Origin: Bacteroidales bacterium
GTDB lineage: Bacteria; Bacteroidota; Bacteroidia; Bacteroidales; VadinHA17
Direction: 5' to 3'
DNA: 61,853 nucleotides
Assembly (NCBI GenBank): GCA_021163295.1
Contig: JAGGXD010000142.1
Span: forward strand, 1-61,853
The notes under the pieces are model-generated. The model saw nothing but the letters and a program-made list of their open reading frames with translations, made no database searches and was not told where the DNA came from. Both the position numbers and the translations under genes were made by a program. Below are positions 1 to 61,853 of the stretch, piece after piece (the stretch's first letter is position 1; every line of letters starts with the position of its first letter).

Positions 1-143
1 ATAATTCTGTGCTGGATATAACAAATTTCATTGTTTGATTTTTTATCGTTAATCAAAAAAAATACTTTCAGAACCTTTAAATAATCGAAGGAAAATAATT
101 ATCAATATTACAAAAAAAATGTCAGAGAGCCAATATACATTTT

Positions 144-1103
144 CTATTTTCCTTTCACTAAAAAATATTTTATTTCTTTAATAACCGGATCAAGATCGAA
201 GTACTTAGCCACGCTAAGTTTCTTTTCATCATTTTGTTTCACAAATACCTCATTATGGCTGGGAGTTTTAGAATAAGTTATTATTGTATTAAGTTCTCCC
301 GTATTATCAGTAACTGTGAGAATAAATTCCGGGGTAGTTGAAATCACAGAATCAATTTCTACACTATCTATTCCACTTTCCCACCGGTCAAACCTGATAT
401 TTCTAAAATATGATAAATACCGTTCAATTGCTAATGTATCGAACATATGAACATCTTTTCCATCCTGTAATAGTTTATACCGGTTTTCCTCTGTTTTAAC
501 AATACGAAAAGATTTTTCCGGAGAATCGGGATATTCCATTTTAACTGCTTTTATCACCCCAGGCATGTAATTAAAAATAATATAGGGTTCCCAAAATTTT
601 TCTTTGGTCACAAAAAGTGATCCAACAGGTTTATTATAACCCGGAATATAAAGAACATAAGGATTTGCCCCTTTGCGTTTACACGCATAATTAGCATACG
701 AATTTGAATTTACTTTATATAAAAAAAAACTTTTTACCCGCTTCAATTGCTCAAATACTTCAATAAAAACAATATTTTCCGTAAGGGTCTCCGTTTCCTT
801 TGAAAATTTCTCATCTGAAACCGGCGATTTGATCTTTAGCCGGGAGAGTACCTGCAAAAAAAAATCCACCGAACCTTCACGTGCCAAGAACCTTTTGTTC
901 ACCTGCCAACCTTCCGGCATTTTTGTTAGTTCAACTTTTTCCTGCTCAGATGTCAGAACAATTTTCGTTACTTTGTTTGTTTCATTAATCGCAAAATCGG
1001 AATTATCTTTCCCAAAGGGGGTGCCCATTTTTGTAATACAGATAATACCTGCCCCTGTAATAAGAACAATTATTGCAATAATATAAAATAAAATTTTCCG
1101 CAT
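144..1103 (-). CDS. Membrane-anchored hypothetical protein (DUF4340-like), last gene of the gldF-gldG string
   Basis: 319-aa ORF with an N-terminal hydrophobic anchor (ILFYIIAIIVLITGAGIICI). It lies 30 bp downstream of gldG, a position typically occupied by DUF4340 proteins. The family call comes from remembered synteny only. Confidence 0.45.
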   Translation of the reverse strand: MRKILFYIIAIIVLITGAGIICITKMGTPFGKDNSDFAINETNKVTKIVLTSEQEKVELTKMPEGWQVNKRFLAREGSVDFFLQVLSRLKIKSPVSDEKFSKETETLTENIVFIEVFEQLKRVKSFFLYKVNSNSYANYACKRKGANPYVLYIPGYNKPVGSLFVTKEKFWEPYIIFNYMPGVIKAVKMEYPDSPEKSFRIVKTEENRYKLLQDGKDVHMFDTLAIERYLSYFRNIRFDRWESGIDSVEIDSVISTTPEFILTVTDNTGELNTIITYSKTPSHNEVFVKQNDEKKLSVAKYFDLDPVIKEIKYFLVKGK

Positions 1104-1133
1104 TTCAAAAACCTGATCGTTTTTTCAAATCCT

Positions 1134-2834
1134 TTATCCTGTATACCGTCTCTTTCTGATCAACAAAACCAAAACCCCGAAAAATATTACAAATAAAACA
1201 GGGAACATTACATTAATAAGTTTCCATTTAAATTGCTCTTTCTTAATCCTTTCCTTATTAAGCAATCTTAACTTTAGCTCTTTTGACCTGATATTCATCA
1301 GGTTAATATCATCAATAAGATAGTTCACTGCATTCAGAATAAAATCTTTATTCCCATAAATTTGTTTAGTATATCTATCCTCACCCAATGATAAAGGGAT
1401 ATCCCTTGTAGCTGTGTGCCGTACTTCATTTCTTATAACATCTCCGTCAGCCACAACAATCATCTTTGTAGGAACACTCTTTTCGATAACCTTGTATTTT
1501 ATTTCACCAATATACCGGTCAGTTGGGCGATTCTTAAAAACAGATTCAAAGCTTCCTTCCAGCAAAACAGCGACTGGCAAGTAAGATAAATTAAATTCTT
1601 TCGGGGCGGGGGGATTTCTTATTTCTTCAAGGCTAATTCCAACCGGAGGACTAATTAATCTCGAGAATTTTGATGTGTATAATAAATATTTCCGTTTTAC
1701 ACCCGTGGTTGCACTTACCGTGTCAAGTATATTGATAAATTCTGATTTAATAAGATTAAGATTCTTAGTTACCGGATGGTTATTAAAAGGTGTTAGTAAT
1801 GGAAAATATATCCATGGAACAGGAGAAAATCTGGGTTGCTGCCCGGCTAAAGCAATATTTATCGGGATTAGGGAACATTGCCGGTCCTGTACAATTTTCG
1901 GATTTACCCTGATCCCATATTTAAAAAGCTGGTCGACCAGATTTAATGGTCTGTATAACCCGGCTGTAAAACCGGTACTTTGAAGACTGTCAGAACTTAC
2001 ATGTACGGCATCTAACAGCCATAATACACAACCACCATTCATAATGTACTGATCAATTACAAATTTATCAGCTTCAGAAAATTTTAATTCCGGCTTTGCA
2101 ACAATAAGAACAGCGTATTTATCCAGGATATTTAACTTACCACCTATTACACCTCTATCAACATTGTAGTACTTTGCCAGCTCATAAGTAATATCGCCAA
2201 CACTAGATTCATCAAGTTCTCCATGCCCTTCTAAAAAAGCAATATTATAAATTGTGTCAGCACTAAGATTTTGTATAGCCTGTATCATCTTATACTCTAA
2301 GCCTTCTATTGAACTGTTTAGTTTTTGAGCAGCACTTTGAGAAGAGTTACTTTCCAAAATATTAACCATCATCTCCATACCGTTATAATTCATTATCAAA
2401 CCCGGGAATACCAATTTTTGAGAAACGCCACCCTCTTCATCCCTGTCTTGAATATTTATTGGTTGTAAGCCTTTCTCATAGAGTGTTTTCATCATCTCCT
2501 CCTTTTCTTCCTGGCTATCAATATCAAAAGGATCAATGAATTCATAAGTTATCTTTTTCCCCGATTGTATTCTAAACTCATCCAGCATATCTTTGGCAGA
2601 ACGTCGCAGTTTCTTAAACCCGACAGGCATTTCACCATCCAGATATACCTGAACAAATACAGGGTTGGTGAGTTTATTTAGTATTTGTCTGGTACTGGCA
2701 GACAATGAATATCGCTTTTCCGATGTAAGGTCAACCCGGTAATAAATATGCGAAAAAATAAATGCCAGCAGCACTGCGATAACCAGTGTCATCAGCAACT
2801 CAATTAAATTATTTCTACGAAGGTTCTTTTTCAC
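1134..2834 (-). CDS. gldG: Gliding-motility-associated ABC transporter auxiliary component GldG-like
   Basis: 566-aa ORF with N- and C-terminal TM anchors flanking a large exported domain. It sits directly downstream of an ABC-2 permease, which is the GldF-GldG arrangement. Confidence 0.7.
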   Translation of the reverse strand: MKKNLRRNNLIELLMTLVIAVLLAFIFSHIYYRVDLTSEKRYSLSASTRQILNKLTNPVFVQVYLDGEMPVGFKKLRRSAKDMLDEFRIQSGKKITYEFIDPFDIDSQEEKEEMMKTLYEKGLQPINIQDRDEEGGVSQKLVFPGLIMNYNGMEMMVNILESNSSQSAAQKLNSSIEGLEYKMIQAIQNLSADTIYNIAFLEGHGELDESSVGDITYELAKYYNVDRGVIGGKLNILDKYAVLIVAKPELKFSEADKFVIDQYIMNGGCVLWLLDAVHVSSDSLQSTGFTAGLYRPLNLVDQLFKYGIRVNPKIVQDRQCSLIPINIALAGQQPRFSPVPWIYFPLLTPFNNHPVTKNLNLIKSEFINILDTVSATTGVKRKYLLYTSKFSRLISPPVGISLEEIRNPPAPKEFNLSYLPVAVLLEGSFESVFKNRPTDRYIGEIKYKVIEKSVPTKMIVVADGDVIRNEVRHTATRDIPLSLGEDRYTKQIYGNKDFILNAVNYLIDDINLMNIRSKELKLRLLNKERIKKEQFKWKLINVMFPVLFVIFFGVLVLLIRKRRYTG

Positions 2835-2846
2835 TTTAACAAAACA

Positions 2847-3578
2847 TTACCATTTACGACTTTGCAATATTGTCCGGGTAAACATCATAAAAAGCCCGTC
2901 AATAAGTATAAAATAAATAATATCTCTCGAATCCAATACTCCCCGGCTCATTGAACTATAATGCTCCTTAATTCCCATATTAAGAACATATTCCTGCAGA
3001 TTACCAAAAAAATCTATTGAACTGACAGATTCAAATCCAATAAAAAAGAAAAAACTAAACAGTACAGCGATTATAAAAGCAATTATCTGATTTTCGGATA
3101 AAGAAGAAGCAAATACCCCTATTGAAACATAAACTGTAGCCAGAAAAAACAATCCGATAAATGATCCCCATGTTCCACCTGTATCAATATTCCCCGGTGG
3201 ATTACCCAATAAAAAAACAGACACAAAATAAATAAGACATGGTATTAATGAAAAGATTACGAGTAAAACACCAGCAGAAAATTTAGCAAAAATAATCTCA
3301 AGCTCACTTAACGGACGGGTTAATAGCAATTCGATAGTTCCAGTCCTTTTCTCTTCAGCAATCATTTTCATAGTAACAGCAGGTACAAGAAACAGAAAAA
3401 CCCATGGTGCAATTATAAAAAATGATTCCAGGGTAGCATATCCACCATCCAGAACATTAAAATCACCAGGAAAAACCCATAAAAGAAGCCCATTAATAAT
3501 TAAAAATACAATTACTACAATGTAGCCTGTCAGGCTACTAAAAAATGATTTTAATTCTTTAATAAATAATGTAATCAT
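2847..3578 (-). CDS. gldF: ABC-2 type transporter permease, GldF-like
   Basis: 243-aa polytopic membrane protein with about 6 hydrophobic segments, immediately upstream of the gldG-like gene. Confidence 0.7.
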   Translation of the reverse strand: MITLFIKELKSFFSSLTGYIVVIVFLIINGLLLWVFPGDFNVLDGGYATLESFFIIAPWVFLFLVPAVTMKMIAEEKRTGTIELLLTRPLSELEIIFAKFSAGVLLVIFSLIPCLIYFVSVFLLGNPPGNIDTGGTWGSFIGLFFLATVYVSIGVFASSLSENQIIAFIIAVLFSFFFFIGFESVSSIDFFGNLQEYVLNMGIKEHYSSMSRGVLDSRDIIYFILIDGLFMMFTRTILQSRKW

Positions 3579-3580
3579 TA

Positions 3581-4723
3581 TTAAATTTTTTCAATCTTTA
3601 CATCCTTGTAATAAAAATTAATAATCTGCCGGAAGTTTTTACCCTGACGCGCCATTTCCATAGCACCCTCCTGACAAAGTCCAACCCCATGACCATATCC
3701 TTTCCCTTTCAAAACTATTTGATTATCCTGATAGTTTACATTAAAAAAAGATGACTTCAGGTTCCAGTCGTTTCTGATAATTGTTAACGGCAAAATAAAA
3801 TCACCAATAATATAATGAGTTTTTCTAACAGGTTGTTTAAGCTCAAACGAAACAGAATTCACATCATTGCCACTGTATCCATTTTCTTTCAGATAATTCA
3901 ACCACTCTTCAACAGGAATAGTTCTAGTCCAGGTACTATTATTCCCGTTCCGGCAATACGGGTCTTTGATACTTTGAAAATAAGGAAAGGATTTCACCCA
4001 TACATCTTTTGAATTGGTTGTCTGACCACCGCAATTTGAATGAAAAGCTGCAGTAATAAGATCAGAATTCCCGTCAACTATAACCAAACCAGCCGTTTCG
4101 TTTATTGCTGTTGTTATATCTTTAATTTGACTCCCACGGGTTTTATATACCTGACAATGAACTCCATCGCAAAGGCTAAATCCTTCCTCAATATGTTTGT
4201 TTACATGCTTATATAAATAAGTCCTGCACAAAATTGCTTGTGTTTTGTAGTACTCAGGCAACCCTCTGGGACCACCTTCAGATAATACAACACCAGCCAG
4301 GTATTGTTCAACCTGAACTTTATTCACCAATAATAACCTGTTGATATCAAAACTGACAATAATATCACCATCATATTCACGTTCTTCAAGTGCCGGAATT
4401 ACCGGATTCACCTTAAAAGTTGCATCATCATTTATTCCTGTCATTCTGAATTCACGACAAATTCTGTGAAAACCATTTAGCTTTACCACATCAAGAAAAT
4501 CACCCGTTATTGAAAGAAATAAAGTATCTCCGGGCTTAATAATCATATTCACAGAATTGTCAAGTGTTATACCAAACGGACTGGATTCAGGTAAAATTAT
4601 TACGGATTGGAGATTATAATCGTTGAACAAACTGATAGTTATTCTTTCAGCCAGGCAAGAAATATTCAGGAAAAGCAGAAGAAATATATGTAATTGCAAT
4701 AATATCCAATACTTATGTTTCAT
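3581..4723 (-). CDS. SpoIID/LytB domain protein (peptidoglycan remodelling)
   Basis: Signal peptide. SpoIID-type motifs are present: VEQYLAGVVLSEGG, AILCRTYLY, CDGVHCQVY, AAFHSNCGGQT. Confidence 0.8.
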   Translation of the reverse strand: MKHKYWILLQLHIFLLLFLNISCLAERITISLFNDYNLQSVIILPESSPFGITLDNSVNMIIKPGDTLFLSITGDFLDVVKLNGFHRICREFRMTGINDDATFKVNPVIPALEEREYDGDIIVSFDINRLLLVNKVQVEQYLAGVVLSEGGPRGLPEYYKTQAILCRTYLYKHVNKHIEEGFSLCDGVHCQVYKTRGSQIKDITTAINETAGLVIVDGNSDLITAAFHSNCGGQTTNSKDVWVKSFPYFQSIKDPYCRNGNNSTWTRTIPVEEWLNYLKENGYSGNDVNSVSFELKQPVRKTHYIIGDFILPLTIIRNDWNLKSSFFNVNYQDNQIVLKGKGYGHGVGLCQEGAMEMARQGKNFRQIINFYYKDVKIEKI

Positions 4724-5855
4724 TATATTTTACTTTGTCCATTTCTTTCAATATCAGTTCGGCTACTCTTTTTGAAGCCCCCGGTTTACCTATCGTTTTT
4801 TTCAGTTCGCTGAAATCTTTCAACATCCTTTCACGATATTCAGTATTAAATATTAACCGGTCAAGCTCTTTTTTTACAGTCTTACCTGTCATCTCATCCT
4901 GAATAAGCTCTCTGACAATTTCTTTTCCCATAATCAGGTTTACTAACGAGATGTAAGGAATTCTAACAAACCTTTTACCAACCAGATAAGATACTTTATT
5001 GGCTATGTACCCGACAACTTCAGGGACATTCAGTAAAGCTGCCTCGAGTGTGGCTGTTCCTGATGTTACAACAGCAACAAAAGAATATTTAAGCAAAGTA
5101 TAGGTTTGATCATAAACTATATTAATACCACTATCATCCGGGACAAGTGATCTGTAATAATCTGCTGGAATTGCTAAAGTAGCAGCAATAACAAACTGAT
5201 GTTCAGGATACTGGCCGACTATTTCAAGCATCACAGGAATTATTTTATTAATTTCCTGTTTGCGGCTTCCCGGTAGCAGGGCTATTATAGGTTTGTCATT
5301 CAGACTATTATTTGTAATGAATTCCCGTTTTGATACAAGAGATTTAGTTTTATTATCTATTGAATCAAGAATAGGGTTTCCAACATAATCAACCTCAAAA
5401 TTATACTTCTTATAAAAATCAATTTCGAATGGAAAAATTACAAACATTTTGTCGACACATGTTTTTATTGTTTTAACACGTGATCGGTTCCACGCCCATA
5501 CCTTAGGTGATATATAATAAAATACCCGAAAACCTTGTTGTTTTGCAAAACGTGCAATTTTTAAATTAAATCCGGGATAGTCAATTAATATTACTGCATC
5601 GGGTTTAAAACTGTTAATATCATTCTTGCAAAAACGAATGTTACGGATAATTTTTCCAAGATTTTGCAGAACCTCAACCAATCCCATAAAAGCAAGCTCC
5701 CTGTAATGCCTGACAATATTATCAGCTTGCTCTAACATAAGGTCACCACCCCAAAACCGGAATTCGGTATTCTGATCTCTCTTCTTCAACTCTTTCATAA
5801 GATTTGAACCATGAAGATCCCCTGATGCTTCTCCTGCAATAATGTAATACCTCAT
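4713..5855 (-). CDS. lpxB: Lipid-A-disaccharide synthase
   Basis: N-terminus MRYYIIAGEASGDLHG is the classic LpxB signature. Length is 380 aa. It overlaps the downstream gene by 11 nt. Confidence 0.9.
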   Translation of the reverse strand: MRYYIIAGEASGDLHGSNLMKELKKRDQNTEFRFWGGDLMLEQADNIVRHYRELAFMGLVEVLQNLGKIIRNIRFCKNDINSFKPDAVILIDYPGFNLKIARFAKQQGFRVFYYISPKVWAWNRSRVKTIKTCVDKMFVIFPFEIDFYKKYNFEVDYVGNPILDSIDNKTKSLVSKREFITNNSLNDKPIIALLPGSRKQEINKIIPVMLEIVGQYPEHQFVIAATLAIPADYYRSLVPDDSGINIVYDQTYTLLKYSFVAVVTSGTATLEAALLNVPEVVGYIANKVSYLVGKRFVRIPYISLVNLIMGKEIVRELIQDEMTGKTVKKELDRLIFNTEYRERMLKDFSELKKTIGKPGASKRVAELILKEMDKVKYNET

Positions 5856-5867
5856 AATTAATAATAA

Positions 5868-6182
5868 TTATCCAAAAAGTCTGATTGCCAAAATTAGAAA
5901 AGCCCATAAAAAGGTACTTAATAAAACCCCTCTGGCAGCTTTCATTTTATAAAGCCAAATAAAAATAAAAAAAATTAACAAGTTTGGAATAACTGAAATA
6001 CTTATAAAGTGACCTTGTATATTTCGATCAATAAGACGTTGCAGATACTCGTTCAGTGTTTGACTGCCTGACATAATAAAATAAACAATCAAGAAGGTAA
6101 TAATTGGTACAATTATTCCGGATAACAACCCGATGACAATAGTATCCAAATTTAGATTATTATTTCTTTGAATTCCCGGCAT
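5868..6182 (-). CDS. Small integral membrane protein, unknown function
   Basis: 104-aa ORF with three hydrophobic segments, packed 12 bp upstream of lpxB on the same strand. Confidence 0.5.
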   Translation of the reverse strand: MPGIQRNNNLNLDTIVIGLLSGIIVPIITFLIVYFIMSGSQTLNEYLQRLIDRNIQGHFISISVIPNLLIFFIFIWLYKMKAARGVLLSTFLWAFLILAIRLFG

Positions 6183-6255
6183 AATGCGTAAATGATTGAA
6201 TGCTAAAATGATTAAATACTAATATATCTAAATTTTTTGGTTAATCTGTAATTTG

Positions 6256-6283
6256 CCGACTGCGGACTGTGGACTGCCGATTG
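6256..6283 (-). repeat. 4 x heptad array (CAATCGG CAGTCCA CAGTCCG CAGTCGG on the minus strand)
   Basis: Read directly. It begins 5 nt after the surE stop codon. Confidence 0.9.
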
Positions 6284-6288
6284 ATTCT

Positions 6289-7059
6289 CTAAAATTTCCA
6301 TTTCTTTAATTCTTCCATCCTGGAATAAGATGTAAAATCGATCTGGATTGGTACTACAGACACAAATTTATTTAGAAGTGCCCATTCATCAGTATCATCT
6401 GCAAGTGGCTCGGAGTTATTAAAATAGCCGGTAAGCCAATAATACTCCCGCTTACCCGGATCAATTCTCTTATCAAATTCTTCCTGCCAGTATCCATCTG
6501 TTTGCCTGCATATTTTAATTCCTTTCAACTCATCTTCTTTTCCAACAGGAATATTAACATTCAGACATATACCTTTTTGAATGCCATTCATAAATACTTT
6601 CTTCATTATACGTCTGACATAAATCCCGGCTGTATTAAAATCAGCTTCCGCAGAGTAATCAAGTAATGAAAAACCAATAGAAGGGACCTTATTTATACCC
6701 CCTTCAATAGCAGCAGCCATTGTTCCTGAATATACAACACTTACCGAAGCATTTGAGCCATGATTAATACCTGAAACCAGCATATCCGGTTTCCCATCCA
6801 ATAGCTGATGCAGCGCAAGTTTAACACAATCCACCGGAGTCCCGTTACAACTATATATTTCTAACCCTTCCTCTTTTTTCACTGTTTCTATCCTTAATGG
6901 ATATTTCATAGTTATTGCATGTGACATTCCCGACCGGCTTTTTTCAGGTGCTACAACTATCACCTTGCCAAACTCCCTGACTACTTTAATTAAAGATTCC
7001 AAGCCCTTGGCTTCAATCCCATCATCGTTTGTAACTAATATCAGTTTTTCGCGCTTCAT
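6289..7059 (-). CDS. surE: 5'/3'-nucleotidase SurE
   Basis: LILVTNDDGIEAKGL N-terminal motif, GINHGSN motif, 256 aa. Confidence 0.9.
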   Translation of the reverse strand: MKREKLILVTNDDGIEAKGLESLIKVVREFGKVIVVAPEKSRSGMSHAITMKYPLRIETVKKEEGLEIYSCNGTPVDCVKLALHQLLDGKPDMLVSGINHGSNASVSVVYSGTMAAAIEGGINKVPSIGFSLLDYSAEADFNTAGIYVRRIMKKVFMNGIQKGICLNVNIPVGKEDELKGIKICRQTDGYWQEEFDKRIDPGKREYYWLTGYFNNSEPLADDTDEWALLNKFVSVVPIQIDFTSYSRMEELKKWKF

Positions 7060-7323
7060 ACTATTTCAATTATCAAAACTGAAAACTCAATCAATCGTTC
7101 TTCTAAATCATATTTATCCATTCTTAACTTCTTATATCATTATTTCGTTAATCGGTGTTCGATATTCAATTTATTGTTCGCTTTTTTCTTGCCTTGAAAA
7201 TATAATTCTTACCAAGCTACAAATATATTGAAATCCAGTCAAGTTACAAGCTGGCAAGTACGTTTTAGGGATTTCTGCATATCCTTATTTTATTGCTGTC
7301 TATGGGATTTGCACAAAATTCCT

Positions 7324-7331
7324 TATTTTTG
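7324..7331 (+). promoter_or_regulatory. Bacteroidota-type -7 promoter box (TAnnTTTG) upstream of pheT
   Basis: TATTTTTG, 30 nt upstream of the ATG. Confidence 0.35.
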
Positions 7332-7361
7332 TTTTTTCAAATCATTATGACCTGAGATACT

Positions 7362-9809
7362 ATGAACATTTCGTACAACTGGCTGAAAGAATATATTAAA
7401 ACAGACCTTAACCCTGAAGAAATGGCGGTAATCCTTACTGACATTGGTCTTGAGGTTGAGGGAATTGAGCCTTTCCAATCGGTTAAGGGCGGACTGAAGG
7501 GAGTTGTTATTGGGAAAGTAAAAACTTCTGAGAAACATCCAAATGCCGATAAATTAACCATTACAACTGTTGATATAGGTTCAGAAAAAAATCTTAGTAT
7601 TGTTTGCGGGGCACCTAATGTTGCTGCCGGGCAAAAAGTTCCTGTAGCAATAATTGGAGCAACTCTTTATTCAGGCAATAAGGAATTTGTTATAAAAAGA
7701 GCTAAAATAAGGGGTGAGCTATCTGAAGGAATGATTTGTGCAGAAGATGAACTTGGGCTTGGCACATCACACGAAGGCATTATGGTTTTAGATGAAACTG
7801 CTAAGATTGGAACTCCGGCGAAAGATTACTTCAGGATTGAATCTGATACAATATTTGAAATTGGCCTTACACCAAACAGGATAGATAGTGGTTCACATTA
7901 CGGAGTTGCACGCGACCTTTCAGCATTCCTGAAACAAAAAGGAGATTCCTGTGTTGTGAAACCATCAGTTGATAAATTCAAGGCAGATAACCACAATTTG
8001 CCAATTGAAGTTGAGATCGAAAACCAGGAAGCATGTCCGCGATATTCCGGATTAACCATACAGGGAATAAATGTTAAACCCTCCCCGTTATGGCTTCAAA
8101 ACCGGCTAACATCCATTGGATTAGTCCCTGTTAATAATATTGTTGATATAACAAATTATGTATTGCATGAAACAGGACAACCATTACACGCCTTTGATGC
8201 AAATAAAATAACAGGAAATAAGGTAATTGTAAAAACACTCGCTAAGGATGCAAAATTTATTACCCTTGATGAAGTTGAAAGGAAATTGCACCCGGATGAC
8301 CTTATGATCTGCAATAAAGAAAACGGAATGTGTATTGCAGGAGTATTTGGCGGCATTGATTCGGGTGTAAAAACCGGAACACAAAATATTTTTCTCGAAA
8401 GTGCCTATTTTAACCCGGTTTATATTAGAAAAACTGCCAAAAGACATACTCTGAATACAGATGCATCGTTTCGTTTTGAAAGAGGAGTTGACCCTGATAT
8501 GATAATATATGCACTTAAGCGTGCAGCGTTATTAATAAAGGAAATTGCCGGCGGAAAAATATCCTCTGATATTGTCGATCATTATCCATTGCCAATAAAT
8601 AACCACATTGTGGAACTGTCATATAAAAACCTGACACGGCTGGTTGGTAAAAAAATTGATACTGAAGTAGTTAAAAAAATACTTTCAGCTCTTGAAATAA
8701 AGATTACAGATGAAAAAGATGATATTCTAAAACTTGAAGTTCCCGCTTACCGCGTTGATGTAACTCGCGAGGCAGACATAATAGAGGAAATTTTAAGGAT
8801 TTACGGATATAATAACATTGAAATTAGCGAGAAGATAGTATCTACTATTTCTTCTATCCCCAAACCTGATAAAGAAAAAATCCGGAATATAGTATCAGAT
8901 CTGTTATCAAGCCAGGGATTCTTTGAAATCATGTGTAACTCAATAACCAATAATGATTATTATAATGATAATCACGATTTCCCTGAACAAAATGTTGTAA
9001 AATTATTTAATCCGCTAAGTTCTGACCTTAATGTAATGCGTCAGACTTTATTATATGGTGGACTGGAATCCATATCATATAATATTAACAGGCAAACAAA
9101 TAACCTGAAGCTGTTTGAATTCGGAAACTGCTATTATAAAATTGAAAAAGACTCTGATAATAAACTTGACAATTACTATGAACAGGAACATTTAGCCCTG
9201 TTTATTACAGGACAAAAAAACGAGCAGGGTTGGGACAGTCAGGATAAACTAACTGATTTTTTTCACCTCAAGTCATATATTGAAAGAATACTTAAACGAA
9301 CAGGTATTACAACCAAGAATATTGAATCAGTCCCTTCAGGGGCACACTACTTTTCTGAGGGGCTTAAATATCTCGCATCTGATAAGATAATTGTTGAATT
9401 TGGACAAATAAAACCAACTTTAACCAGAAATTTCGATATTGATCAGGATGTTTATTATGGAATTTTCTCATGGAATACAGTGTTGAATCTTTTGGTAAAA
9501 AATGATATCTCTTTTTCTGAAATTCCCAGATTTCCGGAAGTGAAACGTGATCTGGCTCTTCTTCTTGATAAATCTGTCAGTTTTTCACAGATTGAAAAGC
9601 TGGCCTGGAAAACTGAAAAGAAGCTGTTGAAAAAAATTAATCTTTTTGATGTCTTTGAAGATCAAAAAATTGGCAAAAATAAAAAGTCATATGCTATAAG
9701 TTTCTACCTCCAGGATACTGAAAAAACCCTGACAGATAAGAGGATAGACAAAACTATGCAAAATTTTATCCGCACTTTTGAAAATGAACTTGGAGCAAAG
9801 ATCAGATAA
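7362..9809 (+). CDS. pheT: Phenylalanine--tRNA ligase beta subunit
   Basis: 815 aa. N-terminus [11 protein letters not shown] and the tRNA-binding domain motif (HPNADKL) are present, with B3/4, B5 and FDX-ACB-like C-terminal organisation. Confidence 0.95.
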
Positions 9810-9811
9810 AC

Positions 9812-10321
9812 ATGAAAGACAAAATAGAAATAATTCAAGGTGATATTACAAAATTACAGGTTGATGCAATTGTTAATGCAGCTAACAAATCACTGCTGGG
9901 AGGCGGTGGTGTTGATGGGGCAATACATCAGGCAGCCGGTCCTGGTCTGGTTGAAGAATGCAGGAAACTCAATGGCTGTGAAACAGGTAATGCAAAAATC
10001 ACACAAGGATATAACCTGTATGCCGGATTTGTAATTCATGCAGTTGGTCCTGTATGGCAGGGAGGTAAAAAAGAGGAAGAGAATTTACTTTCTTCATGTT
10101 ATAAAAGAAGTCTTGAAATTGCTATTGAAAAGCATTTGAATTCAATTGCCTTCCCTAACATCAGCACCGGTATATATGGTTTCCCAAAAGAAAAAGCAGC
10201 AGGAATTGCCATTTCTACTGTCACATCTTTTCTAAACCAACACCCTAAGATAAAAAAGGTAATATTTGTTGTTTTTGATGAAGAAAACTACAAAATTTAT
10301 CAGAATTTGGCATTAAATTAA
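9812..10321 (+). CDS. Macro-domain protein (O-acetyl-ADP-ribose deacetylase-like)
   Basis: [16 protein letters not shown]...[17 protein letters not shown] is the canonical macro-domain signature. It starts 2 nt after the pheT stop. Confidence 0.85.
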
Positions 10322-10339
10322 ACATGCAAAGATAGACTA

Positions 10340-11215
10340 ATGATGAGGAAATCATTGAACAGGATGAACAACTATCTTTCGATGGTTAAATTTAGCCATA
10401 CCGTTTTTGCAATGCCCTTTGCTCTGATCGGCTTTTTTATGGCAGTACGTTTAACTGAAACAGAACTTAACTATGTTACTTTTATCCTGGTACTTTTATG
10501 TATGATCTTCGCCCGTAATGCAGCTATGGCTTTTAACAGGTATGTGGACAAAGAAATTGACGGGAAAAATCCCCGCACAGCTTTACGCGAAATTCCTGCC
10601 GGATTAATTAAAGCCAGGTCTGCCCTGCTTTTTGTAATAATCAATGTGATATTGTTTTTTGTTGCCACTTATTTTATCAACAGACTCACATTCAGGCTAT
10701 CACCTGTTGCAGTATTTATTATCCTGGGTTATAGTTTTACAAAAAAGTTTACATCACTCAGTCATCTTGTGCTCGGTTTGGGTTTATCACTGGCACCCAT
10801 TGGCGCCTATCTTGCTGTTACAGGCAGATTCAATATTATTCCTGTCCTGTATTCATTGGTGGTACTTTTCTGGGTGGGCGGCTTTGATATTATCTATTCC
10901 TTACAGGATGAAAAATTTGATAAATCACTTCAACTTAAATCAATTCCGGCTGCCATAGGCAAGAAAAAAGCCATGTGGGTTTCAAATATATTTCATTTAC
11001 TTACAGCAGGATTTGTAATAACACCCGGACTTATTGCTCATATGGGAGTTTACTATTGGATTGGATCCGCAATTTTTCTTGTTTTACTTACTTATCAGCA
11101 CCTCATGGTAAAACCCAATGATCTGAGTCGAATTAACATTGCATTCTTTACAACCAATGGCATAGCCAGTGTTATTTTCGCCATTTTCACTATTTTTGAT
11201 CTGTATATTAGTTAA
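10340..11215 (+). CDS. UbiA-family aromatic prenyltransferase (quinone biosynthesis)
   Basis: Polytopic membrane protein with an NRYVDKEIDGKNPRT (NxxxDxxxD) motif and a second YSLQDEKFD motif. The true start may be an internal Met (MNNYL). Confidence 0.8.
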   Translation: MMRKSLNRMNNYLSMVKFSHTVFAMPFALIGFFMAVRLTETELNYVTFILVLLCMIFARNAAMAFNRYVDKEIDGKNPRTALREIPAGLIKARSALLFVIINVILFFVATYFINRLTFRLSPVAVFIILGYSFTKKFTSLSHLVLGLGLSLAPIGAYLAVTGRFNIIPVLYSLVVLFWVGGFDIIYSLQDEKFDKSLQLKSIPAAIGKKKAMWVSNIFHLLTAGFVITPGLIAHMGVYYWIGSAIFLVLLTYQHLMVKPNDLSRINIAFFTTNGIASVIFAIFTIFDLYIS

Positions 11216-11244
11216 AACAGCATAAATAAAACTATTTAAAACCC

Positions 11245-12366
11245 ATGGCTATTCAAATAATACAAGTTAAATCAAAAAGCGACCTGCGAAAATTTATTTA
11301 TCTTCCGGATAATTTGCATAAAGATCATAAAACGTGGGTCCCTCCATTATACACAGATGAGTGGAAGTTCCTTAATCCAAAAGAGAACAAAGCGTTAACA
11401 TATTCAGATACAATTCTTTTTTTAGCCTATCTGGATAATGAAGTCGTAGGACGAATTATGGGGATTATTAATAAGAACCATAACAGGCTAAATAATTTAA
11501 AAAATGGACGATTCTTTCTGCCAGAGTCAATAAATAACCAGGAAGTTTTACATAAGTTAATATCATATGTTGAAGATTGGGCGAAAGAAAAAGGAATGGA
11601 TAAACTGGTAGGTCCTCTTGGTTTTTCTGACAAAGACCCCCAGGGCTTTCTTATCGAGGGCTTTGAGCACCGTGCAATTATCGCGACTCCATGTAATCAT
11701 AAATATATGGTGGATCTTATGGCAAATGAGGGATTTACAAAAGAGGTTGACCTTCTTGATTTTGTTATTCAGGTACCTAAAAAAGTACCTGAGGTTTATG
11801 AAAGAATATTTCAACGAGCTTCCCGTAAAGAGGGTTTTATTTTACATGAATTTAAGAAACGTAAGGAACTTAAAGCTTATATTACACCTGTACTCAGATT
11901 AATGAATGAAAGTTACAGTCATATTTATGGTTTCGTTCCTATTGAAGAGGATGAGATGATAAAACTGGCTAAACAATATATACCAATCCTGGATCCAAAA
12001 TATGTTAAAGCTATTACTCTTGATGATGAAGTAGTAGCTTTTGCAATTGGTATACCTGATTTTAGTGAGGGACTTCAAAAATCGCGTGGCAGATTATTCC
12101 CCTTTGGAATTTTTAAGATTATGAAAGCAATGAAGAATACAGACCGGGTGAATCTTCTGCTTGGAGCAGTGAAACCGAAATATCAAAACCAGGGACTTAA
12201 TGTTGTTATAGCAGCAAAATTTTTTGAAACTGCAATTGCTAATGGGATAAAAGAACTTGAAAGTCACCTTATCCTTGAAACCAATACCAAAATGCTAGGA
12301 GAAGTCAAAAAAGTTGGAGGAAAATTATATAAACAATTCAGGATCTTTAAAAAGGATCTATTATAA
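11245..12366 (+). CDS. Hypothetical protein, possibly a GNAT-like acyltransferase
   Basis: 373-aa ORF with a C-terminal YQNQGLN segment resembling GNAT motif A. The assignment is weak. Confidence 0.4.
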   Translation: MAIQIIQVKSKSDLRKFIYLPDNLHKDHKTWVPPLYTDEWKFLNPKENKALTYSDTILFLAYLDNEVVGRIMGIINKNHNRLNNLKNGRFFLPESINNQEVLHKLISYVEDWAKEKGMDKLVGPLGFSDKDPQGFLIEGFEHRAIIATPCNHKYMVDLMANEGFTKEVDLLDFVIQVPKKVPEVYERIFQRASRKEGFILHEFKKRKELKAYITPVLRLMNESYSHIYGFVPIEEDEMIKLAKQYIPILDPKYVKAITLDDEVVAFAIGIPDFSEGLQKSRGRLFPFGIFKIMKAMKNTDRVNLLLGAVKPKYQNQGLNVVIAAKFFETAIANGIKELESHLILETNTKMLGEVKKVGGKLYKQFRIFKKDLL

Positions 12367-12368
12367 TT

Positions 12369-12396
12369 CAATCCTCAGTCCACAGTCTACAGTCAG
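12369..12396 (+). repeat. 4 x heptad array (CAATCCT CAGTCCA CAGTCTA CAGTCAG)
   Basis: Read directly. It begins 2 nt after the stop of the 11245..12366 gene. Confidence 0.9.
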
Positions 12397-12474
12397 CAAA
12401 AATGCAAAGTATATTTTTAACTTTATTCATTCTCCTCATCACTTCTTCTCCTCATTTCCCAATACACTGAATAG

Positions 12475-14340
12475 TTACAAAAATTTAAAAGTAAAACCTA
12501 CATTTATTAATTCCTTAAATTGTGTTCGCGGACCGGAACCGATATTAGTCCCTTCATCATTAAACAACGGAACCTCAATATTATCGTCATAAATAAGGTG
12601 AGTTGAAATGTTGGCATTAATATAGTAGTTTATTCTCATCTTAAGAGTAGCTTCCCAGTCAATATCAATATTTTGGGGATCTTTTAAATAATTTGTAAAC
12701 AAAGAAAGCTTATTATCAAGTGAGATATCGTCGTTAATTTTTAACAAGAATTTTGCTTTCATATACCCTCCCATTTCCGATTTTATTTTCCGGTCAGGAT
12801 TCAAACCATATTTGGTCTGGTCTATATTAACAGTATCCCGCACAATTGTCGATTTGGAAGTTATTGGGGATATTAAAATTGATGTAGTTTTGTTGGGTTT
12901 ATAATCCAGACCAAGGGCAAAAAACAATCGACTGGGAGACATAAAAGAGGATACTATTACAGAATCGTTAGGGTAATTATAACCAGCTGCAATTTGGCTC
13001 TTCATACTAACAAGAAAACTGTAATACCAATTTTTCAGACTTTCCTTCCCATGCTTTTCCATTATTTTCCGGCCTAGGTTACCAAAAGCTTTTTGTCCGA
13101 ATTTTGTATTGATCTCCCATAAATCATCATTTTTCCTCAGTCCTTTTTCTCCAGTTTTCATTAATCCATATTTAAACCGGAAATTATTTTCCCACTTGGT
13201 CTTGTTTTTTGTGAAGTTGGCAAACGAAGTAAAATTTCCAAGTGCCGAAATAGAACTCTCTCCCCCTTTAACCCAGTTTGATAGATACCCCTGGGTAAAG
13301 TTTATTCCTGTTTCAGCCCCGAATTTCCAATAAATCGGTTTAATCACTACCGGTGTTATCTTACGAAGATCAGCATCCGGTTTTTCTTCTTCAAACTTAA
13401 AATCATCAATTTTTTTATTCCTGCTGAACTTCTTGAAATATACACCATCATCCAAAGTAAGCTTAATACCTTTCCGTCCTACATTTTCCACCCATAACCC
13501 GATTGAATCCATTACCTCATTTTTCAACCAGAACCTGGAAAAACTTTTTCCTTTCTTGTTTACCCATACATTTGTTGAATCATTTGCCAGATTCATCATC
13601 CAAACCATCATTGAATCTTTTCTTATCTCTTCAATAAGCAGATTCACAGCATATCTTAATGAATCACCTATCCCGGGTTCTTTAATTTCGAGAAATGGAA
13701 TATCAAGAGTATCAGTAATATATAATCTTAAGGAATCACCTATATGGATAATTGTAGAATCAGCCAGGATCCCCACAACAGAATCAGCTAAGATCTGTTG
13801 GGTAATGGTTGAATCACTAATATTCAATAATTGTTCTGATGTTACTGTATCAATTTGTGTTTCCATTGTACTGTCAGACAATGATCTTAACTGTTGTAAG
13901 ATCGTATCTTTGGGGAAAGTGGAATAATTAAGATTATTAAATGGATAGGATTCGAGATATTTCATGGTTGAATCAACAGGACTATTTATCACATACCAGG
14001 CAATCCGGTACAGAGCATGGCGTAAGGGATCGTTAGGATTCTCCCATATTTCATTATTCATATAATGCGACATAAGGTACTCCACAGCTACCCTGGTTGA
14101 ATCATTTAACTCATTCATCATTTTATTCCAGTGCAATGTATCTAAGGCAAAAAAATCATTAGTAATATATATTGTATCTTTCTCAACCAATAAAATTGTA
14201 TCTTTTTCAATTATTATTATTGTGTCAGGTGTGTTCATCAATTTATTTATATCCGGTCGGTTTACTTTAACCGAATCTAACTGTCCGTAAAGACTAATAC
14301 CAAAACTGATAAGTAATAATATTAATAATAATTTTTTCAT
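12475..14340 (-). CDS. Outer-membrane beta-barrel protein with a DUF3078-like C-terminal domain
   Basis: Signal peptide. INFTQGYLSNWVKGGESS is the DUF3078 hallmark. The C-terminus ends in an aromatic residue (FTFKFL). Confidence 0.6.
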   Translation of the reverse strand: MKKLLLILLLISFGISLYGQLDSVKVNRPDINKLMNTPDTIIIIEKDTILLVEKDTIYITNDFFALDTLHWNKMMNELNDSTRVAVEYLMSHYMNNEIWENPNDPLRHALYRIAWYVINSPVDSTMKYLESYPFNNLNYSTFPKDTILQQLRSLSDSTMETQIDTVTSEQLLNISDSTITQQILADSVVGILADSTIIHIGDSLRLYITDTLDIPFLEIKEPGIGDSLRYAVNLLIEEIRKDSMMVWMMNLANDSTNVWVNKKGKSFSRFWLKNEVMDSIGLWVENVGRKGIKLTLDDGVYFKKFSRNKKIDDFKFEEEKPDADLRKITPVVIKPIYWKFGAETGINFTQGYLSNWVKGGESSISALGNFTSFANFTKNKTKWENNFRFKYGLMKTGEKGLRKNDDLWEINTKFGQKAFGNLGRKIMEKHGKESLKNWYYSFLVSMKSQIAAGYNYPNDSVIVSSFMSPSRLFFALGLDYKPNKTTSILISPITSKSTIVRDTVNIDQTKYGLNPDRKIKSEMGGYMKAKFLLKINDDISLDNKLSLFTNYLKDPQNIDIDWEATLKMRINYYINANISTHLIYDDNIEVPLFNDEGTNIGSGPRTQFKELINVGFTFKFL

Positions 14341-14406
14341 TCATTTAAAATTTTCCTAAATCAACCTTTAATGTTTCTTAACGTATTTAAGTTTTGTTAA
14401 TTTTCT

Positions 14407-14414
14407 TAACTTTG
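14407..14414 (+). promoter_or_regulatory. Bacteroidota-type -7 promoter box upstream of the tryptophanase-like gene leader
   Basis: TAACTTTG. It would give a leader of about 270 nt. Confidence 0.3.
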
Positions 14415-14692
14415 TTATTTAACTGCAAAAATAATTAATAGTCTTTAAAATATGTATTGTTGTTCGGATTTTTAATAACACACTATTCAACAATTCATTA
14501 ATAGCAAACAGCAAAATGAAATTCTTCGATATTAAAACCCGCATGCAATATATAAACATAAAAAACAGGGATTCTTTTTCCCGCCGTTAACTCTCCCGGG
14601 CAGAAAAATTTCTGCCATAACCACATCACTATTATAATTTCTATTTTTAATAATTTACATTTACTATTTACCAAATCTCAATAAAATACTAT

Positions 14693-16072
14693 ATGGACTT
14701 ACCATTTGCCGAACCTTATAAAATAAAAATGGTTGAATCTCTTCATAAAAGCACAAAAAATGAAAGACTCAATTGGATAAAGAATGCAAAGTACAACCTT
14801 TTTAACCTAAAAAGCGAACAGGTATTTATCGACCTGCTTACCGATTCAGGAACAGGAGCTATGAGCGATAAACAATGGTCGGCCCTGATGCAGGGAGATG
14901 AAAGTTATGCAGGTGCTTCTTCGTATGAAAAATTAAAAAATGCAGTGAAAGAAATAACCGGATTTGAATACTTTCTGCCCACTCACCAGGGACGTGCAGC
15001 CGAAAATGTACTATTCTCGGCTCTTATTAAAGAAGGAGATATAATACCCGGGAACACACACTTTGATACAACAAAAGGACATATTGAGTTTAGAAAAGCA
15101 ATTGCGGTGGATTGCACTATTGATGAAGCTGTTGACACAACTGTTTATCATCCTTTTAAAGGTAATATAGACCTTGACAAACTGGGAAAAGTGCTGAAAG
15201 AAAATCAAAAGGGAAAAATTCCTTTTATTATTGTTACACTCACCTGTAACAGCGCCGGTGGTCAACCTGTAAGTCTTGATAATCTAAAAAATATTCATGA
15301 ACTGGCGAAGAAATATGGAGTTTTGGTTATTTACGATTCAGCTCGTTTTGCCGAAAACGCATTTTTTATCAAATCCCGGGAAGAAAAACAGAAAAGAAAA
15401 AGTATCCGTGAGATTGTGAGAGAGATGTTCTCATACGCTGATGGGATGACAATGAGCAGTAAAAAGGATGCGATTGTAAATATGGGAGGTTTTATCGGAT
15501 TACGCGATAAAGAACTTTATATGAAAGCAACAACCTACAATATTATGTTTGAAGGATTCATAACCTACGGAGGATTATCAGGAAGAGACATGGAGGCACT
15601 GGCTCAGGGATTATACGAAGGAACAGAATATGATTTTCTTGAGTCACGGATCAACCAGGTGCATTACCTTGGCAAACTACTTAAAGATCAAGGCATTCCT
15701 GTTCAGGAACCATTCGGTGGTCATGCAATATTTGTTGATGCAAAACGGTTTCTGCCTAATATACCTAAAGAAGAATTTCCTGCCCAAACACTAGCTACAG
15801 AATTCTATATTGACGGAGGTGTCAGGTGTGTTGAAATTGGCGCTTTGCTTGCAGACAGGGATCCTGTTACCAGGAAAAACAGGTATCCTGAACTTGAACT
15901 GGTTCGTCTGGCAATACCAAGAAGGGTATATACAAATAACCACATAGATTATGTAGCTGCCTCGTTAGCAAGAGTATATAAAAGAAGGGATACATACAGA
16001 AAAGGATTAAGAATTATATGGGAAGCCCCAATTATGAGACATTTTACTGTAGAGCTTGAACCTGTTCAATAA
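14693..16072 (+). CDS. Beta-eliminating lyase (tryptophanase / tyrosine phenol-lyase family)
   Basis: EPYKIKMVE, IDLLTDSGTGAMSD and the PLP-lysine motif SSKKDAIVNMGGF are present. Length is 459 aa. TnaA and Tpl cannot be told apart by eye. Confidence 0.9.
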   Translation: MDLPFAEPYKIKMVESLHKSTKNERLNWIKNAKYNLFNLKSEQVFIDLLTDSGTGAMSDKQWSALMQGDESYAGASSYEKLKNAVKEITGFEYFLPTHQGRAAENVLFSALIKEGDIIPGNTHFDTTKGHIEFRKAIAVDCTIDEAVDTTVYHPFKGNIDLDKLGKVLKENQKGKIPFIIVTLTCNSAGGQPVSLDNLKNIHELAKKYGVLVIYDSARFAENAFFIKSREEKQKRKSIREIVREMFSYADGMTMSSKKDAIVNMGGFIGLRDKELYMKATTYNIMFEGFITYGGLSGRDMEALAQGLYEGTEYDFLESRINQVHYLGKLLKDQGIPVQEPFGGHAIFVDAKRFLPNIPKEEFPAQTLATEFYIDGGVRCVEIGALLADRDPVTRKNRYPELELVRLAIPRRVYTNNHIDYVAASLARVYKRRDTYRKGLRIIWEAPIMRHFTVELEPVQ

Positions 16073-16100
16073 GGAAAATTGAAAATTCTATCGATTATCG

Positions 16101-16108
16101 TAACTTTG
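16101..16108 (+). promoter_or_regulatory. Bacteroidota-type -7 promoter box upstream of yicC
   Basis: TAACTTTG, 16 nt upstream of the ATG. Confidence 0.4.
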
Positions 16109-16124
16109 TTATAAAAACACATCT

Positions 16125-17000
16125 ATGATCCACTCAATGACCGGTTTTGGAAAAACCATTTGTGAACTTCAGGAAAAAAAATTTAATATCGAAGTTAAAT
16201 CACTAAACAGCAAACAGCTTGATATTTATACCAGAGTTCCTCATATATATAAAGAGAAAGAATTAGAGATCCGTAATCTTCTGAAACAAAAACTCGATCG
16301 CGGAAAAGTAGAGTTTGGTATTTACATTGACAGTTTAGAAGACGAAAAAACTGCTAATATCAACAAAAGTGTAATAATAAACTACTTCAAACAGTTAAAA
16401 GAAATAACAGGTGAACTTAATATTGAGCAAAGTGAACAGTTATTACCTGCTATTATGCGATTACCTGATACTGTAAAATCTGAATATGATGTATTGGATG
16501 AAAAAGAATGGGAAAAGGTATTATTTTGTATCAGGGAAGCTATCACAGAATTGATCAGCTTCCGTACACATGAAGGAAAAGATTTGGAAAAAGATATAAT
16601 TGAAAGAGTGAAAATGATTGAATTATGTCTTCAACAGGTTGAGCCACTTGAAAAAGAAAGAATTAACAGGATAAGGCAAAGATTAAATAACAATTTACAT
16701 GAGTTTATCTCAACTGATAATTTTGACACTAACAGACTTGAACAGGAAATAATTTTTTACCTCGAAAAGCTTGATATTACTGAAGAAAAAGTCAGGTTAA
16801 AAACCCATTGTAAGTATTTTTTGGAAAATGTATCCAAAGGATCTCCTATAGGGAAAAAACTTGGATTTATATCACAGGAAATGGGAAGAGAGATTAATAC
16901 ACTCGGTTCTAAAGCTAATGATACCGGAATTCAGAAACTGGTTATCCAAATGAAAGATGAGTTGGAAAAGATAAAAGAACAATTACTAAATGTATTATAG
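16125..17000 (+). CDS. yicC: YicC-family stress-induced protein
   Basis: N-terminus MIHSMTGFG and C-terminal EMGREINTLGSKAN motif, 291 aa. Confidence 0.85.
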   Translation: MIHSMTGFGKTICELQEKKFNIEVKSLNSKQLDIYTRVPHIYKEKELEIRNLLKQKLDRGKVEFGIYIDSLEDEKTANINKSVIINYFKQLKEITGELNIEQSEQLLPAIMRLPDTVKSEYDVLDEKEWEKVLFCIREAITELISFRTHEGKDLEKDIIERVKMIELCLQQVEPLEKERINRIRQRLNNNLHEFISTDNFDTNRLEQEIIFYLEKLDITEEKVRLKTHCKYFLENVSKGSPIGKKLGFISQEMGREINTLGSKANDTGIQKLVIQMKDELEKIKEQLLNVL

Positions 17001-17565
17001 AAAAGGGAAAATGGTTATTTTCTCGGCTCCATCAGGAGCCGGGAAAACTACGATTGTAAAACGTTTGCTTAAACATAATCCGGATCTGGTGTTTTCAATC
17101 TCGGCATGCACAAGAAGAAAACGAATAAAGGAGGTTAACGGAAAGGATTATTATTTCTTAACAGTTAATGATTTCAAAGAAAAGATAAAAAACAACGATT
17201 TTATTGAATGGGAAGAGGTTTACACTGACCATTTTTATGGTACACTAAAAAGTGAAGTTTACAGAATATGGGAAAAGGGCAAACATGTAATCTTTGATGT
17301 AGATGTTGTCGGAGGTCTTAATATTAAGAAACAATTTGGCACACAAGCATTATCAATATTTGTTGAACCCCCATCCATTAAAGAACTTAAAAAACGACTT
17401 GTAAACAGGTCGGAAGATAGTAAAGAAAATATACAAAAACGTGTGGAGAAAGCCAAACAGGAATTGACCTATGCTGAACAATTCGATATTGTAATTATAA
17501 ACAAAAATATTGATATTGCAACCGACGAAGCTATTACTGTTGTTTCCGGTTTTCTGAAAATATAA
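16990..17565 (+). CDS. gmk: Guanylate kinase
   Basis: P-loop SAPSGAGKTT, 191 aa. An alternative start exists at 17011. Confidence 0.9.
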   Translation: MYYRKGKMVIFSAPSGAGKTTIVKRLLKHNPDLVFSISACTRRKRIKEVNGKDYYFLTVNDFKEKIKNNDFIEWEEVYTDHFYGTLKSEVYRIWEKGKHVIFDVDVVGGLNIKKQFGTQALSIFVEPPSIKELKKRLVNRSEDSKENIQKRVEKAKQELTYAEQFDIVIINKNIDIATDEAITVVSGFLKI

Positions 17566-17586
17566 CTGATTATTTCAAATAAGATA

Positions 17587-18186
17587 ATGAAGAAAACCGG
17601 TTTATATTTTGGCTCTTTTAATCCTATTCATATCGGGCATCTGGCTATTGCGAACTATATGATAGAATTTTCATCCGATCTTGACCATATCTGGTTCGTT
17701 ATCAGTCCGCAGAACCCCTTGAAGAAAAGATCCACTCTCCTGGCCAATCATCACCGGCTTCATCTTGCAGAACTGGCGATTGGGAATGATCCTGAACTGA
17801 AAGTATCTGATATTGAATTTAATTTACCCAGACCCTCTTATACAATTGATACACTTACATATCTTGAAGAACGATATCCAACTAACCGGTTTGCTTTAAT
17901 TATGGGTGCAGATAACCTTAGTACAATTAGTAAATGGAAGAATCATGATCTGCTACTCAAAAAATATGAAATCTACGTTTATCCCAGACCCGGATACCCA
18001 GCAGACCAAATTGGTACTGATAAAAACATATTGGAAAATGCAAAAATCCACATTGTTGATGCACCACTAATGGAAATCTCCTCCAACTTTATTCGTACAT
18101 CGCTAAAAAAAGGAAAAAATATCCGGTACTTCCTGCCGCCCAAAGTTTTTGAATACATAAGGGAAATGCATTTTTATGAAAAGTAA
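17587..18186 (+). CDS. nadD: Nicotinate-nucleotide adenylyltransferase
   Basis: GLYFGSFNPIHIGHL (HxGH nucleotidyltransferase motif) and ISSNFIR motif. Confidence 0.9.
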   Translation: MKKTGLYFGSFNPIHIGHLAIANYMIEFSSDLDHIWFVISPQNPLKKRSTLLANHHRLHLAELAIGNDPELKVSDIEFNLPRPSYTIDTLTYLEERYPTNRFALIMGADNLSTISKWKNHDLLLKKYEIYVYPRPGYPADQIGTDKNILENAKIHIVDAPLMEISSNFIRTSLKKGKNIRYFLPPKVFEYIREMHFYEK

Positions 18187-18191
18187 GAAGA

Positions 18192-18223
18192 GAGGTGATG
18201 AGGTGATGAGGTGATGAGGTGAT
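18192..18223 (+). repeat. 4 x perfect GAGGTGAT octamer array
   Basis: Read directly. It sits in the 46-bp convergent spacer between nadD and the SpoIIE sensor gene. Confidence 0.95.
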
Positions 18224-18232
18224 GTAAAGAGA

Positions 18233-21200
18233 TTAAATCTTAAAACCCAAAACAACAATATCATCAATTTGCTCATGTTCTCCCCGCCATTCAGTAATAG
18301 TTTTATTGAGAATTTCTTTTTGGGTTATCATATCCTCATCCTGTATATCAACCAATAATTGTTTAAATTTTCTGCTCTTGAATTTTTTTCCTTCCGGGCC
18401 TCCAAACTGGTCGGCATAACCATCGGAAAACATATAAAAAGAATCACCTGTCTCAATTGGAATCTCATGTTTTGTAAATTCATCCATTTTTACATGAATA
18501 GCAACCGGCATCCGGTTTCCCCTGGTTTGTATCAGTTCCTTATTCCTTACCAGGTAGAGAGGATTATTTGCTCCTGCAAACGACAAGCGTTTCAATTTTT
18601 TATTATAAGAGCAAACAGCAATATCCATTCCATCCTTTGATTCAGTTTCCATGCCTCTTTGCCTGAGAGCAGTTACAATATTTTCTCTTAAGGAATTTAA
18701 AATTTTATCCGGGGAGGTGATATTATCTTTATCAACAATTTCATTTAAAAATGATATGCCAAGCATACTCATAAAAGCACCGGGGACACCATGGCCGGTA
18801 CAATCTGCAGCAATAATAATAAGTGATTCGTTTTTTTCTTTCACCCAGTAAAAATCTCCGCTAACAATATCTTTTGGCAGGTAAAGCACAAATGAATCCT
18901 TCAGATTATCCTTAATCACTTGTAAAGATGGCAATATTGCATCCTGAATTCGTTTTGCATACCTGATACTATCGGTGATATCAGTATTTTTCTGTTCAAT
19001 AATATCTTTTTGATCCTCAATCTCATTTTTTTGTTTCCGTATCTCAATGGTTCGTTCAGTTACTTTCTGTTCGAGTATCCGTTTTTCACGAATTAATTGC
19101 TTTTCACGATACTTGATATATATAATAATGGTTACAATTGCCAAAACAACTATAATTGTAATAAACCACCATGTTTGATAAAACGGGGGTTTAATAGTAA
19201 AATCAAATGTAACAGGGACTTCATTCCATATCCCGTTTTCATTTTCAGATATAACCATGAATGAATAATCACCCGGTCTTATTCCAGAGTATGTTTGTTC
19301 TGATAATTGTCGGGATGGCGACCAGTCCTTATCTACAGGATCAAGCATATATTTATATCTGACATTTTCAGGATTAGACAAGGATATTCCTGTCCATTTA
19401 AAAGTCATATGGTTTTCACTATGCGGTAATCTGAGTGACTGTGGGAGTAAAGTCCATGGATACAAACTATCGGCATAGTCAGTCCAATTGACTTTTTTAT
19501 ACTGTAGATCCAGTTCCGTTAAATGATTTATTAGTGGTTTAATATTGATTTTCTCCAATCCGGGTTTATAACATGTAATTCCCTTAACTGTGCCAAACCA
19601 TATATTTCCTTTATTATCTTTAAGAATCGAATTCAGGTTATTCTCCATTCCGATAAACCCATTTGATTTATAATAGTTTTTTACACTTATTATTTCACCT
19701 TTCTTATCCAAAACAAGTTTGTCAAATCCCATATTGGTTCCAACAAGAAGCACACTATCGTTCTGGAATACAAGAGAGTAGATATTCATAGACCTGAGCA
19801 TGCTATTATCTGCAACTAGTTTAATTGGTTGTTCTTCCTCTGAATTTATTTCATATTTAAACAGGCCGCCACCATTTGTTCCAATCCATATATTTCCTTG
19901 TGTATCTTCGGCAAGTGCATAAATTTCTTTATAATACAATCCCTCTTCTTCATCAAAAGTGATCATTGAATTTTCTTTAATTTTTGCCAGACCGGCAAGT
20001 GTACCAACCCAGATATTTCCTTTTATATCCTCGATAATAGTCTGGACTTCATTATGTGGTAATTCGAAATTTTCCTCATTAATTGTTAAAAACCCTTTAT
20101 CGTTTAACAAGCTTATTCCTCCCCTGGTGCCACACCAGACCTGTCCCCTGGAGTCAACCATAATACAATTTACATGGTTATTAACCAGATGACTCTCTTC
20201 AGAATAGTTAATAAACTTTTTCCCGTCAAATTTAGAAATACCATTTTCTTTAGTTGCCAGCCATATATTATTGTCTGCCGTAACAAATATTGAATTTATA
20301 TAGTTACCGGGTAATCCATTTTCAATAGTATATGATTTAAAAAAAGGTTTCTCGTTATTAAAAGTTGCTTTTATTAATCCCCCACCATGTGAAGCCAGCC
20401 AGTAATTCCCCATTGTATCCTGGTCAATATCGTATATTTGACTATTAGTCAGACCTTGTTCTTCGGTATAATGACAAAAATGTTCTCCCATTAACCTGCA
20501 TATCCCATTGCTAAATGTGCCTGTCCAAATATTTTCCTCGTTATCCTGTAATAGGCATAGCACTTGTTTATCAGGATAACCCTGCTCAATCGAATAATTC
20601 CTGAATCTATCCTGGTCATATTTTACAATTCCTGTTTTATCTGTACCGAACCAAATATTCCCATCGTTATCTGAGAGGATATCCCAGACAGTGTTATCGG
20701 GGAATCCGTTATTTATATTAAAAGTTCTTATCTTACCCAGACTTGAATCGGTAAAACCTTCAATTTTAAATACTCCTTCATCAAAAGTACCAAACCAAAG
20801 ATTTCCTTTTTTGTCTTCTTCAATGGATAAAATATTATCACTCGGAATAATTCCCCGGAATAATTTATCTACCTGTAATTCTGCACTATCTGAAAAAGTT
20901 AAAATATTAATACCTCCACCATAAAATGCCAACCATAATCGTTCATACCTGTCTTCATAAATATCAAATATTATATTGTTGCTTAAACCATCTATATATG
21001 AATAAGTTCTAATATTAACAGAATCATAATTATTAATAAATTCTATCTTATTTAAACCTTCGTCCGTACCTGCCCAGATATTGTTGTTTTTATCTTCATA
21101 AATCTTCAAAACCAGGGTTCCTGATAAACCATCATCTTTGCTGATAGTACGAAATAAATATCCGTTATAAAAACTAATCCCATCGTCTGTCCCAAACCAT

Positions 21201-21514
21201 AAATTTCCTTTACTATCCTCCAGGATTGTTCTTACCGTATTATTTACCAGACCCTTTTCACTATTGAAATTAACAAAATTGTACCCGTCAAACCGGCTTA
21301 CTCCCCCCCCCTGGGTACCAAGCCATAGATATCCCCTTGAATCCTGTATCATTCTAAACACAGTTGAAACCGGCAGACCATTTTCAATTGAATAGTTTTT
21401 GAAATTATTTATCTGCGACGAAATTTCAGTAACAGAAATAAATATTATAGATATTAAAACCAATAGTGCTCTTTTCATGTTTTTGAAATTTAGATGAAAC
21501 AAGCATATATCCAT
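18233..21514 (-). CDS. Sensor protein: periplasmic two-component-regulator propeller repeats + Y_Y_Y domain, TM, coiled coil, cytoplasmic SpoIIE/PP2C phosphatase
   Basis: Many (G)NLWFGT..GG(I/V)..(F/Y)DG repeats. A single TM segment (WWFITIIVVLAIVTIIIYI) is followed by the C-terminal PP2C motifs SGDFYW, ADCTGHGVPGA and SDGYADQFGG. The start is more likely at the MKRALLVL Met (21478). Confidence 0.8.
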   Translation of the reverse strand: MDICLFHLNFKNMKRALLVLISIIFISVTEISSQINNFKNYSIENGLPVSTVFRMIQDSRGYLWLGTQGGGVSRFDGYNFVNFNSEKGLVNNTVRTILEDSKGNLWFGTDDGISFYNGYLFRTISKDDGLSGTLVLKIYEDKNNNIWAGTDEGLNKIEFINNYDSVNIRTYSYIDGLSNNIIFDIYEDRYERLWLAFYGGGINILTFSDSAELQVDKLFRGIIPSDNILSIEEDKKGNLWFGTFDEGVFKIEGFTDSSLGKIRTFNINNGFPDNTVWDILSDNDGNIWFGTDKTGIVKYDQDRFRNYSIEQGYPDKQVLCLLQDNEENIWTGTFSNGICRLMGEHFCHYTEEQGLTNSQIYDIDQDTMGNYWLASHGGGLIKATFNNEKPFFKSYTIENGLPGNYINSIFVTADNNIWLATKENGISKFDGKKFINYSEESHLVNNHVNCIMVDSRGQVWCGTRGGISLLNDKGFLTINEENFELPHNEVQTIIEDIKGNIWVGTLAGLAKIKENSMITFDEEEGLYYKEIYALAEDTQGNIWIGTNGGGLFKYEINSEEEQPIKLVADNSMLRSMNIYSLVFQNDSVLLVGTNMGFDKLVLDKKGEIISVKNYYKSNGFIGMENNLNSILKDNKGNIWFGTVKGITCYKPGLEKINIKPLINHLTELDLQYKKVNWTDYADSLYPWTLLPQSLRLPHSENHMTFKWTGISLSNPENVRYKYMLDPVDKDWSPSRQLSEQTYSGIRPGDYSFMVISENENGIWNEVPVTFDFTIKPPFYQTWWFITIIVVLAIVTIIIYIKYREKQLIREKRILEQKVTERTIEIRKQKNEIEDQKDIIEQKNTDITDSIRYAKRIQDAILPSLQVIKDNLKDSFVLYLPKDIVSGDFYWVKEKNESLIIIAADCTGHGVPGAFMSMLGISFLNEIVDKDNITSPDKILNSLRENIVTALRQRGMETESKDGMDIAVCSYNKKLKRLSFAGANNPLYLVRNKELIQTRGNRMPVAIHVKMDEFTKHEIPIETGDSFYMFSDGYADQFGGPEGKKFKSRKFKQLLVDIQDEDMITQKEILNKTITEWRGEHEQIDDIVVLGFKI

Positions 21515-21546
21515 TTGAAATAAATTAATAAACAGATGAAATATAG

Positions 21547-21587
21547 AAAAAAAAATCCCAAAACTCTGAAGTTTCAGGATTTTTTAT
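21547..21587 (-). terminator. Intrinsic terminator after the caspase-like gene
   Basis: The minus strand reads AAAATCCTGAAACT-TCAG-AGTTTTGGGATTTT followed by further T residues. This is a 14-bp stem (2 G:U pairs) with a 4-nt loop and a U-tract. It lies 19 bp downstream of the stop at 21606. Confidence 0.65.
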
Positions 21588-21605
21588 TAGTCTCAGTTTG
21601 CTATG

Positions 21606-22943
21606 TCAAAAATCTTTTTTGATAAATAAAAACTGTCCCCCTTCGTCGCCGGTATTTTTAATGGGTTGGAAAATTGGCGATTGAACTGAATTATTAACTA
21701 CCGGGATACGTAAGTCGTTATACAGGGTAAAAGCATCAAAGAAACGCTTATTGTTGTTTCTCAAACTTTTAAGAAGATAATAAGCAAAAACCGAATGTCC
21801 TTCTCTTCCGCCATCCATAACAGGTTCAATACCTCCGGATGTAATTGCCTGGCGCGATAGTTTTTCATTTACATCACGGTAATACCGTTCAGTATCTTCG
21901 AAAGGAATTGAAATTGTTTTCCCCCTGAAGATATCCCCGCTGAAACAGGCATCTGAAATAAGGAGTGTATGCTTTGACTTTATTGCGGAAAGAAATGTCT
22001 GGAGATCATTATTTGAAACATATTGATATGTTGATTCCTCAGTAGCATCAACCGGAACCCAATACCCTTTATTATATTCTTTCTTAAAATCCCCATGTCC
22101 GGAATAATAAATAAACACATTATCATCTTCTGTAACGGTACGGGCTAGCCATTCCAGTTGCCTGATAATTTCCTGACGTGTTGCCAGCCTGTTATAGAGT
22201 GTGCGGATGTATTCAAATTTATATTTCGATTCCAGCATTTCCTTGATGGCTTTTGCATCATGGACTGCATTATTAAGAGGTGTCCAGATTCCACTATAAT
22301 CATCAATACCAATGATCAGGGCAAAATAATCGCCAATAATCATTTCCGATCTTTCTTTCGAAACATTGAGCCCTTTTAACGGGTCGCCAACTCCCCTGTA
22401 AGTTGTTTCCGGAATAACCTCTTCCTCCTGCTTTATTCCCTCAACTACAGTAACTTCCGGTGTATACTTCTGTGTTTCAATTCTCATTGCAAGTGGATGC
22501 GCATCTAACCCGTTCTTTTCCAGAACTTCAATATTAAAAAGAACAGAACCGGTCTGAACTTCTTTGGTGGCAATAATAGGGATAATAATATCTTTCGACT
22601 CATTAGCCTGAATATCCCCTACATAAGTGGTTTCATCAAATGTTAATCCTTTTATATCCGTGTTGGTAAGTGATATTTTAACCTGTACACCGGTTGCTGA
22701 TCCTTCTCCGGAATTAACAATTTTAAATGTGATCTCGCTGGTCTCGTAAGCATCAATTATCTGATTACTATTCTTATCAGAAAATGCCTGTTCTTTGATC
22801 TCAAGGCTTGGTAATAGTTTTTTTGTTTCTTCCTGTTCAACAAAAAGTTTTTTCACTTTACTTTTACCAGAGATAACCTTTTCCTGACCGTATGAGTAAC
22901 CTGCCAGAATAATAAGCGCAAAAATCAATATTTTTGTTTTCAT
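21606..22943 (-). CDS. Exported caspase-fold (C14 family) peptidase with an N-terminal beta-sandwich domain
   Basis: Signal peptide (ILIFALIILAGYSYG). The catalytic dyad contexts are intact: YYSGHGD (His) and LLISDACFSG (Cys). Confidence 0.8.
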   Translation of the reverse strand: MKTKILIFALIILAGYSYGQEKVISGKSKVKKLFVEQEETKKLLPSLEIKEQAFSDKNSNQIIDAYETSEITFKIVNSGEGSATGVQVKISLTNTDIKGLTFDETTYVGDIQANESKDIIIPIIATKEVQTGSVLFNIEVLEKNGLDAHPLAMRIETQKYTPEVTVVEGIKQEEEVIPETTYRGVGDPLKGLNVSKERSEMIIGDYFALIIGIDDYSGIWTPLNNAVHDAKAIKEMLESKYKFEYIRTLYNRLATRQEIIRQLEWLARTVTEDDNVFIYYSGHGDFKKEYNKGYWVPVDATEESTYQYVSNNDLQTFLSAIKSKHTLLISDACFSGDIFRGKTISIPFEDTERYYRDVNEKLSRQAITSGGIEPVMDGGREGHSVFAYYLLKSLRNNNKRFFDAFTLYNDLRIPVVNNSVQSPIFQPIKNTGDEGGQFLFIKKDF

Positions 22944-23032
22944 GGCTTAAAATTTTATAACAATTCAGTGTCCTAAATGTTGAATCTAAATATTTCTAAT
23001 CTTTTTATGTTCAATTATTATTCATGTTCTTG

Positions 23033-23060
23033 CCGACTGTTGACTGTTGACTGCCGACTG
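23033..23060 (-). repeat. 4 x heptad array (CAGTCGG CAGTCAA CAGTCAA CAGTCGG on the minus strand)
   Basis: Read directly. It begins 2 nt after the stop of the 23063..23854 gene. Confidence 0.9.
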
Positions 23061-23062
23061 AT

Positions 23063-23854
23063 TCAGAATGTTATTTTTAATGTCATTAGAGGGCTTTTGC
23101 TAATTGGATCGATTGTATATCCTAATTTTGGTACTGTACTATTTTGTTTATACGTTAAATTTTGAGGTTTGTTACCTTTTATTAATAAAATTGTTATATC
23201 TGTCACCCATATTGCTGCAGCGCCGGCCATTAATATAGTGGATAGCTGATTCTGTGACTCAGCATCGCTAAACAATTGGTCTCTTTCATCAATATTAAGA
23301 GATACTTTATAATCTTCAAGACTTTGATAACTTTGCATATTAAACAGTACTGAACCGGCTGCACAGCCATAACCTGCAAATCCGAACAACCAGTACGGAC
23401 CACTTGAGATACTTGTGTTTCCCCAACCCGGAAACACAAGAGATTTAACAAATGCACCACCTAAACTCTTCTTTTTTGGAGGTTCAGGTTTTTCAATCAC
23501 CAGGAGCGATTTGGCAATTACTTCAACATATATTCCTTCAGTAAGTTTTATATTGTCATTCTTAAAATCCCAGGTAACTTGTTTTTTACTTCCGCCTGAT
23601 ATATTACTCCCCACATCCCCTGTCAGTGACCTGGTATTCAGCTTTTTACCTGATTCAGTAACAACTTCTATCGTTATAATAAATTTTTCTCCCGGGGCAT
23701 AATTCACTATATCATAAGTAATAACGATATCCTCACCCACCAGGTTAAAATCAATATTTATAATTCTTGCTTCTGTTTGCCCTAATCCATTTACAGAAAA
23801 CAGACAAAAACAAAACAGAACCAGAAAAATAGTAATAAATGGTTTCTTACTCAT
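23063..23854 (-). CDS. Exported/membrane hypothetical protein (N-terminal Ig-like sandwich, FPGWG-containing hydrophobic pair)
   Basis: 263-aa ORF with a signal peptide. Two hydrophobic segments (WLFGFAGYGCAAGSVLF, ILMAGAAAIWVTDITILLI) follow a PEPPKKK linker. Confidence 0.5.
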   Translation of the reverse strand: MSKKPFITIFLVLFCFCLFSVNGLGQTEARIINIDFNLVGEDIVITYDIVNYAPGEKFIITIEVVTESGKKLNTRSLTGDVGSNISGGSKKQVTWDFKNDNIKLTEGIYVEVIAKSLLVIEKPEPPKKKSLGGAFVKSLVFPGWGNTSISSGPYWLFGFAGYGCAAGSVLFNMQSYQSLEDYKVSLNIDERDQLFSDAESQNQLSTILMAGAAAIWVTDITILLIKGNKPQNLTYKQNSTVPKLGYTIDPISKSPLMTLKITF

Positions 23855-23932
23855 AGTAGCATTTTATCATTTTATCATTTCCATATCACCTCATTACCCT
23901 TCGTCCGCCGTAGCCTTGGCAAAGGCGGATCA

Positions 23933-25573
23933 TCACCTCATTTCCTGAGCAGGCAAATATTCCCAAAAATCATCCAGGTATATGTCATTACTACCATCAT
24001 TGTACATCCCTGTACCAATATACCCTCTATTATTGATAGCAAAACTAACCGGTGCCCAACGGGACTGACCCGGAAAATCCGCCAATTGTTTCCAGTTTTC
24101 TGTTACAGGATTGTACTGCCAGAATTCAAAATTAAAGATATAAGCCTTATTGCGAATAATAAAGCTAACCATTTCGGTACCGGGAGGTCCGGGATAATCT
24201 GTTTTTTGAGACCAAACACCCATTGGATTATCATTAGTATCAAAACCATTATCAGTTGAAAACGGGTCATATTGCCAGAAATCGATTAATTCACCATCGT
24301 TATATCCACTGCAAACATAACCGTAACCTGCAATGGAGAATCCTTCTGCCCATGATATGGCTGTACCCTGGAAATCAACTTTTTGTGTCCAGCTTCCCAT
24401 TGGATCTCCATTTATATCAGTGCCATTTGTACTATCATCCAACGGATCAAATTCCCAGAAATCATTTAAATAAACATCCTGGCTACCATTCCAATAGCTC
24501 CCACAACCAACATATCCTCTGTTGCCAACACCAAATGCAAAGAAACCATTTCTACCGATTCCCGGAAAGGTGGTTTTGGCTACCCACGTTCCCTGAAGAG
24601 GATTAAATTCATATAAAGTATTCCAATCCATGATATAAGCTTTATTCCCTATTGTAAAAGCTATACCATTTACCGGAGAACTTCCTGAAGATAAAGAAGT
24701 CCAGTTTTCCGGATCAGGAGAGAACCGGTAAAAATCATTTACCTCTCCTGCATCACGACCACCTGCAATATATCCAAATTCATTCAGTGAAAAAGCCACA
24801 GCACTATATCTTGCACTACCTCCAAAATCTCCAATCCTTGTCCATACATTTTCAATTTTGAACCTTTGGATACTACCATATTTTATCCCGGTATTATTTG
24901 TTGCATAAGCAACATAGTAATAATCCGTATAAAAGGTCAATCCGGAAATGGTTTTTGAAAATGCACCTGTACTCCCGTCAGAACCCACTAGTTCTTTATT
25001 TACCCCCTGTGGATTCTCAGTAAGTGACCAGTAAAAACCATATTCAGTAACAGCCTCAAAACCAAGATTGTCGATGTTCCCGTTAAGAGTTGCAGAGGTT
25101 TTGCTCAGTATGGTTGGTACCTGTGTAGATAATGATAGATCTGCTGTGCTAATATTTTTTACATCACCATATTTAACTTCATTAGCACCTTCTGCATAAG
25201 CCTGATAATAATAGGTTTTTCCTCCCTGCAGTTCTGTTTCGTCATAACTGAATGATCCTGTTGTTAAACTTGAACCCATCGATCTTTTTTTTCCTCCGCT
25301 CTGTGGATTGTATGATTCAGAAATATAAAATCCGTAATCATTAATGCCTTCCCCGGCATCAATGATAGTTCCATTAAGCTGAACCATTCCGGTTCCTATT
25401 GAATGTGAATCGGTCTGAACTAAGATTTCCCTGGTAAGATCAATTTTCTTACATGTATTAAAAAATATCAGAATTAATAAGCTACAAAATGCAATAAGAA
25501 CTCTAAAATATTGTTTTCTTCTGTTCATTTTTTTTGACTCATTGTTAACAAAAAACAAATACTTTACAGACAT
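23933..25573 (-). CDS. Lipoprotein with two Fn3/Ig-like modules and a Kelch-type beta-propeller
   Basis: Hydrophobic leader ending at Cys (LIFFNTC). An N-terminal module is duplicated (YGFYISESYNPQ.. / YGFYWSLTENPQ..). DFWEY/DFWEFDP/DFWQYDP/FWQYNP blades recur. An alternative start exists at 25528. Confidence 0.6.
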   Translation of the reverse strand: MSVKYLFFVNNESKKMNRRKQYFRVLIAFCSLLILIFFNTCKKIDLTREILVQTDSHSIGTGMVQLNGTIIDAGEGINDYGFYISESYNPQSGGKKRSMGSSLTTGSFSYDETELQGGKTYYYQAYAEGANEVKYGDVKNISTADLSLSTQVPTILSKTSATLNGNIDNLGFEAVTEYGFYWSLTENPQGVNKELVGSDGSTGAFSKTISGLTFYTDYYYVAYATNNTGIKYGSIQRFKIENVWTRIGDFGGSARYSAVAFSLNEFGYIAGGRDAGEVNDFYRFSPDPENWTSLSSGSSPVNGIAFTIGNKAYIMDWNTLYEFNPLQGTWVAKTTFPGIGRNGFFAFGVGNRGYVGCGSYWNGSQDVYLNDFWEFDPLDDSTNGTDINGDPMGSWTQKVDFQGTAISWAEGFSIAGYGYVCSGYNDGELIDFWQYDPFSTDNGFDTNDNPMGVWSQKTDYPGPPGTEMVSFIIRNKAYIFNFEFWQYNPVTENWKQLADFPGQSRWAPVSFAINNRGYIGTGMYNDGSNDIYLDDFWEYLPAQEMR

Positions 25574-25824
25574 TTACTGAAAAGTGAAACAAAAACATCA
25601 ACTACACAATCTGACTAAAGTACACAAAACTTTGAAAATCACCCATAAAAATATAAAAAAAATCTTTTAATATAAAACTTATCGTGTCCCGACTTCAGCA
25701 AGAAATTGTCGTAGCCCGAACTTGAGTCGGACTACGAGGATGGATTTGAATATTTCCCTCACTTTTATTATCTTACCAAGTTTTGTTTACACAAAGTAAT
25801 CTCAAACAGTAAATTTCTTACCAA

Positions 25825-28800
25825 ATGAAAAAAATTATACTGGCACTTTTTACATTTTGTGTCCTGACAGGTTTTTTAAAAGCTCAAAACACCGTTACTG
25901 ATTTCGACGGGAACACTTACCAGACAGTATTGATCGGTAACCAGATATGGATGGCAGAAAACCTGAAATCAACTCACTATGCCGATGGCACTCCATTGGT
26001 TTGGGGTACAGGAGCAGGTGACATTACCGGTGATTATACCACAAAATATCATTTCTGGTATAATGATGATTCTGTAACATATGCAGATACGTACGGCGCT
26101 TTATATACATGGGCAGCAGTAATGAATGGTGCAGCAAGCAGCAATAATAACCCCAGTGGTGTACAGGGTGTATGTCCCGATAACTGGCACATGCCAAGCG
26201 ATTCTGAATGGAAAGAACTGGAAATGTATCTTGGCATGAGCCAAACAAGCACAGATTCTACAGGTTGGCGCGGAACAGATGAAGGTGGAAAATTAAAAGA
26301 GGCAGGTACGACACATTGGAATAGCCCAAATACGGGCGCTACCAACGAAAGTGGCTTTACAGCTCTTCCGGGTGGCTACCGTGACATCATAGGTGATTTC
26401 CATGACATTTTATTAAACGGTCGTTGGTGGAGTACCACAGAGATTGATACCGATCTTGCCTGGTACCGTTATCTGCTCTTCACTTACATCAGGGTAGCCA
26501 GGTACGATAGCTATAAGGCGGGTGGAATTTCTGTCCGATGTGTTATGGATATAGATACATTGGCAATATCATTAATTGGCACCGATATAACATCAATTAA
26601 GGGAACAGATGGCTCAATTGATCTTACAGTTTCCGGGGGACTGTCACCTTATACATACTCCTGGTCAACCAGTGAAACTACCGAAGATATTTCAGGTTTA
26701 TCTGCAGGAGTATATTTCGTTACAGTAACCGATGCCAGAGACAGCACAGCAACAGACAGTATCAGGGTTTATGATACTTTTGTTGATGACAGGGATGCAC
26801 AGGTATACAAAGCCATTACTATTGGAGATCAAATATGGATGGCGGAAAATCTGAATGCCACTCACTATGCCAATGGCACTCCACTAGTTGACGGTACAGG
26901 AGTAGGCAACATAACAGGAGATTATACCACAAAATACTATTTCTGGTATTATGACGATTCTGTAACATATGCAGATACATACGGCGCTTTATATACATGG
27001 GCAGCAGCGATGAATGGTGCAACAAGCAGCAATAATAACCCCAGCGGTGTACAGGGTGTATGTCCCAATGGTTGGCATCTACCAAGTGATACTGCGTGGA
27101 AAGAACTAGAAATGTACCTGGGCATGATCCAGAATGATGTTGATAATTCAGGTTGGCGCGGAACAGATGAAGGAGGCAAGCTTAAAGAAATCGGTACAAC
27201 TCACTGGATTAGCCCAAATACAGGTGCTACCAACGAAAGTGGTTTCAAAGCCCTTCCAGGCGGCTACCGTAACTACGATGGTGATTTTAATGGCATTGTG
27301 AGCTTCGGTGGCTGGTGGTCATCTACAGAGGCTTCGTCGGCGTACGCATGGAATCGGGCAGTAAGCTACGCTGCCAGCAGTATTTACAGGTACGGCAGCT
27401 ACTTTATGAATCTCGGTTCTTCTGTCCGGTGTGTTAAAACATACACTTTATACACAGACTCCCTCGCCCTGGTTGCACTATACGACAGTACTGATGGGGC
27501 AAACTGGACAAATAAATCAGAATGGCTTACCGGACCTGTTTCTACATGGAATGGGATAACTGTTTCCGGTGACCGGGTTACTGAAATTAGTTTGGTAAAT
27601 AATAATTTAGTTGGAACAATACCTGCTGAAATTTGGAATATGACAAATTTATCAAATTTAACTCTTTTTTGGAATCAGATTTCTGGTACCATTCCACCAG
27701 AAATTGGAAATCTTACAAATTTGGAACATTTAGATCTCAAGGCTAATCAACTTACAGGTTCTATTCCACATGAAATAACTAATCTATCGAATTTAGCAAA
27801 TTTAATACTTGCTTCTAATCAGTTTACTGGTTCTATTCCACCTGAAATTGGGAATCTTACGAATTTAACATATTTGGCACTTAATTCTAATCAACTTACA
27901 GGCTCAATTCCAACAGAAATTGGAAATCTTATTAATTTAATTTATTTATCCTTATCTTCTAATCAGCTTACTGGTTCTATTCCATCTGAAATTGGAAATC
28001 TGACAAATTTGACCCAATTGTATCTTTTCAGTAATCAGCTTTCAGATCCTGTTCCATCTGAAATTACTAATCTAACGAGCTTGCAGATTTTTTCCATAAA
28101 TGTAAACCAGCTTACTGGTCTGCCTGATCTTTCGCCTATTGCTACATTAAGCGAATTTAATGCATCGACTAATCAACTTACATTTAGAGATATTGAACCC
28201 AATATAGGTGTTGCTAGTAATTTCTTTTACTATTCACCCCAGGACAGTGTAGGAGAAATAATTGATACAACTGTTTATACAGGAACAAGTTTTACTCTTT
28301 TAGTTTCCACAGGAGGCGCTAATAGCCAATACCAGTGGAAAAAAAATGGGGTATCAATTGGCAGTCTTTCAAGCGATAGTACCTATACTATCAATCCTGT
28401 TACACTTGCCGATTCAGGTACTTATACCTGTGATATAACCAACTCTGTTGCCACGGAATTAACTCTTTACAGCCGTCCACAAAATGTAACCGTTGAGGTA
28501 AAACTATGTGACATGATCTCAAACTGGGAAGATGTAACTCCTCCATGGAAATCAAGTGCCCCGGGAACATTCATTGTGGATACTATAGTAAATCCTGATA
28601 AAACAGGAATTAACCCTTCAGACTCCTGTGCTAAATTAATTACCACTACAGACGACAATGAATATATGTGGTACGACCTGCCAGGTACCGAAATATGGAG
28701 CTTCGACAGACATCCTGTCTATAAATTAATGGTTAATGCTCCAACTGAAGGAGATGTAGTTCTGAGATTTGAAAATTCGAATAATTCTGTTCGTGTTAGC

Positions 28801-31800
28801 AGACAGGCACACTATAACAATCCGGGTACGTGGGAAGAATTAACTTTTGATTTTACAGGGGTTGTACGTGATAGTTTGGTAAGAATGGCTGTTTATCCTG
28901 ACAACGGCGGTACAACTGAGGGAAATGACTGGTACATTGATGAAATTAAACATTGTGACCTTCATTTAAACGCAGGGATTGTTGATCTGATAATACCAAA
29001 CCCAGGATGTGGATTAACGAATAGTGAACCAATAACCGTCTTGATAACAAACTTTGGTATTGATCCTATATCAAATTTTGATGTTTCTTACCAGATTGAT
29101 AATGGAACTGTAATTACAGAAACGGTAACGAGTATTATTGACCCGGGTGATACATTAACCCATACATTCGGTACAAATGTAAACCTTTATACAACTGAAT
29201 TTTATAAAGAATATTCCTTTTCTGCAAATACTATGCTTACAGGTGATGAAGGACCGGATAATGATCAGTATAACGAAGTTATAAATGTGTATGGAAATTA
29301 TACCGACAGAGAAGGGTGGACTACCTACAGTATTTGTGATGGAATGGCTGGTGACGGCGGAACAACAGGAGTTGTTGAGGATGGCTCAGGAAATATCTGG
29401 GTTGGAACTGGTGATGCTGGAGTTAATGTTTATAATGGTTCTTCATGGATAACCTACGATACTGCTAACAGTCCGTTAACATCAAATGCAGTTGAAACAT
29501 TATATGCAGATGATTTAGGTAACGTATGGATTGGGACATGGAAGGATGAAGGTGGTGTATGTAAGTATGACGGATCAACATGGACCATTTATACAACTGA
29601 AAACAGCGGTATTGCAGGGAATGAAGTTGAAGAGGTTATTAAGGACAGCAATGGCAATTACTGGTTTGCAACCTGGAATGATGGTATCAGCAAATATGAC
29701 GGTACAACTATATGGACTACTTACAATACGGGTAATAGCGGTCTGGTTGGTGATTATACAAATGCCATTACAGAGGATAGTAATGGAAATATTTGGGTAG
29801 GGACAGAATCAGGGGCTAGTAAATTTGATGTTACTGGTGATACGTGGACTACTTTCGATATGGTTAATAGTGGTTTAGGATCAGATTATATTTATGCTGT
29901 AAAAGAAGATAACCAGGGAAATATCTGGTTTGGAACAGATGGTGGAGGAATTTCTAAATTAAATGGAACAACATGGACAACATATACAACCTCAAACAGT
30001 GATTTTCCAAATAATCGTGTTTTTTCAATAATGGCTGACAGTAACGGGAATGTCTGGTTTGGAACATTTGGCAGGGGGGCTGTGAAATATGACGGAACAA
30101 ACTGGATAATCTATAATGAAGAAAACGGACTGGCAACGAGAAGTTCTAATAGTGGAAGCATATATTTTTGGGGAGATATTTTTAAGGACAGCAACGGTAA
30201 TATATGGTTTCCTGCCTACAACGGACTCTCTAAGAAGGAACCGGTTAATATTGAAATATATAAAATTGAATATAATTACAGTACATGTAACGGGACTGAT
30301 GATGGAACTATTACAATTTACGCTTTAGCTGAAAACCCACCCCTGCAATATTCCATTGATGGTGGATCTACTTATCAGTCTGATAGTGCTTTTACCAGCT
30401 TATCTCCAGGCACCTATCCAATAAATGTTACTGACGGAGTTAATACTGTATCAACTGATACTGTTGTTTTAATGGATTTCGAAAATATTTCAACATATCC
30501 ATTTATAGAAAATTTTGATTCTTATGCTGTTAATTCAACAAGTTTTGATTATGGCTGGTTTAATGAATCAACCAATAACCTGGACTGGATGGTTTCCTCG
30601 GGAACCACTCCATCTGTGGAAACCGGACCTGAAACAGATCAATCCGGAGGTGGAAATTATCTGTACCTTGAAGCAAGTGGTAATTTCCTTGTGCAGTCTT
30701 CAATAATCAGTCCCTGTTTTGATATAAGCGGTTTGTCAAATCCCAAACTGAAGTTTTATTATCATATGTTTGGAAGCGATATGGGCACATTGTCTCTTGA
30801 TATTTACAGTGGAGGGGCATGGATAAATGATGTAGTAATTATCTCAGGCGATCAGGGTAACCAATGGGTTCAGGATAGTGTTAATTTAGTACCATACGGA
30901 GGTATTGTTAAACTACGGTTCAGGGGTATTACAGGTGATGCTTTTCGAAGCGATATCGCAATTGATAATATAGAAGTTACCGGAACAAGCAATGAAAAAG
31001 ATATACTAACATATAGTTTCGCTGAACAAACCGGTCCTGCAACTATCAATGCAGTAAATCATACATTGGATATTGAAGTGGCACTTGGCACTGATGTTAC
31101 AGCCCTGGTTGCAACCTTTACTATTTCCGCTCTGGCAAATATCACCATTAGTACTACATCACAGGTAAGTGGTGTTACATCTAATAATTTCAGCTCTCCT
31201 GTTACATATACAGTCACTGCAGAGGATGGCTCAACCCAGGATTGGGTGGTAACAGTTACGGTAACGTTAGCTCTAAGCAGTGAGAATGACATACTCTCTT
31301 TTAGTTTTGCTGAACAGACCGGTACTGCAACTATCAATGATGTAAATCATACTGTTGACATAGAAGTTGTTTATGGTACTGATGTTTCCGCTTTAACAGC
31401 AACCTTTACTATTTCCGCTCTGGCAAATATAACTGTGAGTACTACATCACAGGTAAGTGGTGTTACATCTAATAATTTCAGCTCTCCTGTTACATATACA
31501 GTCACTGCAGAGGATGGCTCAACCCAGGATTGGGTGGTAACAGTTACGGTAGCGTTAGCTCTAAGCAGTGAGAATGACATACTCTCTTTTAGTTTCCCTG
31601 AGCAAACAGGTGGTGCAACTATTGATGCAGTAAATTATACGGTTGATATAGAAGTGGGAAATGGAACAAACTTAAGCAATCTTGTTGCTTCTTTTACAAT
31701 CTCAAATCTGGCAACTATTGAAATTAGCGGCACGGCACAAGTAAGTGGTGTTACATCAAATAATTTTACGAATCCTGTAACTTATACTGTAACGGCGGAA

Positions 31801-32727
31801 GATGATACTCAGCAGGACTGGGTTATAACTGTAACCATTGCTACATCCACACCTGTAATTATTTCTTCGTTCCCCTACCAGGAAGATTTTGAGACCGGTG
31901 ATGGAGACTGGTATACCGGAGGCACTAATTCTTCATGGGAACATGGAATCCCCTCTGCAGCACAAACAATAAACTCAGCAGCGTCAGGCAGTTATGCATG
32001 GGTTACAGATCTTACCGGTGATTATAACCCTGATGAGGTTTCTTATGTTACAAGTCCGCAATTTGACCTTTCATCTCTGGATTTCCCGAAAATTGAATTT
32101 AGTATATGGTGGTATGCAGAAGGATTCTATGACGGAGCAAACCTTCAGTATAAGGAAGGCACAGGTGCTTGGAAAACATTAGGTATAAACGAAGGTGATG
32201 ATAGCTGGTACAATAGTTCGTATTTGTATTCGATTGAAAAAGGATTCGGGTTTGACCTGAATAATTCAGCCGGCTGGTCGGGTGATGATGAATGGGGTTA
32301 TGGGAGTGACGGATGGGTAACTGTTGATCATGCGCTTACCGGCTTTGATTATCAGTCTGCCAACGTTACATTCCGGATCGGTTTTGCATCTAACAACGAT
32401 TATGAAAATGAAGGAGTTGCAATTGATGATATAAATATTTATGATGATCCTACCGGAATTGATCCTCTTGAAACAGGACTGTCAGATATTCAGATTTATC
32501 CAAATCCGAATGAAGGCACCTTCACACTGGTATATAACGGCGAAAGGGATATTGATTTGAAACTGCAACTTATCAATCTCCAGGGACAGGTTATTTTATC
32601 AGAAAAGATAGAAGCGGGTTACAGATTCAGCAAAGAATTTGAACTCGATTATTTGCCTCCTGGTTTATATTATTTCAGGTTAATGCATAAGGAGGGTGTT
32701 GTTGTGAAGAAGATGGTTGTTAGATAG
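25825..32727 (+). CDS. Giant mosaic cell-surface protein with a T9SS-type C-terminal sorting domain
   Basis: 2300 aa with a signal peptide. Domain order is: 2 x FISUMP-type domain (IWMAENL..YGALYTW..CP.GWH.PS..EW..L..GGKLK..SGF.ALPGGYR..SVRCV) separated by an SprB-like repeat, a plant-type LRR run, an Ig-like module (DSGTYTC), and a CARDB-like segment. These are followed by about 9 regulator-propeller repeats, MAM-like domains, 3 x 96-aa repeats, and the C-terminal IQIYPNPNEGTFTL...LPPGLYYFRL sorting signal. Confidence 0.85.
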   Translation: MKKIILALFTFCVLTGFLKAQNTVTDFDGNTYQTVLIGNQIWMAENLKSTHYADGTPLVWGTGAGDITGDYTTKYHFWYNDDSVTYADTYGALYTWAAVMNGAASSNNNPSGVQGVCPDNWHMPSDSEWKELEMYLGMSQTSTDSTGWRGTDEGGKLKEAGTTHWNSPNTGATNESGFTALPGGYRDIIGDFHDILLNGRWWSTTEIDTDLAWYRYLLFTYIRVARYDSYKAGGISVRCVMDIDTLAISLIGTDITSIKGTDGSIDLTVSGGLSPYTYSWSTSETTEDISGLSAGVYFVTVTDARDSTATDSIRVYDTFVDDRDAQVYKAITIGDQIWMAENLNATHYANGTPLVDGTGVGNITGDYTTKYYFWYYDDSVTYADTYGALYTWAAAMNGATSSNNNPSGVQGVCPNGWHLPSDTAWKELEMYLGMIQNDVDNSGWRGTDEGGKLKEIGTTHWISPNTGATNESGFKALPGGYRNYDGDFNGIVSFGGWWSSTEASSAYAWNRAVSYAASSIYRYGSYFMNLGSSVRCVKTYTLYTDSLALVALYDSTDGANWTNKSEWLTGPVSTWNGITVSGDRVTEISLVNNNLVGTIPAEIWNMTNLSNLTLFWNQISGTIPPEIGNLTNLEHLDLKANQLTGSIPHEITNLSNLANLILASNQFTGSIPPEIGNLTNLTYLALNSNQLTGSIPTEIGNLINLIYLSLSSNQLTGSIPSEIGNLTNLTQLYLFSNQLSDPVPSEITNLTSLQIFSINVNQLTGLPDLSPIATLSEFNASTNQLTFRDIEPNIGVASNFFYYSPQDSVGEIIDTTVYTGTSFTLLVSTGGANSQYQWKKNGVSIGSLSSDSTYTINPVTLADSGTYTCDITNSVATELTLYSRPQNVTVEVKLCDMISNWEDVTPPWKSSAPGTFIVDTIVNPDKTGINPSDSCAKLITTTDDNEYMWYDLPGTEIWSFDRHPVYKLMVNAPTEGDVVLRFENSNNSVRVSRQAHYNNPGTWEELTFDFTGVVRDSLVRMAVYPDNGGTTEGNDWYIDEIKHCDLHLNAGIVDLIIPNPGCGLTNSEPITVLITNFGIDPISNFDVSYQIDNGTVITETVTSIIDPGDTLTHTFGTNVNLYTTEFYKEYSFSANTMLTGDEGPDNDQYNEVINVYGNYTDREGWTTYSICDGMAGDGGTTGVVEDGSGNIWVGTGDAGVNVYNGSSWITYDTANSPLTSNAVETLYADDLGNVWIGTWKDEGGVCKYDGSTWTIYTTENSGIAGNEVEEVIKDSNGNYWFATWNDGISKYDGTTIWTTYNTGNSGLVGDYTNAITEDSNGNIWVGTESGASKFDVTGDTWTTFDMVNSGLGSDYIYAVKEDNQGNIWFGTDGGGISKLNGTTWTTYTTSNSDFPNNRVFSIMADSNGNVWFGTFGRGAVKYDGTNWIIYNEENGLATRSSNSGSIYFWGDIFKDSNGNIWFPAYNGLSKKEPVNIEIYKIEYNYSTCNGTDDGTITIYALAENPPLQYSIDGGSTYQSDSAFTSLSPGTYPINVTDGVNTVSTDTVVLMDFENISTYPFIENFDSYAVNSTSFDYGWFNESTNNLDWMVSSGTTPSVETGPETDQSGGGNYLYLEASGNFLVQSSIISPCFDISGLSNPKLKFYYHMFGSDMGTLSLDIYSGGAWINDVVIISGDQGNQWVQDSVNLVPYGGIVKLRFRGITGDAFRSDIAIDNIEVTGTSNEKDILTYSFAEQTGPATINAVNHTLDIEVALGTDVTALVATFTISALANITISTTSQVSGVTSNNFSSPVTYTVTAEDGSTQDWVVTVTVTLALSSENDILSFSFAEQTGTATINDVNHTVDIEVVYGTDVSALTATFTISALANITVSTTSQVSGVTSNNFSSPVTYTVTAEDGSTQDWVVTVTVALALSSENDILSFSFPEQTGGATIDAVNYTVDIEVGNGTNLSNLVASFTISNLATIEISGTAQVSGVTSNNFTNPVTYTVTAEDDTQQDWVITVTIATSTPVIISSFPYQEDFETGDGDWYTGGTNSSWEHGIPSAAQTINSAASGSYAWVTDLTGDYNPDEVSYVTSPQFDLSSLDFPKIEFSIWWYAEGFYDGANLQYKEGTGAWKTLGINEGDDSWYNSSYLYSIEKGFGFDLNNSAGWSGDDEWGYGSDGWVTVDHALTGFDYQSANVTFRIGFASNNDYENEGVAIDDINIYDDPTGIDPLETGLSDIQIYPNPNEGTFTLVYNGERDIDLKLQLINLQGQVILSEKIEAGYRFSKEFELDYLPPGLYYFRLMHKEGVVVKKMVVR
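27595..28190 (+). repeat. 72-bp (24-codon) periodic leucine-rich-repeat coding array inside the giant gene
   Basis: Repeated NL(T/S)NLxxLxLxxNQLTGSIPxEIG units are visible at both protein and DNA level. Confidence 0.8.
30988..31851 (+). repeat. Three tandem 288-bp (96-codon) coding repeats inside the giant gene
   Basis: Units start at 30988, 31276 and 31564 (AGC AAT/AGT GA. ...), exactly 288 bp apart. Units 1 and 2 differ at about five positions over about 195 nt (31111-31304 vs 31399-31592). Confidence 0.9.
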
Positions 32728-33282
32728 TTAACTAACAGTTGCCACCTCTTTAATAATTTCCATTCCACGGTGAATAGCTTTTTCATTAACAGGAATCATG
32801 TGGTGGTATCTTTCAGGTAGTGACTTTTTGAGACCTTTTATTACACTTTCTAGTTTAAAAAGCTTCTTAACTTTAAGGTAACCACCCAGAACAATCATAT
32901 TAAAAGTTTTAGTGGATCCCATCTTTGTTGCCTCCTCGGCGGCATCAATTCTGTATATATTTATATCTTTCCTTTCGGGGTGTCGTGTTATCCCGTTTCC
33001 GTCATATATAAGTAAGCCACCCGGTTTAACAGCAGACTCAAATTTATCCATTGATTGCTGGTTAAGAATAATAGCTGTATCGAATGAATTTATGATGGGA
33101 GAGCTTATTCTTTCATCGCTCAGAATTACCGTAACATTAGCAGTCCCACCTCTCATTTCGGGTCCGTATGAAGGCATCCAACTCACTTCCTGTCCTTCCA
33201 TTACACCAGAATAACAGAGTATCTTACCCATCGATAAAACGCCCTGTCCGCCAAAACCTGCAATGATGATCTCTTCAGTCAT
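32728..33282 (-). CDS. 2-oxoacid:ferredoxin oxidoreductase, gamma subunit
   Basis: IIIAGFGGQGVLSMGKIL N-terminus, 184 aa, last gene of the delta-alpha-beta-gamma string. Confidence 0.85.
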   Translation of the reverse strand: MTEEIIIAGFGGQGVLSMGKILCYSGVMEGQEVSWMPSYGPEMRGGTANVTVILSDERISSPIINSFDTAIILNQQSMDKFESAVKPGGLLIYDGNGITRHPERKDINIYRIDAAEEATKMGSTKTFNMIVLGGYLKVKKLFKLESVIKGLKKSLPERYHHMIPVNEKAIHRGMEIIKEVATVS

Positions 33283-33311
33283 GATTTATATTTTTTTATT
33301 AATGATTAAAC

Positions 33312-34109
33312 CTATTCTTCAGGAACTTTCATATCCCCCAGGGGATAAAAAGGAATCATATTATCAGCCATCCAATTATTTGATTCCACAGGGGTCATTT
33401 TCCAGCCTGAAGGACAATTAGAAACTATCTCAACAAAGCAAGTTCCTTTATTAAGAGCCTGATATTCAAAAGCCTTCCTTATTGCCTTTTTTGCTTTTCT
33501 TACATTACCGGGTGTATGCACCGATTGTCTTGAAACAAAATATGTACCCGGTAAATTTACAACAAGGTCGGTCATTTTAATCGGATTTCCCATCAGGGAG
33601 ACTTCCCGTCCAAATGGTGTTGTTGATGATTTCATACCTACAAGTGTTGTAGGTGCCATCTGTCCGCCTGTCATCCCGTAAATTCCATTATTAATGAAAA
33701 TCATCGTGATATTTTCTCCACGGTTACAGGCATGTATCGTTTCGGCTGTACCTATTGCGGCAAGGTCCCCGTCTCCCTGGTAAGTAAAAACAACTTTTTC
33801 GGGAAGGAGACGCTTAATGGCTGTTGCAACAGCAGGGGCGCGACCATGTGCAGCCTCTTGCATATCAACGTCCATATAGTTATACATTAGCACAGAACAT
33901 CCCACAGGAGCAACACCAATAGTTTCAGACTGTATATCCATCTCTTCAATAATCTCAGCAATAAGTCTGTGTGTTGTACCATGACCGCAACCGGGACAGT
34001 AGTGCAACTCATCATTAGTAAGCAATCTGGTTTTTTGATAAACCAGGTTTTCTTCTTTGATCAATTCCTTTGTTGTAATAGAATTTTCAGCCATGTATCT
34101 ATCCTCCAA
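33312..34109 (-). CDS. 2-oxoacid:ferredoxin oxidoreductase, beta (TPP-binding) subunit
   Basis: CPGCGHG motif and GDGD...NNGIYGMTGGQ TPP-binding motif. Confidence 0.9.
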   Translation of the reverse strand: MEDRYMAENSITTKELIKEENLVYQKTRLLTNDELHYCPGCGHGTTHRLIAEIIEEMDIQSETIGVAPVGCSVLMYNYMDVDMQEAAHGRAPAVATAIKRLLPEKVVFTYQGDGDLAAIGTAETIHACNRGENITMIFINNGIYGMTGGQMAPTTLVGMKSSTTPFGREVSLMGNPIKMTDLVVNLPGTYFVSRQSVHTPGNVRKAKKAIRKAFEYQALNKGTCFVEIVSNCPSGWKMTPVESNNWMADNMIPFYPLGDMKVPEE

Positions 34110-35166
34110 TAATTTTTTGTTTCAACGCTTCAACAATTTCATCAGGAGTAGGAATAATACCTCCCATCCTGCCATAATGATTCACTTTAACTTTTCCCTC
34201 TACTGCAAGCCTGACATCTTCAACCATCTGTCCTGCACTCATCTCTACAGAAAGCATTCCCTTCACTTGCCCTGCCATCTCCCTGATCTCATTATATGGA
34301 AATGGCCATAAAGTTATAGGTCTGAATAAACCAATCTTAATTCCTTCTTCTCTTGCCATCTGCATTGATTTCTGGCATATTCGTGAACTTGTTCCATAAG
34401 CGACAAAAAGATATTCAGCATCATCACACTGTATCTTTTCATATCTCACTTCCTTCTTGCAGATTTCCTTGTATTTAGCTTGCAATTTATTATTAAACCT
34501 TTCCTGTCTGGCAGGATCCAGGTCCAATGATGTAATTATATTTCTTTCCCTGTCTGGTGTTTTTCCTGTGGTAGCCCAGTCGGGCGACTTTTTATTTCTT
34601 GGTTGTTGTGGTTTGAATTTTACCTTTTCCATCATTTGTCCAATAGCACCATCGGATAGGATCATAACCGGATTCCGGTATTTAAAAGCCAGGTCATACC
34701 CAAGACTAACAAAATCGGCCATTTCCTGAACTGAAGCAGGAGCCAGAACTATCAGATTATAATCTCCATGCCCCCCTCCTTTTGTCGATTGGAAATAATC
34801 CGATTGAGATGGCTGAATAGTACCCAATCCGGGTCCGCCACGAACCACATTCACAATAAGACAGGGTAATTCAGACCCTGCTATATAGCTTATCCCCTCC
34901 TGCATCAGACTTATTCCCGGGCTGGATGAGGATGTCATAACTTTTTTACCGGCACCTGCACCTCCATATAGCATATTAATTGAAGCAACCTCACTTTCAG
35001 CCTGAAGTAATACCATTCCTGTTCTTTCCTGGGGTTTGGCAGCAGCAAGATATTCAATTACCTCAGATTGTGGAGTAATAGGATACCCAAAATAACCGTC
35101 AGTTCCCGCACGAATAGCTGCTTCAGCTATCGCCTCATTTCCTTTCATTAAAACAAATTCTTCCAT
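34099..35166 (-). CDS. 2-oxoacid:ferredoxin oxidoreductase, alpha subunit
   Basis: MKGNEAIAEAAIRAG..YFGYPITPQSE N-terminus, typical of POR/KOR/VOR alpha subunits. Length is 355 aa. Confidence 0.9.
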   Translation of the reverse strand: MEEFVLMKGNEAIAEAAIRAGTDGYFGYPITPQSEVIEYLAAAKPQERTGMVLLQAESEVASINMLYGGAGAGKKVMTSSSSPGISLMQEGISYIAGSELPCLIVNVVRGGPGLGTIQPSQSDYFQSTKGGGHGDYNLIVLAPASVQEMADFVSLGYDLAFKYRNPVMILSDGAIGQMMEKVKFKPQQPRNKKSPDWATTGKTPDRERNIITSLDLDPARQERFNNKLQAKYKEICKKEVRYEKIQCDDAEYLFVAYGTSSRICQKSMQMAREEGIKIGLFRPITLWPFPYNEIREMAGQVKGMLSVEMSAGQMVEDVRLAVEGKVKVNHYGRMGGIIPTPDEIVEALKQKIIGG

Positions 35167-35197
35167 TCTTTAAGGAATATTTAATGATTAAATAATT

Positions 35198-35422
35198 CTA
35201 TATTTTTTTTCTGTAAACAGTAATTACGCCGTCAGGACATACAATGGCACAATTAGTACATCCGGTGCATGCATCCGGATTCGCCATATAGGCATAATGA
35301 TAACCTTTATCATTTACGTTACCGGAAAGGGAAATAACTTCAGTCGGACATGCCTCAATGCAAAGTTCACACCCTTTACATCTGTCAATATCAACTACAA
35401 TTGCACCTTTTATTTTTGCCAT
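35198..35422 (-). CDS. 2-oxoacid:ferredoxin oxidoreductase, delta subunit (2x[4Fe-4S] ferredoxin)
   Basis: Two CxxCxxCxxxCP motifs (CKGCELCIEACP, CTGCTNCAIVCP) in 74 aa. Confidence 0.85.
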   Translation of the reverse strand: MAKIKGAIVVDIDRCKGCELCIEACPTEVISLSGNVNDKGYHYAYMANPDACTGCTNCAIVCPDGVITVYRKKI

Positions 35423-35572
35423 TTTATGATTATGTTTTTTTTGTAAGGCCTCAAAGATAAAAATAACCTTAAAAACACCATATGATAATCATCATTCATT
35501 CTGCTGTTAAAAAACAGATCGGCTATTCTGGTTATCCACCTTCGTTACCACTACGGTGGACGAAGCTGGGTA

Positions 35573-36901
35573 CTAGGTGCTGGATACTGGGTGGTCCTGA
35601 TGAAATCGTTTGAGCCTGTACTCAAGATCACTATAACGGTCACTACCTGTCTGAGACACGCATGCTCTTACACCCTCAATCCTGTCACTACCTGTAATCT
35701 CGAGTGATATTGCACTAATACCATAATAAAGTAATTCTTCCAGCAATTCTGCTCCGGTAAAACCCGGATATGAAAATGTGAAATAGAATCCGTCTGCCAA
35801 AGGTTTATCTACATCAGTGTCGTATACAATTTCAAACCCACTATCAGTAAACATCTTTTTCATTATTCCGGCTCTCACAGCATACTCCTTGACGCCCTCA
35901 ACAAAATTGAATCTGCCTTCATTTGCTTCTTTCAAGATAGCCCTTAGTCCCCATTGTGCCGAATGTGATACTCCGGCTGAAAGCGCATACAAAGCTCCAT
36001 ATATCATCGAATAACCAAACTGATCGGTTTTATGGTAGCGTTTCAGATCAGGATATCTCCGGTTAAACAGTTGATCAGAAATAACCATCATCCCAATTCT
36101 CTGTCCTGCATAACTAAATACTTTAGAGCTTGAAATAAGTAAAAGATAATTATCAGTGTAATTAGCCACTGTCGGTTGAAACGGAGGAATGCCGGGTTTT
36201 GACATATCCTGTCTGAAATCCATAGCAAAATATGCCAGGTCTTCCACTACAATAGCATCATACTTATTAGCCATTTCTCCGATAATTTGTAATTCTTCTT
36301 CAGTAAAACATATCCAGGTAGGATTATTTGGATTAGAATACATAATAGTTGAAACCTTACCCGTTTTCAGGTATGACTCAAGCTTTTTTCTCAATTTTTT
36401 TCCCCTGAAATTGTAAACATCAAACGAGCGATAATCATGTCCCAATACCCTTATCTGTTGTTTCTGAACCGGAAACCCGGGATCGATAAACAGAGTTCCC
36501 TCACGGGTTTGATCATTCCTGTTAGCCACCATAAAAGCAGCCATCCCTCCCATCATTGTTCCAACCGTTGGAATACATCCCTCAGATCTTACATCAATAT
36601 TTATAAATAATTTTACGAACCTGGAAATTTCTTCTTTAAGTTCTTTCACTCCTTCGATCATAGGATATTTTGAAGCCACACCTTTTTTAAGAGCCTCTAT
36701 CTCTGCGGCAACACCTGCAGGAACTGGCTCCAAACCTGGCACTCCCATCTCCATTCTGATAAACTGTTCACCTGTTGCTTCCTCAATCCGGTTTACCAAC
36801 CTGACAATCTCACGGATTGTCGCACTTCCAATATCCGGTAAACCACTCTCTTTTATTAACCTTGAAACAATTGTTTTGTCAATTGGTGTATTTTTTTTCA
36901 T
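35573..36901 (-). CDS. Class I/II PLP-dependent aminotransferase
   Basis: 442 aa. SNPNNPT and SSSKVFSYAGQRIG (PLP-lysine context) motifs are present. Confidence 0.8.
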   Translation of the reverse strand: MKKNTPIDKTIVSRLIKESGLPDIGSATIREIVRLVNRIEEATGEQFIRMEMGVPGLEPVPAGVAAEIEALKKGVASKYPMIEGVKELKEEISRFVKLFINIDVRSEGCIPTVGTMMGGMAAFMVANRNDQTREGTLFIDPGFPVQKQQIRVLGHDYRSFDVYNFRGKKLRKKLESYLKTGKVSTIMYSNPNNPTWICFTEEELQIIGEMANKYDAIVVEDLAYFAMDFRQDMSKPGIPPFQPTVANYTDNYLLLISSSKVFSYAGQRIGMMVISDQLFNRRYPDLKRYHKTDQFGYSMIYGALYALSAGVSHSAQWGLRAILKEANEGRFNFVEGVKEYAVRAGIMKKMFTDSGFEIVYDTDVDKPLADGFYFTFSYPGFTGAELLEELLYYGISAISLEITGSDRIEGVRACVSQTGSDRYSDLEYRLKRFHQDHPVSST

Positions 36902-36920
36902 TTTTCAAAATTCTTTATAG

Positions 36921-38978
36921 TTACTTTTTTACACAAATCCGTGCATCAATAGCAACGATTTTTTTCGGTGTTCCCAGCACGGGGTTCAGATCCATCTCAC
37001 TTATTTCAGGTGCTATATCCACTAGTTTTGCCACCCGGATAATTAATTCAATAAATTTTTTTTCGTCAACTCCTTTTTGTTTCCTCGCTCCCTTAATAAT
37101 TCCATATCCTTTTAAATTTCTAACCATTTTCTTTGCCTCTTCAAAACATAATGGAGCAAGACCGGATTGAACATCTTTCAAAACTTCAATAAAAATACCT
37201 CCCAGTCCGCACATAACCAGGTGACCGAACTTATCTTCCTTTTTGGCACCAACAAATAATTCAATCCCTGCGAGCATAGGCTGTAATAAAACTGCTTTCG
37301 CCCCTTTAATCTTCATCATTAACTTAAATGTCCTTCGAATCTCTTCATCACCTTTCACATTCAGAGCTACTCCTCCGACATCCGATTTATGTAAAGGACC
37401 AACAACCTTCATTACCAATGGATAACCCAATCTTTCAGAAACTTTTTCAGCTTCCACTTCAGTAGTAACTACCTCTTCCTGCACACGTGGGATTCCGGCA
37501 GCATCCAGCAATTGCTGAACTTTTTCAGGTACCAGGTAACCATTTTCTGCATTATTAATAATTTCCCTGATCCTTTTCTGCTCCATAGCAGGAAAGTTCT
37601 CTGCTTCCGCTACCGGTTCAGGAATAAAATACACTTTGGATAATGCTCTTCCCAATGCTACTTCGTCAGGAAAATTGATCCGTCCTTTCGACAAGAAAAA
37701 TTTTATTTCATCCTTCACGTTGATTATTGAAGGCAATACCGGAAAAATCGGTTTTTTACATGTTTCCATTTTCCGATGAAGCACTTCATACACATCATAT
37801 ACAGGCAATAATCCCGGACTGCCAAAAATAACTACCATTCCATCAATATGGTTAAAATCGTTCTCAACAGCATCAATAATTAATCCGAGTTGTTCAGCAT
37901 TACCGGTTGCGAGAAAATCTATCGGGTTTGCCACAGAGGAACCGGCATGCAATTTATTAAGTAAATCATCAGCCTTTCCTCCCTTAATTTCAGGAACGCT
38001 CATTTCCCCATCCGAGAGAGTATCTGTAAGCATAACAGCCGGTCCGCCTGCATGTGTTATAACAGCAATGTTTTTCCCATGCAATTTTTTATGCATAAAT
38101 ACAGAGGCAACAACTGTGAGTTCCTCCCGGCTATGGCACCTGACAATTCCGGCTTTTCTAAACAAAGCATCTGCAGCAGTATCCGAACCGGCCAATGCAC
38201 CCGTATGAGATGATGCAGCACGGCTACCGGCATCAGAACTTCCGGCTTTTATTGCAGCTATCTTACATCCCTTCCTGATAAGTGAAGAGGCATGTTTGAG
38301 TAACATCTGTGGCTTATTAATGCTTTCAATATATAATAATTTTACCCTGGGTGTGGTTTCCGGATCGAAACTCTCATCCATATATTTTAATACATCCTCA
38401 ACACCAAGCTGGGCACTGTTGCCTACTGAATATACACTGGAAAAAGTTAAACCATTAGGTATTCCTGCCTCCATAATAAATACAGCTGTTGCGCCCGATC
38501 CGGAAATAAAATCACATCCGGCCGGATCCAGCTTTGGGATTGGAGTAGTAAATACTCCATTGTAATTCTGATTAAGAAAACCTACACAATTTGGACCAAT
38601 CAGACATCCATTCACTTGGTTTACAGCACCTACCATCTGTTTTTCTAAAATGGCACCTTCTTCGTTCTCTTCGCTAAATCCGGCAGAGAGTACAATAAAT
38701 GCCCTTGTATTTTTATTTTTAGCCAGGTATTCAATTGTTCCCGGGCAATATTTCGCTGCAATAGCTAATATTGCAAGGTCTGTTTCAGGAAGATCATCCG
38801 GATTCTTATACGACCTTATTCCCTGTATCTTATCTGCTTTAGGATTTGAAACATATAAATCACCCTCATATCCGCCATCCAGTATATTCTTCAACAACTT
38901 TCCCCCCGGTTTGGATAGATCTTCAGAGCCACCGACAATTACAATACTGCGTGGATTAACCAATTGCTGATTGATCAT
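36921..38978 (-). CDS. ADP-forming acyl-CoA synthetase (fused alpha/beta; NDP-forming acetyl-CoA synthetase family)
   Basis: N-terminal CoA-binding fold (IVIVGGSEDLSKPGG), phosphohistidine context ASSHTGALAGS, and a C-terminal ATP-grasp region. Length is 685 aa. Confidence 0.85.
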   Translation of the reverse strand: MINQQLVNPRSIVIVGGSEDLSKPGGKLLKNILDGGYEGDLYVSNPKADKIQGIRSYKNPDDLPETDLAILAIAAKYCPGTIEYLAKNKNTRAFIVLSAGFSEENEEGAILEKQMVGAVNQVNGCLIGPNCVGFLNQNYNGVFTTPIPKLDPAGCDFISGSGATAVFIMEAGIPNGLTFSSVYSVGNSAQLGVEDVLKYMDESFDPETTPRVKLLYIESINKPQMLLKHASSLIRKGCKIAAIKAGSSDAGSRAASSHTGALAGSDTAADALFRKAGIVRCHSREELTVVASVFMHKKLHGKNIAVITHAGGPAVMLTDTLSDGEMSVPEIKGGKADDLLNKLHAGSSVANPIDFLATGNAEQLGLIIDAVENDFNHIDGMVVIFGSPGLLPVYDVYEVLHRKMETCKKPIFPVLPSIINVKDEIKFFLSKGRINFPDEVALGRALSKVYFIPEPVAEAENFPAMEQKRIREIINNAENGYLVPEKVQQLLDAAGIPRVQEEVVTTEVEAEKVSERLGYPLVMKVVGPLHKSDVGGVALNVKGDEEIRRTFKLMMKIKGAKAVLLQPMLAGIELFVGAKKEDKFGHLVMCGLGGIFIEVLKDVQSGLAPLCFEEAKKMVRNLKGYGIIKGARKQKGVDEKKFIELIIRVAKLVDIAPEISEMDLNPVLGTPKKIVAIDARICVKK

Positions 38979-39043
38979 AAATAATTGTTTTTTTCAAAAA
39001 TACCAAATTTTAACATGTATTAAGATTGTTTAATAACATTTTA

Positions 39044-39092
39044 TTCAGTCTTCAGCCGGCAGTCTTTAGTCTGCGGTCTTCAGTCGGCAGTC
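39044..39092 (+). repeat. 7 x heptad array (TTCAGTC TTCAGCC GGCAGTC TTTAGTC TGCGGTC TTCAGTC GGCAGTC)
   Basis: Read directly. It lies in the divergent spacer between the acyl-CoA synthetase gene and the 39244 gene. It ends in CAGTCAGCAAAAA, like the 12369 array. Confidence 0.9.
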
Positions 39093-39243
39093 AGCAAAAA
39101 AGCAATAGCATAAACATTATATCATTCACGCATTTAATCATTTTTGCATTCCAAACTTCAAACTCTGAAGAGCTACCAATCAATAAATTATTATCTTGCA
39201 GAACCTATTTATTTTTGTTTTACATTTTAATACTATCAGGACT

Positions 39244-39654
39244 ATGAAACGATTTACCATCTCATTTCTTACTCTTTTCTTATTATGGACCCTTCAGCCC
39301 GGGTTGCTTCATGCCAAAGATCCTATGAAAACTTATGTAGGCACATGGGAATTCACAGCTGAACAAGCTCCATTTGGATACCAGGCAGGAACTATGACCT
39401 TTGAAATTAAGGAGAATAAACTAACAGGTTATCTTAAGTTTTCAGAAACCGAATATGTTATTAATTTTCAGAATATTGAAATTAATGACGGGGGTATAAC
39501 ACTTGAGATAACTGTTGAATATGAACAGGTTCCGATAAGAGGATCGGTTAAAGATAATGTATTTACAGGTACTGCAGCTTCCCCTGAGGGACCAGTTAGT
39601 TTTTCAGCAACCAGGGTAGTATTAAGTAAAAAGTCAAAAGTCAAAAGTGAATAA
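39244..39654 (+). CDS. Small exported hypothetical protein
   Basis: The ORF track starts at 39196. The internal Met at 39244 gives a clean signal peptide (MKRFTISFLTLFLLWTLQPGLLHA). Confidence 0.5.
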   Translation: MKRFTISFLTLFLLWTLQPGLLHAKDPMKTYVGTWEFTAEQAPFGYQAGTMTFEIKENKLTGYLKFSETEYVINFQNIEINDGGITLEITVEYEQVPIRGSVKDNVFTGTAASPEGPVSFSATRVVLSKKSKVKSE

Positions 39655-39738
39655 TGAAGAGTTTAGTAAGGGGAGTAGGTGAGTAAGAAAGAAAAGAAAT
39701 GAGTGAATGATAAAATAATTTAAGTTATTTACTTATTG

Positions 39739-39759
39739 GTGACTGTTGGCTGCCGGCTG
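39739..39759 (-). repeat. 3 x degenerate heptad array (CAGCCGG CAGCCAA CAGTCAC on the minus strand)
   Basis: Read directly. It lies 10 nt downstream of the rex paralogue 1 stop. Confidence 0.75.
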
Positions 39760-39769
39760 ATTTGTTATT

Positions 39770-40405
39770 TTACTTTTCCGCTTTATTTTTCTTTTTTACA
39801 TAAAAAGCTACTTTCTCAACAGAGGTTATCATATCATGTTCTTCAAGATAAACACCAGGCGGAACATTGAGTGGTACGGTTGTGAAATTTAGAATACCTT
39901 TTATTCCTGCTTCCACAAGTTTGTTTGTTACATCCTGGGCTACATTTGGCGGGACTGTTAATATGGCAATTGATATTTTTTTATTTTTTGTGATTGTTTT
40001 TAAATGGTTAAAATGAAAACATTTCACCCCTTTCACTTTTGCACCAACCTTTTGATGGTTGGTATCAAATGAAGCTGCAACATCCAATTTTGATCTTTTC
40101 CCTGCAAAATAACCTGTAATAGCTTTACCCAGATGACCAAATCCAACAACTGCTACTTTCTGTCCTTCCTTCGAATCCAAAACCTCTCCGATTCCGGCAA
40201 TCAGCTCTTTTACATTATAACCGTTTTTATGCATCCCTGCATATCCTATCAACATAACATCTCTTCTAACCTGAACTGCAGTAATATACAAAAGTTTAGC
40301 CAAATCGTGTGAGAAAATATGATCTCTGTTTTTTGTTAAATAGTTTAATAATACACGACGATATGCACTTAATCTTTCAATAGTTTTACCCGGCAGGTTA
40401 TTCAT
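39770..40405 (-). CDS. rex: Redox-sensing transcriptional repressor Rex (paralogue 1)
   Basis: N-terminal winged-helix segment (TIERLSAYRRVL...VQVRRDV) and Rossmann motif VVGFGHLGKA. Length is 211 aa. Confidence 0.85.
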   Translation of the reverse strand: MNNLPGKTIERLSAYRRVLLNYLTKNRDHIFSHDLAKLLYITAVQVRRDVMLIGYAGMHKNGYNVKELIAGIGEVLDSKEGQKVAVVGFGHLGKAITGYFAGKRSKLDVAASFDTNHQKVGAKVKGVKCFHFNHLKTITKNKKISIAILTVPPNVAQDVTNKLVEAGIKGILNFTTVPLNVPPGVYLEEHDMITSVEKVAFYVKKKNKAEK

Positions 40406-40549
40406 AAGAAGTTATTTACAAATGCTTAAAGGTAAAATAAATATTGTTTAACCTAATGACTTTTGCCCAGGTTTCTTTTGAACAGTTAAAATGTAATAGG
40501 GACATGAGGTGATGTAGTGATGCAGTTAGGGGTTACGGGTTAAAAAAAA

Positions 40550-41023
40550 TTATTTTTTTGCATCGAGACAGGAGTTACAGCGCAATTCATCGGCTTGAAT
40601 TATTTCTGATACCTGGCATCCAACCCTGCTACAAATGCCTATGCAATTTCTAAAGTCCGCATTCTTATCTGTAAACATGGTAAATAAATAAGCACCACAG
40701 GCACATCGTCTGTAAATCGGCAATTTCACACCACATTCAGGACAAAAGAATTCCAATATTTCACCATTTTCAAGCTCAACTTCACAAGCAATCCACGATT
40801 TGTCACCACAGAAAGGACTCAAGGCAATGTGTCCTTCCTTATTATTACCTTTTACTTTCAGGTAGATTCCTTTTTGATTGTTAAAAATAGCACGGTTGTT
40901 AATCAAAGAATGTCCATTCTGGCAATATACTTCTTCAATAACCCAAACTTTCTTTTGCCTGACAGCAACTTTTTTATCGGGTTTTGGAAATACTAACATT
41001 CCTTTAGAATTGAACCTTCTCAT
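40550..41023 (-). CDS. Cys-rich putative metal-binding protein, hydrogenase-associated (paralogue of 51406..51810)
   Basis: 157 aa. It shares an ordered motif set with the 134-aa ORF: C-x3-H, LSPFCG, FFCPECG, CACG and ICSRVGC. It lies 43 bp downstream of the endopeptidase gene. Confidence 0.6.
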   Translation of the reverse strand: MRRFNSKGMLVFPKPDKKVAVRQKKVWVIEEVYCQNGHSLINNRAIFNNQKGIYLKVKGNNKEGHIALSPFCGDKSWIACEVELENGEILEFFCPECGVKLPIYRRCACGAYLFTMFTDKNADFRNCIGICSRVGCQVSEIIQADELRCNSCLDAKK

Positions 41024-41066
41024 GCAAAATATCTGTTTTATAAAAATTAATCAATTGTTCTCAAAT

Positions 41067-41552
41067 CTACGAATTTTTTTCAGCAAATACCAGCTTCTTT
41101 ATTTCATTATATATATAATCTATCCTCTTTTCCAGATTATCTGAAAAGCATTCACCAAAACATCTGTCCTCTTCCACTTCTATTCCGACAATCTCAATAA
41201 TATGAGGTAACTTGTATCCCACATACTCTCCAACCTTCAATGCATTTAGAAAAGAAGCATCATGTTTTGTTGACAGATGAAGTGTTTCCAGAAAATTTTC
41301 AGGAGAGAAAAAATGCAAATCACCAACATTACGCCCCCCCCTCATGCCATCGAGTATGATCAATCGATCATAGTCCTTAATAATTTCAAGTAATTCTAAT
41401 CCGCCAATATTGGATGTTTCAACATGAAACCCAGGTGGCAGGTTTTCTTCTCTGAGTTTGTTAGCCAGTCGGGACCCCACACCATCATCCATCAGTATTT
41501 CACTTCCCATACCTAATACCAGCAATTTTTTATTGCAATTTTCACTTATCAT
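41067..41552 (-). CDS. [NiFe]-hydrogenase maturation endopeptidase
   Basis: LLVLGMGSEILMDDGVG N-terminal motif, 161 aa, directly downstream of the large subunit. Confidence 0.8.
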   Translation of the reverse strand: MISENCNKKLLVLGMGSEILMDDGVGSRLANKLREENLPPGFHVETSNIGGLELLEIIKDYDRLIILDGMRGGRNVGDLHFFSPENFLETLHLSTKHDASFLNALKVGEYVGYKLPHIIEIVGIEVEEDRCFGECFSDNLEKRIDYIYNEIKKLVFAEKNS

Positions 41553-41573
41553 TTCTGCCGGTTATCAACTTGC

Positions 41574-43037
41574 TCAGTCTCTTTTTACAGTTCTTATAAT
41601 TTTCCCGTCTTTATCCCTGAAATTAACCTGTAACGGCATTTCTCCGGGCAATCGGTGAGTAGCACATGAAAAGCAGGGGTCGTATGCTCTGAAAGCCATT
41701 TCAATCATATTCAATATCCCGTCAGAAACATCAACTCCTTTTTTTATCAGTCCCTGGGCAGCTTTTTTCAAAGACATACAGATAGCTGCATTATTATTTG
41801 TAGTACCAACAATGATATTGGCTTTTTTCACTATTCCTTTATTGTCTGTCCAGTAATGGTGTGTAAGTGTCCCTCTCTGTGCCTCAACAATACCAACACC
41901 TTCATCGGGTATATTTGTCAGAGGGGTTCTTAATTCAGACCCTGTAATATCAGGATCAGAAGCAAGTTCAACAAGTCTTTCAGAGCTGTAAAGAAGCTCT
42001 ATCAAACGGGCCCAGTGCATAGCCAGAGTAGCATGAACCGGCTTACCACCAAGGATCTCATACATTTTCTCATATTCAACCTGTGCAAGAGGAGTAGCCA
42101 TTCCATCAGCAGCATTAAGTCTTGAAAGCGGTGTGGCATGGTAAACTCCTGAATCCTGACCATCAACAAATCCTTTCCATCCAATTTTTTTCAGGTATGG
42201 AAACTTAAGATAACTCCATGTCTCGACTCTTTCTTCAACAAAATCTCTATAATCTTCAGCAGCATATTTACAATGCTCTTTACCAACAGTATCAACAACC
42301 CTTACTTTTCCTTCATAAAAATTGACTTTATTATTTTCATCAACCAAACCCATTGAGTGAAGAGTCAGTGAATAGGGACCATTTAAAATAAGGTCAACAT
42401 AGTCCTTATTCTGAAGAACAACATCATTAAACAGCTTAAGTGAAAATTTCGAGAATTCAACAAACCCCTCTCCCTTTTTTAATACATCATCCCGCTCTTC
42501 CTTAGTAAGACCTTTTCTAACCCCTCCGGGAATATTCATTACAACATGTGTTTGATGACCTCCTAACAGAGCCTGTATCTCCTGGGCAATTCTCCTCTGT
42601 TTCAGAACTTCCGTCCCGATCTCCACTCCAACTTTTTCTATCACACCAAGAATATTTCGTTTAGCAGGATCCGCATCAGGACCAACCACAAAGTCAGGTG
42701 CAGCAAGAGCATAAAAATGGGCAATATGGCTATGTACAAAATGTGCCATATAGAAAAGCTCCCTGAGTTTCTTTGCAGTTGGTGGAGGCTCAACGTCATA
42801 GACAGCATCAGCCGCTTTTCCTGCAGCCATATGATGGCATCCGGGGCATACACCACAAATTTTTGTAACAATCTGCGATAATTCTTCCACCGGGCGTCCT
42901 TCACAAAACTTTTCAAATCCTCTTAGCTCGGGCACCTGAAAATAAACATTCTCAACTTCTCCTGAATCTTTCAGGAATATTTCAATCTTCCCATGTCCTT
43001 CAAGACGTGTTATGGGATCTATTGTTATTTGTTTCAT
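41574..43037 (-). CDS. mvhA: [NiFe]-hydrogenase large subunit, Mvh/group-3c-like by context
   Basis: RLEGHGKIEI, KICGVCPGCHH (N-terminal Ni-ligand motif) and DPCFSCATH plus a cleavable tail. Its neighbours are mvhG, mvhD and hdrA. Confidence 0.9.
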   Translation of the reverse strand: MKQITIDPITRLEGHGKIEIFLKDSGEVENVYFQVPELRGFEKFCEGRPVEELSQIVTKICGVCPGCHHMAAGKAADAVYDVEPPPTAKKLRELFYMAHFVHSHIAHFYALAAPDFVVGPDADPAKRNILGVIEKVGVEIGTEVLKQRRIAQEIQALLGGHQTHVVMNIPGGVRKGLTKEERDDVLKKGEGFVEFSKFSLKLFNDVVLQNKDYVDLILNGPYSLTLHSMGLVDENNKVNFYEGKVRVVDTVGKEHCKYAAEDYRDFVEERVETWSYLKFPYLKKIGWKGFVDGQDSGVYHATPLSRLNAADGMATPLAQVEYEKMYEILGGKPVHATLAMHWARLIELLYSSERLVELASDPDITGSELRTPLTNIPDEGVGIVEAQRGTLTHHYWTDNKGIVKKANIIVGTTNNNAAICMSLKKAAQGLIKKGVDVSDGILNMIEMAFRAYDPCFSCATHRLPGEMPLQVNFRDKDGKIIRTVKRD

Positions 43038-43052
43038 TTGTATAAAATAAAA

Positions 43053-44024
43053 TTAAACTATTGTTTTTCGAATAATTGAAGACGGCAAGCTGAAACGATA
43101 GAAAGTACCGGCAGGATCTACTACCTGATCAATAATTTTCTCAATCTCTTCAGGATCATCCGAATCGATCATAGTAGCAATAGCTGACATCATCTTTGCC
43201 CCCGGGTCAGTAGCAGTTGAAGGTGGTCCGTAACATCCCCTGCACGGTGCATTCCCTTTAATACATCTGGCACCGCAGCCTCCACGAGTTGCCGGACCCA
43301 TACAAATTACTCCCTGCTCCAGGAAACATGTTTTCCCATCATCCTCAATCTCCCATGGTCTTTTAAACTCCTTAATTACTTTTTCATCTGTTTTTTCTCT
43401 TTCACACTCATCACACAATGTTTTTTCGAGTGCACCAACTACTGAGCCTTTTGGTGGTAACTCTGCCCCGGTAACAATAGCCATAAACACCTCCACAAGT
43501 CTTTCTGTCTGAGGCGGACATCCCGGTAAATAATAATCAACGTCAACAACCTGATCAAGCGTTTTTACATCATTATAGAATTCGGGCAGTGTCAAAGTTC
43601 CCTCAGGCATTTTAGTTTCAGTTTGCGGTCTGGTTTTTTCCTCATTAACTGTTGATTCACTTGTTTGATAAGCTCTGTCGAAAATACCTTTTCTGTCAGA
43701 GAAGTTTCCCAAACCGGGAATCCCTCCCATATGCGCACATGAGCCATACGCAACTAATATCTTGGTTTTTTTTCTTAGAAGTTTGGCAATATGTTCATTC
43801 TCACTGTTCCTGATTGCACCATTATACAGGGTAAGATCAATGTAATCGTCATCCATTGCTTCCACATCTTTATATTTAAAATCCAAAGCAATGGGCCAGA
43901 ATACCAGATCGGCAGCAGCAACTACATCTAATAATTTTTCGTGTACATCAAGAACTGACACACAGCATCCGCCACAGGCAGCTCCCCAGTAAACGGCCAT
44001 TTTGATTTTTGGTTTTTGTGACAT
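43053..44024 (-). CDS. mvhG: [NiFe]-hydrogenase small subunit (MvhG-like)
   Basis: YWGAACGGCCVS proximal-cluster motif, GSCAHMGGIPG, and a Cys-rich C-terminus. Confidence 0.85.
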   Translation of the reverse strand: MSQKPKIKMAVYWGAACGGCCVSVLDVHEKLLDVVAAADLVFWPIALDFKYKDVEAMDDDYIDLTLYNGAIRNSENEHIAKLLRKKTKILVAYGSCAHMGGIPGLGNFSDRKGIFDRAYQTSESTVNEEKTRPQTETKMPEGTLTLPEFYNDVKTLDQVVDVDYYLPGCPPQTERLVEVFMAIVTGAELPPKGSVVGALEKTLCDECEREKTDEKVIKEFKRPWEIEDDGKTCFLEQGVICMGPATRGGCGARCIKGNAPCRGCYGPPSTATDPGAKMMSAIATMIDSDDPEEIEKIIDQVVDPAGTFYRFSLPSSIIRKTIV

Positions 44025-44038
44025 AACAATATTTCTTT

Positions 44039-44464
44039 TTAGTCAAATATTTCCATTTCCTCTTTCACCTTGCATGGACCCAGGCTCTTAATTGTTTCAG
44101 CCATTTCATCCGCCAGCTGGGCAAACTCTTTACCTTCGCTGGCACTTATCCATGCAAGTTTAAGCCTGTCAGGATTAAGTCCCATCTGGGCCATATACTT
44201 TTTCAGGAAATGATACCTCCTGAGGCATTTATAATTTCCTTCGTGATAATGACAATCGCCGGGGTGGCAACCACAGATCAATACTCCATCTGCCCCTTCC
44301 CGAAATGATTTCAGAACAAAAGTAGGATCCACCCTACCGGAGCACATAACCCGGACAACACGTATGTTAGACGCATATTTCATTCTGGATGTACCTGCAA
44401 GGTCAGCCCCTGTATATGAACACCAGTTACATAAAAATGATACGATTTTTGGTTCAAATTCCAT
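44039..44464 (-). CDS. mvhD: MvhD-like hydrogenase iron-sulfur subunit
   Basis: 141 aa. FLCNWCSY...VMCSGRVD...ICGCHPGDCHY is the MvhD/FlpD signature. Confidence 0.85.
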   Translation of the reverse strand: MEFEPKIVSFLCNWCSYTGADLAGTSRMKYASNIRVVRVMCSGRVDPTFVLKSFREGADGVLICGCHPGDCHYHEGNYKCLRRYHFLKKYMAQMGLNPDRLKLAWISASEGKEFAQLADEMAETIKSLGPCKVKEEMEIFD

Positions 44465-44466
44465 AA

Positions 44467-46197
44467 TTATACCTCCTGCATTTCCTTTGAAAATAGACCT
44501 TCAATTTGTGATAATATTTGTTCGTCGGTAAAATGACGAGCTCTGATTGCTCCTGTAGGACAAGCAGAACCACATGTTCCGCATCCCTTACATAAAATTT
44601 CATTTACAACCGAAACATTTTTCTCCTCATCAAAACTAATTGCAGTGTAAGGACAAACCTTAATACAGGTTTGACAACCACAACAAACATCTTCATTTAC
44701 CACCGCGGTAGTAACCTCAACTTCAACTGTCCCACGGGCTATTGATGCTAATATTCTGGCTGCTGCTGCTTTTGCCTGGGAAACCGAATCGGGAATATCC
44801 TTTGGACCCTGGCAAGTCCCTGCTATATACACTCCATCAGTGGTAGTAGCAACCGGATCCAGCTTCGGATGCCTTTCAATATAGAATTCGTTACCGCAAA
44901 GACTTATTCCAACAGCATGAGCAACTTCCTTAGCTTCTTCATGAGCCTCCATTGCAACCATCAGGACAACCATATCAGCCGGAACAATGATATCTTCACC
45001 TGATAATTTTTCATAAAATTCAATACCCATTTCATATCCGGCATCTTCTTCTGCTTTGCTTATCCTTGGTAAATCACCCTGCTGATCGTACATCAGGAAC
45101 ATAACATCTTTCTTCGATGTTGATGCATAAAACTCTTCGCATCCCTTTCCAAATGCACGCATATCAGCATAAATCTGGAATAAGTTTGTTTCAGGCAGGG
45201 CTGACCGGAGTTGATTTGAAAATTTTAATGCGCTAAGGCAGCAAACCCTTGAGCAATATTCATGATAATCTGCATTTCTACTTCCAACACAATGAATAAT
45301 GGCAATCTTTTTGGGCTCACTTCCATCTTTCTTAACCACATTGCCCTCCTTCAACATCTTTTCAAGCTCAAGAGAGGTTATAACATCAGGTAGTTTTTCA
45401 TAATTATATGAACTGATCTTTCCGGGATCAAAGGGAGTTAAACCTGTTGCAACAATTATATTTCCAAACTTCAACTCATATTCTTTACCCCCGGATTTAA
45501 TTGTTGATTCAAAATTCCCCACATAACCAAACACCTCATCGATTGTTGTATTCAGGTAAACCTCCACTTCAGGATGGTTATTCACTTTATATATCAAAGG
45601 CTCAAGCACTTCAGCAGCACTGTTTAGCCCCGGGAATGTAAGGTCAATATTAGCGACATGGCCTCCAAGGTTTCCTGTTTTCTCAACCAGGTAAACTTTA
45701 TTACCTGCATCCGCCAGTTCCAGGGCTGCTGATAATCCGGTAACTCCTCCGCCGATCACCATGGTCGCAGGATTAATGTCCACCGACCTTTTATCAAGAG
45801 CTTCATGGAAATTCACCCTGTTTACCGCCCCTTTTACCAGGTCCAGTGCCTTAATAGTAGCCTCTTCACGATTGTCGTGTACCCATGAAACCTGTTCCCT
45901 GATATTCGCCATCTCGAACATATACTGGTTTAAACCGGCATTTTCAAGAGCTTTGCGGAAAGTTAGTTCATGAATTCGAGGTGAACAAGCCGATACAACA
46001 ACCCTGTTCAATTTATGCTCTTTAATATCCTTAACGATCATTTCCTGACCGGGATCAGAGCACATATACTTATAGTCTTTTGCGATAACAACATTTGGGA
46101 GTTTGGCAATTTTTGCTGCAACTGCCTCAACATCTACCATTTTAGCTATGTTGGTACCACACCAGCAGACATATACACCTATTCTTTTTTCTTCCAT
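44467..46197 (-). CDS. hdrA: HdrA-like FAD/FeS oxidoreductase (paralogue 2, Cys-containing N-domain)
   Basis: N-domain Cys residues (VCWCG..C..C), GGGVTGLSAALELADAG, HCVGSRN..CSRVCC, and a C-terminal 2x CxxCxxCxxxCP. Confidence 0.85.
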   Translation of the reverse strand: MEEKRIGVYVCWCGTNIAKMVDVEAVAAKIAKLPNVVIAKDYKYMCSDPGQEMIVKDIKEHKLNRVVVSACSPRIHELTFRKALENAGLNQYMFEMANIREQVSWVHDNREEATIKALDLVKGAVNRVNFHEALDKRSVDINPATMVIGGGVTGLSAALELADAGNKVYLVEKTGNLGGHVANIDLTFPGLNSAAEVLEPLIYKVNNHPEVEVYLNTTIDEVFGYVGNFESTIKSGGKEYELKFGNIIVATGLTPFDPGKISSYNYEKLPDVITSLELEKMLKEGNVVKKDGSEPKKIAIIHCVGSRNADYHEYCSRVCCLSALKFSNQLRSALPETNLFQIYADMRAFGKGCEEFYASTSKKDVMFLMYDQQGDLPRISKAEEDAGYEMGIEFYEKLSGEDIIVPADMVVLMVAMEAHEEAKEVAHAVGISLCGNEFYIERHPKLDPVATTTDGVYIAGTCQGPKDIPDSVSQAKAAAARILASIARGTVEVEVTTAVVNEDVCCGCQTCIKVCPYTAISFDEEKNVSVVNEILCKGCGTCGSACPTGAIRARHFTDEQILSQIEGLFSKEMQEV

Positions 46198-46224
46198 TGT
46201 TTGCTGCTTTAAAATTTTATTTTT

Positions 46225-47289
46225 TTAACTGTTAAGTTCAGCACTTTTAATATTTGCAAAATATACTGCAAACGAGCGATAAAGAAAATGTGTCCACTTT
46301 CCAAATGGAACAATTAATATACCCCATTGAGCAATAACAATTAAGTGTACTATATATAACCACAAATTATTACTGATAAGATCTGTGTCAATGAGAATTC
46401 GTACAATAAATGCGGTAAATCCCATCAGGAAAAGCCAGATAACAAATAACCAATCACTCGGGTGAGAAAATTTACTTAGTTCTTTTTTCTTTTTGACACG
46501 TTCAAGTATAAAATCAAACGTGATAATAAACACCAATCCGCCAACAATATATCCGAACCAGATAATATAGGTGTTTTCAGTTGAAAACCAATTGAGAAAA
46601 ACTGTCGTGATAAGCAAGAGAATATAGCCAAACACAACCAGTAAATGCTCAAACCAACGGAATGTATTCTTTTCACATTTCAAGGATTTTTTTTGAGTAA
46701 ACATATGAAGGAACAGATCCCAAATTCCTTTGACGTATAATAAGAAAGGCGCTTTTATTTTTTCTTTTATTATTGTTAACCAAAACATATGAAAGATATT
46801 TGGTATTAAGATTAAAACAACAACAGAAAAAATCAACATTTTTTCGAAAACATGTCCGAATTCCATTATTGACTCGAGATTGAATTGTTTTGCATAACCA
46901 ACACCAATAATTGAAACAGCCACTAATACAAAAGCAATTATCAATGCCGGAACAGATTTAAAGAAAAGACCGGAAAGACCTGTCCAGTCATAAACCGAGG
47001 TCAGATACCTGCGGGCAGACATCATCATCTCACCAGGGTTAGCATCTCTCGGGCAGGTTTCTGAACAGTCGCCACAATAATAGCACAACCATGGATCGAT
47101 ATTACTATTAAATTTATCTTTCAGACCCATTTGTAACTGGCGGATTACTTTCCGCGGGAACAGATTTTCATTTTCGGTAAGAGAGCAAACAGCAGTGCAA
47201 TTCCCACAATGGTAACACTCGTTCCATTCACTCTTATTACCAAATTTTACAAGTTTTGCATTCAGATCCGGATTAACAACGGTACTCAT
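46225..47289 (-). CDS. Fusion of an HdrC-like 2x[4Fe-4S] domain with a polytopic NarI/HdrE-like membrane domain (QmoC-like)
   Basis: CYHCGNCTAVC and CYYCGDCSETCP lie in the first ~80 aa. About 6 hydrophobic helices follow, with intramembrane His residues, and the protein ends in PFGKWTHFLYR. Confidence 0.7.
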   Translation of the reverse strand: MSTVVNPDLNAKLVKFGNKSEWNECYHCGNCTAVCSLTENENLFPRKVIRQLQMGLKDKFNSNIDPWLCYYCGDCSETCPRDANPGEMMMSARRYLTSVYDWTGLSGLFFKSVPALIIAFVLVAVSIIGVGYAKQFNLESIMEFGHVFEKMLIFSVVVLILIPNIFHMFWLTIIKEKIKAPFLLYVKGIWDLFLHMFTQKKSLKCEKNTFRWFEHLLVVFGYILLLITTVFLNWFSTENTYIIWFGYIVGGLVFIITFDFILERVKKKKELSKFSHPSDWLFVIWLFLMGFTAFIVRILIDTDLISNNLWLYIVHLIVIAQWGILIVPFGKWTHFLYRSFAVYFANIKSAELNS

Positions 47290-47291
47290 AA

Positions 47292-49082
47292 TTATTCCTC
47301 CGTACTTATAAGTTCATTAACTTTTGTTTCTATATCATTGTAAGAAAGATCGCTCAGACCTTTTTTTACTTTGCTGTTTATGACACTCTGTATCACCCGT
47401 GCTGCAGCAGCAGAACCCTGGGCAACTGAATCCGGAATATCTTTTGGCCCCTGACATACACCGGCGACAAATATCCCTCCCCTTACAGTGTTAACCGTTT
47501 GGTTTGTTGAATTTAATTCAGCGAACCATCCTATATCATCAGTTAGAATGTTAAGAGATTTAGCAAGTTTTTGCGAATCCTCACCGGGTTCCAGTCCAAC
47601 TGAAAGCACAACCATATCAACTTCTTTTTCGATCAGTTTCATGCCTTCAATATCCTCAGACCGCAGTACCAGATTGCCATTTTTTTCCTCAACCTTGGCG
47701 GTACGTCCTCTGATAATATCTATCCCTTCCTTCTTAATTCTTTCATAGAATTCCTCGTATCCCTTTCCAAATGACCGCATATCTATGTAATACTCACTAA
47801 CATCAGCATCAGGTAATTTTTCTTTAACAAGATGTGCCATTTTCAAAGAATACATACAACATACACGTGAACAATGAGTATTGTAGTTTTCATCACGGCT
47901 ACCGACACAATGAATAAGGGCAATTCTTTCCGGACTATCGCTATTAGCTTCGAATATCCCATTTCCCTTCTTATCCTTGCTCCTGAATACTATGCTTCCT
48001 CCGGTAGGACCCGCAGCGTTAAGCAAGCGTTCAAACTCAAGAGAAGTAAGCACATTAGGGTATTTTCCATAACCAAACCTTTCAACTTTTTCAGCATCAA
48101 AAGTCTTGAATCCGGTCGCAACAACAATATTACCCACTTTAATCTCAATGGTTTCATCTTTATCATCCAGATAAATACATTCAACCGGGCATACTTTTGC
48201 ACAAACACCACATTTACCTTTTTGCACATATGTACAATTGTCTCCATCAAGAATATATTTATTCGGCACAGCCTGTGGGAAAGGAATATATATTGCTTTC
48301 CGCATAGTAGTCCCCGCATCAAATTCACTTGGAACATTAACAGGACATTTTTCTGTACAATCGCCACAACCGATACAGGTAGCCAGATCAACCCGCCTGG
48401 TTTTTTTAAATACTTTTACAGTATAATCGCCAGCCTCCCCCGAGACATCAAGAACCTCACTGTATGTAAGCAACTCAATGTTTTGATGTTGGCCGACCTC
48501 TACCATTTTTGGGGTCAGAATACAAGCTGCACAATCAAGTGTCGGGAATGTTTTATCAAACATCGCCATGTGACCACCAATAGTACCTGTCTTTTCAATA
48601 AGAGTTACGTCTATGCCCGCATTTGCAATTTCAAGCGAAGCCTGAATACCGGCAATACCAGCTCCAATTACAAGAGTTTTTTTATTCACCTCATTCCCTG
48701 GAGAATCTGAAGCCAACTCAAAATGCACATCCTTCACAGCACAAAGTATTTTTGCTTTAAAGACAGATAACAAATCTCCATCGCTCAAAATTGTACCGTT
48801 TACCGACACCAGGGTAAGATCTTCCGGGTTTTTTCCTGCATCAGCCAAAGAAGCAGATACAAAAGATTTTAATTCTCCCGGACTTCTCCCGGCAACAATT
48901 ATTTTTTCCACCCCGTTTTCTTTAATCCTGGTTGAAAGACTTTTTTTGTCTTTCATTGAAAAGTCTGTGGCAAACCAGACCTCTTTTACTTCAGGAAATT
49001 CACCGGCAAACTGTTCAAGTTTTTCAAGACCGGAATTCATTCTTTCCTGAAAAATAACTGCCCTGGAATTTTGTTTTACCAT
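47292..49082 (-). CDS. HdrA-like FAD/FeS oxidoreductase (paralogue 1, Cys-less N-domain, inserted ferredoxin domain)
   Basis: VIGAGIAGIQASLEIANAG, inserted CIGCGDCTEKCP...CGVCAKVCP, and HCVGSRD..CSRVCC. Confidence 0.8.
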   Translation of the reverse strand: MVKQNSRAVIFQERMNSGLEKLEQFAGEFPEVKEVWFATDFSMKDKKSLSTRIKENGVEKIIVAGRSPGELKSFVSASLADAGKNPEDLTLVSVNGTILSDGDLLSVFKAKILCAVKDVHFELASDSPGNEVNKKTLVIGAGIAGIQASLEIANAGIDVTLIEKTGTIGGHMAMFDKTFPTLDCAACILTPKMVEVGQHQNIELLTYSEVLDVSGEAGDYTVKVFKKTRRVDLATCIGCGDCTEKCPVNVPSEFDAGTTMRKAIYIPFPQAVPNKYILDGDNCTYVQKGKCGVCAKVCPVECIYLDDKDETIEIKVGNIVVATGFKTFDAEKVERFGYGKYPNVLTSLEFERLLNAAGPTGGSIVFRSKDKKGNGIFEANSDSPERIALIHCVGSRDENYNTHCSRVCCMYSLKMAHLVKEKLPDADVSEYYIDMRSFGKGYEEFYERIKKEGIDIIRGRTAKVEEKNGNLVLRSEDIEGMKLIEKEVDMVVLSVGLEPGEDSQKLAKSLNILTDDIGWFAELNSTNQTVNTVRGGIFVAGVCQGPKDIPDSVAQGSAAAARVIQSVINSKVKKGLSDLSYNDIETKVNELISTEE

Positions 49083-49311
49083 TATATAAATTCAGTTAAG
49101 TATAATAAGCAACATTATGATATATTAATCACAATAAAAGTATATTATATTATATTTATTAGCAACACTTAGCATGCAAATATGATGTATAACATATTCC
49201 GGTTATTTGCTGCCGTATTCTATTTTATTGATTTTCTTTCTTTTATACCTTATTTTTATTCTTTAAAAATAGAGTGGTTTCATTTGGCAAGATTATTTTT
49301 TTTTTGTTATT

Positions 49312-49329
49312 TTGTGAATAATGTAACAT
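49312..49329. promoter_or_regulatory. Weak Rex-box-like site just upstream of rex paralogue 2
   Basis: TTGTGAA-TAAT-GTAACAT. The left half-site is perfect and the right half-site has 3 mismatches to TTCACAA. It ends 3 nt before the ATG at 49333. Confidence 0.25.
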
Positions 49330-49332
49330 GTA

Positions 49333-49956
49333 ATGTATTTACGAAGTAATATTACACGGCTTTTACAATACCGTAGTTGCCTGACAAAGTTCCAGGAACT
49401 GGGATTTGAAACTATCTATTCATATAATCTCGGAATGCATATAGGTGTTAGTGCAGAGCAAATCAGGAAAGATTTTTCAAAATTTAATATACGAGGAAAT
49501 AAAAAAGCTGGCTATAATATTGAAAAATTAATTACCGCCATAAATAAAATTTTTAATAAAACTTCGCCTCAAAACATATTACTTATAGGATATGGTAATT
49601 TAGGACAGTCTCTAATAAAATACAAGGGTTTCTCAAGGAGCATGTTTTATATTAAAGCTATTATTGACATTGATCCGTCAAAACATAAAAGGAAAACTAC
49701 AGTTCCTGTTTTTCCCCCCGAGAAAGCCCCGGAGATTATTAAGAAAAACGGAATTAAAATCGGAATTATCGCAGTCCCTGATATTGCAGCACAGGAAATA
49801 TGTAATATGATTGTTAAAGCAGGGATCAAAGGGATACTGAATTTCAGCAGCCTTGTATTAAAAGCTCCTGAAGATGTTCAAATTAACAATATTAATCTCG
49901 GGAATGAACTGGAGGCTATTTTTTATCACATACAATTGAAAAAGAAAAATATCTGA
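49333..49956 (+). CDS. rex: Redox-sensing transcriptional repressor Rex (paralogue 2)
   Basis: ITRLLQYRSCL...AEQIRKDFS wHTH segment and LLIGYGNLGQSL Rossmann motif. It is divergent from the hdrA/mvh string. Confidence 0.85.
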   Translation: MYLRSNITRLLQYRSCLTKFQELGFETIYSYNLGMHIGVSAEQIRKDFSKFNIRGNKKAGYNIEKLITAINKIFNKTSPQNILLIGYGNLGQSLIKYKGFSRSMFYIKAIIDIDPSKHKRKTTVPVFPPEKAPEIIKKNGIKIGIIAVPDIAAQEICNMIVKAGIKGILNFSSLVLKAPEDVQINNINLGNELEAIFYHIQLKKKNI

Positions 49957-49960
49957 CCTG

Positions 49961-50746
49961 TCAGTCTCTCTCCTGAAGCCACCGGTTCCACTGCTCCATT
50001 CCCTCTTCTGTTTTTGCTGAAAGTTCAAAAAATTTCAGATCGGGATTCACCTGGCAGGCATACTCCTTGAATTTTTCAACATCAAAATCAACATACGGCA
50101 ACAGATCTGTTTTATTAATTACACAGATATCTGATGACTGAAACATATCGGGATACTTAATAGGTTTGTCCTCTCCTTCAGTAACGCTAACAATCACAAC
50201 CCTCTGAGATTCACCAAGGTCAAACATGGCAGGACACACCAGATTTCCAACGTTCTCTATCAGAAGAATAGAATTATCTTTTACCTCAAGGGACTTTACC
50301 GCTTTGTTTATCATATCGGCATCAAGATGACAACCAGCCCCGGTATTAATCTGTATAACAGGAGCTCCGGCCTTTTCGATACGATTAGCATCAAGCATGG
50401 TTTGCTGATCACCCTCAATTATATAGAAAGAACATTTATCTTTCAATATCCTGATAGTTTTCTCAAGAAGACTGGTCTTGCCGGAACCTGGAGAACTAAC
50501 CAGGTTCACAGCAAAAATTTTTTTTGCTTCGAAATATCCCCTGTTCCGCTCAGCCAGCAGATCATTCTTCTGAAGAATATTCTGTTCAATAACAATTTCA
50601 CGACTCCCGGAATGATCATGGTCATGATCTCCATGTGTATGGCTATGGGTTACTCCCCCATGGGAATGAGTATGTTCTTTATTTTCACCTGGTTTTCTAA
50701 AAGTAACATTTTCTCCTGGTTGTCCGCATCCGCAATTATCACACAT
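49961..50746 (-). CDS. hypB: Hydrogenase nickel-incorporation GTPase HypB
   Basis: N-terminal MCDNCGCG Ni site, His-rich tract HTHSHGGVTHSHTHGDHDHDH, and P-loop SSPGSGKTSLL. Confidence 0.9.
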   Translation of the reverse strand: MCDNCGCGQPGENVTFRKPGENKEHTHSHGGVTHSHTHGDHDHDHSGSREIVIEQNILQKNDLLAERNRGYFEAKKIFAVNLVSSPGSGKTSLLEKTIRILKDKCSFYIIEGDQQTMLDANRIEKAGAPVIQINTGAGCHLDADMINKAVKSLEVKDNSILLIENVGNLVCPAMFDLGESQRVVIVSVTEGEDKPIKYPDMFQSSDICVINKTDLLPYVDFDVEKFKEYACQVNPDLKFFELSAKTEEGMEQWNRWLQERD

Positions 50747-50847
50747 ATTTTTCGCTTTTTAGAGTCAACACAAACTTGTAACAAAACTAACTAAAATTAT
50801 TTCGCGAATTTATTAAAAATAATTATGAAGCAGGCTTTGCTTATGAT

Positions 50848-51189
50848 TTATTCGATTGTAATTGATTTCAGTTGTATCTCTTTCCCCTGAAGAATTTCTT
50901 TACCAAACTCTCTACATTTTGGGCATGGAGAAAAATAATCATCCACACTATAAATATGACCACATCTCCTGCACTTAGCTTTAGCCTCTATTTTATTTAT
51001 CTTCCATACTGCTTTTGAGCAAACGGAATCTTTCACTGCTTCTTCAAGAGCAAACTCAAGTGCATCAATTACTACTCCTGATAAGGTCCCTACATCTATT
51101 TCAAATATATCCACATTAAGTGCCTTTTCCTTCTCAGCATTGTCCTCTATCATTTCTACTATATTAACCGCTATCGATAATTCATGCAT
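50848..51189 (-). CDS. hypA: Hydrogenase nickel metallochaperone HypA
   Basis: MHELSIA N-terminus and zinc motifs CRRCGH / CPKC. Length is 113 aa. Confidence 0.9.
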   Translation of the reverse strand: MHELSIAVNIVEMIEDNAEKEKALNVDIFEIDVGTLSGVVIDALEFALEEAVKDSVCSKAVWKINKIEAKAKCRRCGHIYSVDDYFSPCPKCREFGKEILQGKEIQLKSITIE

Positions 51190-51405
51190 ATCATCTCTTT
51201 TCAGTAAATCACAATTACAAAAAATCAGTGTGTAAAAATAATACTTTTTACTAATAACCTAATCCTGCATCTTGAATCAACAATGCTTACACCTAACTTT
51301 TCTTTTTCGCGCCTTGCTCATCGCTTTCTGCACCCGGCATTTGGTTTATTAATTTATTTTTCGTAAAATCAAATATATTTTCTATCACTAAATTATGGAG
51401 GTAAA

Positions 51406-51810
51406 ATGAAAAATCTAATTGCACTCAGAACTAAATGTCCTTACTGCAAGAAGTCTTTTATGGATCCATACGATCAGATCAATGGCAAACCCAGCATCAA
51501 GGTAGATATTGAAGCAAATGGCAAAAAAGGAAGGTTCAGATTATGTTCATATTATGGCTGTTTTGACCATAAAAGCAGCATTGAACTCCCAAAAGACGAG
51601 CCAATTAAGTTTTTTTGTCCGCACTGTAACAAGGAACTTACAAGTTCTAATAAATGCGAAGAATGCGGTTCTCCTATGATCCCGTTTGCACTGGAAAAAG
51701 GCGGGAAAGTTCATATCTGTTCAAAGGTTGGATGCAACAAACACTTTATTTCCTTCCAGGATGTTTCAGATGCATTGCGCAAAATGTATAATGAATTTGG
51801 TTACTTCTAA
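51406..51810 (+). CDS. Cys-rich putative metal-binding protein, hydrogenase-associated (paralogue of 40550..41023)
   Basis: 134 aa with five Cys pairs (CPYC, CSYYGC, FFCPHC, CEECG, ICSKVGC) colinear with the 157-aa ORF. GGAGGT lies at 51397-51402, just before the ATG. Confidence 0.6.
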   Translation: MKNLIALRTKCPYCKKSFMDPYDQINGKPSIKVDIEANGKKGRFRLCSYYGCFDHKSSIELPKDEPIKFFCPHCNKELTSSNKCEECGSPMIPFALEKGGKVHICSKVGCNKHFISFQDVSDALRKMYNEFGYF

Positions 51811-51815
51811 AGAAA

Positions 51816-51883
51816 GGTGAGTAGTTGAGTAAGGTGAGTAGTTGAGTAAGGTGAGTAGTTGAGTAAGGTGAGTAGTTGAGTAA
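51816..51883 (+). repeat. 4 x perfect 17-mer array (GGTGAGTAGTTGAGTAA)
   Basis: Read directly. It starts 5 nt after the stop of the Cys-rich 134-aa gene, in the spacer convergent with hypE. Confidence 0.95.
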
Positions 51884-51939
51884 GGAAGAGAAAAGAGTTC
51901 AAGGTTCAGTAACCAGTATTTTGAACATTAAGTTTTTTT

Positions 51940-52965
51940 CTAACAAATCCTTGGAAGCTGCTCTCCCGTCAGCATATCAACTATCCTGGTGCCTCCAATA
52001 GCTGTTTTCAGTATTACCTTGCCCGGGTGTTTTTCAGTTATTTCCCCGATAACAGAAGCTTTCTTACCGAAAGTGTTATGCTGCAATTTATCAAGTACCT
52101 TATCCACATCCAATGAGTCGATTACCATAATTACTTTCCCCTCATTTGCCATATAAAGAGGGTCATATCCGAAAATCTCACAAGCACTTTGCACACTGCT
52201 TAACACCGGTATATTCTCTTCGTCAGCCTCAATACCAAACCCCCTTGTTTCAGAGAGTTCGCACAAAACCGTTGCAAGTCCGCCCCTTGTAGCATCACGC
52301 ATAAAATGTATACCGGATGAGATACTCAGAACTGATTGTATCATTTTGTTAAGAGAGGCACAATCAGATTTCAGACTCACACTAAAACTCATATTTTCGC
52401 GTGCAGAAAGAATAGCGACACCATGATCTCCAACACTACCATTAACAATTATTTTATCACCGGGTTTTATTTTCTGCCCGGTGCTTATTGAATGGTTTTT
52501 CCGGGGCAAATAGCCCACGCCGGCAGTATTAATAAATAGTTTATCACATTTTCCCTTATTAACAACCTTGGTATCACCTGTCACAATTTGCACTCCTGCT
52601 TTACGTGATTCTTCAGCCATGGTACTGACTATTTTTTCAAGATCCGTTATGGAAAAGCCTTCTTCAATAATAAATGAGGCACTCAGATATTGTGGCTTTG
52701 CTCCGGACACAGCCAGATCATTAACAGTACCACATACTGCAAGTTTCCCTATATTTCCACCGGGGAAAAATATTGGATCTACCACATATGAATCTGTAGT
52801 AAAAGCAATCCCTTCATCTGCTCCGGGAATACATGCAGAATCAGTTTGTTCGGATAATATTTTATTTGAAAAATACTTTACAAAAATATCGCTGATAAGG
52901 TCATGGGACAGTTTTCCACCACTGCCATGTCCCAGCAATATAACTTTTTCAGAATTCTTGTTCAT
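51940..52965 (-). CDS. hypE: Hydrogenase maturation protein HypE
   Basis: AIR-synthase-like fold and the canonical C-terminal PRIC. Length is 341 aa. Confidence 0.9.
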   Translation of the reverse strand: MNKNSEKVILLGHGSGGKLSHDLISDIFVKYFSNKILSEQTDSACIPGADEGIAFTTDSYVVDPIFFPGGNIGKLAVCGTVNDLAVSGAKPQYLSASFIIEEGFSITDLEKIVSTMAEESRKAGVQIVTGDTKVVNKGKCDKLFINTAGVGYLPRKNHSISTGQKIKPGDKIIVNGSVGDHGVAILSARENMSFSVSLKSDCASLNKMIQSVLSISSGIHFMRDATRGGLATVLCELSETRGFGIEADEENIPVLSSVQSACEIFGYDPLYMANEGKVIMVIDSLDVDKVLDKLQHNTFGKKASVIGEITEKHPGKVILKTAIGGTRIVDMLTGEQLPRIC

Positions 52966-53002
52966 AGATCAATATATAATAAAATTATAACTCATATTAA
53001 AT

Positions 53003-53034
53003 TGGAATACTGGAATATTGGAATACTGGAATAT
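53003..53034 (+). repeat. 4 x TGGAATAY octamer array in the hypD-hypE spacer
   Basis: TGGAATAC TGGAATAT TGGAATAC TGGAATAT, read directly. It faces a C/T-rich tract (53059-53105) containing two TATTCC complements. Confidence 0.9.
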
Positions 53035-53106
53035 TTAAAAGAGCATTTTATTTATTTTATTCCTATTCTTCATTTCTTCCCAATCTTCCATTATTCCATT
53101 CTTCCT

Positions 53107-54186
53107 CTACTTGTTATATCTGTAATAAGCATGACATGCTCCTTCATTGGAAACCATACATGCCCCAACCGGGTTTGCAGGTGAGCACACTTTATTGAAC
53201 AATTTACAATCAGAAGGTTTCTTAATACCTTTCAGTACTTCACCGCAAATACAACCTCCGGGTTCAATTGTTTCTTCAACTTCAACACTCAGCATTTTTT
53301 CTGCATCAAACCGTTCATACTTTTCTTTCAGAGCAAACCCGCTGTTTTTTAAAACCCCCAACCCTCTCCACCAATCATCATGAAGCTCAAAAACCTTATT
53401 CATCATCTCCTGAGCTTTTACATTTCCTTCAGGAATAACAACTCTTTTATACTGAATTTCCACTTTTGGTGAATCGGTTTCATATTGTCTGACAAGCATA
53501 TAAATAGATTGTAATATATCAATCGGTTCAAATCCACTGATAACACAACCCAGACCAAATCTTTCAGGGATAGCTTTGTATATACCTGAGCCTGTAATGG
53601 TACTAACATGACCTGGAGCGATATAACCATTCATATCTACTCCCTCGTCAATCAGGGCTTCCATTGCAGGAGGCATGATCTTATGCGAGCTGTACAGATA
53701 GAAATTTTCCATATTCTCAGCATCTGCATTTAATATGGCTGCGGCACTGGTTGGAGCGGTTGTTTCAAACCCAATGCCAAGGAAAATCACTTTTTTATCC
53801 GGATTTTTTCTGGCAATATTCAAAGCATCCAGAATTGAATATACCATCCGGATATCTCTTCCATTTGCTTTCTCCCTGTCAAGAGATGATGTAGATCCAG
53901 GAATCCTTATCAGGTCACCAAATGAAGTGATTATAACATTTTCTAAACGACTATACGCCACAGCTTTATCAATAAACAAGTTGGTTGTAACACAAACCGG
54001 GCAACCAGGCCCGGAAAGAAGTTCTATATTATCCGGGAGAAGTGATGGAATACCAAATTTCTGAATTGCCATAGTATGGCCACCACACACCTCCATAAAC
54101 CTGACATGTTTTTTAGATATGGATGTGATATAATCCACAAGCCGGGATACAATTTCTTTGTTCCGGAATTCTGTTATATATTTCAT
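53107..54186 (-). CDS. hypD: Hydrogenase maturation protein HypD
   Basis: MEVCGGHT, GPGCPVCVT and a C-terminal Cys cluster. Confidence 0.9.
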   Translation of the reverse strand: MKYITEFRNKEIVSRLVDYITSISKKHVRFMEVCGGHTMAIQKFGIPSLLPDNIELLSGPGCPVCVTTNLFIDKAVAYSRLENVIITSFGDLIRIPGSTSSLDREKANGRDIRMVYSILDALNIARKNPDKKVIFLGIGFETTAPTSAAAILNADAENMENFYLYSSHKIMPPAMEALIDEGVDMNGYIAPGHVSTITGSGIYKAIPERFGLGCVISGFEPIDILQSIYMLVRQYETDSPKVEIQYKRVVIPEGNVKAQEMMNKVFELHDDWWRGLGVLKNSGFALKEKYERFDAEKMLSVEVEETIEPGGCICGEVLKGIKKPSDCKLFNKVCSPANPVGACMVSNEGACHAYYRYNK

Positions 54187-54437
54187 ACTTTCCTGCCCTG
54201 CTCTTCCCGGTCCATTTCCCTATTTAACTCTTCCAATTCCTCAAACAATGCAAGAGTTTCAGCTGCATCAGCGGGACTGATCTTCTGTAATGCAAATCCG
54301 GTATGAAGCAGAACATAATCACCAATCTCAACATCATCAAGCATTTGAAGACTGGCATTTACAATTGTTTCGCCAACAGCGACCCTGGCCATTTCTCCAT
54401 TAATTTCAACAATTTTTGCCGGCACACTTAAACACAT
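54183..54437 (-). CDS. hypC: Hydrogenase maturation protein HypC
   Basis: MCLSVPAKIVEI N-terminus, 84 aa. It overlaps hypF and hypD. Confidence 0.9.
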   Translation of the reverse strand: MCLSVPAKIVEINGEMARVAVGETIVNASLQMLDDVEIGDYVLLHTGFALQKISPADAAETLALFEELEELNREMDREEQGRKV

Positions 54438-56689
54438 TTTAATTCCCTCCTTTTTGATGCAATTACCAGTTGTCCTAAAGCTATTCCACCATCGTTTGCC
54501 GGTATTGCCACCGGGGAAAATACCTGGTAATTTTCATTTATTAATTTATTCTCCGTTTTCTGAAGCAAATATCTGTTTTGAAATGTCCCTCCCGATAAAA
54601 CAATTTTTCTTATACCGGTCCTTTGACTTATTTCATTTATGGCAGCAAAAATAACAGAAATAACTGTATTATGGAATTTTGCTGAAATTACTCCCTTGTG
54701 AACCCCATTAATGATATCATTCACTATCTCTTTTATCATTACCTCAACTTCAATTGTCTTTCCTATTTCGAAAGAATAGGAATCAGTGCAATTGTTATCA
54801 ATTAGAGATTCAAGGCGCATCGGTGCTTCAGCATGGAATCCAGAACAGGTACAAACATCCAGAATAGCAGCTACCGTATCAAACAACCGTCCTGAACTGG
54901 AAGTTAATGGACAATTTATTTTCTTATCAATCATCCGGATTATATCCTCCGCATTCTTCTTAACCAGGTTTCTAACAAAAGGAATACTCAATTTAAAAAG
55001 ATCTGATCCGTATATTCTATATAAATATGCCACCCCCATCCTCCATGGTTCAAGAGTTGCTTTATCACCACCAGGCATTGGAATATACGAAAAATGTGTA
55101 ACTCTCTCATAATCTGCCAAATCACAAATAAGAAATTCACCACCCCAAATATTGTTATTTTCACCAAGACCAATTCCATCGAAACTAACTCCTATCACTT
55201 TTTCATCAAGGTTATGTTCCGCCATACAGGCAGCAATATGTGCATGGTGATGCTGTACTCTAACTACAGGTAAGCCGGAGGCAACAGCATATTTTGTAGA
55301 AAGGTACTCAGGATGAAGGTCGCAAACTACTAAAACCGGATTAACGCGAAACAGTTTTTTCTGGTTTTCAATCGATTCAGAATAAAATTTATAAGTTTCC
55401 CAATTCTTCAGGTCTCCAATATACTGGCTCAAAATTGCCTGGTTACCCTTACCAAGGCAAAAAGTATTTACCAACTCTGCACCACACGCCAAAATTCCAT
55501 TTACATTCAATGTTAAATCAACAGGTTCGGGTACATAACCTCTCGATCTTCTTATAACACGAGGGATGTTATTAACCACCAGTTGAACCGAATCATCAAC
55601 CCTGTTGTATATTTCACGGTTATATGTTACCAGGGCATCACTTACCGGGAGAAGTTTTTCTGAAGCCTCCCTGTCTGAAATAATAATAGGTTCATCCAGT
55701 ATATTTCCACTTGTCAGAACAATAACAGGGGTATTAAGCTTACTAAAAAGAAGATAGTGAAACGGCATATATGGTAACATTGCCCCCACGGTATCAAATC
55801 CCATACTTACACTAAAAGCAAGGTCTCTTCTGCTTTTTAAAAGAACTATAGGTCGTCTCCACGACTGCAGTAACTCCTGTTCTTCAGCATTTGCCATGGC
55901 ATATTCCCTGAGTTTCTCTATTCCATTAAACATCACTGCAAACGGCTTCCCCTCCCTAAGCTTGGATTGCCTGAGTTGTTTCACTGCTTTTTCGTTTAAA
56001 GCATTACAAGCCATAAAATAGCCACCAACTCCCTTAACAGAAACAATTCCACCGCTATTTATTAACCTTGATGTTTTATCAAGAATTTTCTCAAAACTAT
56101 CTGTTTTCCCATCTTTTGAAATTAATTCATAACGGGGCCCACAGTTCAGACATGCAACAGGCTGGGCATGGAACCGACGATCCATAACATCCGTATATTC
56201 ACCGGCACATATATCACACATTTGAAAAACGTTCATTGTAGTTTTGTCCCTGTCGTATGGCAAATCTTTAATTATAGAGAACCTGGGGCCACAATTGGTG
56301 CAATTGATAAAAGGATAATTAATCCGGTGTGGTTGTTTTTTCATATCCTCCAGGCAGGCAGGACAAACTGCTATATCAGGACTTACATCTGTAATTTCAT
56401 CTGAATCAGACTTGCTTTTAACAATAGTGAATATTTTATAATTTTTTGAACTTATTTGTTTAACATTAACCGATTTGATTGTTGATGCTAATGGTTTTTT
56501 CTCTTCCAGGGAAATAATAAAATGATCAATATCAGATTTTTCACCCCTGGCAATGATTCTAACTCCATCATTCCGGTTTTCAACAGTTCCCTTAATATTA
56601 AAACAATGGGCAATCCTGTAAATAAACGGTCTGAATCCTACTCCCTGCACCAGGCCTTTTACTGATATTTCATAAGTTCCATTGTCCAT
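54428..56689 (-). CDS. hypF: Carbamoyltransferase HypF
   Basis: Acylphosphatase motif GLVQGVGFRPF, two zinc-finger pairs (CPACLEDM..CTNCGPRFSI; CDICAGEY..CLNCGPRY), and YrdC- plus Kae1-like regions. Length is 753 aa. Confidence 0.95.
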   Translation of the reverse strand: MDNGTYEISVKGLVQGVGFRPFIYRIAHCFNIKGTVENRNDGVRIIARGEKSDIDHFIISLEEKKPLASTIKSVNVKQISSKNYKIFTIVKSKSDSDEITDVSPDIAVCPACLEDMKKQPHRINYPFINCTNCGPRFSIIKDLPYDRDKTTMNVFQMCDICAGEYTDVMDRRFHAQPVACLNCGPRYELISKDGKTDSFEKILDKTSRLINSGGIVSVKGVGGYFMACNALNEKAVKQLRQSKLREGKPFAVMFNGIEKLREYAMANAEEQELLQSWRRPIVLLKSRRDLAFSVSMGFDTVGAMLPYMPFHYLLFSKLNTPVIVLTSGNILDEPIIISDREASEKLLPVSDALVTYNREIYNRVDDSVQLVVNNIPRVIRRSRGYVPEPVDLTLNVNGILACGAELVNTFCLGKGNQAILSQYIGDLKNWETYKFYSESIENQKKLFRVNPVLVVCDLHPEYLSTKYAVASGLPVVRVQHHHAHIAACMAEHNLDEKVIGVSFDGIGLGENNNIWGGEFLICDLADYERVTHFSYIPMPGGDKATLEPWRMGVAYLYRIYGSDLFKLSIPFVRNLVKKNAEDIIRMIDKKINCPLTSSSGRLFDTVAAILDVCTCSGFHAEAPMRLESLIDNNCTDSYSFEIGKTIEVEVMIKEIVNDIINGVHKGVISAKFHNTVISVIFAAINEISQRTGIRKIVLSGGTFQNRYLLQKTENKLINENYQVFSPVAIPANDGGIALGQLVIASKRRELKCV

Positions 56690-56868
56690 TAGTATGATTA
56701 ATTAAGAATGCGAAGCTAAATGAATGTATCGTATTTTCAAAAAATAGAAACCATTTAAACGGTTAAATAATCTTTATACTTACTAACATTTACTATCAGA
56801 TATTCAAAAAAAAACTTAATTTTATTAATTAATACGGTTCATCCGGAAAAGTATCAGATGGAAAGAAA

Positions 56869-56904
56869 GGAGTAGAAGGAATAGAGGGAGTAGAGGGAAT
56901 AGAG
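56869..56904 (+). repeat. 4 x GGARTAGAR nonamer array in the hypF/hoxF divergent spacer
   Basis: GGAGTAGAA GGAATAGAG GGAGTAGAG GGAATAGAG, followed by a partial GGAGAAAAT. Read directly. Confidence 0.9.
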
Positions 56905-56991
56905 GGAGAAAATGAAATAATGATTTATATCACTATATCACAGAATTAACATTTATCATTTGTTTATAAATACTTAATGCTGTTAATTTGA

Positions 56992-57009
56992 CTGTTAATT
57001 TTTTCACAA
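56992..57009. promoter_or_regulatory. Candidate Rex operator upstream of hoxF
   Basis: CTGTTAA-TTTT-TTCACAA has 2 mismatches to the TTGTGAA-N4-TTCACAA consensus. It ends 33 nt upstream of the hoxF ATG. Confidence 0.5.
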
Positions 57010-57042
57010 ATAGGACAACTATTATTTCAAGCTATTTAAATT

Positions 57043-58845
57043 ATGGAAAACGATACTGTTTATTCTGCAATCAGTAAATACAATCAGGATAAAACAAGAT
57101 TAATGGATATCCTTATTGAGATTCAAGACAACGAGAATTATATTTCTGATGATGCAGTCAGGATAATTTCAGAGAAACTGGAATTGTCTATTGTTGATGT
57201 TGAGCAGACGATATCATTCTATCACTTCCTGTCAAAAAAGTCGTTAGGAAAATACACTATTTATTTAAACAACAGCGTGATTTCAAATATGAATGGCCGG
57301 CAAATAGTTGCGGAAACCTTCGAGAATGAAGTTGGTTGTAAATTTGGCAAGGTAACCGAAGATGGAACTATTGGTTTATTTGATACTGCATGTATTGGAA
57401 TGAGTGACCAGGAACCTGCCGCACTGATAAATGGCAATGTTTTTATACACCTCACTCCTTTCAGGGTGAAGGAAATTGTACGGGATATACGTGCCGGGAA
57501 AGATGTAAAAAATATGCATACCTCTTATTTAGGTGGCGGACAAAACAAATCTGAATATCTGAAATCTGTTGTCCGAAATAACATTATGAGAATGGGACCT
57601 GTATTAAGTGATGATTATAATCCGGGAACAATTATAAAGAAGAAGCTGGTACAATTAGCTCCTGAGCAGGTAATTGAGGAAATTAAAACATCAAATATCA
57701 GAGGACGTGGAGGGGCAGGTTTCCCTACAGGTTTTAAATGGGAATTTTGCCGTAAAGCCAAAGGAGATAAGAAATATATTCTCTGTAATGCAGATGAGGG
57801 GGAACCGGGAACTTTTAAAGACAGGGTGATACTAACCGAAAGACCAAAGCTTTTATTTGAAGGAATGGTGATTGCCGGATATTCTATTGGAGCAACAGAA
57901 GGCATTCTTTATCTAAGGTATGAATACAAATATCTGAAGAATTACCTTGAAAATATTCTTGAAGAAACACGGGGGAAAAACCTGCTGGGCAAGGATATTG
58001 GAGGAATAAAAGGATTCAATTTTGACATAAGGATCCAGCTTGGAGCAGGAGCATATGTTTGTGGAGAAGAATCGGCCCTGATTGAGTCAGTTGAGGGTAA
58101 GCGGGGAGAGCCACGTGATCGTCCCCCATTCCCGGTCGAAAAAGGATATAATGATTGCCCTACCGTTGTAAATAATGTCGAAACCCTTTGCTCTGTTGTA
58201 AAAATTATGCTTAACGGTGGTGAATGGTATAGTTCACTTGGAACGCATGAATCTACAGGCACTAAAGTACTCAGCATATCAGGTGATTGCAGATATCCCG
58301 GAATTTATGAAGTGGAATGGGGTCTGACAATTTCTGATATCCTTGATATGGTTGGCGCAACAGGCGTTCAGGCAATTCAGGTGGGCGGACCTTCAGGTTC
58401 TCTTATAGGGCCTGAAGAATTCGAAAGAAAACTTTGCTATAGTGATCTGGTTACCGGCGGATCGTTTATTATTTTTAATTACAACCGGGATTTGCTAAAA
58501 AATGTCGTGCTTAATTTTACAGATTTTTTTATTGAAGAATCATGTGGTTCATGCGTTCCATGCAGAGCAATGACTCCCCTGTTAAAACAAAAACTTGAAA
58601 AAATACTAAGTGGTAATGGTGTGGCAAACGATTTGGAAGATATTCTAAAGTGGGGAAAGCTAATGAAAACAAACCGTTGCGGATTAGGTCATACTGCAGC
58701 CAATCCAATACTGACAAGCCTTAAAAATTTCAGATACCTTTACGAGGAAAAACTGGAAAGAGGAAAAGAATATGAAACAGGGTTTAATCTGGAACAAGCT
58801 GTAAGTGAATCGTGTGAAGCAACAACAAGAGTTCCGAATTTTTAA
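57043..58845 (+). CDS. hoxF: NAD(P)-linked hydrogenase diaphorase subunit HoxF (NuoF-like with N-terminal NuoE-like domain)
   Basis: GRGGAGFPTGFKW (FMN), ADEGEPGTFKDR (NADH) and ESCGSCVPCR...NRCGLG ([4Fe-4S]) motifs. Confidence 0.9.
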   Translation: MENDTVYSAISKYNQDKTRLMDILIEIQDNENYISDDAVRIISEKLELSIVDVEQTISFYHFLSKKSLGKYTIYLNNSVISNMNGRQIVAETFENEVGCKFGKVTEDGTIGLFDTACIGMSDQEPAALINGNVFIHLTPFRVKEIVRDIRAGKDVKNMHTSYLGGGQNKSEYLKSVVRNNIMRMGPVLSDDYNPGTIIKKKLVQLAPEQVIEEIKTSNIRGRGGAGFPTGFKWEFCRKAKGDKKYILCNADEGEPGTFKDRVILTERPKLLFEGMVIAGYSIGATEGILYLRYEYKYLKNYLENILEETRGKNLLGKDIGGIKGFNFDIRIQLGAGAYVCGEESALIESVEGKRGEPRDRPPFPVEKGYNDCPTVVNNVETLCSVVKIMLNGGEWYSSLGTHESTGTKVLSISGDCRYPGIYEVEWGLTISDILDMVGATGVQAIQVGGPSGSLIGPEEFERKLCYSDLVTGGSFIIFNYNRDLLKNVVLNFTDFFIEESCGSCVPCRAMTPLLKQKLEKILSGNGVANDLEDILKWGKLMKTNRCGLGHTAANPILTSLKNFRYLYEEKLERGKEYETGFNLEQAVSESCEATTRVPNF

Positions 58846-58865
58846 TAAATAAACAATCTAAAATA

Positions 58866-59561
58866 ATGGCTGATATAATCAACTTTACCATTGACGGAAA
58901 AGAATGCATGGCTGAAAAAGGCATTTTTATCTTACAAGCTGCAAAAGAAAATGATATTTACATTCCCTCTTTATGTAATTACGAAGGTGTAAAACCCCAG
59001 GGATCGTGCCGGATTTGTTCAATCAAAACCAATGGACAATTTGTTACCGCATGTACCACACCGGTAGCAGATGGAATGGAAATTGAAAATAATACAGACG
59101 AAATAAACGATATGAGGAAATCAATCATTGAGTTGCTTTTCGTTGAAGGAAACCATTTCTGCCCTGCTTGTGAAATGAGTGGTGACTGCGAACTTCAGGC
59201 TCTTGCATACAGGTTTCAAATGATGGTTCCCCGATTTATTTATCAATTTCCGTTAAGGGAAATTGATGCCCGTCATCCAAAAATACTCAAAGACCAGAAC
59301 AGATGTATAAGATGTAAAAGATGTATCCGTACAATAAAAGATGAAAAAGGGAGGAGTGTCTTTGCATTTTACGGAAGAGGTAAAAATATTGAAGTAAATG
59401 TTGATCCCGTATTGGGAAGCAAACTAACAGACAAACTGGCTGCAAAAGCTATCGAAGTTTGCCCTGTAGGATCCATACTTCCACGCGAAAAAGGTTTCAG
59501 AACACCAATTGGACAAAGAAAATTCGACCATGAACCAATCGGAAGTGAATATAAACATTAG
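58866..59561 (+). CDS. hoxU: Diaphorase FeS subunit HoxU (NuoG N-terminal-like)
   Basis: [2Fe-2S] motif C..GSCRICS...C, then HFCPACEMSGDCELQ and CIRCKRCIR...CPVG. Confidence 0.85.
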   Translation: MADIINFTIDGKECMAEKGIFILQAAKENDIYIPSLCNYEGVKPQGSCRICSIKTNGQFVTACTTPVADGMEIENNTDEINDMRKSIIELLFVEGNHFCPACEMSGDCELQALAYRFQMMVPRFIYQFPLREIDARHPKILKDQNRCIRCKRCIRTIKDEKGRSVFAFYGRGKNIEVNVDPVLGSKLTDKLAAKAIEVCPVGSILPREKGFRTPIGQRKFDHEPIGSEYKH

Positions 59562-59588
59562 GAAACTCAATTTTAAATAACATTTGTT

Positions 59589-60140
59589 ATGAGTAAACCA
59601 GTAATAGCAACTGCAACATTAGCCGGATGTTTCGGATGTCATATGTCATTACTTGATATTGACGAAAAGATACTGGATTTGATTGAATTGGTAGAGTTCA
59701 ATAAATCCCCCATTGACGACATTAAGAATTTTACTAAAAAATGTGATATCGGACTTATTGAGGGTGGATGTTGCAACAGTGAGAATGTACATGTTCTGAA
59801 AGATTTCAGAAATAATTGCAAAATCCTTATATCGTTTGGTGAATGTGCCATCATGGGAGGTTTACCTGCCTTCAGGAATCCTATTCCCATTAAAGAATGT
59901 CTTGAGGAGGCATACCTGAACGGACCAAGTGTTAAAGGACACAATGAATCCGGAATTTTACCAAATGATGATGAAATACCTATGATGCTTGATAAAGTCT
60001 ATCCGTGTCATGAAATTGTAAAAATTGATTATTTTCTTCCCGGATGTCCTCCATCTGCTGAATTGATCTGGAATGCATTAACCGCACTGATTTCAGGAAA
60101 GGAAATGAACCTGCCTTACGAGGTAATAAAATTCGACTAA
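59589..60140 (+). CDS. hoxY: [NiFe]-hydrogenase small subunit HoxY
   Basis: LAGCFGCHMS, GECAIMGGLPA and LPGCPP motifs. Length is 183 aa. Confidence 0.85.
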   Translation: MSKPVIATATLAGCFGCHMSLLDIDEKILDLIELVEFNKSPIDDIKNFTKKCDIGLIEGGCCNSENVHVLKDFRNNCKILISFGECAIMGGLPAFRNPIPIKECLEEAYLNGPSVKGHNESGILPNDDEIPMMLDKVYPCHEIVKIDYFLPGCPPSAELIWNALTALISGKEMNLPYEVIKFD

Positions 60141-60158
60141 TTTAAGAGAAAAAAGATT

Positions 60159-61610
60159 ATGTCAAAAAAGATAACTATTGAACCGGTAACTCGTGTAGAA
60201 GGACATGGAAAGGTCACCGTACATATGGACGATAATAACAATGTTATTCAAACCAGATTACATATTGTTGAATTCCGTGGTTTTGAACGGTTTATCCAGG
60301 GCCGTCCGTACTGGGAAGCACCCGTGCTCGTTCAAAGATTATGTGGTATTTGTCCTGTAAGCCACCATCTGGCTGCTGCTAAGGCAATGGACGTAATAGT
60401 TGGTGCCGGCACAGGAGATGGTCTGACCCCGGTTGCTGAAAAAATGCGCCGTCTTATGCATTACGGACAGATATTTCAGTCGCATGTACTTCATTTTTTC
60501 CATCTGGTATCACCGGACTTGCTGTTTGGTATTAATGCCGATCCGGCTATCAGGAATATTATTGGTGTTGCTATGGAACATAAAGAACTGGCTGTGCAGG
60601 GAGTAATGATGAGAAAATTCGGACAGGAGATAATAAAAGCGACAGCAGGAAAAAAAATCCACGGAACAGGAGCCATCCCCGGAGGTATTAACAAGAACCT
60701 CTCAATCGAAGAAAGAGATCATTTTCTTAAAGGAGAAGACCCCCTTAATGTGGATAAAATGATCGAGTGGTCACTCGGGGCAATTGAATTTTTTAAGAAC
60801 TACCAGTCAGAAAACAGTGAACTAATTGATAACATGGCTGCATTTCCCTCTAATCATCTGAGTCTTGTCAGGAAAGACGGAGCGATGGATCTTTATCATG
60901 GTGTGATAAGGGCAGTTGATGCAAACGGAAAAAAGATACTGCATGATGTTGATCCCCAGGATTATCTCGATTATATAGGTGAAGAGGTGAAATCATGGAC
61001 ATATATGAAATTCCCATTCCTGATAGAATATGGCAAAGAAAAAGGATGGTACAGAGTAGGACCCCTGGCAAGATTGAATACCATTGATTTTATACCTTCC
61101 CCTCTTGCCCAGAAAGAATTCGAAACTTATAAATCATATACAAAAGGGAAGCCCAATAACATGTCAATGCATACTCACTGGGCACGCCTCATCGAAGTAC
61201 TGCATGCTGCAGAAATGATGAAAGTGCTGCTTAATGACTCCGATCTTCAGAAAAATAATCTTGAAACAAAGGGCAATAAAGTTTATGAAGGAGTTGGCAT
61301 GCTTGAAGCGCCAAGGGGAACGTTGTTCCATCATTACCGGATCAACGACCAGGACCTGATTGAAATGGCAAACCTGATTGTTTCAACCACAAACAACAAT
61401 ACCCCTATGAATAAAGCAGTTGAGATGGTTGCAAAAGAGCAGATGAACGGTCATGCAATTATAACTGAACCCATGATGAATGCTGTTGAAGTTGCCATAC
61501 GTGCATACGATCCCTGCCTGAGTTGTGCCACTCATGCCCTCGGGAAAATGCCTCTTGAGATATCTTTATATAACAAAAATAATCAGCTTATTGACCGCAA
61601 AAGAAAATAA
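60159..61610 (+). CDS. hoxH: [NiFe]-hydrogenase large subunit HoxH (group-3d-like by context)
   Basis: RVEGHGKVTV, RLCGICPVSHH and DPCLSCATH plus a cleavable tail. It is preceded by hoxFUY. Confidence 0.9.
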   Translation: MSKKITIEPVTRVEGHGKVTVHMDDNNNVIQTRLHIVEFRGFERFIQGRPYWEAPVLVQRLCGICPVSHHLAAAKAMDVIVGAGTGDGLTPVAEKMRRLMHYGQIFQSHVLHFFHLVSPDLLFGINADPAIRNIIGVAMEHKELAVQGVMMRKFGQEIIKATAGKKIHGTGAIPGGINKNLSIEERDHFLKGEDPLNVDKMIEWSLGAIEFFKNYQSENSELIDNMAAFPSNHLSLVRKDGAMDLYHGVIRAVDANGKKILHDVDPQDYLDYIGEEVKSWTYMKFPFLIEYGKEKGWYRVGPLARLNTIDFIPSPLAQKEFETYKSYTKGKPNNMSMHTHWARLIEVLHAAEMMKVLLNDSDLQKNNLETKGNKVYEGVGMLEAPRGTLFHHYRINDQDLIEMANLIVSTTNNNTPMNKAVEMVAKEQMNGHAIITEPMMNAVEVAIRAYDPCLSCATHALGKMPLEISLYNKNNQLIDRKRK

Positions 61611-61853
61611 TCAGAAGGATTCAAGACCGGGAATACTGATCTACGGATACGGTAACCCGGGGAGAGAAGATGATGGCCTCGGCAATGCATTTGTCGGGGC
61701 TATTCGTTCATGGATAGAAAAAAATAAGCTCACACATATTGAGATTGATTCCAATTACCAGCTTAATATTGAGGATGCGGATATAATGGCAAGAAATGAT
61801 ATAGTGCTATTTGTTGATGCTACCGAGGAACCAATTGAAAATTTTTGTATTAC
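61591..61853 (+). CDS. hoxW: Hydrogenase maturation endopeptidase HoxW-like, 3'-truncated by the window edge
   Basis: The open frame reads ..ILIYGYGNPGREDDGLGNAFVGAI.. (protease GNxxxxDDGxG motif) and runs to the end of the window. There is no in-frame ATG. A TTG at 61591 is a possible start, so the start is uncertain. Confidence 0.7.
   Translation, partial: MTAKENNQKDSRPGILIYGYGNPGREDDGLGNAFVGAIRSWIEKNKLTHIEIDSNYQLNIEDADIMARNDIVLFVDATEEPIENFCI

Follow-up and report, generated by a model that had tools for sequence, protein, structure and literature searches.

Why should one hydrogenase region of a Bacteroidales bacterium encode, twice, a small cysteine-rich protein that belongs to no described family? 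The region is a stretch of 61,853 nucleotides (the window), in which the original prediction had recognised an unnamed Cys-rich family embedded in hydrogenase maturation genes and had suggested that it may be a new maturation or regulatory factor for group-3 hydrogenases. Both open reading frames are present exactly where they had been placed, each with an ATG start: CysA, a protein of 157 aa, lies at 40550-41023 on the minus strand and CysB, its paralogue of 134 aa, at 51406-51810 on the plus strand, and both are supported by the ORF, a family alignment and an AlphaFold2 (AF2) model.

Two [NiFe] hydrogenases, the first group 3c-like and the second group 3d-like, are encoded in the window together with a single set of hyp genes and two Rex paralogues, and one Cys-rich paralogue adjoins each of the two hydrogenase systems. 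The first system is an Mvh/Hdr-type (group 3c-like) operon on the minus strand (41574-49082), recognised from gene calls, Pfam matches and synteny, which runs from an HdrA-like protein (47292-49082) through a membrane 2x[4Fe-4S] protein (46225-47289), a second HdrA-like protein (44467-46197) and MvhD (44039-44464) to the hydrogenase small (43053-44024) and large (41574-43037) subunits. The large subunit ends in DPCFSCATH followed by a 26-aa extension, which would be removed by the HycI-family maturation endopeptidase (Pfam HycI) encoded directly upstream of CysA at 41067-41552 on the minus strand. Only 43 nt separate the protease gene from CysA, which is the last gene of the operon and lies on the same strand, so this copy does follow the Mvh endopeptidase as predicted. 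Downstream of CysA is a gene for a Rex-type redox-sensing regulator (39770-40405, minus strand; Pfam Put_DNA-bind_N and CoA_binding), and a second Rex-type gene, also recognised with Pfam, is divergent from the hdrA operon (49333-49956, plus strand); the two Rex proteins are 31% identical.

CysB is flanked by hypB (49961-50746) and hypA (50848-51189), which are divergent from it, and by hypE (51940-52965), hypD (53107-54186), hypC (54183-54437) and hypF (54428-56689), which are convergent with it, all six on the minus strand. Beyond hypF, and divergent from it, the HoxFUYH (group 3d-like) operon (57043-61610, plus strand) encodes HoxF (57043-58845), whose NuoF core is joined to a NuoE-like PF01257 domain that is complete by Pfam, HoxU (58866-59561), HoxY (59589-60140) and HoxH (60159-61610). 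The predicted position between hypA and hypE is thus correct, to which must be added that CysB lies on the strand opposite to both and so forms its own transcription unit. Scans of the window's intergenic regions for sigma-70 promoters, terminators and inverted repeats returned nothing informative.

CysA and CysB are true paralogues. BLASTP aligns 105 aa of the two proteins co-linearly at 28% identity (E 4e-10), a profile-profile comparison of the two families gives a probability of 98.6% (E 1.1e-15), and the five matching segments on which colinearity had been proposed are all aligned, both by BLASTP and in a joint alignment of 30 CysA and CysB sequences. With dN/dS values against close relatives of 0.21-0.23 for CysA and 0.05-0.12 for CysB, which indicate purifying selection on both, these comparisons establish the two as real genes under selection. 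The window sequence itself was found in DNA metagenomes only (hydrothermal vents, marine sediments and salt lakes), and the number of RNA runs containing it was zero.

The cysteine pattern common to the two families was read from the 30-sequence alignment, the relatives of each having been searched for with separate per-family alignments. Seven cysteines are invariant in both families, namely C34, C94, C97, C107, C109, C131 and C136 in CysA numbering and C11, C71, C74, C84, C87, C105 and C110 in CysB. The CysA family adds an invariant H38, and the CysB family adds invariant C14, C47 and C52, for ten invariant cysteines in all, and a near-invariant H113; the Cys/His pairs number four in CysA and five in CysB, in line with the four to five originally counted. 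The common layout is an N-terminal pair (CxxC in CysB, C-x3-H in CysA), a central CPxC-x9-CxxC (with CxC as its second half in CysA) and a C-terminal C-x4-C. In CysA the central knuckle, C94-P-E-C97...C107-A-C109 (40697-40744, minus strand), is a predicted Cys4 metal site built from invariant columns, and its CysB counterpart, C71-P-H-C74-x9-C84-E-E-C87 (51616-51666, plus strand), is seen in the alignments and in a partial match to Pfam PF09334. The outer site of CysA is predicted to be formed by C34/H38 together with C131/C136, a pairing modelled on the nested pattern of methionyl-tRNA synthetase (MetRS).

The module is therefore predicted to contain two nested ribbon-knuckle sites of the Cys4/Cys3His type, and CysB probably has a third predicted metal site. 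The metal is most likely structural zinc, judging from the ligands, which match nested zinc ribbons and knuckles rather than the motifs of [4Fe-4S] or [2Fe-2S] clusters; of the two kinds of site originally suggested, the zinc ribbon agrees with the pattern and an FeS site is unlikely. That the paralogues differ in their ligand sets (CxxC versus CxC, Cys4 versus Cys3His) likewise argues for structural zinc over a tuned redox centre. Throughout the 30-sequence alignment the invariant and near-invariant positions common to both families are limited to Cys, Gly, Pro and Leu, and no conserved polar residue of a catalytic type spans the two; conserved non-Cys positions that are just Gly, Pro and Leu suggest a structural, non-enzymatic module.

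The AF2 models (mean pLDDT 80 for CysA and 82 for CysB) have confident, all-beta cores, with a C-terminal helix in CysB. Two conserved segments flank these cores. The N-terminal peptide of CysA, M-x-R-F-N-x-K-G-M-x-x-I-P, is conserved with F4, G8 and P13 invariant and is modelled with low confidence, and the conserved C-terminal helix and tail of CysB, which ends in ...SDALRKMYNEFGYF, has invariant F117, Y128 and E130 and near-invariant G132 and F134, the tail again being of low confidence. Segments that are conserved yet poorly modelled look like partner-docking motifs. Foldseek searches of the PDB with both models found no significant neighbour: the best match to CysB was to the C-terminal zinc ribbons of topoisomerase I (E 0.05, TM 0.28), and CysA matched nothing. 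Searches of PDB sequences with the family profiles gave chance-level zinc-finger matches only, with no solved structure that contains a homologue and no MetRS chain among them.

Could either protein nevertheless be a known family in disguise? In Pfam and NCBIfam a single model reaches its cut-off, PF09334 (MetRS), which CysB matches at 24 bits (cut-off 20.1) over profile positions 109-199 of 391 and CysA does not match. The C-x2-C-x9-C-x2-C knuckle of the MetRS connective peptide (the distal zinc knuckle) sits inside an outer Cys pair, as it does in CysB, and this spacing explains both the match and the names "class I tRNA ligase family protein" and "methionyl-tRNA synthetase" that relatives carry. 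CysB as a methionyl-tRNA synthetase can be rejected, as the catalytic Rossmann domain (HIGH/KMSKS) is absent, the protein has 134 aa and the profile match is partial; the resemblance is one of structural motif and does not imply a common function. Like HVO_2753/DUF1610, the YfgJ-type family PF07191 and DZR (PF12773), the window proteins are small and are predicted to be built from zinc ribbons. The scores for these models are all below cut-off (HVO_2753/DUF1610 at 13.6 versus 33.2 bits in Pfam and at 17.4 and 15.0 versus 80 in NCBIfam; other small or double zinc ribbons at 19.6 versus 25 and 24.6 versus 27.3), and the module differs from HVO_2753/DUF1610-type proteins in its length of about 110 aa, its additional beta-sheets and its lack of a fold match in the PDB. 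JGI labels some family members "DUF1610 family".

The likeness to HypA/HybF is closer in context, HypA being a small hydrogenase-cluster protein with a structural CxxC...CxxC zinc site such as is predicted in CysB. In score it falls short: CysB reaches 18.6 bits against a cut-off of 28.9 for PF01155 and 12.6 against 88.1 for TIGR00100, CysA is unmatched, and what similarity there is to the HypA zinc region is weak (E 0.0019 for CysB and 4e-4 for the relative P0167). The Met-His-Glu nickel-binding N-terminus of HypA is absent, CysA beginning with MRRFNSKG and CysB with MKNLIAL, and neither family alignment has a conserved N-terminal His or Glu. HypA also differs in the spacing of its cysteines (x12-13 versus x9 in CysB) and in fold length. 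A genuine hypA adjoins CysB in the window.

Rubredoxin-type genes (hoxR/hupI) occur in some hydrogenase operons, and HoxR and HupI are small Cys4 metal proteins encoded in such clusters, as the proteins discussed here are predicted to be. One could accordingly envision a rubredoxin-like carrier or relay, whose Cys4 sites bind iron and pass single electrons between an FeS chain and a partner. The CPxC and CxxCG knuckles do resemble those of rubredoxin, the hoxR/hupI genes are precedents, and in relatives fused to NuoE (described below) the module at the NuoE C-terminus would be placed near the C1 [2Fe-2S] cluster. Nevertheless, no rubredoxin family is matched, the nearest being a rubrerythrin-like domain at 11.2 bits against a cut-off of 32, and the module differs from HoxR and HupI in having two to three predicted sites and, in CysA, ligands that are not kept as Cys4, changes (Cys3His, CxC) that would be atypical of an Fe(Cys)4 centre with a tuned redox potential. 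Rubredoxin potentials are, moreover, far too positive for such a protein to take the place of ferredoxin in bifurcating enzymes, and we regard this relay as decidedly improbable.

The Pfam and structure searches that had been proposed thus leave the family unassigned, as predicted: CysB has its partial PF09334 match, neither protein has a fold neighbour in the PDB, and Pfam (2025), NCBIfam (2026), the PDB and the literature searched contain no description of the family. That literature held nothing relevant on a zinc-ribbon protein in hydrogenase or NuoE contexts. The zinc ribbon or knuckle is a familiar building block; it is the module as a family that these sources do not describe. Database labels of its relatives are wrong or generic, and the names DUF1610 and tRNA ligase are mis-annotations.

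Gene neighbourhoods were compared in other genomes. Metagenome contigs yielded 351 relatives of the CysB type, and the 80 closest loci, which are phylogenetically non-independent, were classed in two ways: reference proteins were matched to them with tblastn, and crude gene calls were clustered without supervision. Where at least 1.5 kb was available on both sides, CysB was linked to hydrogenase or hyp genes or to NuoF in 29 of 32 loci, and with at least 5 kb on both sides in 15 of 16; long contigs looked at singly agree with this census. Three arrangements recur among the 32 informative loci. In 15 of them the gene is embedded, as HypB<HypA< CysB> <HypE or <HypF; in 11 it precedes HoxF-HoxU-small-large-protease as the first gene in the same direction; and in three it precedes an Nfn-like pair. 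HoxF in the CysB-first loci has, as in the window, a NuoE domain fused to NuoF, so that the NuoE C-terminus is not free. Furthermore, CysB directly follows the HycI-family protease of a group-4 cluster in 11 of the 80 loci. Many of these are short contigs in which a cluster with MnhE/MrpF/MnhG and a 2x[4Fe-4S] protein ends in the protease and then CysB, and one locus (L153) has the complete group-4 Mbh/Mrp-type cluster, with the large-subunit motifs RICGICSTSH...DPCYCCTERM, followed by protease, CysB and HoxFUYH. The neighbourhood of CysB with hydrogenase or hyp genes is conserved across genomes.

The picture for CysA is more mixed. From 184 relatives among GTDB species representatives (mainly Bacteroidota, with Ignavibacteria/Chlorobiota, Lentisphaerota, Aminicenantes, Marinisomatota and Desulfobacterota), the 80 closest loci, again phylogenetically non-independent, were examined. 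A HycI-type protease gene is next to CysA in 31-39 of the 80; it lies within 500 bp in 39 of the 80, and in half (18) of the 36 loci whose flanks reach 8 kb or more on either side. Mvh-linked loci invariably have the order MvhD-small-large-protease-CysA, and the distance between the protease gene and CysA often falls between -20 and +20 nt. One Mvh-linked CysA locus, L094, belongs to the cultured Draconibacterium aestuarii Z1-6. In a single case a CysA-type gene comes after a NuoE/NuoF/[FeFe]-HydA (HydABC-type) operon. With at least 5 kb on both sides, 24 of 41 loci are hydrogenase-linked and 17 (about 41%) are orphans, which have no hydrogenase gene and no recurrent neighbours. Their tight neighbours (GNAT, SPFH, RNA methyltransferase, epimerase, GH3, MarC and TPR-kinase) are housekeeping genes of unrelated kinds with no common theme, and the FtsX and CBM48 contexts seen in other orphan loci are likewise unrelated. 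In a neighbour-joining tree the Mvh-linked CysA genes fall in about three clades and most orphans lie outside these.

It might be argued from the orphan loci, and from the strong phylogenetic non-independence of those sampled, that there is no functional link at all and that a generic small zinc-ribbon gene has been hitch-hiking in the hydrogenase loci of one lineage. We consider this highly improbable, because the association has arisen independently in several architectures and phyla; the repeated fusions and the split and fused versions of one gene pair described below also speak against it. The link thus extends well beyond this genome, firmly for CysB (29 of 32 loci) and less clearly for CysA (24 of 41), albeit not to group-3 enzymes alone: the group-4 Mbh/Mrp clusters that end in CysB and the [FeFe] HydABC-type operon followed by CysA contradict group-3 specificity, and a role confined to [NiFe] maturation does not fit either.

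The maturation half of the original prediction can be put more precisely as a hydrogenase-specific chaperone that acts with the endopeptidase and/or HypA-HypB in nickel insertion or in C-terminal processing of the large subunit. In E. coli, hybE and hybF come after the protease gene hybD, and in both subfamilies described here, independently of one another, the gene comes immediately after that of a HycI-family protease which closes a hydrogenase operon. The 15 loci with CysB between hypA/B and hypE/F point the same way, as does the weak similarity to the zinc region of HypA. The missing MHE N-terminus and missed HypA cut-off weigh against such a chaperone, and the 30-sequence alignment contains no conserved His/Asp/Glu-rich nickel site. 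[FeFe] hydrogenases use maturases different from those of [NiFe] enzymes, and the one CysA-type gene behind an [FeFe] hydrogenase is therefore an awkward fit, as are the many orphan loci. The wider superfamily also makes this reading unlikely.

An exhaustive profile search of representatives clustered at 50% identity recovered 516 clusters, of which 313 have E<=1e-10, and many members are multi-domain proteins that contain the module of about 110 aa. Among the top 150 representatives, 18 are N-terminally extended. Pfam places PF01257 (NuoE/HoxE/HydC) before the module in eight of these and a receiver domain followed by the N-terminal part of PF01257 in one, and three more look by eye like NuoE-module proteins; fused relatives include P0136, P0175, P0143, P0159, P0188, P0163 and P0167. 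The NuoE-module fusion accounts for hundreds of clusters at 90% identity, under the name "NADH-quinone oxidoreductase subunit E". The best 120 matches to P0175 all cover 85-97% of it and, where their source names them, carry that name or a close variant, apart from one "hypothetical protein". In four representatives a CBS pair comes after the module, some ten consist of two modules in tandem, and single representatives have a cyclase-AAA, Mur-ligase-like or PepSY-like N-terminus. The double-module proteins, of about 280 aa, were considered as CysB+CysA fusions; their second half is nearer the CysB profile (E 3e-21) than the CysA profile (1.5e-11), which identifies them as tandem duplications of a generic module.

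Several of these proteins are encoded in operons without a hydrogenase. On three independent contigs the gene for a NuoE-module protein comes first in an operon, followed by those for a NuoF-GltD fusion of 1060-1080 aa, a HoxU-like FeS protein and a Glu_synthase-domain protein, and no hydrogenase gene occurs in any of the three operons; an operon of this composition is present in Planctomycetota. At L178, L180 and L182 NuoE and the module are fused in an operon of this Glu_synthase type, and L170 has the split version, with nuoE-like, stand-alone CysB-type, nuoF-like, HoxU-like and Glu_synthase-like genes. At L165, L167 and L173 a double-module protein is followed by a FNR/PyrK-like protein and then by a GltD/NfnB-like protein with a third module at its N-terminus. 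The superfamily is not restricted to hydrogenase operons, having members in glutamate-synthase-type and Nfn-like operons that lack a hydrogenase, and is therefore not hydrogenase-specific. The original prediction had itself named occurrence mostly in contexts without hydrogenases as a point against it, and this holds in part, for the 41% or so of CysA loci that are orphans and for the wider family, whose fusions are most often to NuoE-type subunits from glutamate-synthase-type operons without hydrogenase, or else to GltD/NfnB-like proteins. A module that is covalently part of NuoE-type and GltD-type subunits in operons without hydrogenase, that occurs in an [FeFe] context and that has orphan members cannot be explained by a maturation role, which is for this reason not the best-supported reading. 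An accessory part of NAD(P)H-linked iron-sulfur flavoenzymes that has so far gone unrecognised is a more likely identity for the module than a nickel-insertion factor.

What all linked contexts share is a soluble multi-subunit FeS-flavoprotein redox complex of anaerobes: NuoE/NuoF-type NADH modules (Hox, HydABC and glutamate-synthase-type), GltD/NfnB-type enzymes and HdrA/Mvh, to which the Bacteroidota add a group-4 hydrogenase. When two proteins occur both as one covalent chain and as separate genes of the same operon, this is a classical sign of physical association, and the fusions to complex subunits and the split/fused NuoE-module pair lead us to a model of physical docking. The interpretation we tentatively favour, at a little under an even chance, is that the module is a non-catalytic, zinc-binding adaptor subunit of soluble FeS-flavoprotein/hydrogenase complexes, with one paralogue for each group-3 hydrogenase of the window. 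CysA and CysB would be small auxiliary subunits that dock onto such complexes. CysA, encoded at the end of the Mvh/Hdr-type operon, may serve that enzyme. CysB may serve the Hox enzyme, which is NAD(H)-linked and encoded in the surrounding hox-hyp supercluster, and the likely contact of CysB would be the NuoE-like domain of HoxF. In other bacteria the module at the C-terminus of NuoE/BfuC would sit beside the [2Fe-2S] cluster and the ferredoxin-docking region of Bfu, and docking might either stabilise and assemble the complex or shape the access of electron carriers, both of which are plausible for a C-terminal extension of BfuC near that region. Homology, ligand pattern, conserved neighbourhoods, fusions and the split/fused pair are the observations from which we infer binding to the complexes, zinc as the metal and the effect of docking.

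The closest characterised enzymes are NADH-linked hydrogenases and the Bfu family (HydABC, NiFe-HydABCSL and NfnABC/Stn). Their thioredoxin-like [2Fe-2S] subunits NuoE/HoxE/HydC/BfuC (PF01257) recur as the proteins to which the module is fused or beside which it is encoded, CysA and CysB themselves having no PF01257 domain according to Pfam, and the Stn/NfnABC transhydrogenases of the Bfu family share building blocks with the NuoE-module/Glu_synthase-type operon. Characterised BfuC/StnA/HydC proteins are NuoE-like, of about 16-19 kDa, and have no Cys-rich extension (PMC7483475), and the zinc sites in Bfu structures are located in BfuB (PMC9499530, PMC12018979). Those BfuB sites are unrelated to the module, and our PDB searches found no solved Bfu, Hox or Hdr structure with a homologue of it. 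A bolder proposal, possible in our view though doubtful, is that the module is a missing, dedicated component of the flavin-based bifurcating/confurcating machinery. Attached to BfuC/NuoE-, GltD/NfnB- and Hdr/Mvh-type complexes, it would either dock or gate the low-potential electron carrier or act as a mononuclear-metal relay of a new kind.

Several observations sit uneasily with the adaptor interpretation. The Mvh/Hdr operon that CysA follows encodes no NuoE/NuoF-type protein, and the orphan CysA loci have unrelated neighbours. CysB is a separate unit on the opposite strand inside the hyp genes, and structural subunits are not usually encoded in this way. A regulatory role is hinted at by the proteins in which the module is joined to a CBS pair, a receiver domain or a cyclase. 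These last two points lead to the regulatory half of the original prediction, in which the module would be a zinc-thiolate redox switch or an allosteric subunit that tunes NAD(P)H- and ferredoxin-linked enzymes, either in their activity or at the level of expression. In addition to the four CBS-pair representatives, the receiver and cyclase-AAA proteins and the divergent transcription of CysB, one may cite the orphan members, which fit a more general role, and an orphan CysA locus (L089) with a CysB-type gene 1.2 kb away and no hydrogenase within 10 kb. Rex genes are also frequent neighbours in the census loci, an adjacency that is explained by the neighbouring rex-hox operon and hence argues against this reading. 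The window contains nine matches to the Rex operator TTGTGAAN4TTCACAA (up to 3 mismatches) versus 7.9 expected, which is no enrichment; no fusion to a DNA-binding domain was seen, and covalent attachment to subunits of catalytic complexes would be unusual for a transcription factor. A regulatory role seems to us rather unlikely, and its variant as a nucleic-acid-binding zinc ribbon less likely.

In anaerobic energy metabolism a central place belongs to soluble hydrogenases linked to NAD(P)H and ferredoxin and to bifurcating enzymes of the Bfu type. Both also attract study as H2 catalysts, and nothing is assumed to be missing from their lists of subunits. The module described here is hidden in hundreds of entries for "NADH-quinone oxidoreductase subunit E" and is a recurrent member of the hox-hyp and mvh-hdr loci of Bacteroidota. 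In either case the family merits a name and a model, which would correct the mis-annotations. If the adaptor interpretation is right and the module is a subunit or assembly factor, heterologous expression and structural work on such enzymes would need to include it; if the module is regulatory instead, the balance of H2 and NAD(P)H would gain a previously unrecognised control point. If it is a component of the bifurcation machinery, the Bacteroidota hydrogenases of groups 3c and 3d, and many "NuoE" subunits from other phyla, would have one functional subunit or domain beyond those in current models.

When the window (40406-49956) is compared with two related loci from other genomes (L006 and L013), the flanks are found to be shared: both relatives have the order aminotransferase, ADP-forming acyl-CoA synthetase-like gene, 151-aa secreted protein, Rex, HypB, HypA and CysB, the smaller Cys-rich protein, whereas in the window CysA, the HycI-family protease, the Mvh/Hdr genes and a second Rex intervene between Rex and HypB. 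The arrangement suggests that the entire group 3c block and the Cys-rich gene belonging to it were gained here, or else lost in other genomes, in a single piece. The secreted protein of unknown function (152 aa; 39196-39654, plus strand) is syntenic, matching neighbour-gene cluster c44 and the 151-aa genes of L006 and L013, and in every close relative its gene has the acyl-CoA synthetase-like gene on one side and Rex on the other.

The Mvh/Hdr block is bracketed by two Rex-type redox regulators, at 39770-40405 (minus strand) and 49333-49956 (plus strand; rex2), which share only 31% identity. Rex-box-like matches (TTGTGAAN4TTCACAA, up to 3 mismatches) show no overall enrichment in the window (9 found versus 7.9 expected); two lie at expected sites, one (49312-49329) in the divergent region between hdrA and rex2, 3 nt 5′ of the rex2 start codon (49333), and the other (56992-57009; 2 mismatches) 33 nt 5′ of the hoxF start codon (57043). 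Within the block, between two HdrA-like genes, lies a gene (46225-47289, minus strand) whose 354-aa product carries a 2x[4Fe-4S] domain at its N-terminus and is predicted to have several membrane helices; this protein (cluster c8) keeps the same position in related loci, suggesting that the window's "Mvh/Hdr" complex is membrane-anchored.

In about 20 of the 42 Mvh-linked CysA loci (e.g., L030, L046 and L057), two further genes come after CysA, often with rex-hoxFU next: one for a protein of ~560 aa (cluster c12), in which an NAD-epimerase-like N-domain is joined to an unknown C-terminal part of ~300 aa, and one for a ~140-aa membrane protein (c14); both genes are absent from this position in the window. 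L153 (1-15741) contains a group-4 [NiFe] hydrogenase cluster of the Mbh/Mrp type, complete, that leads straight into a protease, a CysB-type gene and HoxFUYH-protease, so that two hydrogenases occupy one locus and the Cys-rich gene marks where they meet.

The zinc-ribbon module shared by CysA and CysB also occurs in other architectures (representatives P0091, P0097, P0111, P0131, P0128, P0102 and P0119/P0164), among them module plus CBS pair; receiver, NuoE N-terminal part and module; double zinc ribbon, cyclase and AAA_16 plus module; and PgsB/Mur-ligase-like plus module. An Nfn-like unit in L165, L167 and L173 (around 10000-13600) carries three module copies, two of them in a double-module protein of 286-301 aa and the third at the N-terminus of a GltD/NfnB-like protein of 535-608 aa; an FNR/PyrK-like protein of 274 aa completes the unit. 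A conserved operon in L178 and L180-L182 (Planctomycetota, LCP-89) encodes a 98-aa protein, a NuoE-module protein, NuoF fused to GltD (~1080 aa), an FeS protein resembling HoxU and a protein with a Glu_synthase domain, with a sigma54 two-component system upstream in two genomes; its product appears to be a so far uncharacterised complex of the Bfu type, NADH-dependent and glutamate-synthase-like.

Finally, in L089 (8371-10483), CysB-type and CysA-type genes stand divergently, 1.2 kb apart, with a single T9SS-tailed gene between them; the pair adjoins PdxB-like and transketolase genes, and no hydrogenase lies within 10 kb. The CysA and CysB types may act jointly, independently of hydrogenase loci.

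What the first reader, a model, noticed from the sequence alone, without database searches (positions are those of the whole stretch)
41574..49082. Mvh-type hydrogenase teamed with two different HdrA paralogues and a QmoC-like membrane subunit, with no HdrB/HdrC
The transcription order is HdrA-like-1, QmoC-like, HdrA-like-2, MvhD, MvhG, MvhA, endopeptidase. In methanogens, MvhADG delivers electrons to HdrABC, whose HdrB CCG domains reduce heterodisulfide. No CCG-domain protein is present in this window. The FeS/membrane fusion (2x CxxCxxCxxxC plus about 6 helices with intramembrane His residues, ending PFGKWTHFLYR) instead has the architecture of QmoC from sulfate reducers. In QmoC, an HdrC-like domain is fused to an HdrE/NarI-like cytochrome b. 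Two HdrA-like flavoproteins likewise parallel QmoA and QmoB. No sat, apr or dsr genes are nearby. This suggests a membrane-anchored complex linking H2, a low-potential carrier (ferredoxin) and the quinone pool. It may work by flavin-based bifurcation or confurcation. I am not aware of a characterised complex with this composition.
Basis: partly seen in the sequence, partly recalled or inferred. Interest (0 to 1): 0.8.

Follow-up and report, generated by a model that had tools for sequence, protein, structure and literature searches.

The report
Membrane-anchored Mvh hydrogenase with QmoC-like subunit
A Bacteroidota gene cluster joins a cytoplasmic hydrogen-splitting enzyme to two complementary flavoproteins and a membrane cytochrome instead of the usual disulfide reductase, which probably lets it trade electrons between hydrogen, ferredoxin and the membrane quinone pool; the design is widespread but has never been studied.

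Summary
Seven tightly packed minus-strand genes encode HdrA-like-1, a QmoC-like FeS/cytochrome b fusion, HdrA-like-2, MvhD, MvhG, MvhA and a maturation protease. They are flanked by two Rex genes and a complete hyp set. No CCG-domain (HdrB/HdrD) protein is in the window.

The 354-aa protein matches NCBIfam qmoC end to end but scores below its cutoff (155 vs 300 bits). Its AlphaFold model (pLDDT 94.6) has an HdrC-like N-domain and a NarI-like six-helix domain. H215, H315 and H334 are near-invariant; H146 is conserved within its clade.

The two HdrA paralogues have lost complementary parts, so together they keep one copy of each accessory FeS module of a methanogen HdrA dimer. Both keep the E356/K409 flavin-site residues.

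The operon is not unique. The same layout occurs in many Bacteroidales, Ignavibacteriales and an Aminicenantes-labelled MAG, and other Mvh plus QmoC-like layouts occur in distant lineages.

Best reading: a reversible, flavin-based bifurcating H2:menaquinone plus ferredoxin oxidoreductase, with QmoC replacing HdrBC. This is inferred, not shown. I found no published description and no cultured host. I rate it a new variant of a known kind.

The parts
47292..49082 (-). HdrA-like-1 (596 aa). It has the FAD/TrxR core and the inserted 2x[4Fe-4S] ferredoxin domain. It keeps the DCxxC and CxxxCC motifs and the E356/K409 equivalents. Its N-terminal domain has lost the cluster cysteines, and it has no C-terminal ferredoxin domain.
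   Evidence: NCBIfam HdrA2 546 bits. Aligns to residues 52-563 of 5odc_A in one stretch. Motif table across loci.
46225..47289 (-). QmoC-like subunit (354 aa). It has an N-terminal HdrC-like 2x[4Fe-4S] domain and a six-TM NarI-like putative di-haem cytochrome b domain. Candidate haem ligands are H146 and H315 on the outer side and H215 and H334 on the cytoplasmic side.
   Evidence: NCBIfam qmoC 154.9 bits, model positions 10-359 of 360, below the 300-bit cutoff. PDB HdrC E 1e-12. AF2 model pLDDT 94.6. Foldseek hits HdrC (prob 1.0) and NarI (prob 0.99). Residue conservation.
44467..46197 (-). HdrA-like-2 (576 aa). It keeps the N-terminal cluster motif, the FAD/TrxR core with E356/K409 equivalents, and the C-terminal 2x[4Fe-4S] ferredoxin domain. 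It lacks the inserted ferredoxin domain and the DCxxC motif.
   Evidence: NCBIfam HdrA2 602 bits. Aligns to 5odc_A residues 1-234 and 318-651.
44039..44464 (-). MvhD, a [2Fe-2S] electron-transfer subunit. Its start is 2 nt after the HdrA-like-2 stop.
   Evidence: Pfam FlpD 183 bits; VhuD 136 bits. Gap measured.
43053..44024 (-). MvhG, the [NiFe]-hydrogenase small subunit. It has no Tat signal, so it is cytoplasmic.
   Evidence: VhuG 223.5 bits; Oxidored_q6. N-terminus read.
41574..43037 (-). MvhA, a group 3c-type [NiFe]-hydrogenase large subunit. It carries ICGVCPGCH and AYDPCFSCATH motifs and a C-terminal extension for proteolytic maturation.
   Evidence: VhuA 386 bits. Motifs read in the translation; motif definition from PMC6085437.
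41067..41552 (-). Hydrogenase maturation endopeptidase.
   Evidence: TIGR00072 84.6 bits, above its 47.45-bit cutoff.
40550..41023 (-). Cys-rich 157-aa protein of unknown family. It follows the protease in several window-type loci and is a paralogue of ORF 51406-51810.
   Evidence: No significant family match. Synteny. Paralogy E 4e-10.
39770..40405 (-). Rex redox-sensing repressor, downstream copy.
   Evidence: NF003995 204 bits, above its 126-bit cutoff.
49333..49956 (+). Rex redox-sensing repressor, divergent upstream copy.
   Evidence: NF003996 204 bits, above its 138-bit cutoff.
49083..49332 (.). Shared AT-rich intergenic region and presumed promoter of the operon. It contains a weak Rex-operator-like site at 49312-49329 (3 mismatches).
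   Evidence: The total number of such sites in the window is at chance level.
49961..56689 (-). The hyp maturation set: hypB (49961-50746), hypA (50848-51189), hypE (51940-52965), hypD (53107-54186), hypC (54183-54437) and hypF (54428-56689). The plus-strand Cys-rich ORF 51406-51810 lies among them.
   Evidence: Pfam hits. ORFs listed.

Best explanation
The operon encodes one membrane-anchored complex. A cytoplasmic group 3c [NiFe]-hydrogenase module (MvhAGD) is wired through a heterodimer of two complementary HdrA-type flavoproteins. From there one route leads to ferredoxin and another leads to a QmoC-like FeS/di-haem cytochrome b that exchanges electrons with menaquinone.

Proposed path:
- H2 is oxidised at MvhA, and electrons pass through MvhG and MvhD into HdrA-like-2. 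[quoted passage not shown]
- At an HdrA flavin the electron pair is split.
- The high-potential electron goes through the HdrC-like clusters of the QmoC-like subunit, then its haems, to menaquinone. This replaces the HdrC to HdrB to heterodisulfide route.

The reaction 2 H2 + MK + 2 Fd(ox) = MKH2 + 2 Fd(red) + 2 H+ would be reversible. With textbook potentials the crossover is near 5 Pa H2. I lean slightly, about 55:45, towards H2 uptake as the robust direction. At very low H2 the complex could run backwards as a confurcating H2 valve.

Shown: gene content, order, domain content, conserved ligands, synteny. Inferred: complex formation, haem and quinone binding, ferredoxin as partner, bifurcation, direction.
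For: 1. Co-transcription is likely. All genes are on one strand with gaps of 2-27 nt. HdrA1 to QmoC and HdrA2 to MvhD are separated by only 2 nt.

2. The exact order HdrA1-QmoC-HdrA2-MvhD-MvhG-MvhA is conserved in about 16-20 of the 80 best genome loci. These include Bacteroidales, Draconibacterium, Marinilabiliales and Ignavibacteriales. It is also present in L092 and in the Aminicenantes-labelled L094.

3. Mvh plus QmoC-like genes recur in other layouts in distant lineages: L087 and L088 (C-A-B-D-G-A order), L083/L084 (single HdrA) and L091 (with NuoEF-like genes).

4. The QmoC-like subunit is well supported. It matches the qmoC model over its full length. Its N-domain matches HdrC by sequence and fold. 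Its membrane domain has a NarI-like fold. All 8 FeS cysteines are invariant, and H215 (118/118), H315 (115/118) and H334 (117/118) are conserved, including in bona fide QmoC. Topology places H215 and H334 at the cytoplasmic side and H146 and H315 at the outer side.

5. The two HdrAs show complementary degeneration, conserved in all 10 window-type loci sampled. Both keep the E356/K409 equivalents that mark bifurcating HdrA (residue roles from PMC12054007).

6. The published HdrA wiring matches what is retained here. The low-potential branch runs through the inserted ferredoxin domain and the high-potential branch through HdrC (PMC13518236).

7. No CCG protein is in the window.

8. Sister QmoC systems attach other donor modules to the same core, for example a GltD-type NAD(P)H module in L037. 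This argues that the HdrA pair plus QmoC is a reusable quinone-coupling unit.

9. A ferredoxin-reducing 2-oxoacid oxidoreductase sits 5 kb away. A UbiA/MqnP-like prenyltransferase is also in the window.
Against: - There is no experimental evidence for any member.
- Haem and quinone binding are inferred. The fourth His, H146, is conserved only in the window's clade and its sister clade, and is shifted or absent elsewhere.
- The Foldseek E-values for NarI are weak, at 0.3-0.6.
- The QmoC-like protein fails the NCBIfam equivalog cutoff.
- Only 62 kb of the genome is visible. hdrBC, another acceptor, or a lack of menaquinone cannot be excluded. The UbiA-like protein is below all MqnP cutoffs.
- Heterodimer formation was not modelled.
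- Rex-operator-like sites are not enriched over chance.
- The direction of operation is undetermined. If the quinone site is on the outer face, H2 evolution from menaquinol would also have to work against the membrane potential.
Confidence: 0.5

Rival explanations
1. The complex is a plain, non-bifurcating H2:menaquinone oxidoreductase. The two HdrA-like proteins serve only as an electron wire or adaptor between MvhD and the QmoC-like cytochrome. Ferredoxin is not a substrate.
For: H2 to menaquinone is strongly exergonic on its own (textbook potentials). Many HdrA homologues are not known to bifurcate. The solved sHdrA (6tjr), which both paralogues match, is a minimal 349-residue HdrA.
Against: Both paralogues keep the E356/K409 flavin-site residues. 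The inserted and C-terminal ferredoxin domains are each retained once and conserved across loci, which would be unnecessary for a simple wire. Two flavoproteins of about 600 aa are a costly wire.
Confidence: 0.15
2. The physiological role is H2 evolution. Reduced ferredoxin (from 2-oxoacid oxidation) and menaquinol (from NADH via Nqr or Nuo) are confurcated to H2 as a Rex-controlled redox valve. This is the same enzyme as in the best explanation, running in the reverse direction as its main mode.
For: Two Rex genes flank the operon. A weak Rex-like site lies in the promoter region, and another lies upstream of the neighbouring Hox hydrogenase. A ferredoxin-reducing 2-oxoacid oxidoreductase and an ADP-forming acetyl-CoA synthetase are adjacent. 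Characterised QmoC, NarI and HdrE relatives oxidise quinols towards the cytoplasm (PMC3333476).
Against: With menaquinone at about -75 mV and ferredoxin at about -500 mV, H2 evolution is exergonic only below about 5 Pa H2 (inference). It becomes harder still if quinol is oxidised at the outer face against the membrane potential. Rex sites are at chance frequency.
Confidence: 0.3
3. Mvh and the HdrA proteins form a soluble complex whose real high-potential partner is an HdrBC, HdrD or DsrC-type thiol/disulfide system encoded elsewhere. The QmoC-like protein is an optional or separate partner.
For: In methanogens and Archaeoglobus, Mvh works with HdrABC or HdlABC. Only 62 kb of the genome is visible. 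An apr-linked qmo cluster with both a CCG protein and a QmoC exists (L085).
Against: qmoC is inserted between the two hdrA genes, 2 nt after hdrA1. That position is conserved across phyla. There is no CCG protein in the window. None appears among the called genes of L092 and L094, or within the operon itself (which leaves no room between the mapped genes) in the other window-type loci; the flanks of the latter were screened only with the window's own proteins.
Confidence: 0.1
4. The QmoC-like subunit does not talk to the quinone pool. It acts as a membrane anchor, or passes electrons across the membrane to another acceptor such as a sulfur species. The closely related DsrE-linked clusters suggest this.
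For: The nearest QmoC relatives sit in clusters with DsrE-like and GcvH-like proteins. The quinone site is not identifiable from sequence.
Against: The window operon carries no DsrE or sulfur-handling gene. The NarI-like fold and QmoC homology point to quinone chemistry. D. desulfuricans QmoC haems are reduced by quinols (PMC3333476).
Confidence: 0.08

Closest known systems
MvhADG-HdrABC (Vhu-Hdr) electron-bifurcating hydrogenase/heterodisulfide reductase of methanogens (PDB 5odc, 8rvu)
   Same: It has a group 3c [NiFe]-hydrogenase with MvhD. It has HdrA with FAD and the E356/K409 flavin-site residues, plus inserted and C-terminal ferredoxin domains. An HdrC-type 2x[4Fe-4S] module forms the high-potential branch.
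   Different: There is no HdrB or CCG catalytic subunit. The HdrC-like module is fused to a six-TM cytochrome b-like domain. The HdrA homodimer is replaced by two complementary degenerate paralogues. The host is a bacterium that is not a methanogen.
QmoABC of sulfate reducers and sulfur oxidisers (quinone-interacting membrane-bound oxidoreductase)
   Same: It has two HdrA-like flavoproteins plus an HdrC/cytochrome b fusion subunit. An MvhD module is associated with the B-type flavoprotein. Confurcation with a third low-potential partner, possibly a hydrogenase, has been proposed for it (PMC3333476, PMC3949148).
   Different: The QmoC-like protein scores below the equivalog cutoff and belongs to a sister clade. 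The flavoproteins are not orthologous to true QmoA and QmoB. MvhD is a separate gene. There is no aprBA or sat. A hydrogenase is encoded in cis.
Hydrogenase-free Qmo-like clusters of Bacteroidales and Anaerolineales: DsrE-like / MvhD-like / QmoA-like / QmoB-like / QmoC (e.g. Ancylomarina longa, L038). These are uncharacterised.
   Same: They hold the closest relatives of the window's QmoC (50-69% identity). They show the same A-type and B-type flavoprotein division.
   Different: They have no hydrogenase. They are accompanied by DsrE-like proteins, GcvH-like proteins or a GltD-type NAD(P)H module.
FixABCX / EtfABCX (bifurcating NADH:ferredoxin plus quinone oxidoreductase). This is a functional analogue only, named from my own knowledge.
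   Same: It is a flavin-based bifurcation in which a quinone is the high-potential acceptor and ferredoxin or flavodoxin the low-potential one.
   Different: The proteins are unrelated (Etf flavoproteins). The donor is NADH, not H2. There is no transmembrane di-haem subunit.

Membership tests
Group 3c [NiFe]-hydrogenase (Mvh/Vhu type) | Large subunit with L1 ICGxCxxxH and L2 AYDPCxxCATH motifs | tested here: met
   ICGVCPGCH and AYDPCFSCATH are read in the translation. Motif definitions come from PMC6085437. VhuA scores 386 bits, below its equivalog cutoff of 800.
Group 3c [NiFe]-hydrogenase (Mvh/Vhu type) | MvhG small subunit and MvhD [2Fe-2S] subunit encoded alongside | tested here: met
   VhuG 223.5 bits. 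FlpD 183 bits and VhuD 136 bits.
Group 3c [NiFe]-hydrogenase (Mvh/Vhu type) | Partnered with a complete HdrABC | tested here: not met
   HdrA homologues are present, but no HdrB or CCG protein is in the window. The rest of the genome is not visible.
QmoC (NCBIfam NF038018 equivalog) | Full-length match above the curated cutoff of 300 bits | tested here: not met
   154.9 bits over model positions 10-359 of 360. Bona fide members P0250 and P0270 score 433 and 399 bits.
QmoC (NCBIfam NF038018 equivalog) | N-terminal HdrC-like domain with two [4Fe-4S] motifs | tested here: met
   Eight cysteines are invariant in 118 sequences. HdrC hits by sequence and by fold, at 2.4 A over 107 columns.
QmoC (NCBIfam NF038018 equivalog) | HdrE/NarI-like membrane domain with His ligands for two haems b | tested here: inconclusive
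   The model has six TM helices. NarI matches at prob 0.99 but E 0.3-0.6. H215, H315 and H334 are near-invariant, but H146 is conserved only within its clade. Haem binding cannot be tested here.
QmoC (NCBIfam NF038018 equivalog) | Genomic linkage to aprBA/sat and qmoAB | tested here: not met
   No apr, sat or dsr gene is in the window. A true apr-qmo locus is shown for comparison in L085.
QmoA/QmoB | Two distinct HdrA-like flavoproteins, the B subunit carrying a C-terminal MvhD domain | tested here: inconclusive
   Two paralogues are present. MvhD is a separate gene 2 nt downstream of HdrA-like-2 rather than fused. True QmoB in L081 is 745 aa with a fused FlpD domain.
QmoA/QmoB | Orthology to QmoA and QmoB of apr-linked systems | tested here: not met
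   In the NJ tree, L081 QmoA and QmoB pair with each other. The window paralogues group with the Bacteroidales A-like and B-like proteins. The tree has no bootstraps and has long branches.
Bifurcating HdrA | FAD-binding TrxR core with E356 and K409 equivalents | tested here: met
   Both paralogues align with E and K at these positions. Residue roles come from PMC12054007.
Bifurcating HdrA | Full set of accessory FeS domains in one polypeptide (N-terminal cluster, inserted ferredoxin domain, C-terminal ferredoxin domain) | tested here: not met
   Each paralogue has only part of the set. The pair together has one of each.
Rex-regulated operon | Rex operator (TTGTGAA-N4-TTCACAA type) in the promoter | tested here: inconclusive
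   One site with 3 mismatches lies at 49312-49329. The window has 9 such sites against 7.9 expected by chance. The Bacteroidota Rex motif may differ from this consensus.

The most novel reading that the evidence does not exclude
This is a previously unrecognised class of energy-converting hydrogenase. It is an HdrA-heterodimer-based bifurcating enzyme that uses membrane menaquinone, through a transmembrane di-haem QmoC-like subunit, as the high-potential partner and ferredoxin as the low-potential partner. H2 turnover would then be coupled both to the ferredoxin pool and, electrogenically, to the membrane potential. It would be widespread in anaerobic Bacteroidota and several other phyla. It would also be the natural 'third-partner-in-cis' model for the long-debated confurcation mechanism of QmoABC.
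Probability: 0.4. Interest if true: 0.8.

Novelty: new variant of a known kind. Interest (0 to 1): 0.62.

Why it matters
If the inferred wiring is right, three things follow.

1. Many sediment, groundwater and digester Bacteroidota would have a hydrogenase that links H2 directly to the quinone pool while banking the surplus energy as reduced ferredoxin. That would change how their H2 production and consumption and their energy yield are modelled. At present these genes are annotated only as 'heterodisulfide reductase subunit A family' and '4Fe-4S dicluster protein'.

2. It would show that the HdrA bifurcation module can use a membrane quinone instead of a disulfide.

3. It would give an experimentally cleaner system for an old question: does a Qmo-type complex need a third, low-potential partner? 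Here the partner, a hydrogenase, is encoded in the same operon.

The complementary degeneration of the two HdrA paralogues is also a neat case of a symmetric homodimer evolving into an asymmetric single-path heterodimer.

Tried and rejected
1. **Rex operator enrichment.** I found 9 matches against 7.9 expected, so there is no statistical support. Only the positions are suggestive.

2. **Sigma-70 promoter and terminator scan.** Counts were at or below the shuffle expectation, and Bacteroidota promoters are not covered by this scan. It is not informative for operon boundaries.

3. **Counting Mvh-linked QmoCs by nearest neighbour ('90 of 120').** I rejected this count. P0025 is 69% identical to the window's QmoC yet sits in a hydrogenase-free cluster, so QmoC similarity does not predict the partner.

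4. **Rfam scan of the window.** Nothing was found.

5. **Literature.** Six full-text searches and 12 papers read found no description of an Mvh plus QmoC-like operon. The key review of HdrA modules (Appel et al. 2021) is not held, so prior mention there cannot be excluded.

6. **Search for a cultured host.** All named close HdrA-like-1 homologues are MAGs. Cultured Ancylomarina longa has only the hydrogenase-free paralogous system.

7. **Whole-genome check for hdrBC, men and frd genes.** This was not possible.

8. **First CCG-motif control.** It failed for a technical reason: the locus had not yet been loaded into my ORF set. I repeated it successfully.

9. **His-to-His distances in the AF2 model.** Coordinates are not exposed to scripts, so haem-site geometry rests on topology only.

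Full report
**Observation.** The window is from a Bacteroidota genome. Supporting signs are GC of 34-41%, an LpxB, a T9SS-sorted giant protein, and closest loci that are all Bacteroidota MAGs.

Pfam and NCBIfam identify them as follows:
- two HdrA-family flavoproteins, at 546 and 602 bits to the HdrA2 model;
- a 354-aa FeS/membrane protein whose only full-length family match is qmoC (NF038018, 154.9 bits, E 3.7e-45, model positions 10-359 of 360, cutoff 300);
- MvhD (FlpD, 183 bits), MvhG (VhuG, 224 bits) and MvhA (VhuA, 386 bits);
- a maturation protease that passes TIGR00072.

MvhA carries the group 3c signature motifs ICGVCPGCH and AYDPCFSCATH. I read these; the motif definitions come from PMC6085437. 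MvhG has no Tat signal.

Intergenic gaps are 2, 27, 2, 14, 15 and 21 nt. The two 2-nt gaps pair HdrA1 with QmoC and HdrA2 with MvhD.

The operon is bracketed by two Rex genes, both above their NCBIfam cutoffs. Upstream is a complete hypBA-EDCF set, followed by a Hox-type NAD-linked [NiFe]-hydrogenase. Downstream are an ADP-forming acetyl-CoA synthetase, an aminotransferase and a three-subunit 2-oxoacid:ferredoxin oxidoreductase.

No CCG-domain protein is in the window (with a working positive control). No sat, apr or dsr gene turned up in any scan.

**The membrane subunit.** By sequence, its N-terminal 95 residues match solved HdrC (7bkb_C E 1.2e-12; 5odc_C E 1.3e-10).

An AlphaFold2 model built on 118 diverse homologues is very confident (pLDDT 94.6, pTM 0.91). 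It shows six TM helices (113-133, 138-174, 206-231, 240-266, 277-301, 305-329) and a C-terminal amphipathic helix.

Foldseek returns HdrC for the N-domain (prob 1.0, 2.4 A over 107 columns). For the membrane part it returns NarI of nitrate reductase A (prob 0.99, but E 0.3-0.6) and mycobacterial EtfD.

Across the 118 sequences the eight FeS cysteines and H215 are invariant. H315 (115/118), H334 (117/118), C205, D279, W280, K331 and R338 are nearly invariant.

With the FeS domain in the cytoplasm and Lys-rich loops inside, H215 and H334 lie at the cytoplasmic face and H146 and H315 at the outer face. That is the geometry expected for two bis-His haems b. H146 is conserved through the window's clade and its sister clade but is shifted or missing elsewhere. 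Two haems is therefore a good inference for this protein but not for the whole family.

Representatives P0250 and P0270 pass the qmoC cutoff (433 and 399 bits). The window protein and its neighbours score 140-230 bits. So it is a QmoC homologue from a sister group, not the apr-linked equivalog.

**The two flavoproteins.** I aligned both residue by residue to the solved M. thermolithotrophicus HdrA.
- HdrA-like-1 covers residues 52-563. It keeps the inserted two-cluster ferredoxin domain and the DCxxC and CxxxCC motifs. Its N-terminal domain has lost the cluster cysteines ('VVAACSPR' has become 'IVAGRSPG'). It ends before the C-terminal ferredoxin domain.
[quoted passage not shown] It skips the inserted domain (5odc_A residues 234 to 318) and has 'NSAAE' in place of 'DCSIC'.
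- Both keep the equivalents of E356 and K409, the residues reported to hold and tune the bifurcating FAD (PMC12054007).

The same complementary pattern is present in all ten window-type loci I tabulated. In methanogen complexes the low-potential electron leaves through the inserted ferredoxin domain and C-terminal ferredoxin region, and the high-potential one leaves through HdrC. The hydrogenase arm is refined together with the N- and C-terminal regions of HdrA (PMC13518236).

The pair here therefore retains exactly one copy of every element of that wiring. This is what one would expect if the symmetric (HdrA)2 dimer had become an asymmetric heterodimer with a single electron path. Heterodimer formation itself is inferred.

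**Distribution.** The QmoC-like family is large. It has 4213 proteins at E<=1e-5 in the 90%-clustered database and 1705 representatives at E<=1e-3 in the 50% library. At least 596 species-level genomes hold a match.

Among the 80 best genome loci, about 16-20 have the window's exact gene order. These are Bacteroidales, Draconibacterium, Marinilabiliales and Ignavibacteriales, often with hyp, Rex and Hox next door. L092 and the Aminicenantes-labelled L094 have it too.

Most of the other loci carry a hydrogenase-free paralogous system: (DsrE-like x2)-MvhD-like-QmoA-like-QmoB-like-small ORF-QmoC. One example is the cultured Ancylomarina longa. Variants have a GltD-type NAD(P)H module inserted in the A subunit, or GcvH-like and MvhD-like proteins fused to receiver domains.

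More distant QmoC-like proteins are again linked to Mvh in other layouts (L087, L088, L083/L084, L091). One sits in a genuine aprBA-qmoAB-(CCG protein)-qmoC cluster (L085).

In NJ trees without bootstraps, QmoCs from window-type operons fall in two clades. The window's clade is sister to the DsrE-linked Bacteroidales clade. HdrA-like-2 groups with the 'B-like' flavoproteins of the hydrogenase-free system, and HdrA-like-1 groups with its 'A-like' flavoproteins. True QmoA and QmoB (L081) pair with each other.

A QmoC 69% identical to the window's sits in a hydrogenase-free cluster, while one at 59% sits in a window-type island. The QmoC module thus appears to be exchangeable between systems. This fits a generic quinone-coupling role.

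**Mechanism.** The most economical reading is a single membrane-bound complex in which the QmoC-like subunit takes the place of HdrBC. H2 is oxidised by MvhAG. Electrons enter the HdrA pair through MvhD. At an HdrA flavin the pair is split. One electron goes through the HdrC-like clusters and the haems to menaquinone. The other goes through the ferredoxin domains to ferredoxin.

I used E0'(H+/H2) = -414 mV, menaquinone at about -75 mV (PMC3333476) and ferredoxin at about -500 mV (PMC9304861 abstract). With these values the mean acceptor potential is about -287 mV. The reaction is therefore exergonic in the uptake direction above roughly 5 Pa H2 and reversible below that. This is my own calculation and an inference.

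A transmembrane haem pair would add a membrane-potential term whose sign depends on where the quinone site lies.

I cannot decide the physiological direction.
- For H2 evolution: the Rex genes, the adjacent ferredoxin-reducing 2-oxoacid oxidoreductase, and the quinol-oxidising habit of known NarI, HdrE and QmoC proteins.
- For H2 uptake: thermodynamics at realistic H2 levels and the uptake role of Mvh in methanogens.

A UbiA/MqnP-like prenyltransferase at 10340-11215 passes TIGR01475 but none of the MqnP cutoffs. It is a weak hint of prenyl-quinone synthesis.

**Comparison with what is known.** The complex works like Mvh-HdrABC, with the disulfide branch swapped for a quinone branch. It looks like QmoABC with a hydrogenase added in cis.

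Two papers had speculated that a hydrogenase might be Qmo's missing partner (PMC3333476; PMC3949148). I found no paper describing an operon of this composition. The main review of HdrA modules is not in the library, so I cannot rule out an earlier mention.

Public annotations of the homologues are generic: 'CoB-CoM heterodisulfide reductase subunit A family', '4Fe-4S dicluster domain-containing protein', and occasionally 'QmoC' from JGI. No close homologue comes from a named cultured strain.

**Verdict.** The feature is real, conserved and widespread. It is a new variant of known kinds (Mvh-Hdr and Qmo) whose function is inferred, not shown. It is of solid interest to anaerobic bioenergetics because it offers a natural test case for quinone-linked HdrA bifurcation and for the Qmo confurcation hypothesis. 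The interest is tempered by the lack of a cultured host and by the invisible remainder of the genome.

Noticed in passing
L038:4772-11047 (Ancylomarina longa); also L009-L064, L072, L073, L077: A hydrogenase-free Qmo-like operon is very common in Bacteroidales and present in Anaerolineales. Its order is DsrE-like x2, MvhD-like, QmoA-like (about 433 aa), QmoB-like (about 644 aa), a small ORF of about 96 aa, and QmoC, with no apr/sat nearby. It appears uncharacterised and suggests a sulfur-carrier-to-menaquinone link.
   Followed up: partly
L093:2697-10059: A variant of that operon has a receiver-domain-GcvH fusion and a receiver-domain-MvhD (FlpD) fusion upstream of QmoA-like, QmoB-like and QmoC. 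A lipoyl-carrier-like protein next to HdrA-type proteins recalls the sHdr-LbpA sulfur-oxidation systems (from my own knowledge). Its QmoC is 69% identical to the window's.
   Followed up: no
L037:5002-7785 (also L012, L053, L059): In some hydrogenase-free clusters the QmoA-like protein is about 920 aa and carries an inserted GltD-type NAD(P)H-binding module (Fer4_20 plus Pyr_redox_2). This implies an NAD(P)H-linked version of the same QmoC-coupled core.
   Followed up: partly
window:40550-41023 (-) and window:51406-51810 (+): Two paralogous Cys-rich, zinc-ribbon-like small proteins (157 and 134 aa; 28% identity, E 4e-10) have no family assignment. One follows the hydrogenase protease and the other sits inside the hyp cluster. 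Both positions recur in related loci. They may be an unrecognised hydrogenase accessory factor.
   Followed up: partly
window:57043-61610 (+): A second [NiFe]-hydrogenase of the NAD-linked Hox type lies here: a HoxE-HoxF fusion (600 aa), HoxU, HoxY and HoxH. A Rex-operator-like site with 2 mismatches sits at 56992-57009, just upstream. The same Mvh-hyp-Rex-Hox island recurs in L068, L071 and L092.
   Followed up: partly
window:39770-40405 (-) and 49333-49956 (+): Two Rex paralogues bracket the operon. It is unusual to have two copies within 10 kb. Related loci carry one or the other.
   Followed up: no
QmoC genes of L065-L080 versus the window and L001-L007: Operons with near-identical HdrA and Mvh genes (56-84% identity) carry QmoCs from two different clades that are only 40-44% identical to each other. 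This suggests in-situ replacement of the QmoC module.
   Followed up: partly
window:32728-38978 (-): A ferredoxin-generating amino-acid or 2-oxoacid fermentation module lies directly downstream of the hydrogenase island. It comprises a three-subunit 2-oxoacid:ferredoxin oxidoreductase, an aminotransferase and an ADP-forming acetyl-CoA synthetase.
   Followed up: no
window:10340-11215 (+): A UbiA-family polyprenyltransferase passes TIGR01475 'ubiA_other' (273 bits). It resembles MqnP at 251-266 bits, below the MqnP cutoffs. It may be a quinone prenyltransferase.
   Followed up: partly
window:25825-32727 (+): A 2300-aa T9SS-sorted surface protein combines Fib_succ_major, LRR, MAM, DUF5018 and SprB-repeat domains. 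Next to it is a caspase-domain protein (21606-22943), and beyond a Kelch-repeat protein and an unassigned ORF, a 1093-aa Reg_prop/Y_Y_Y/SpoIIE regulator (18233-21514).
   Followed up: no
L085:1-8149: An apr-linked cluster reads aprB-aprA-qmoA-qmoB-(CCG/HdrD-like protein)-qmoC. It contains both a CCG protein and a QmoC. Its QmoC is of the intermediate type; a clade-mate (P0130) scores 190 bits against the 300-bit NCBIfam cutoff, and P0128 itself was not scanned. That cutoff may therefore exclude some genuinely apr-linked QmoCs.
   Followed up: no
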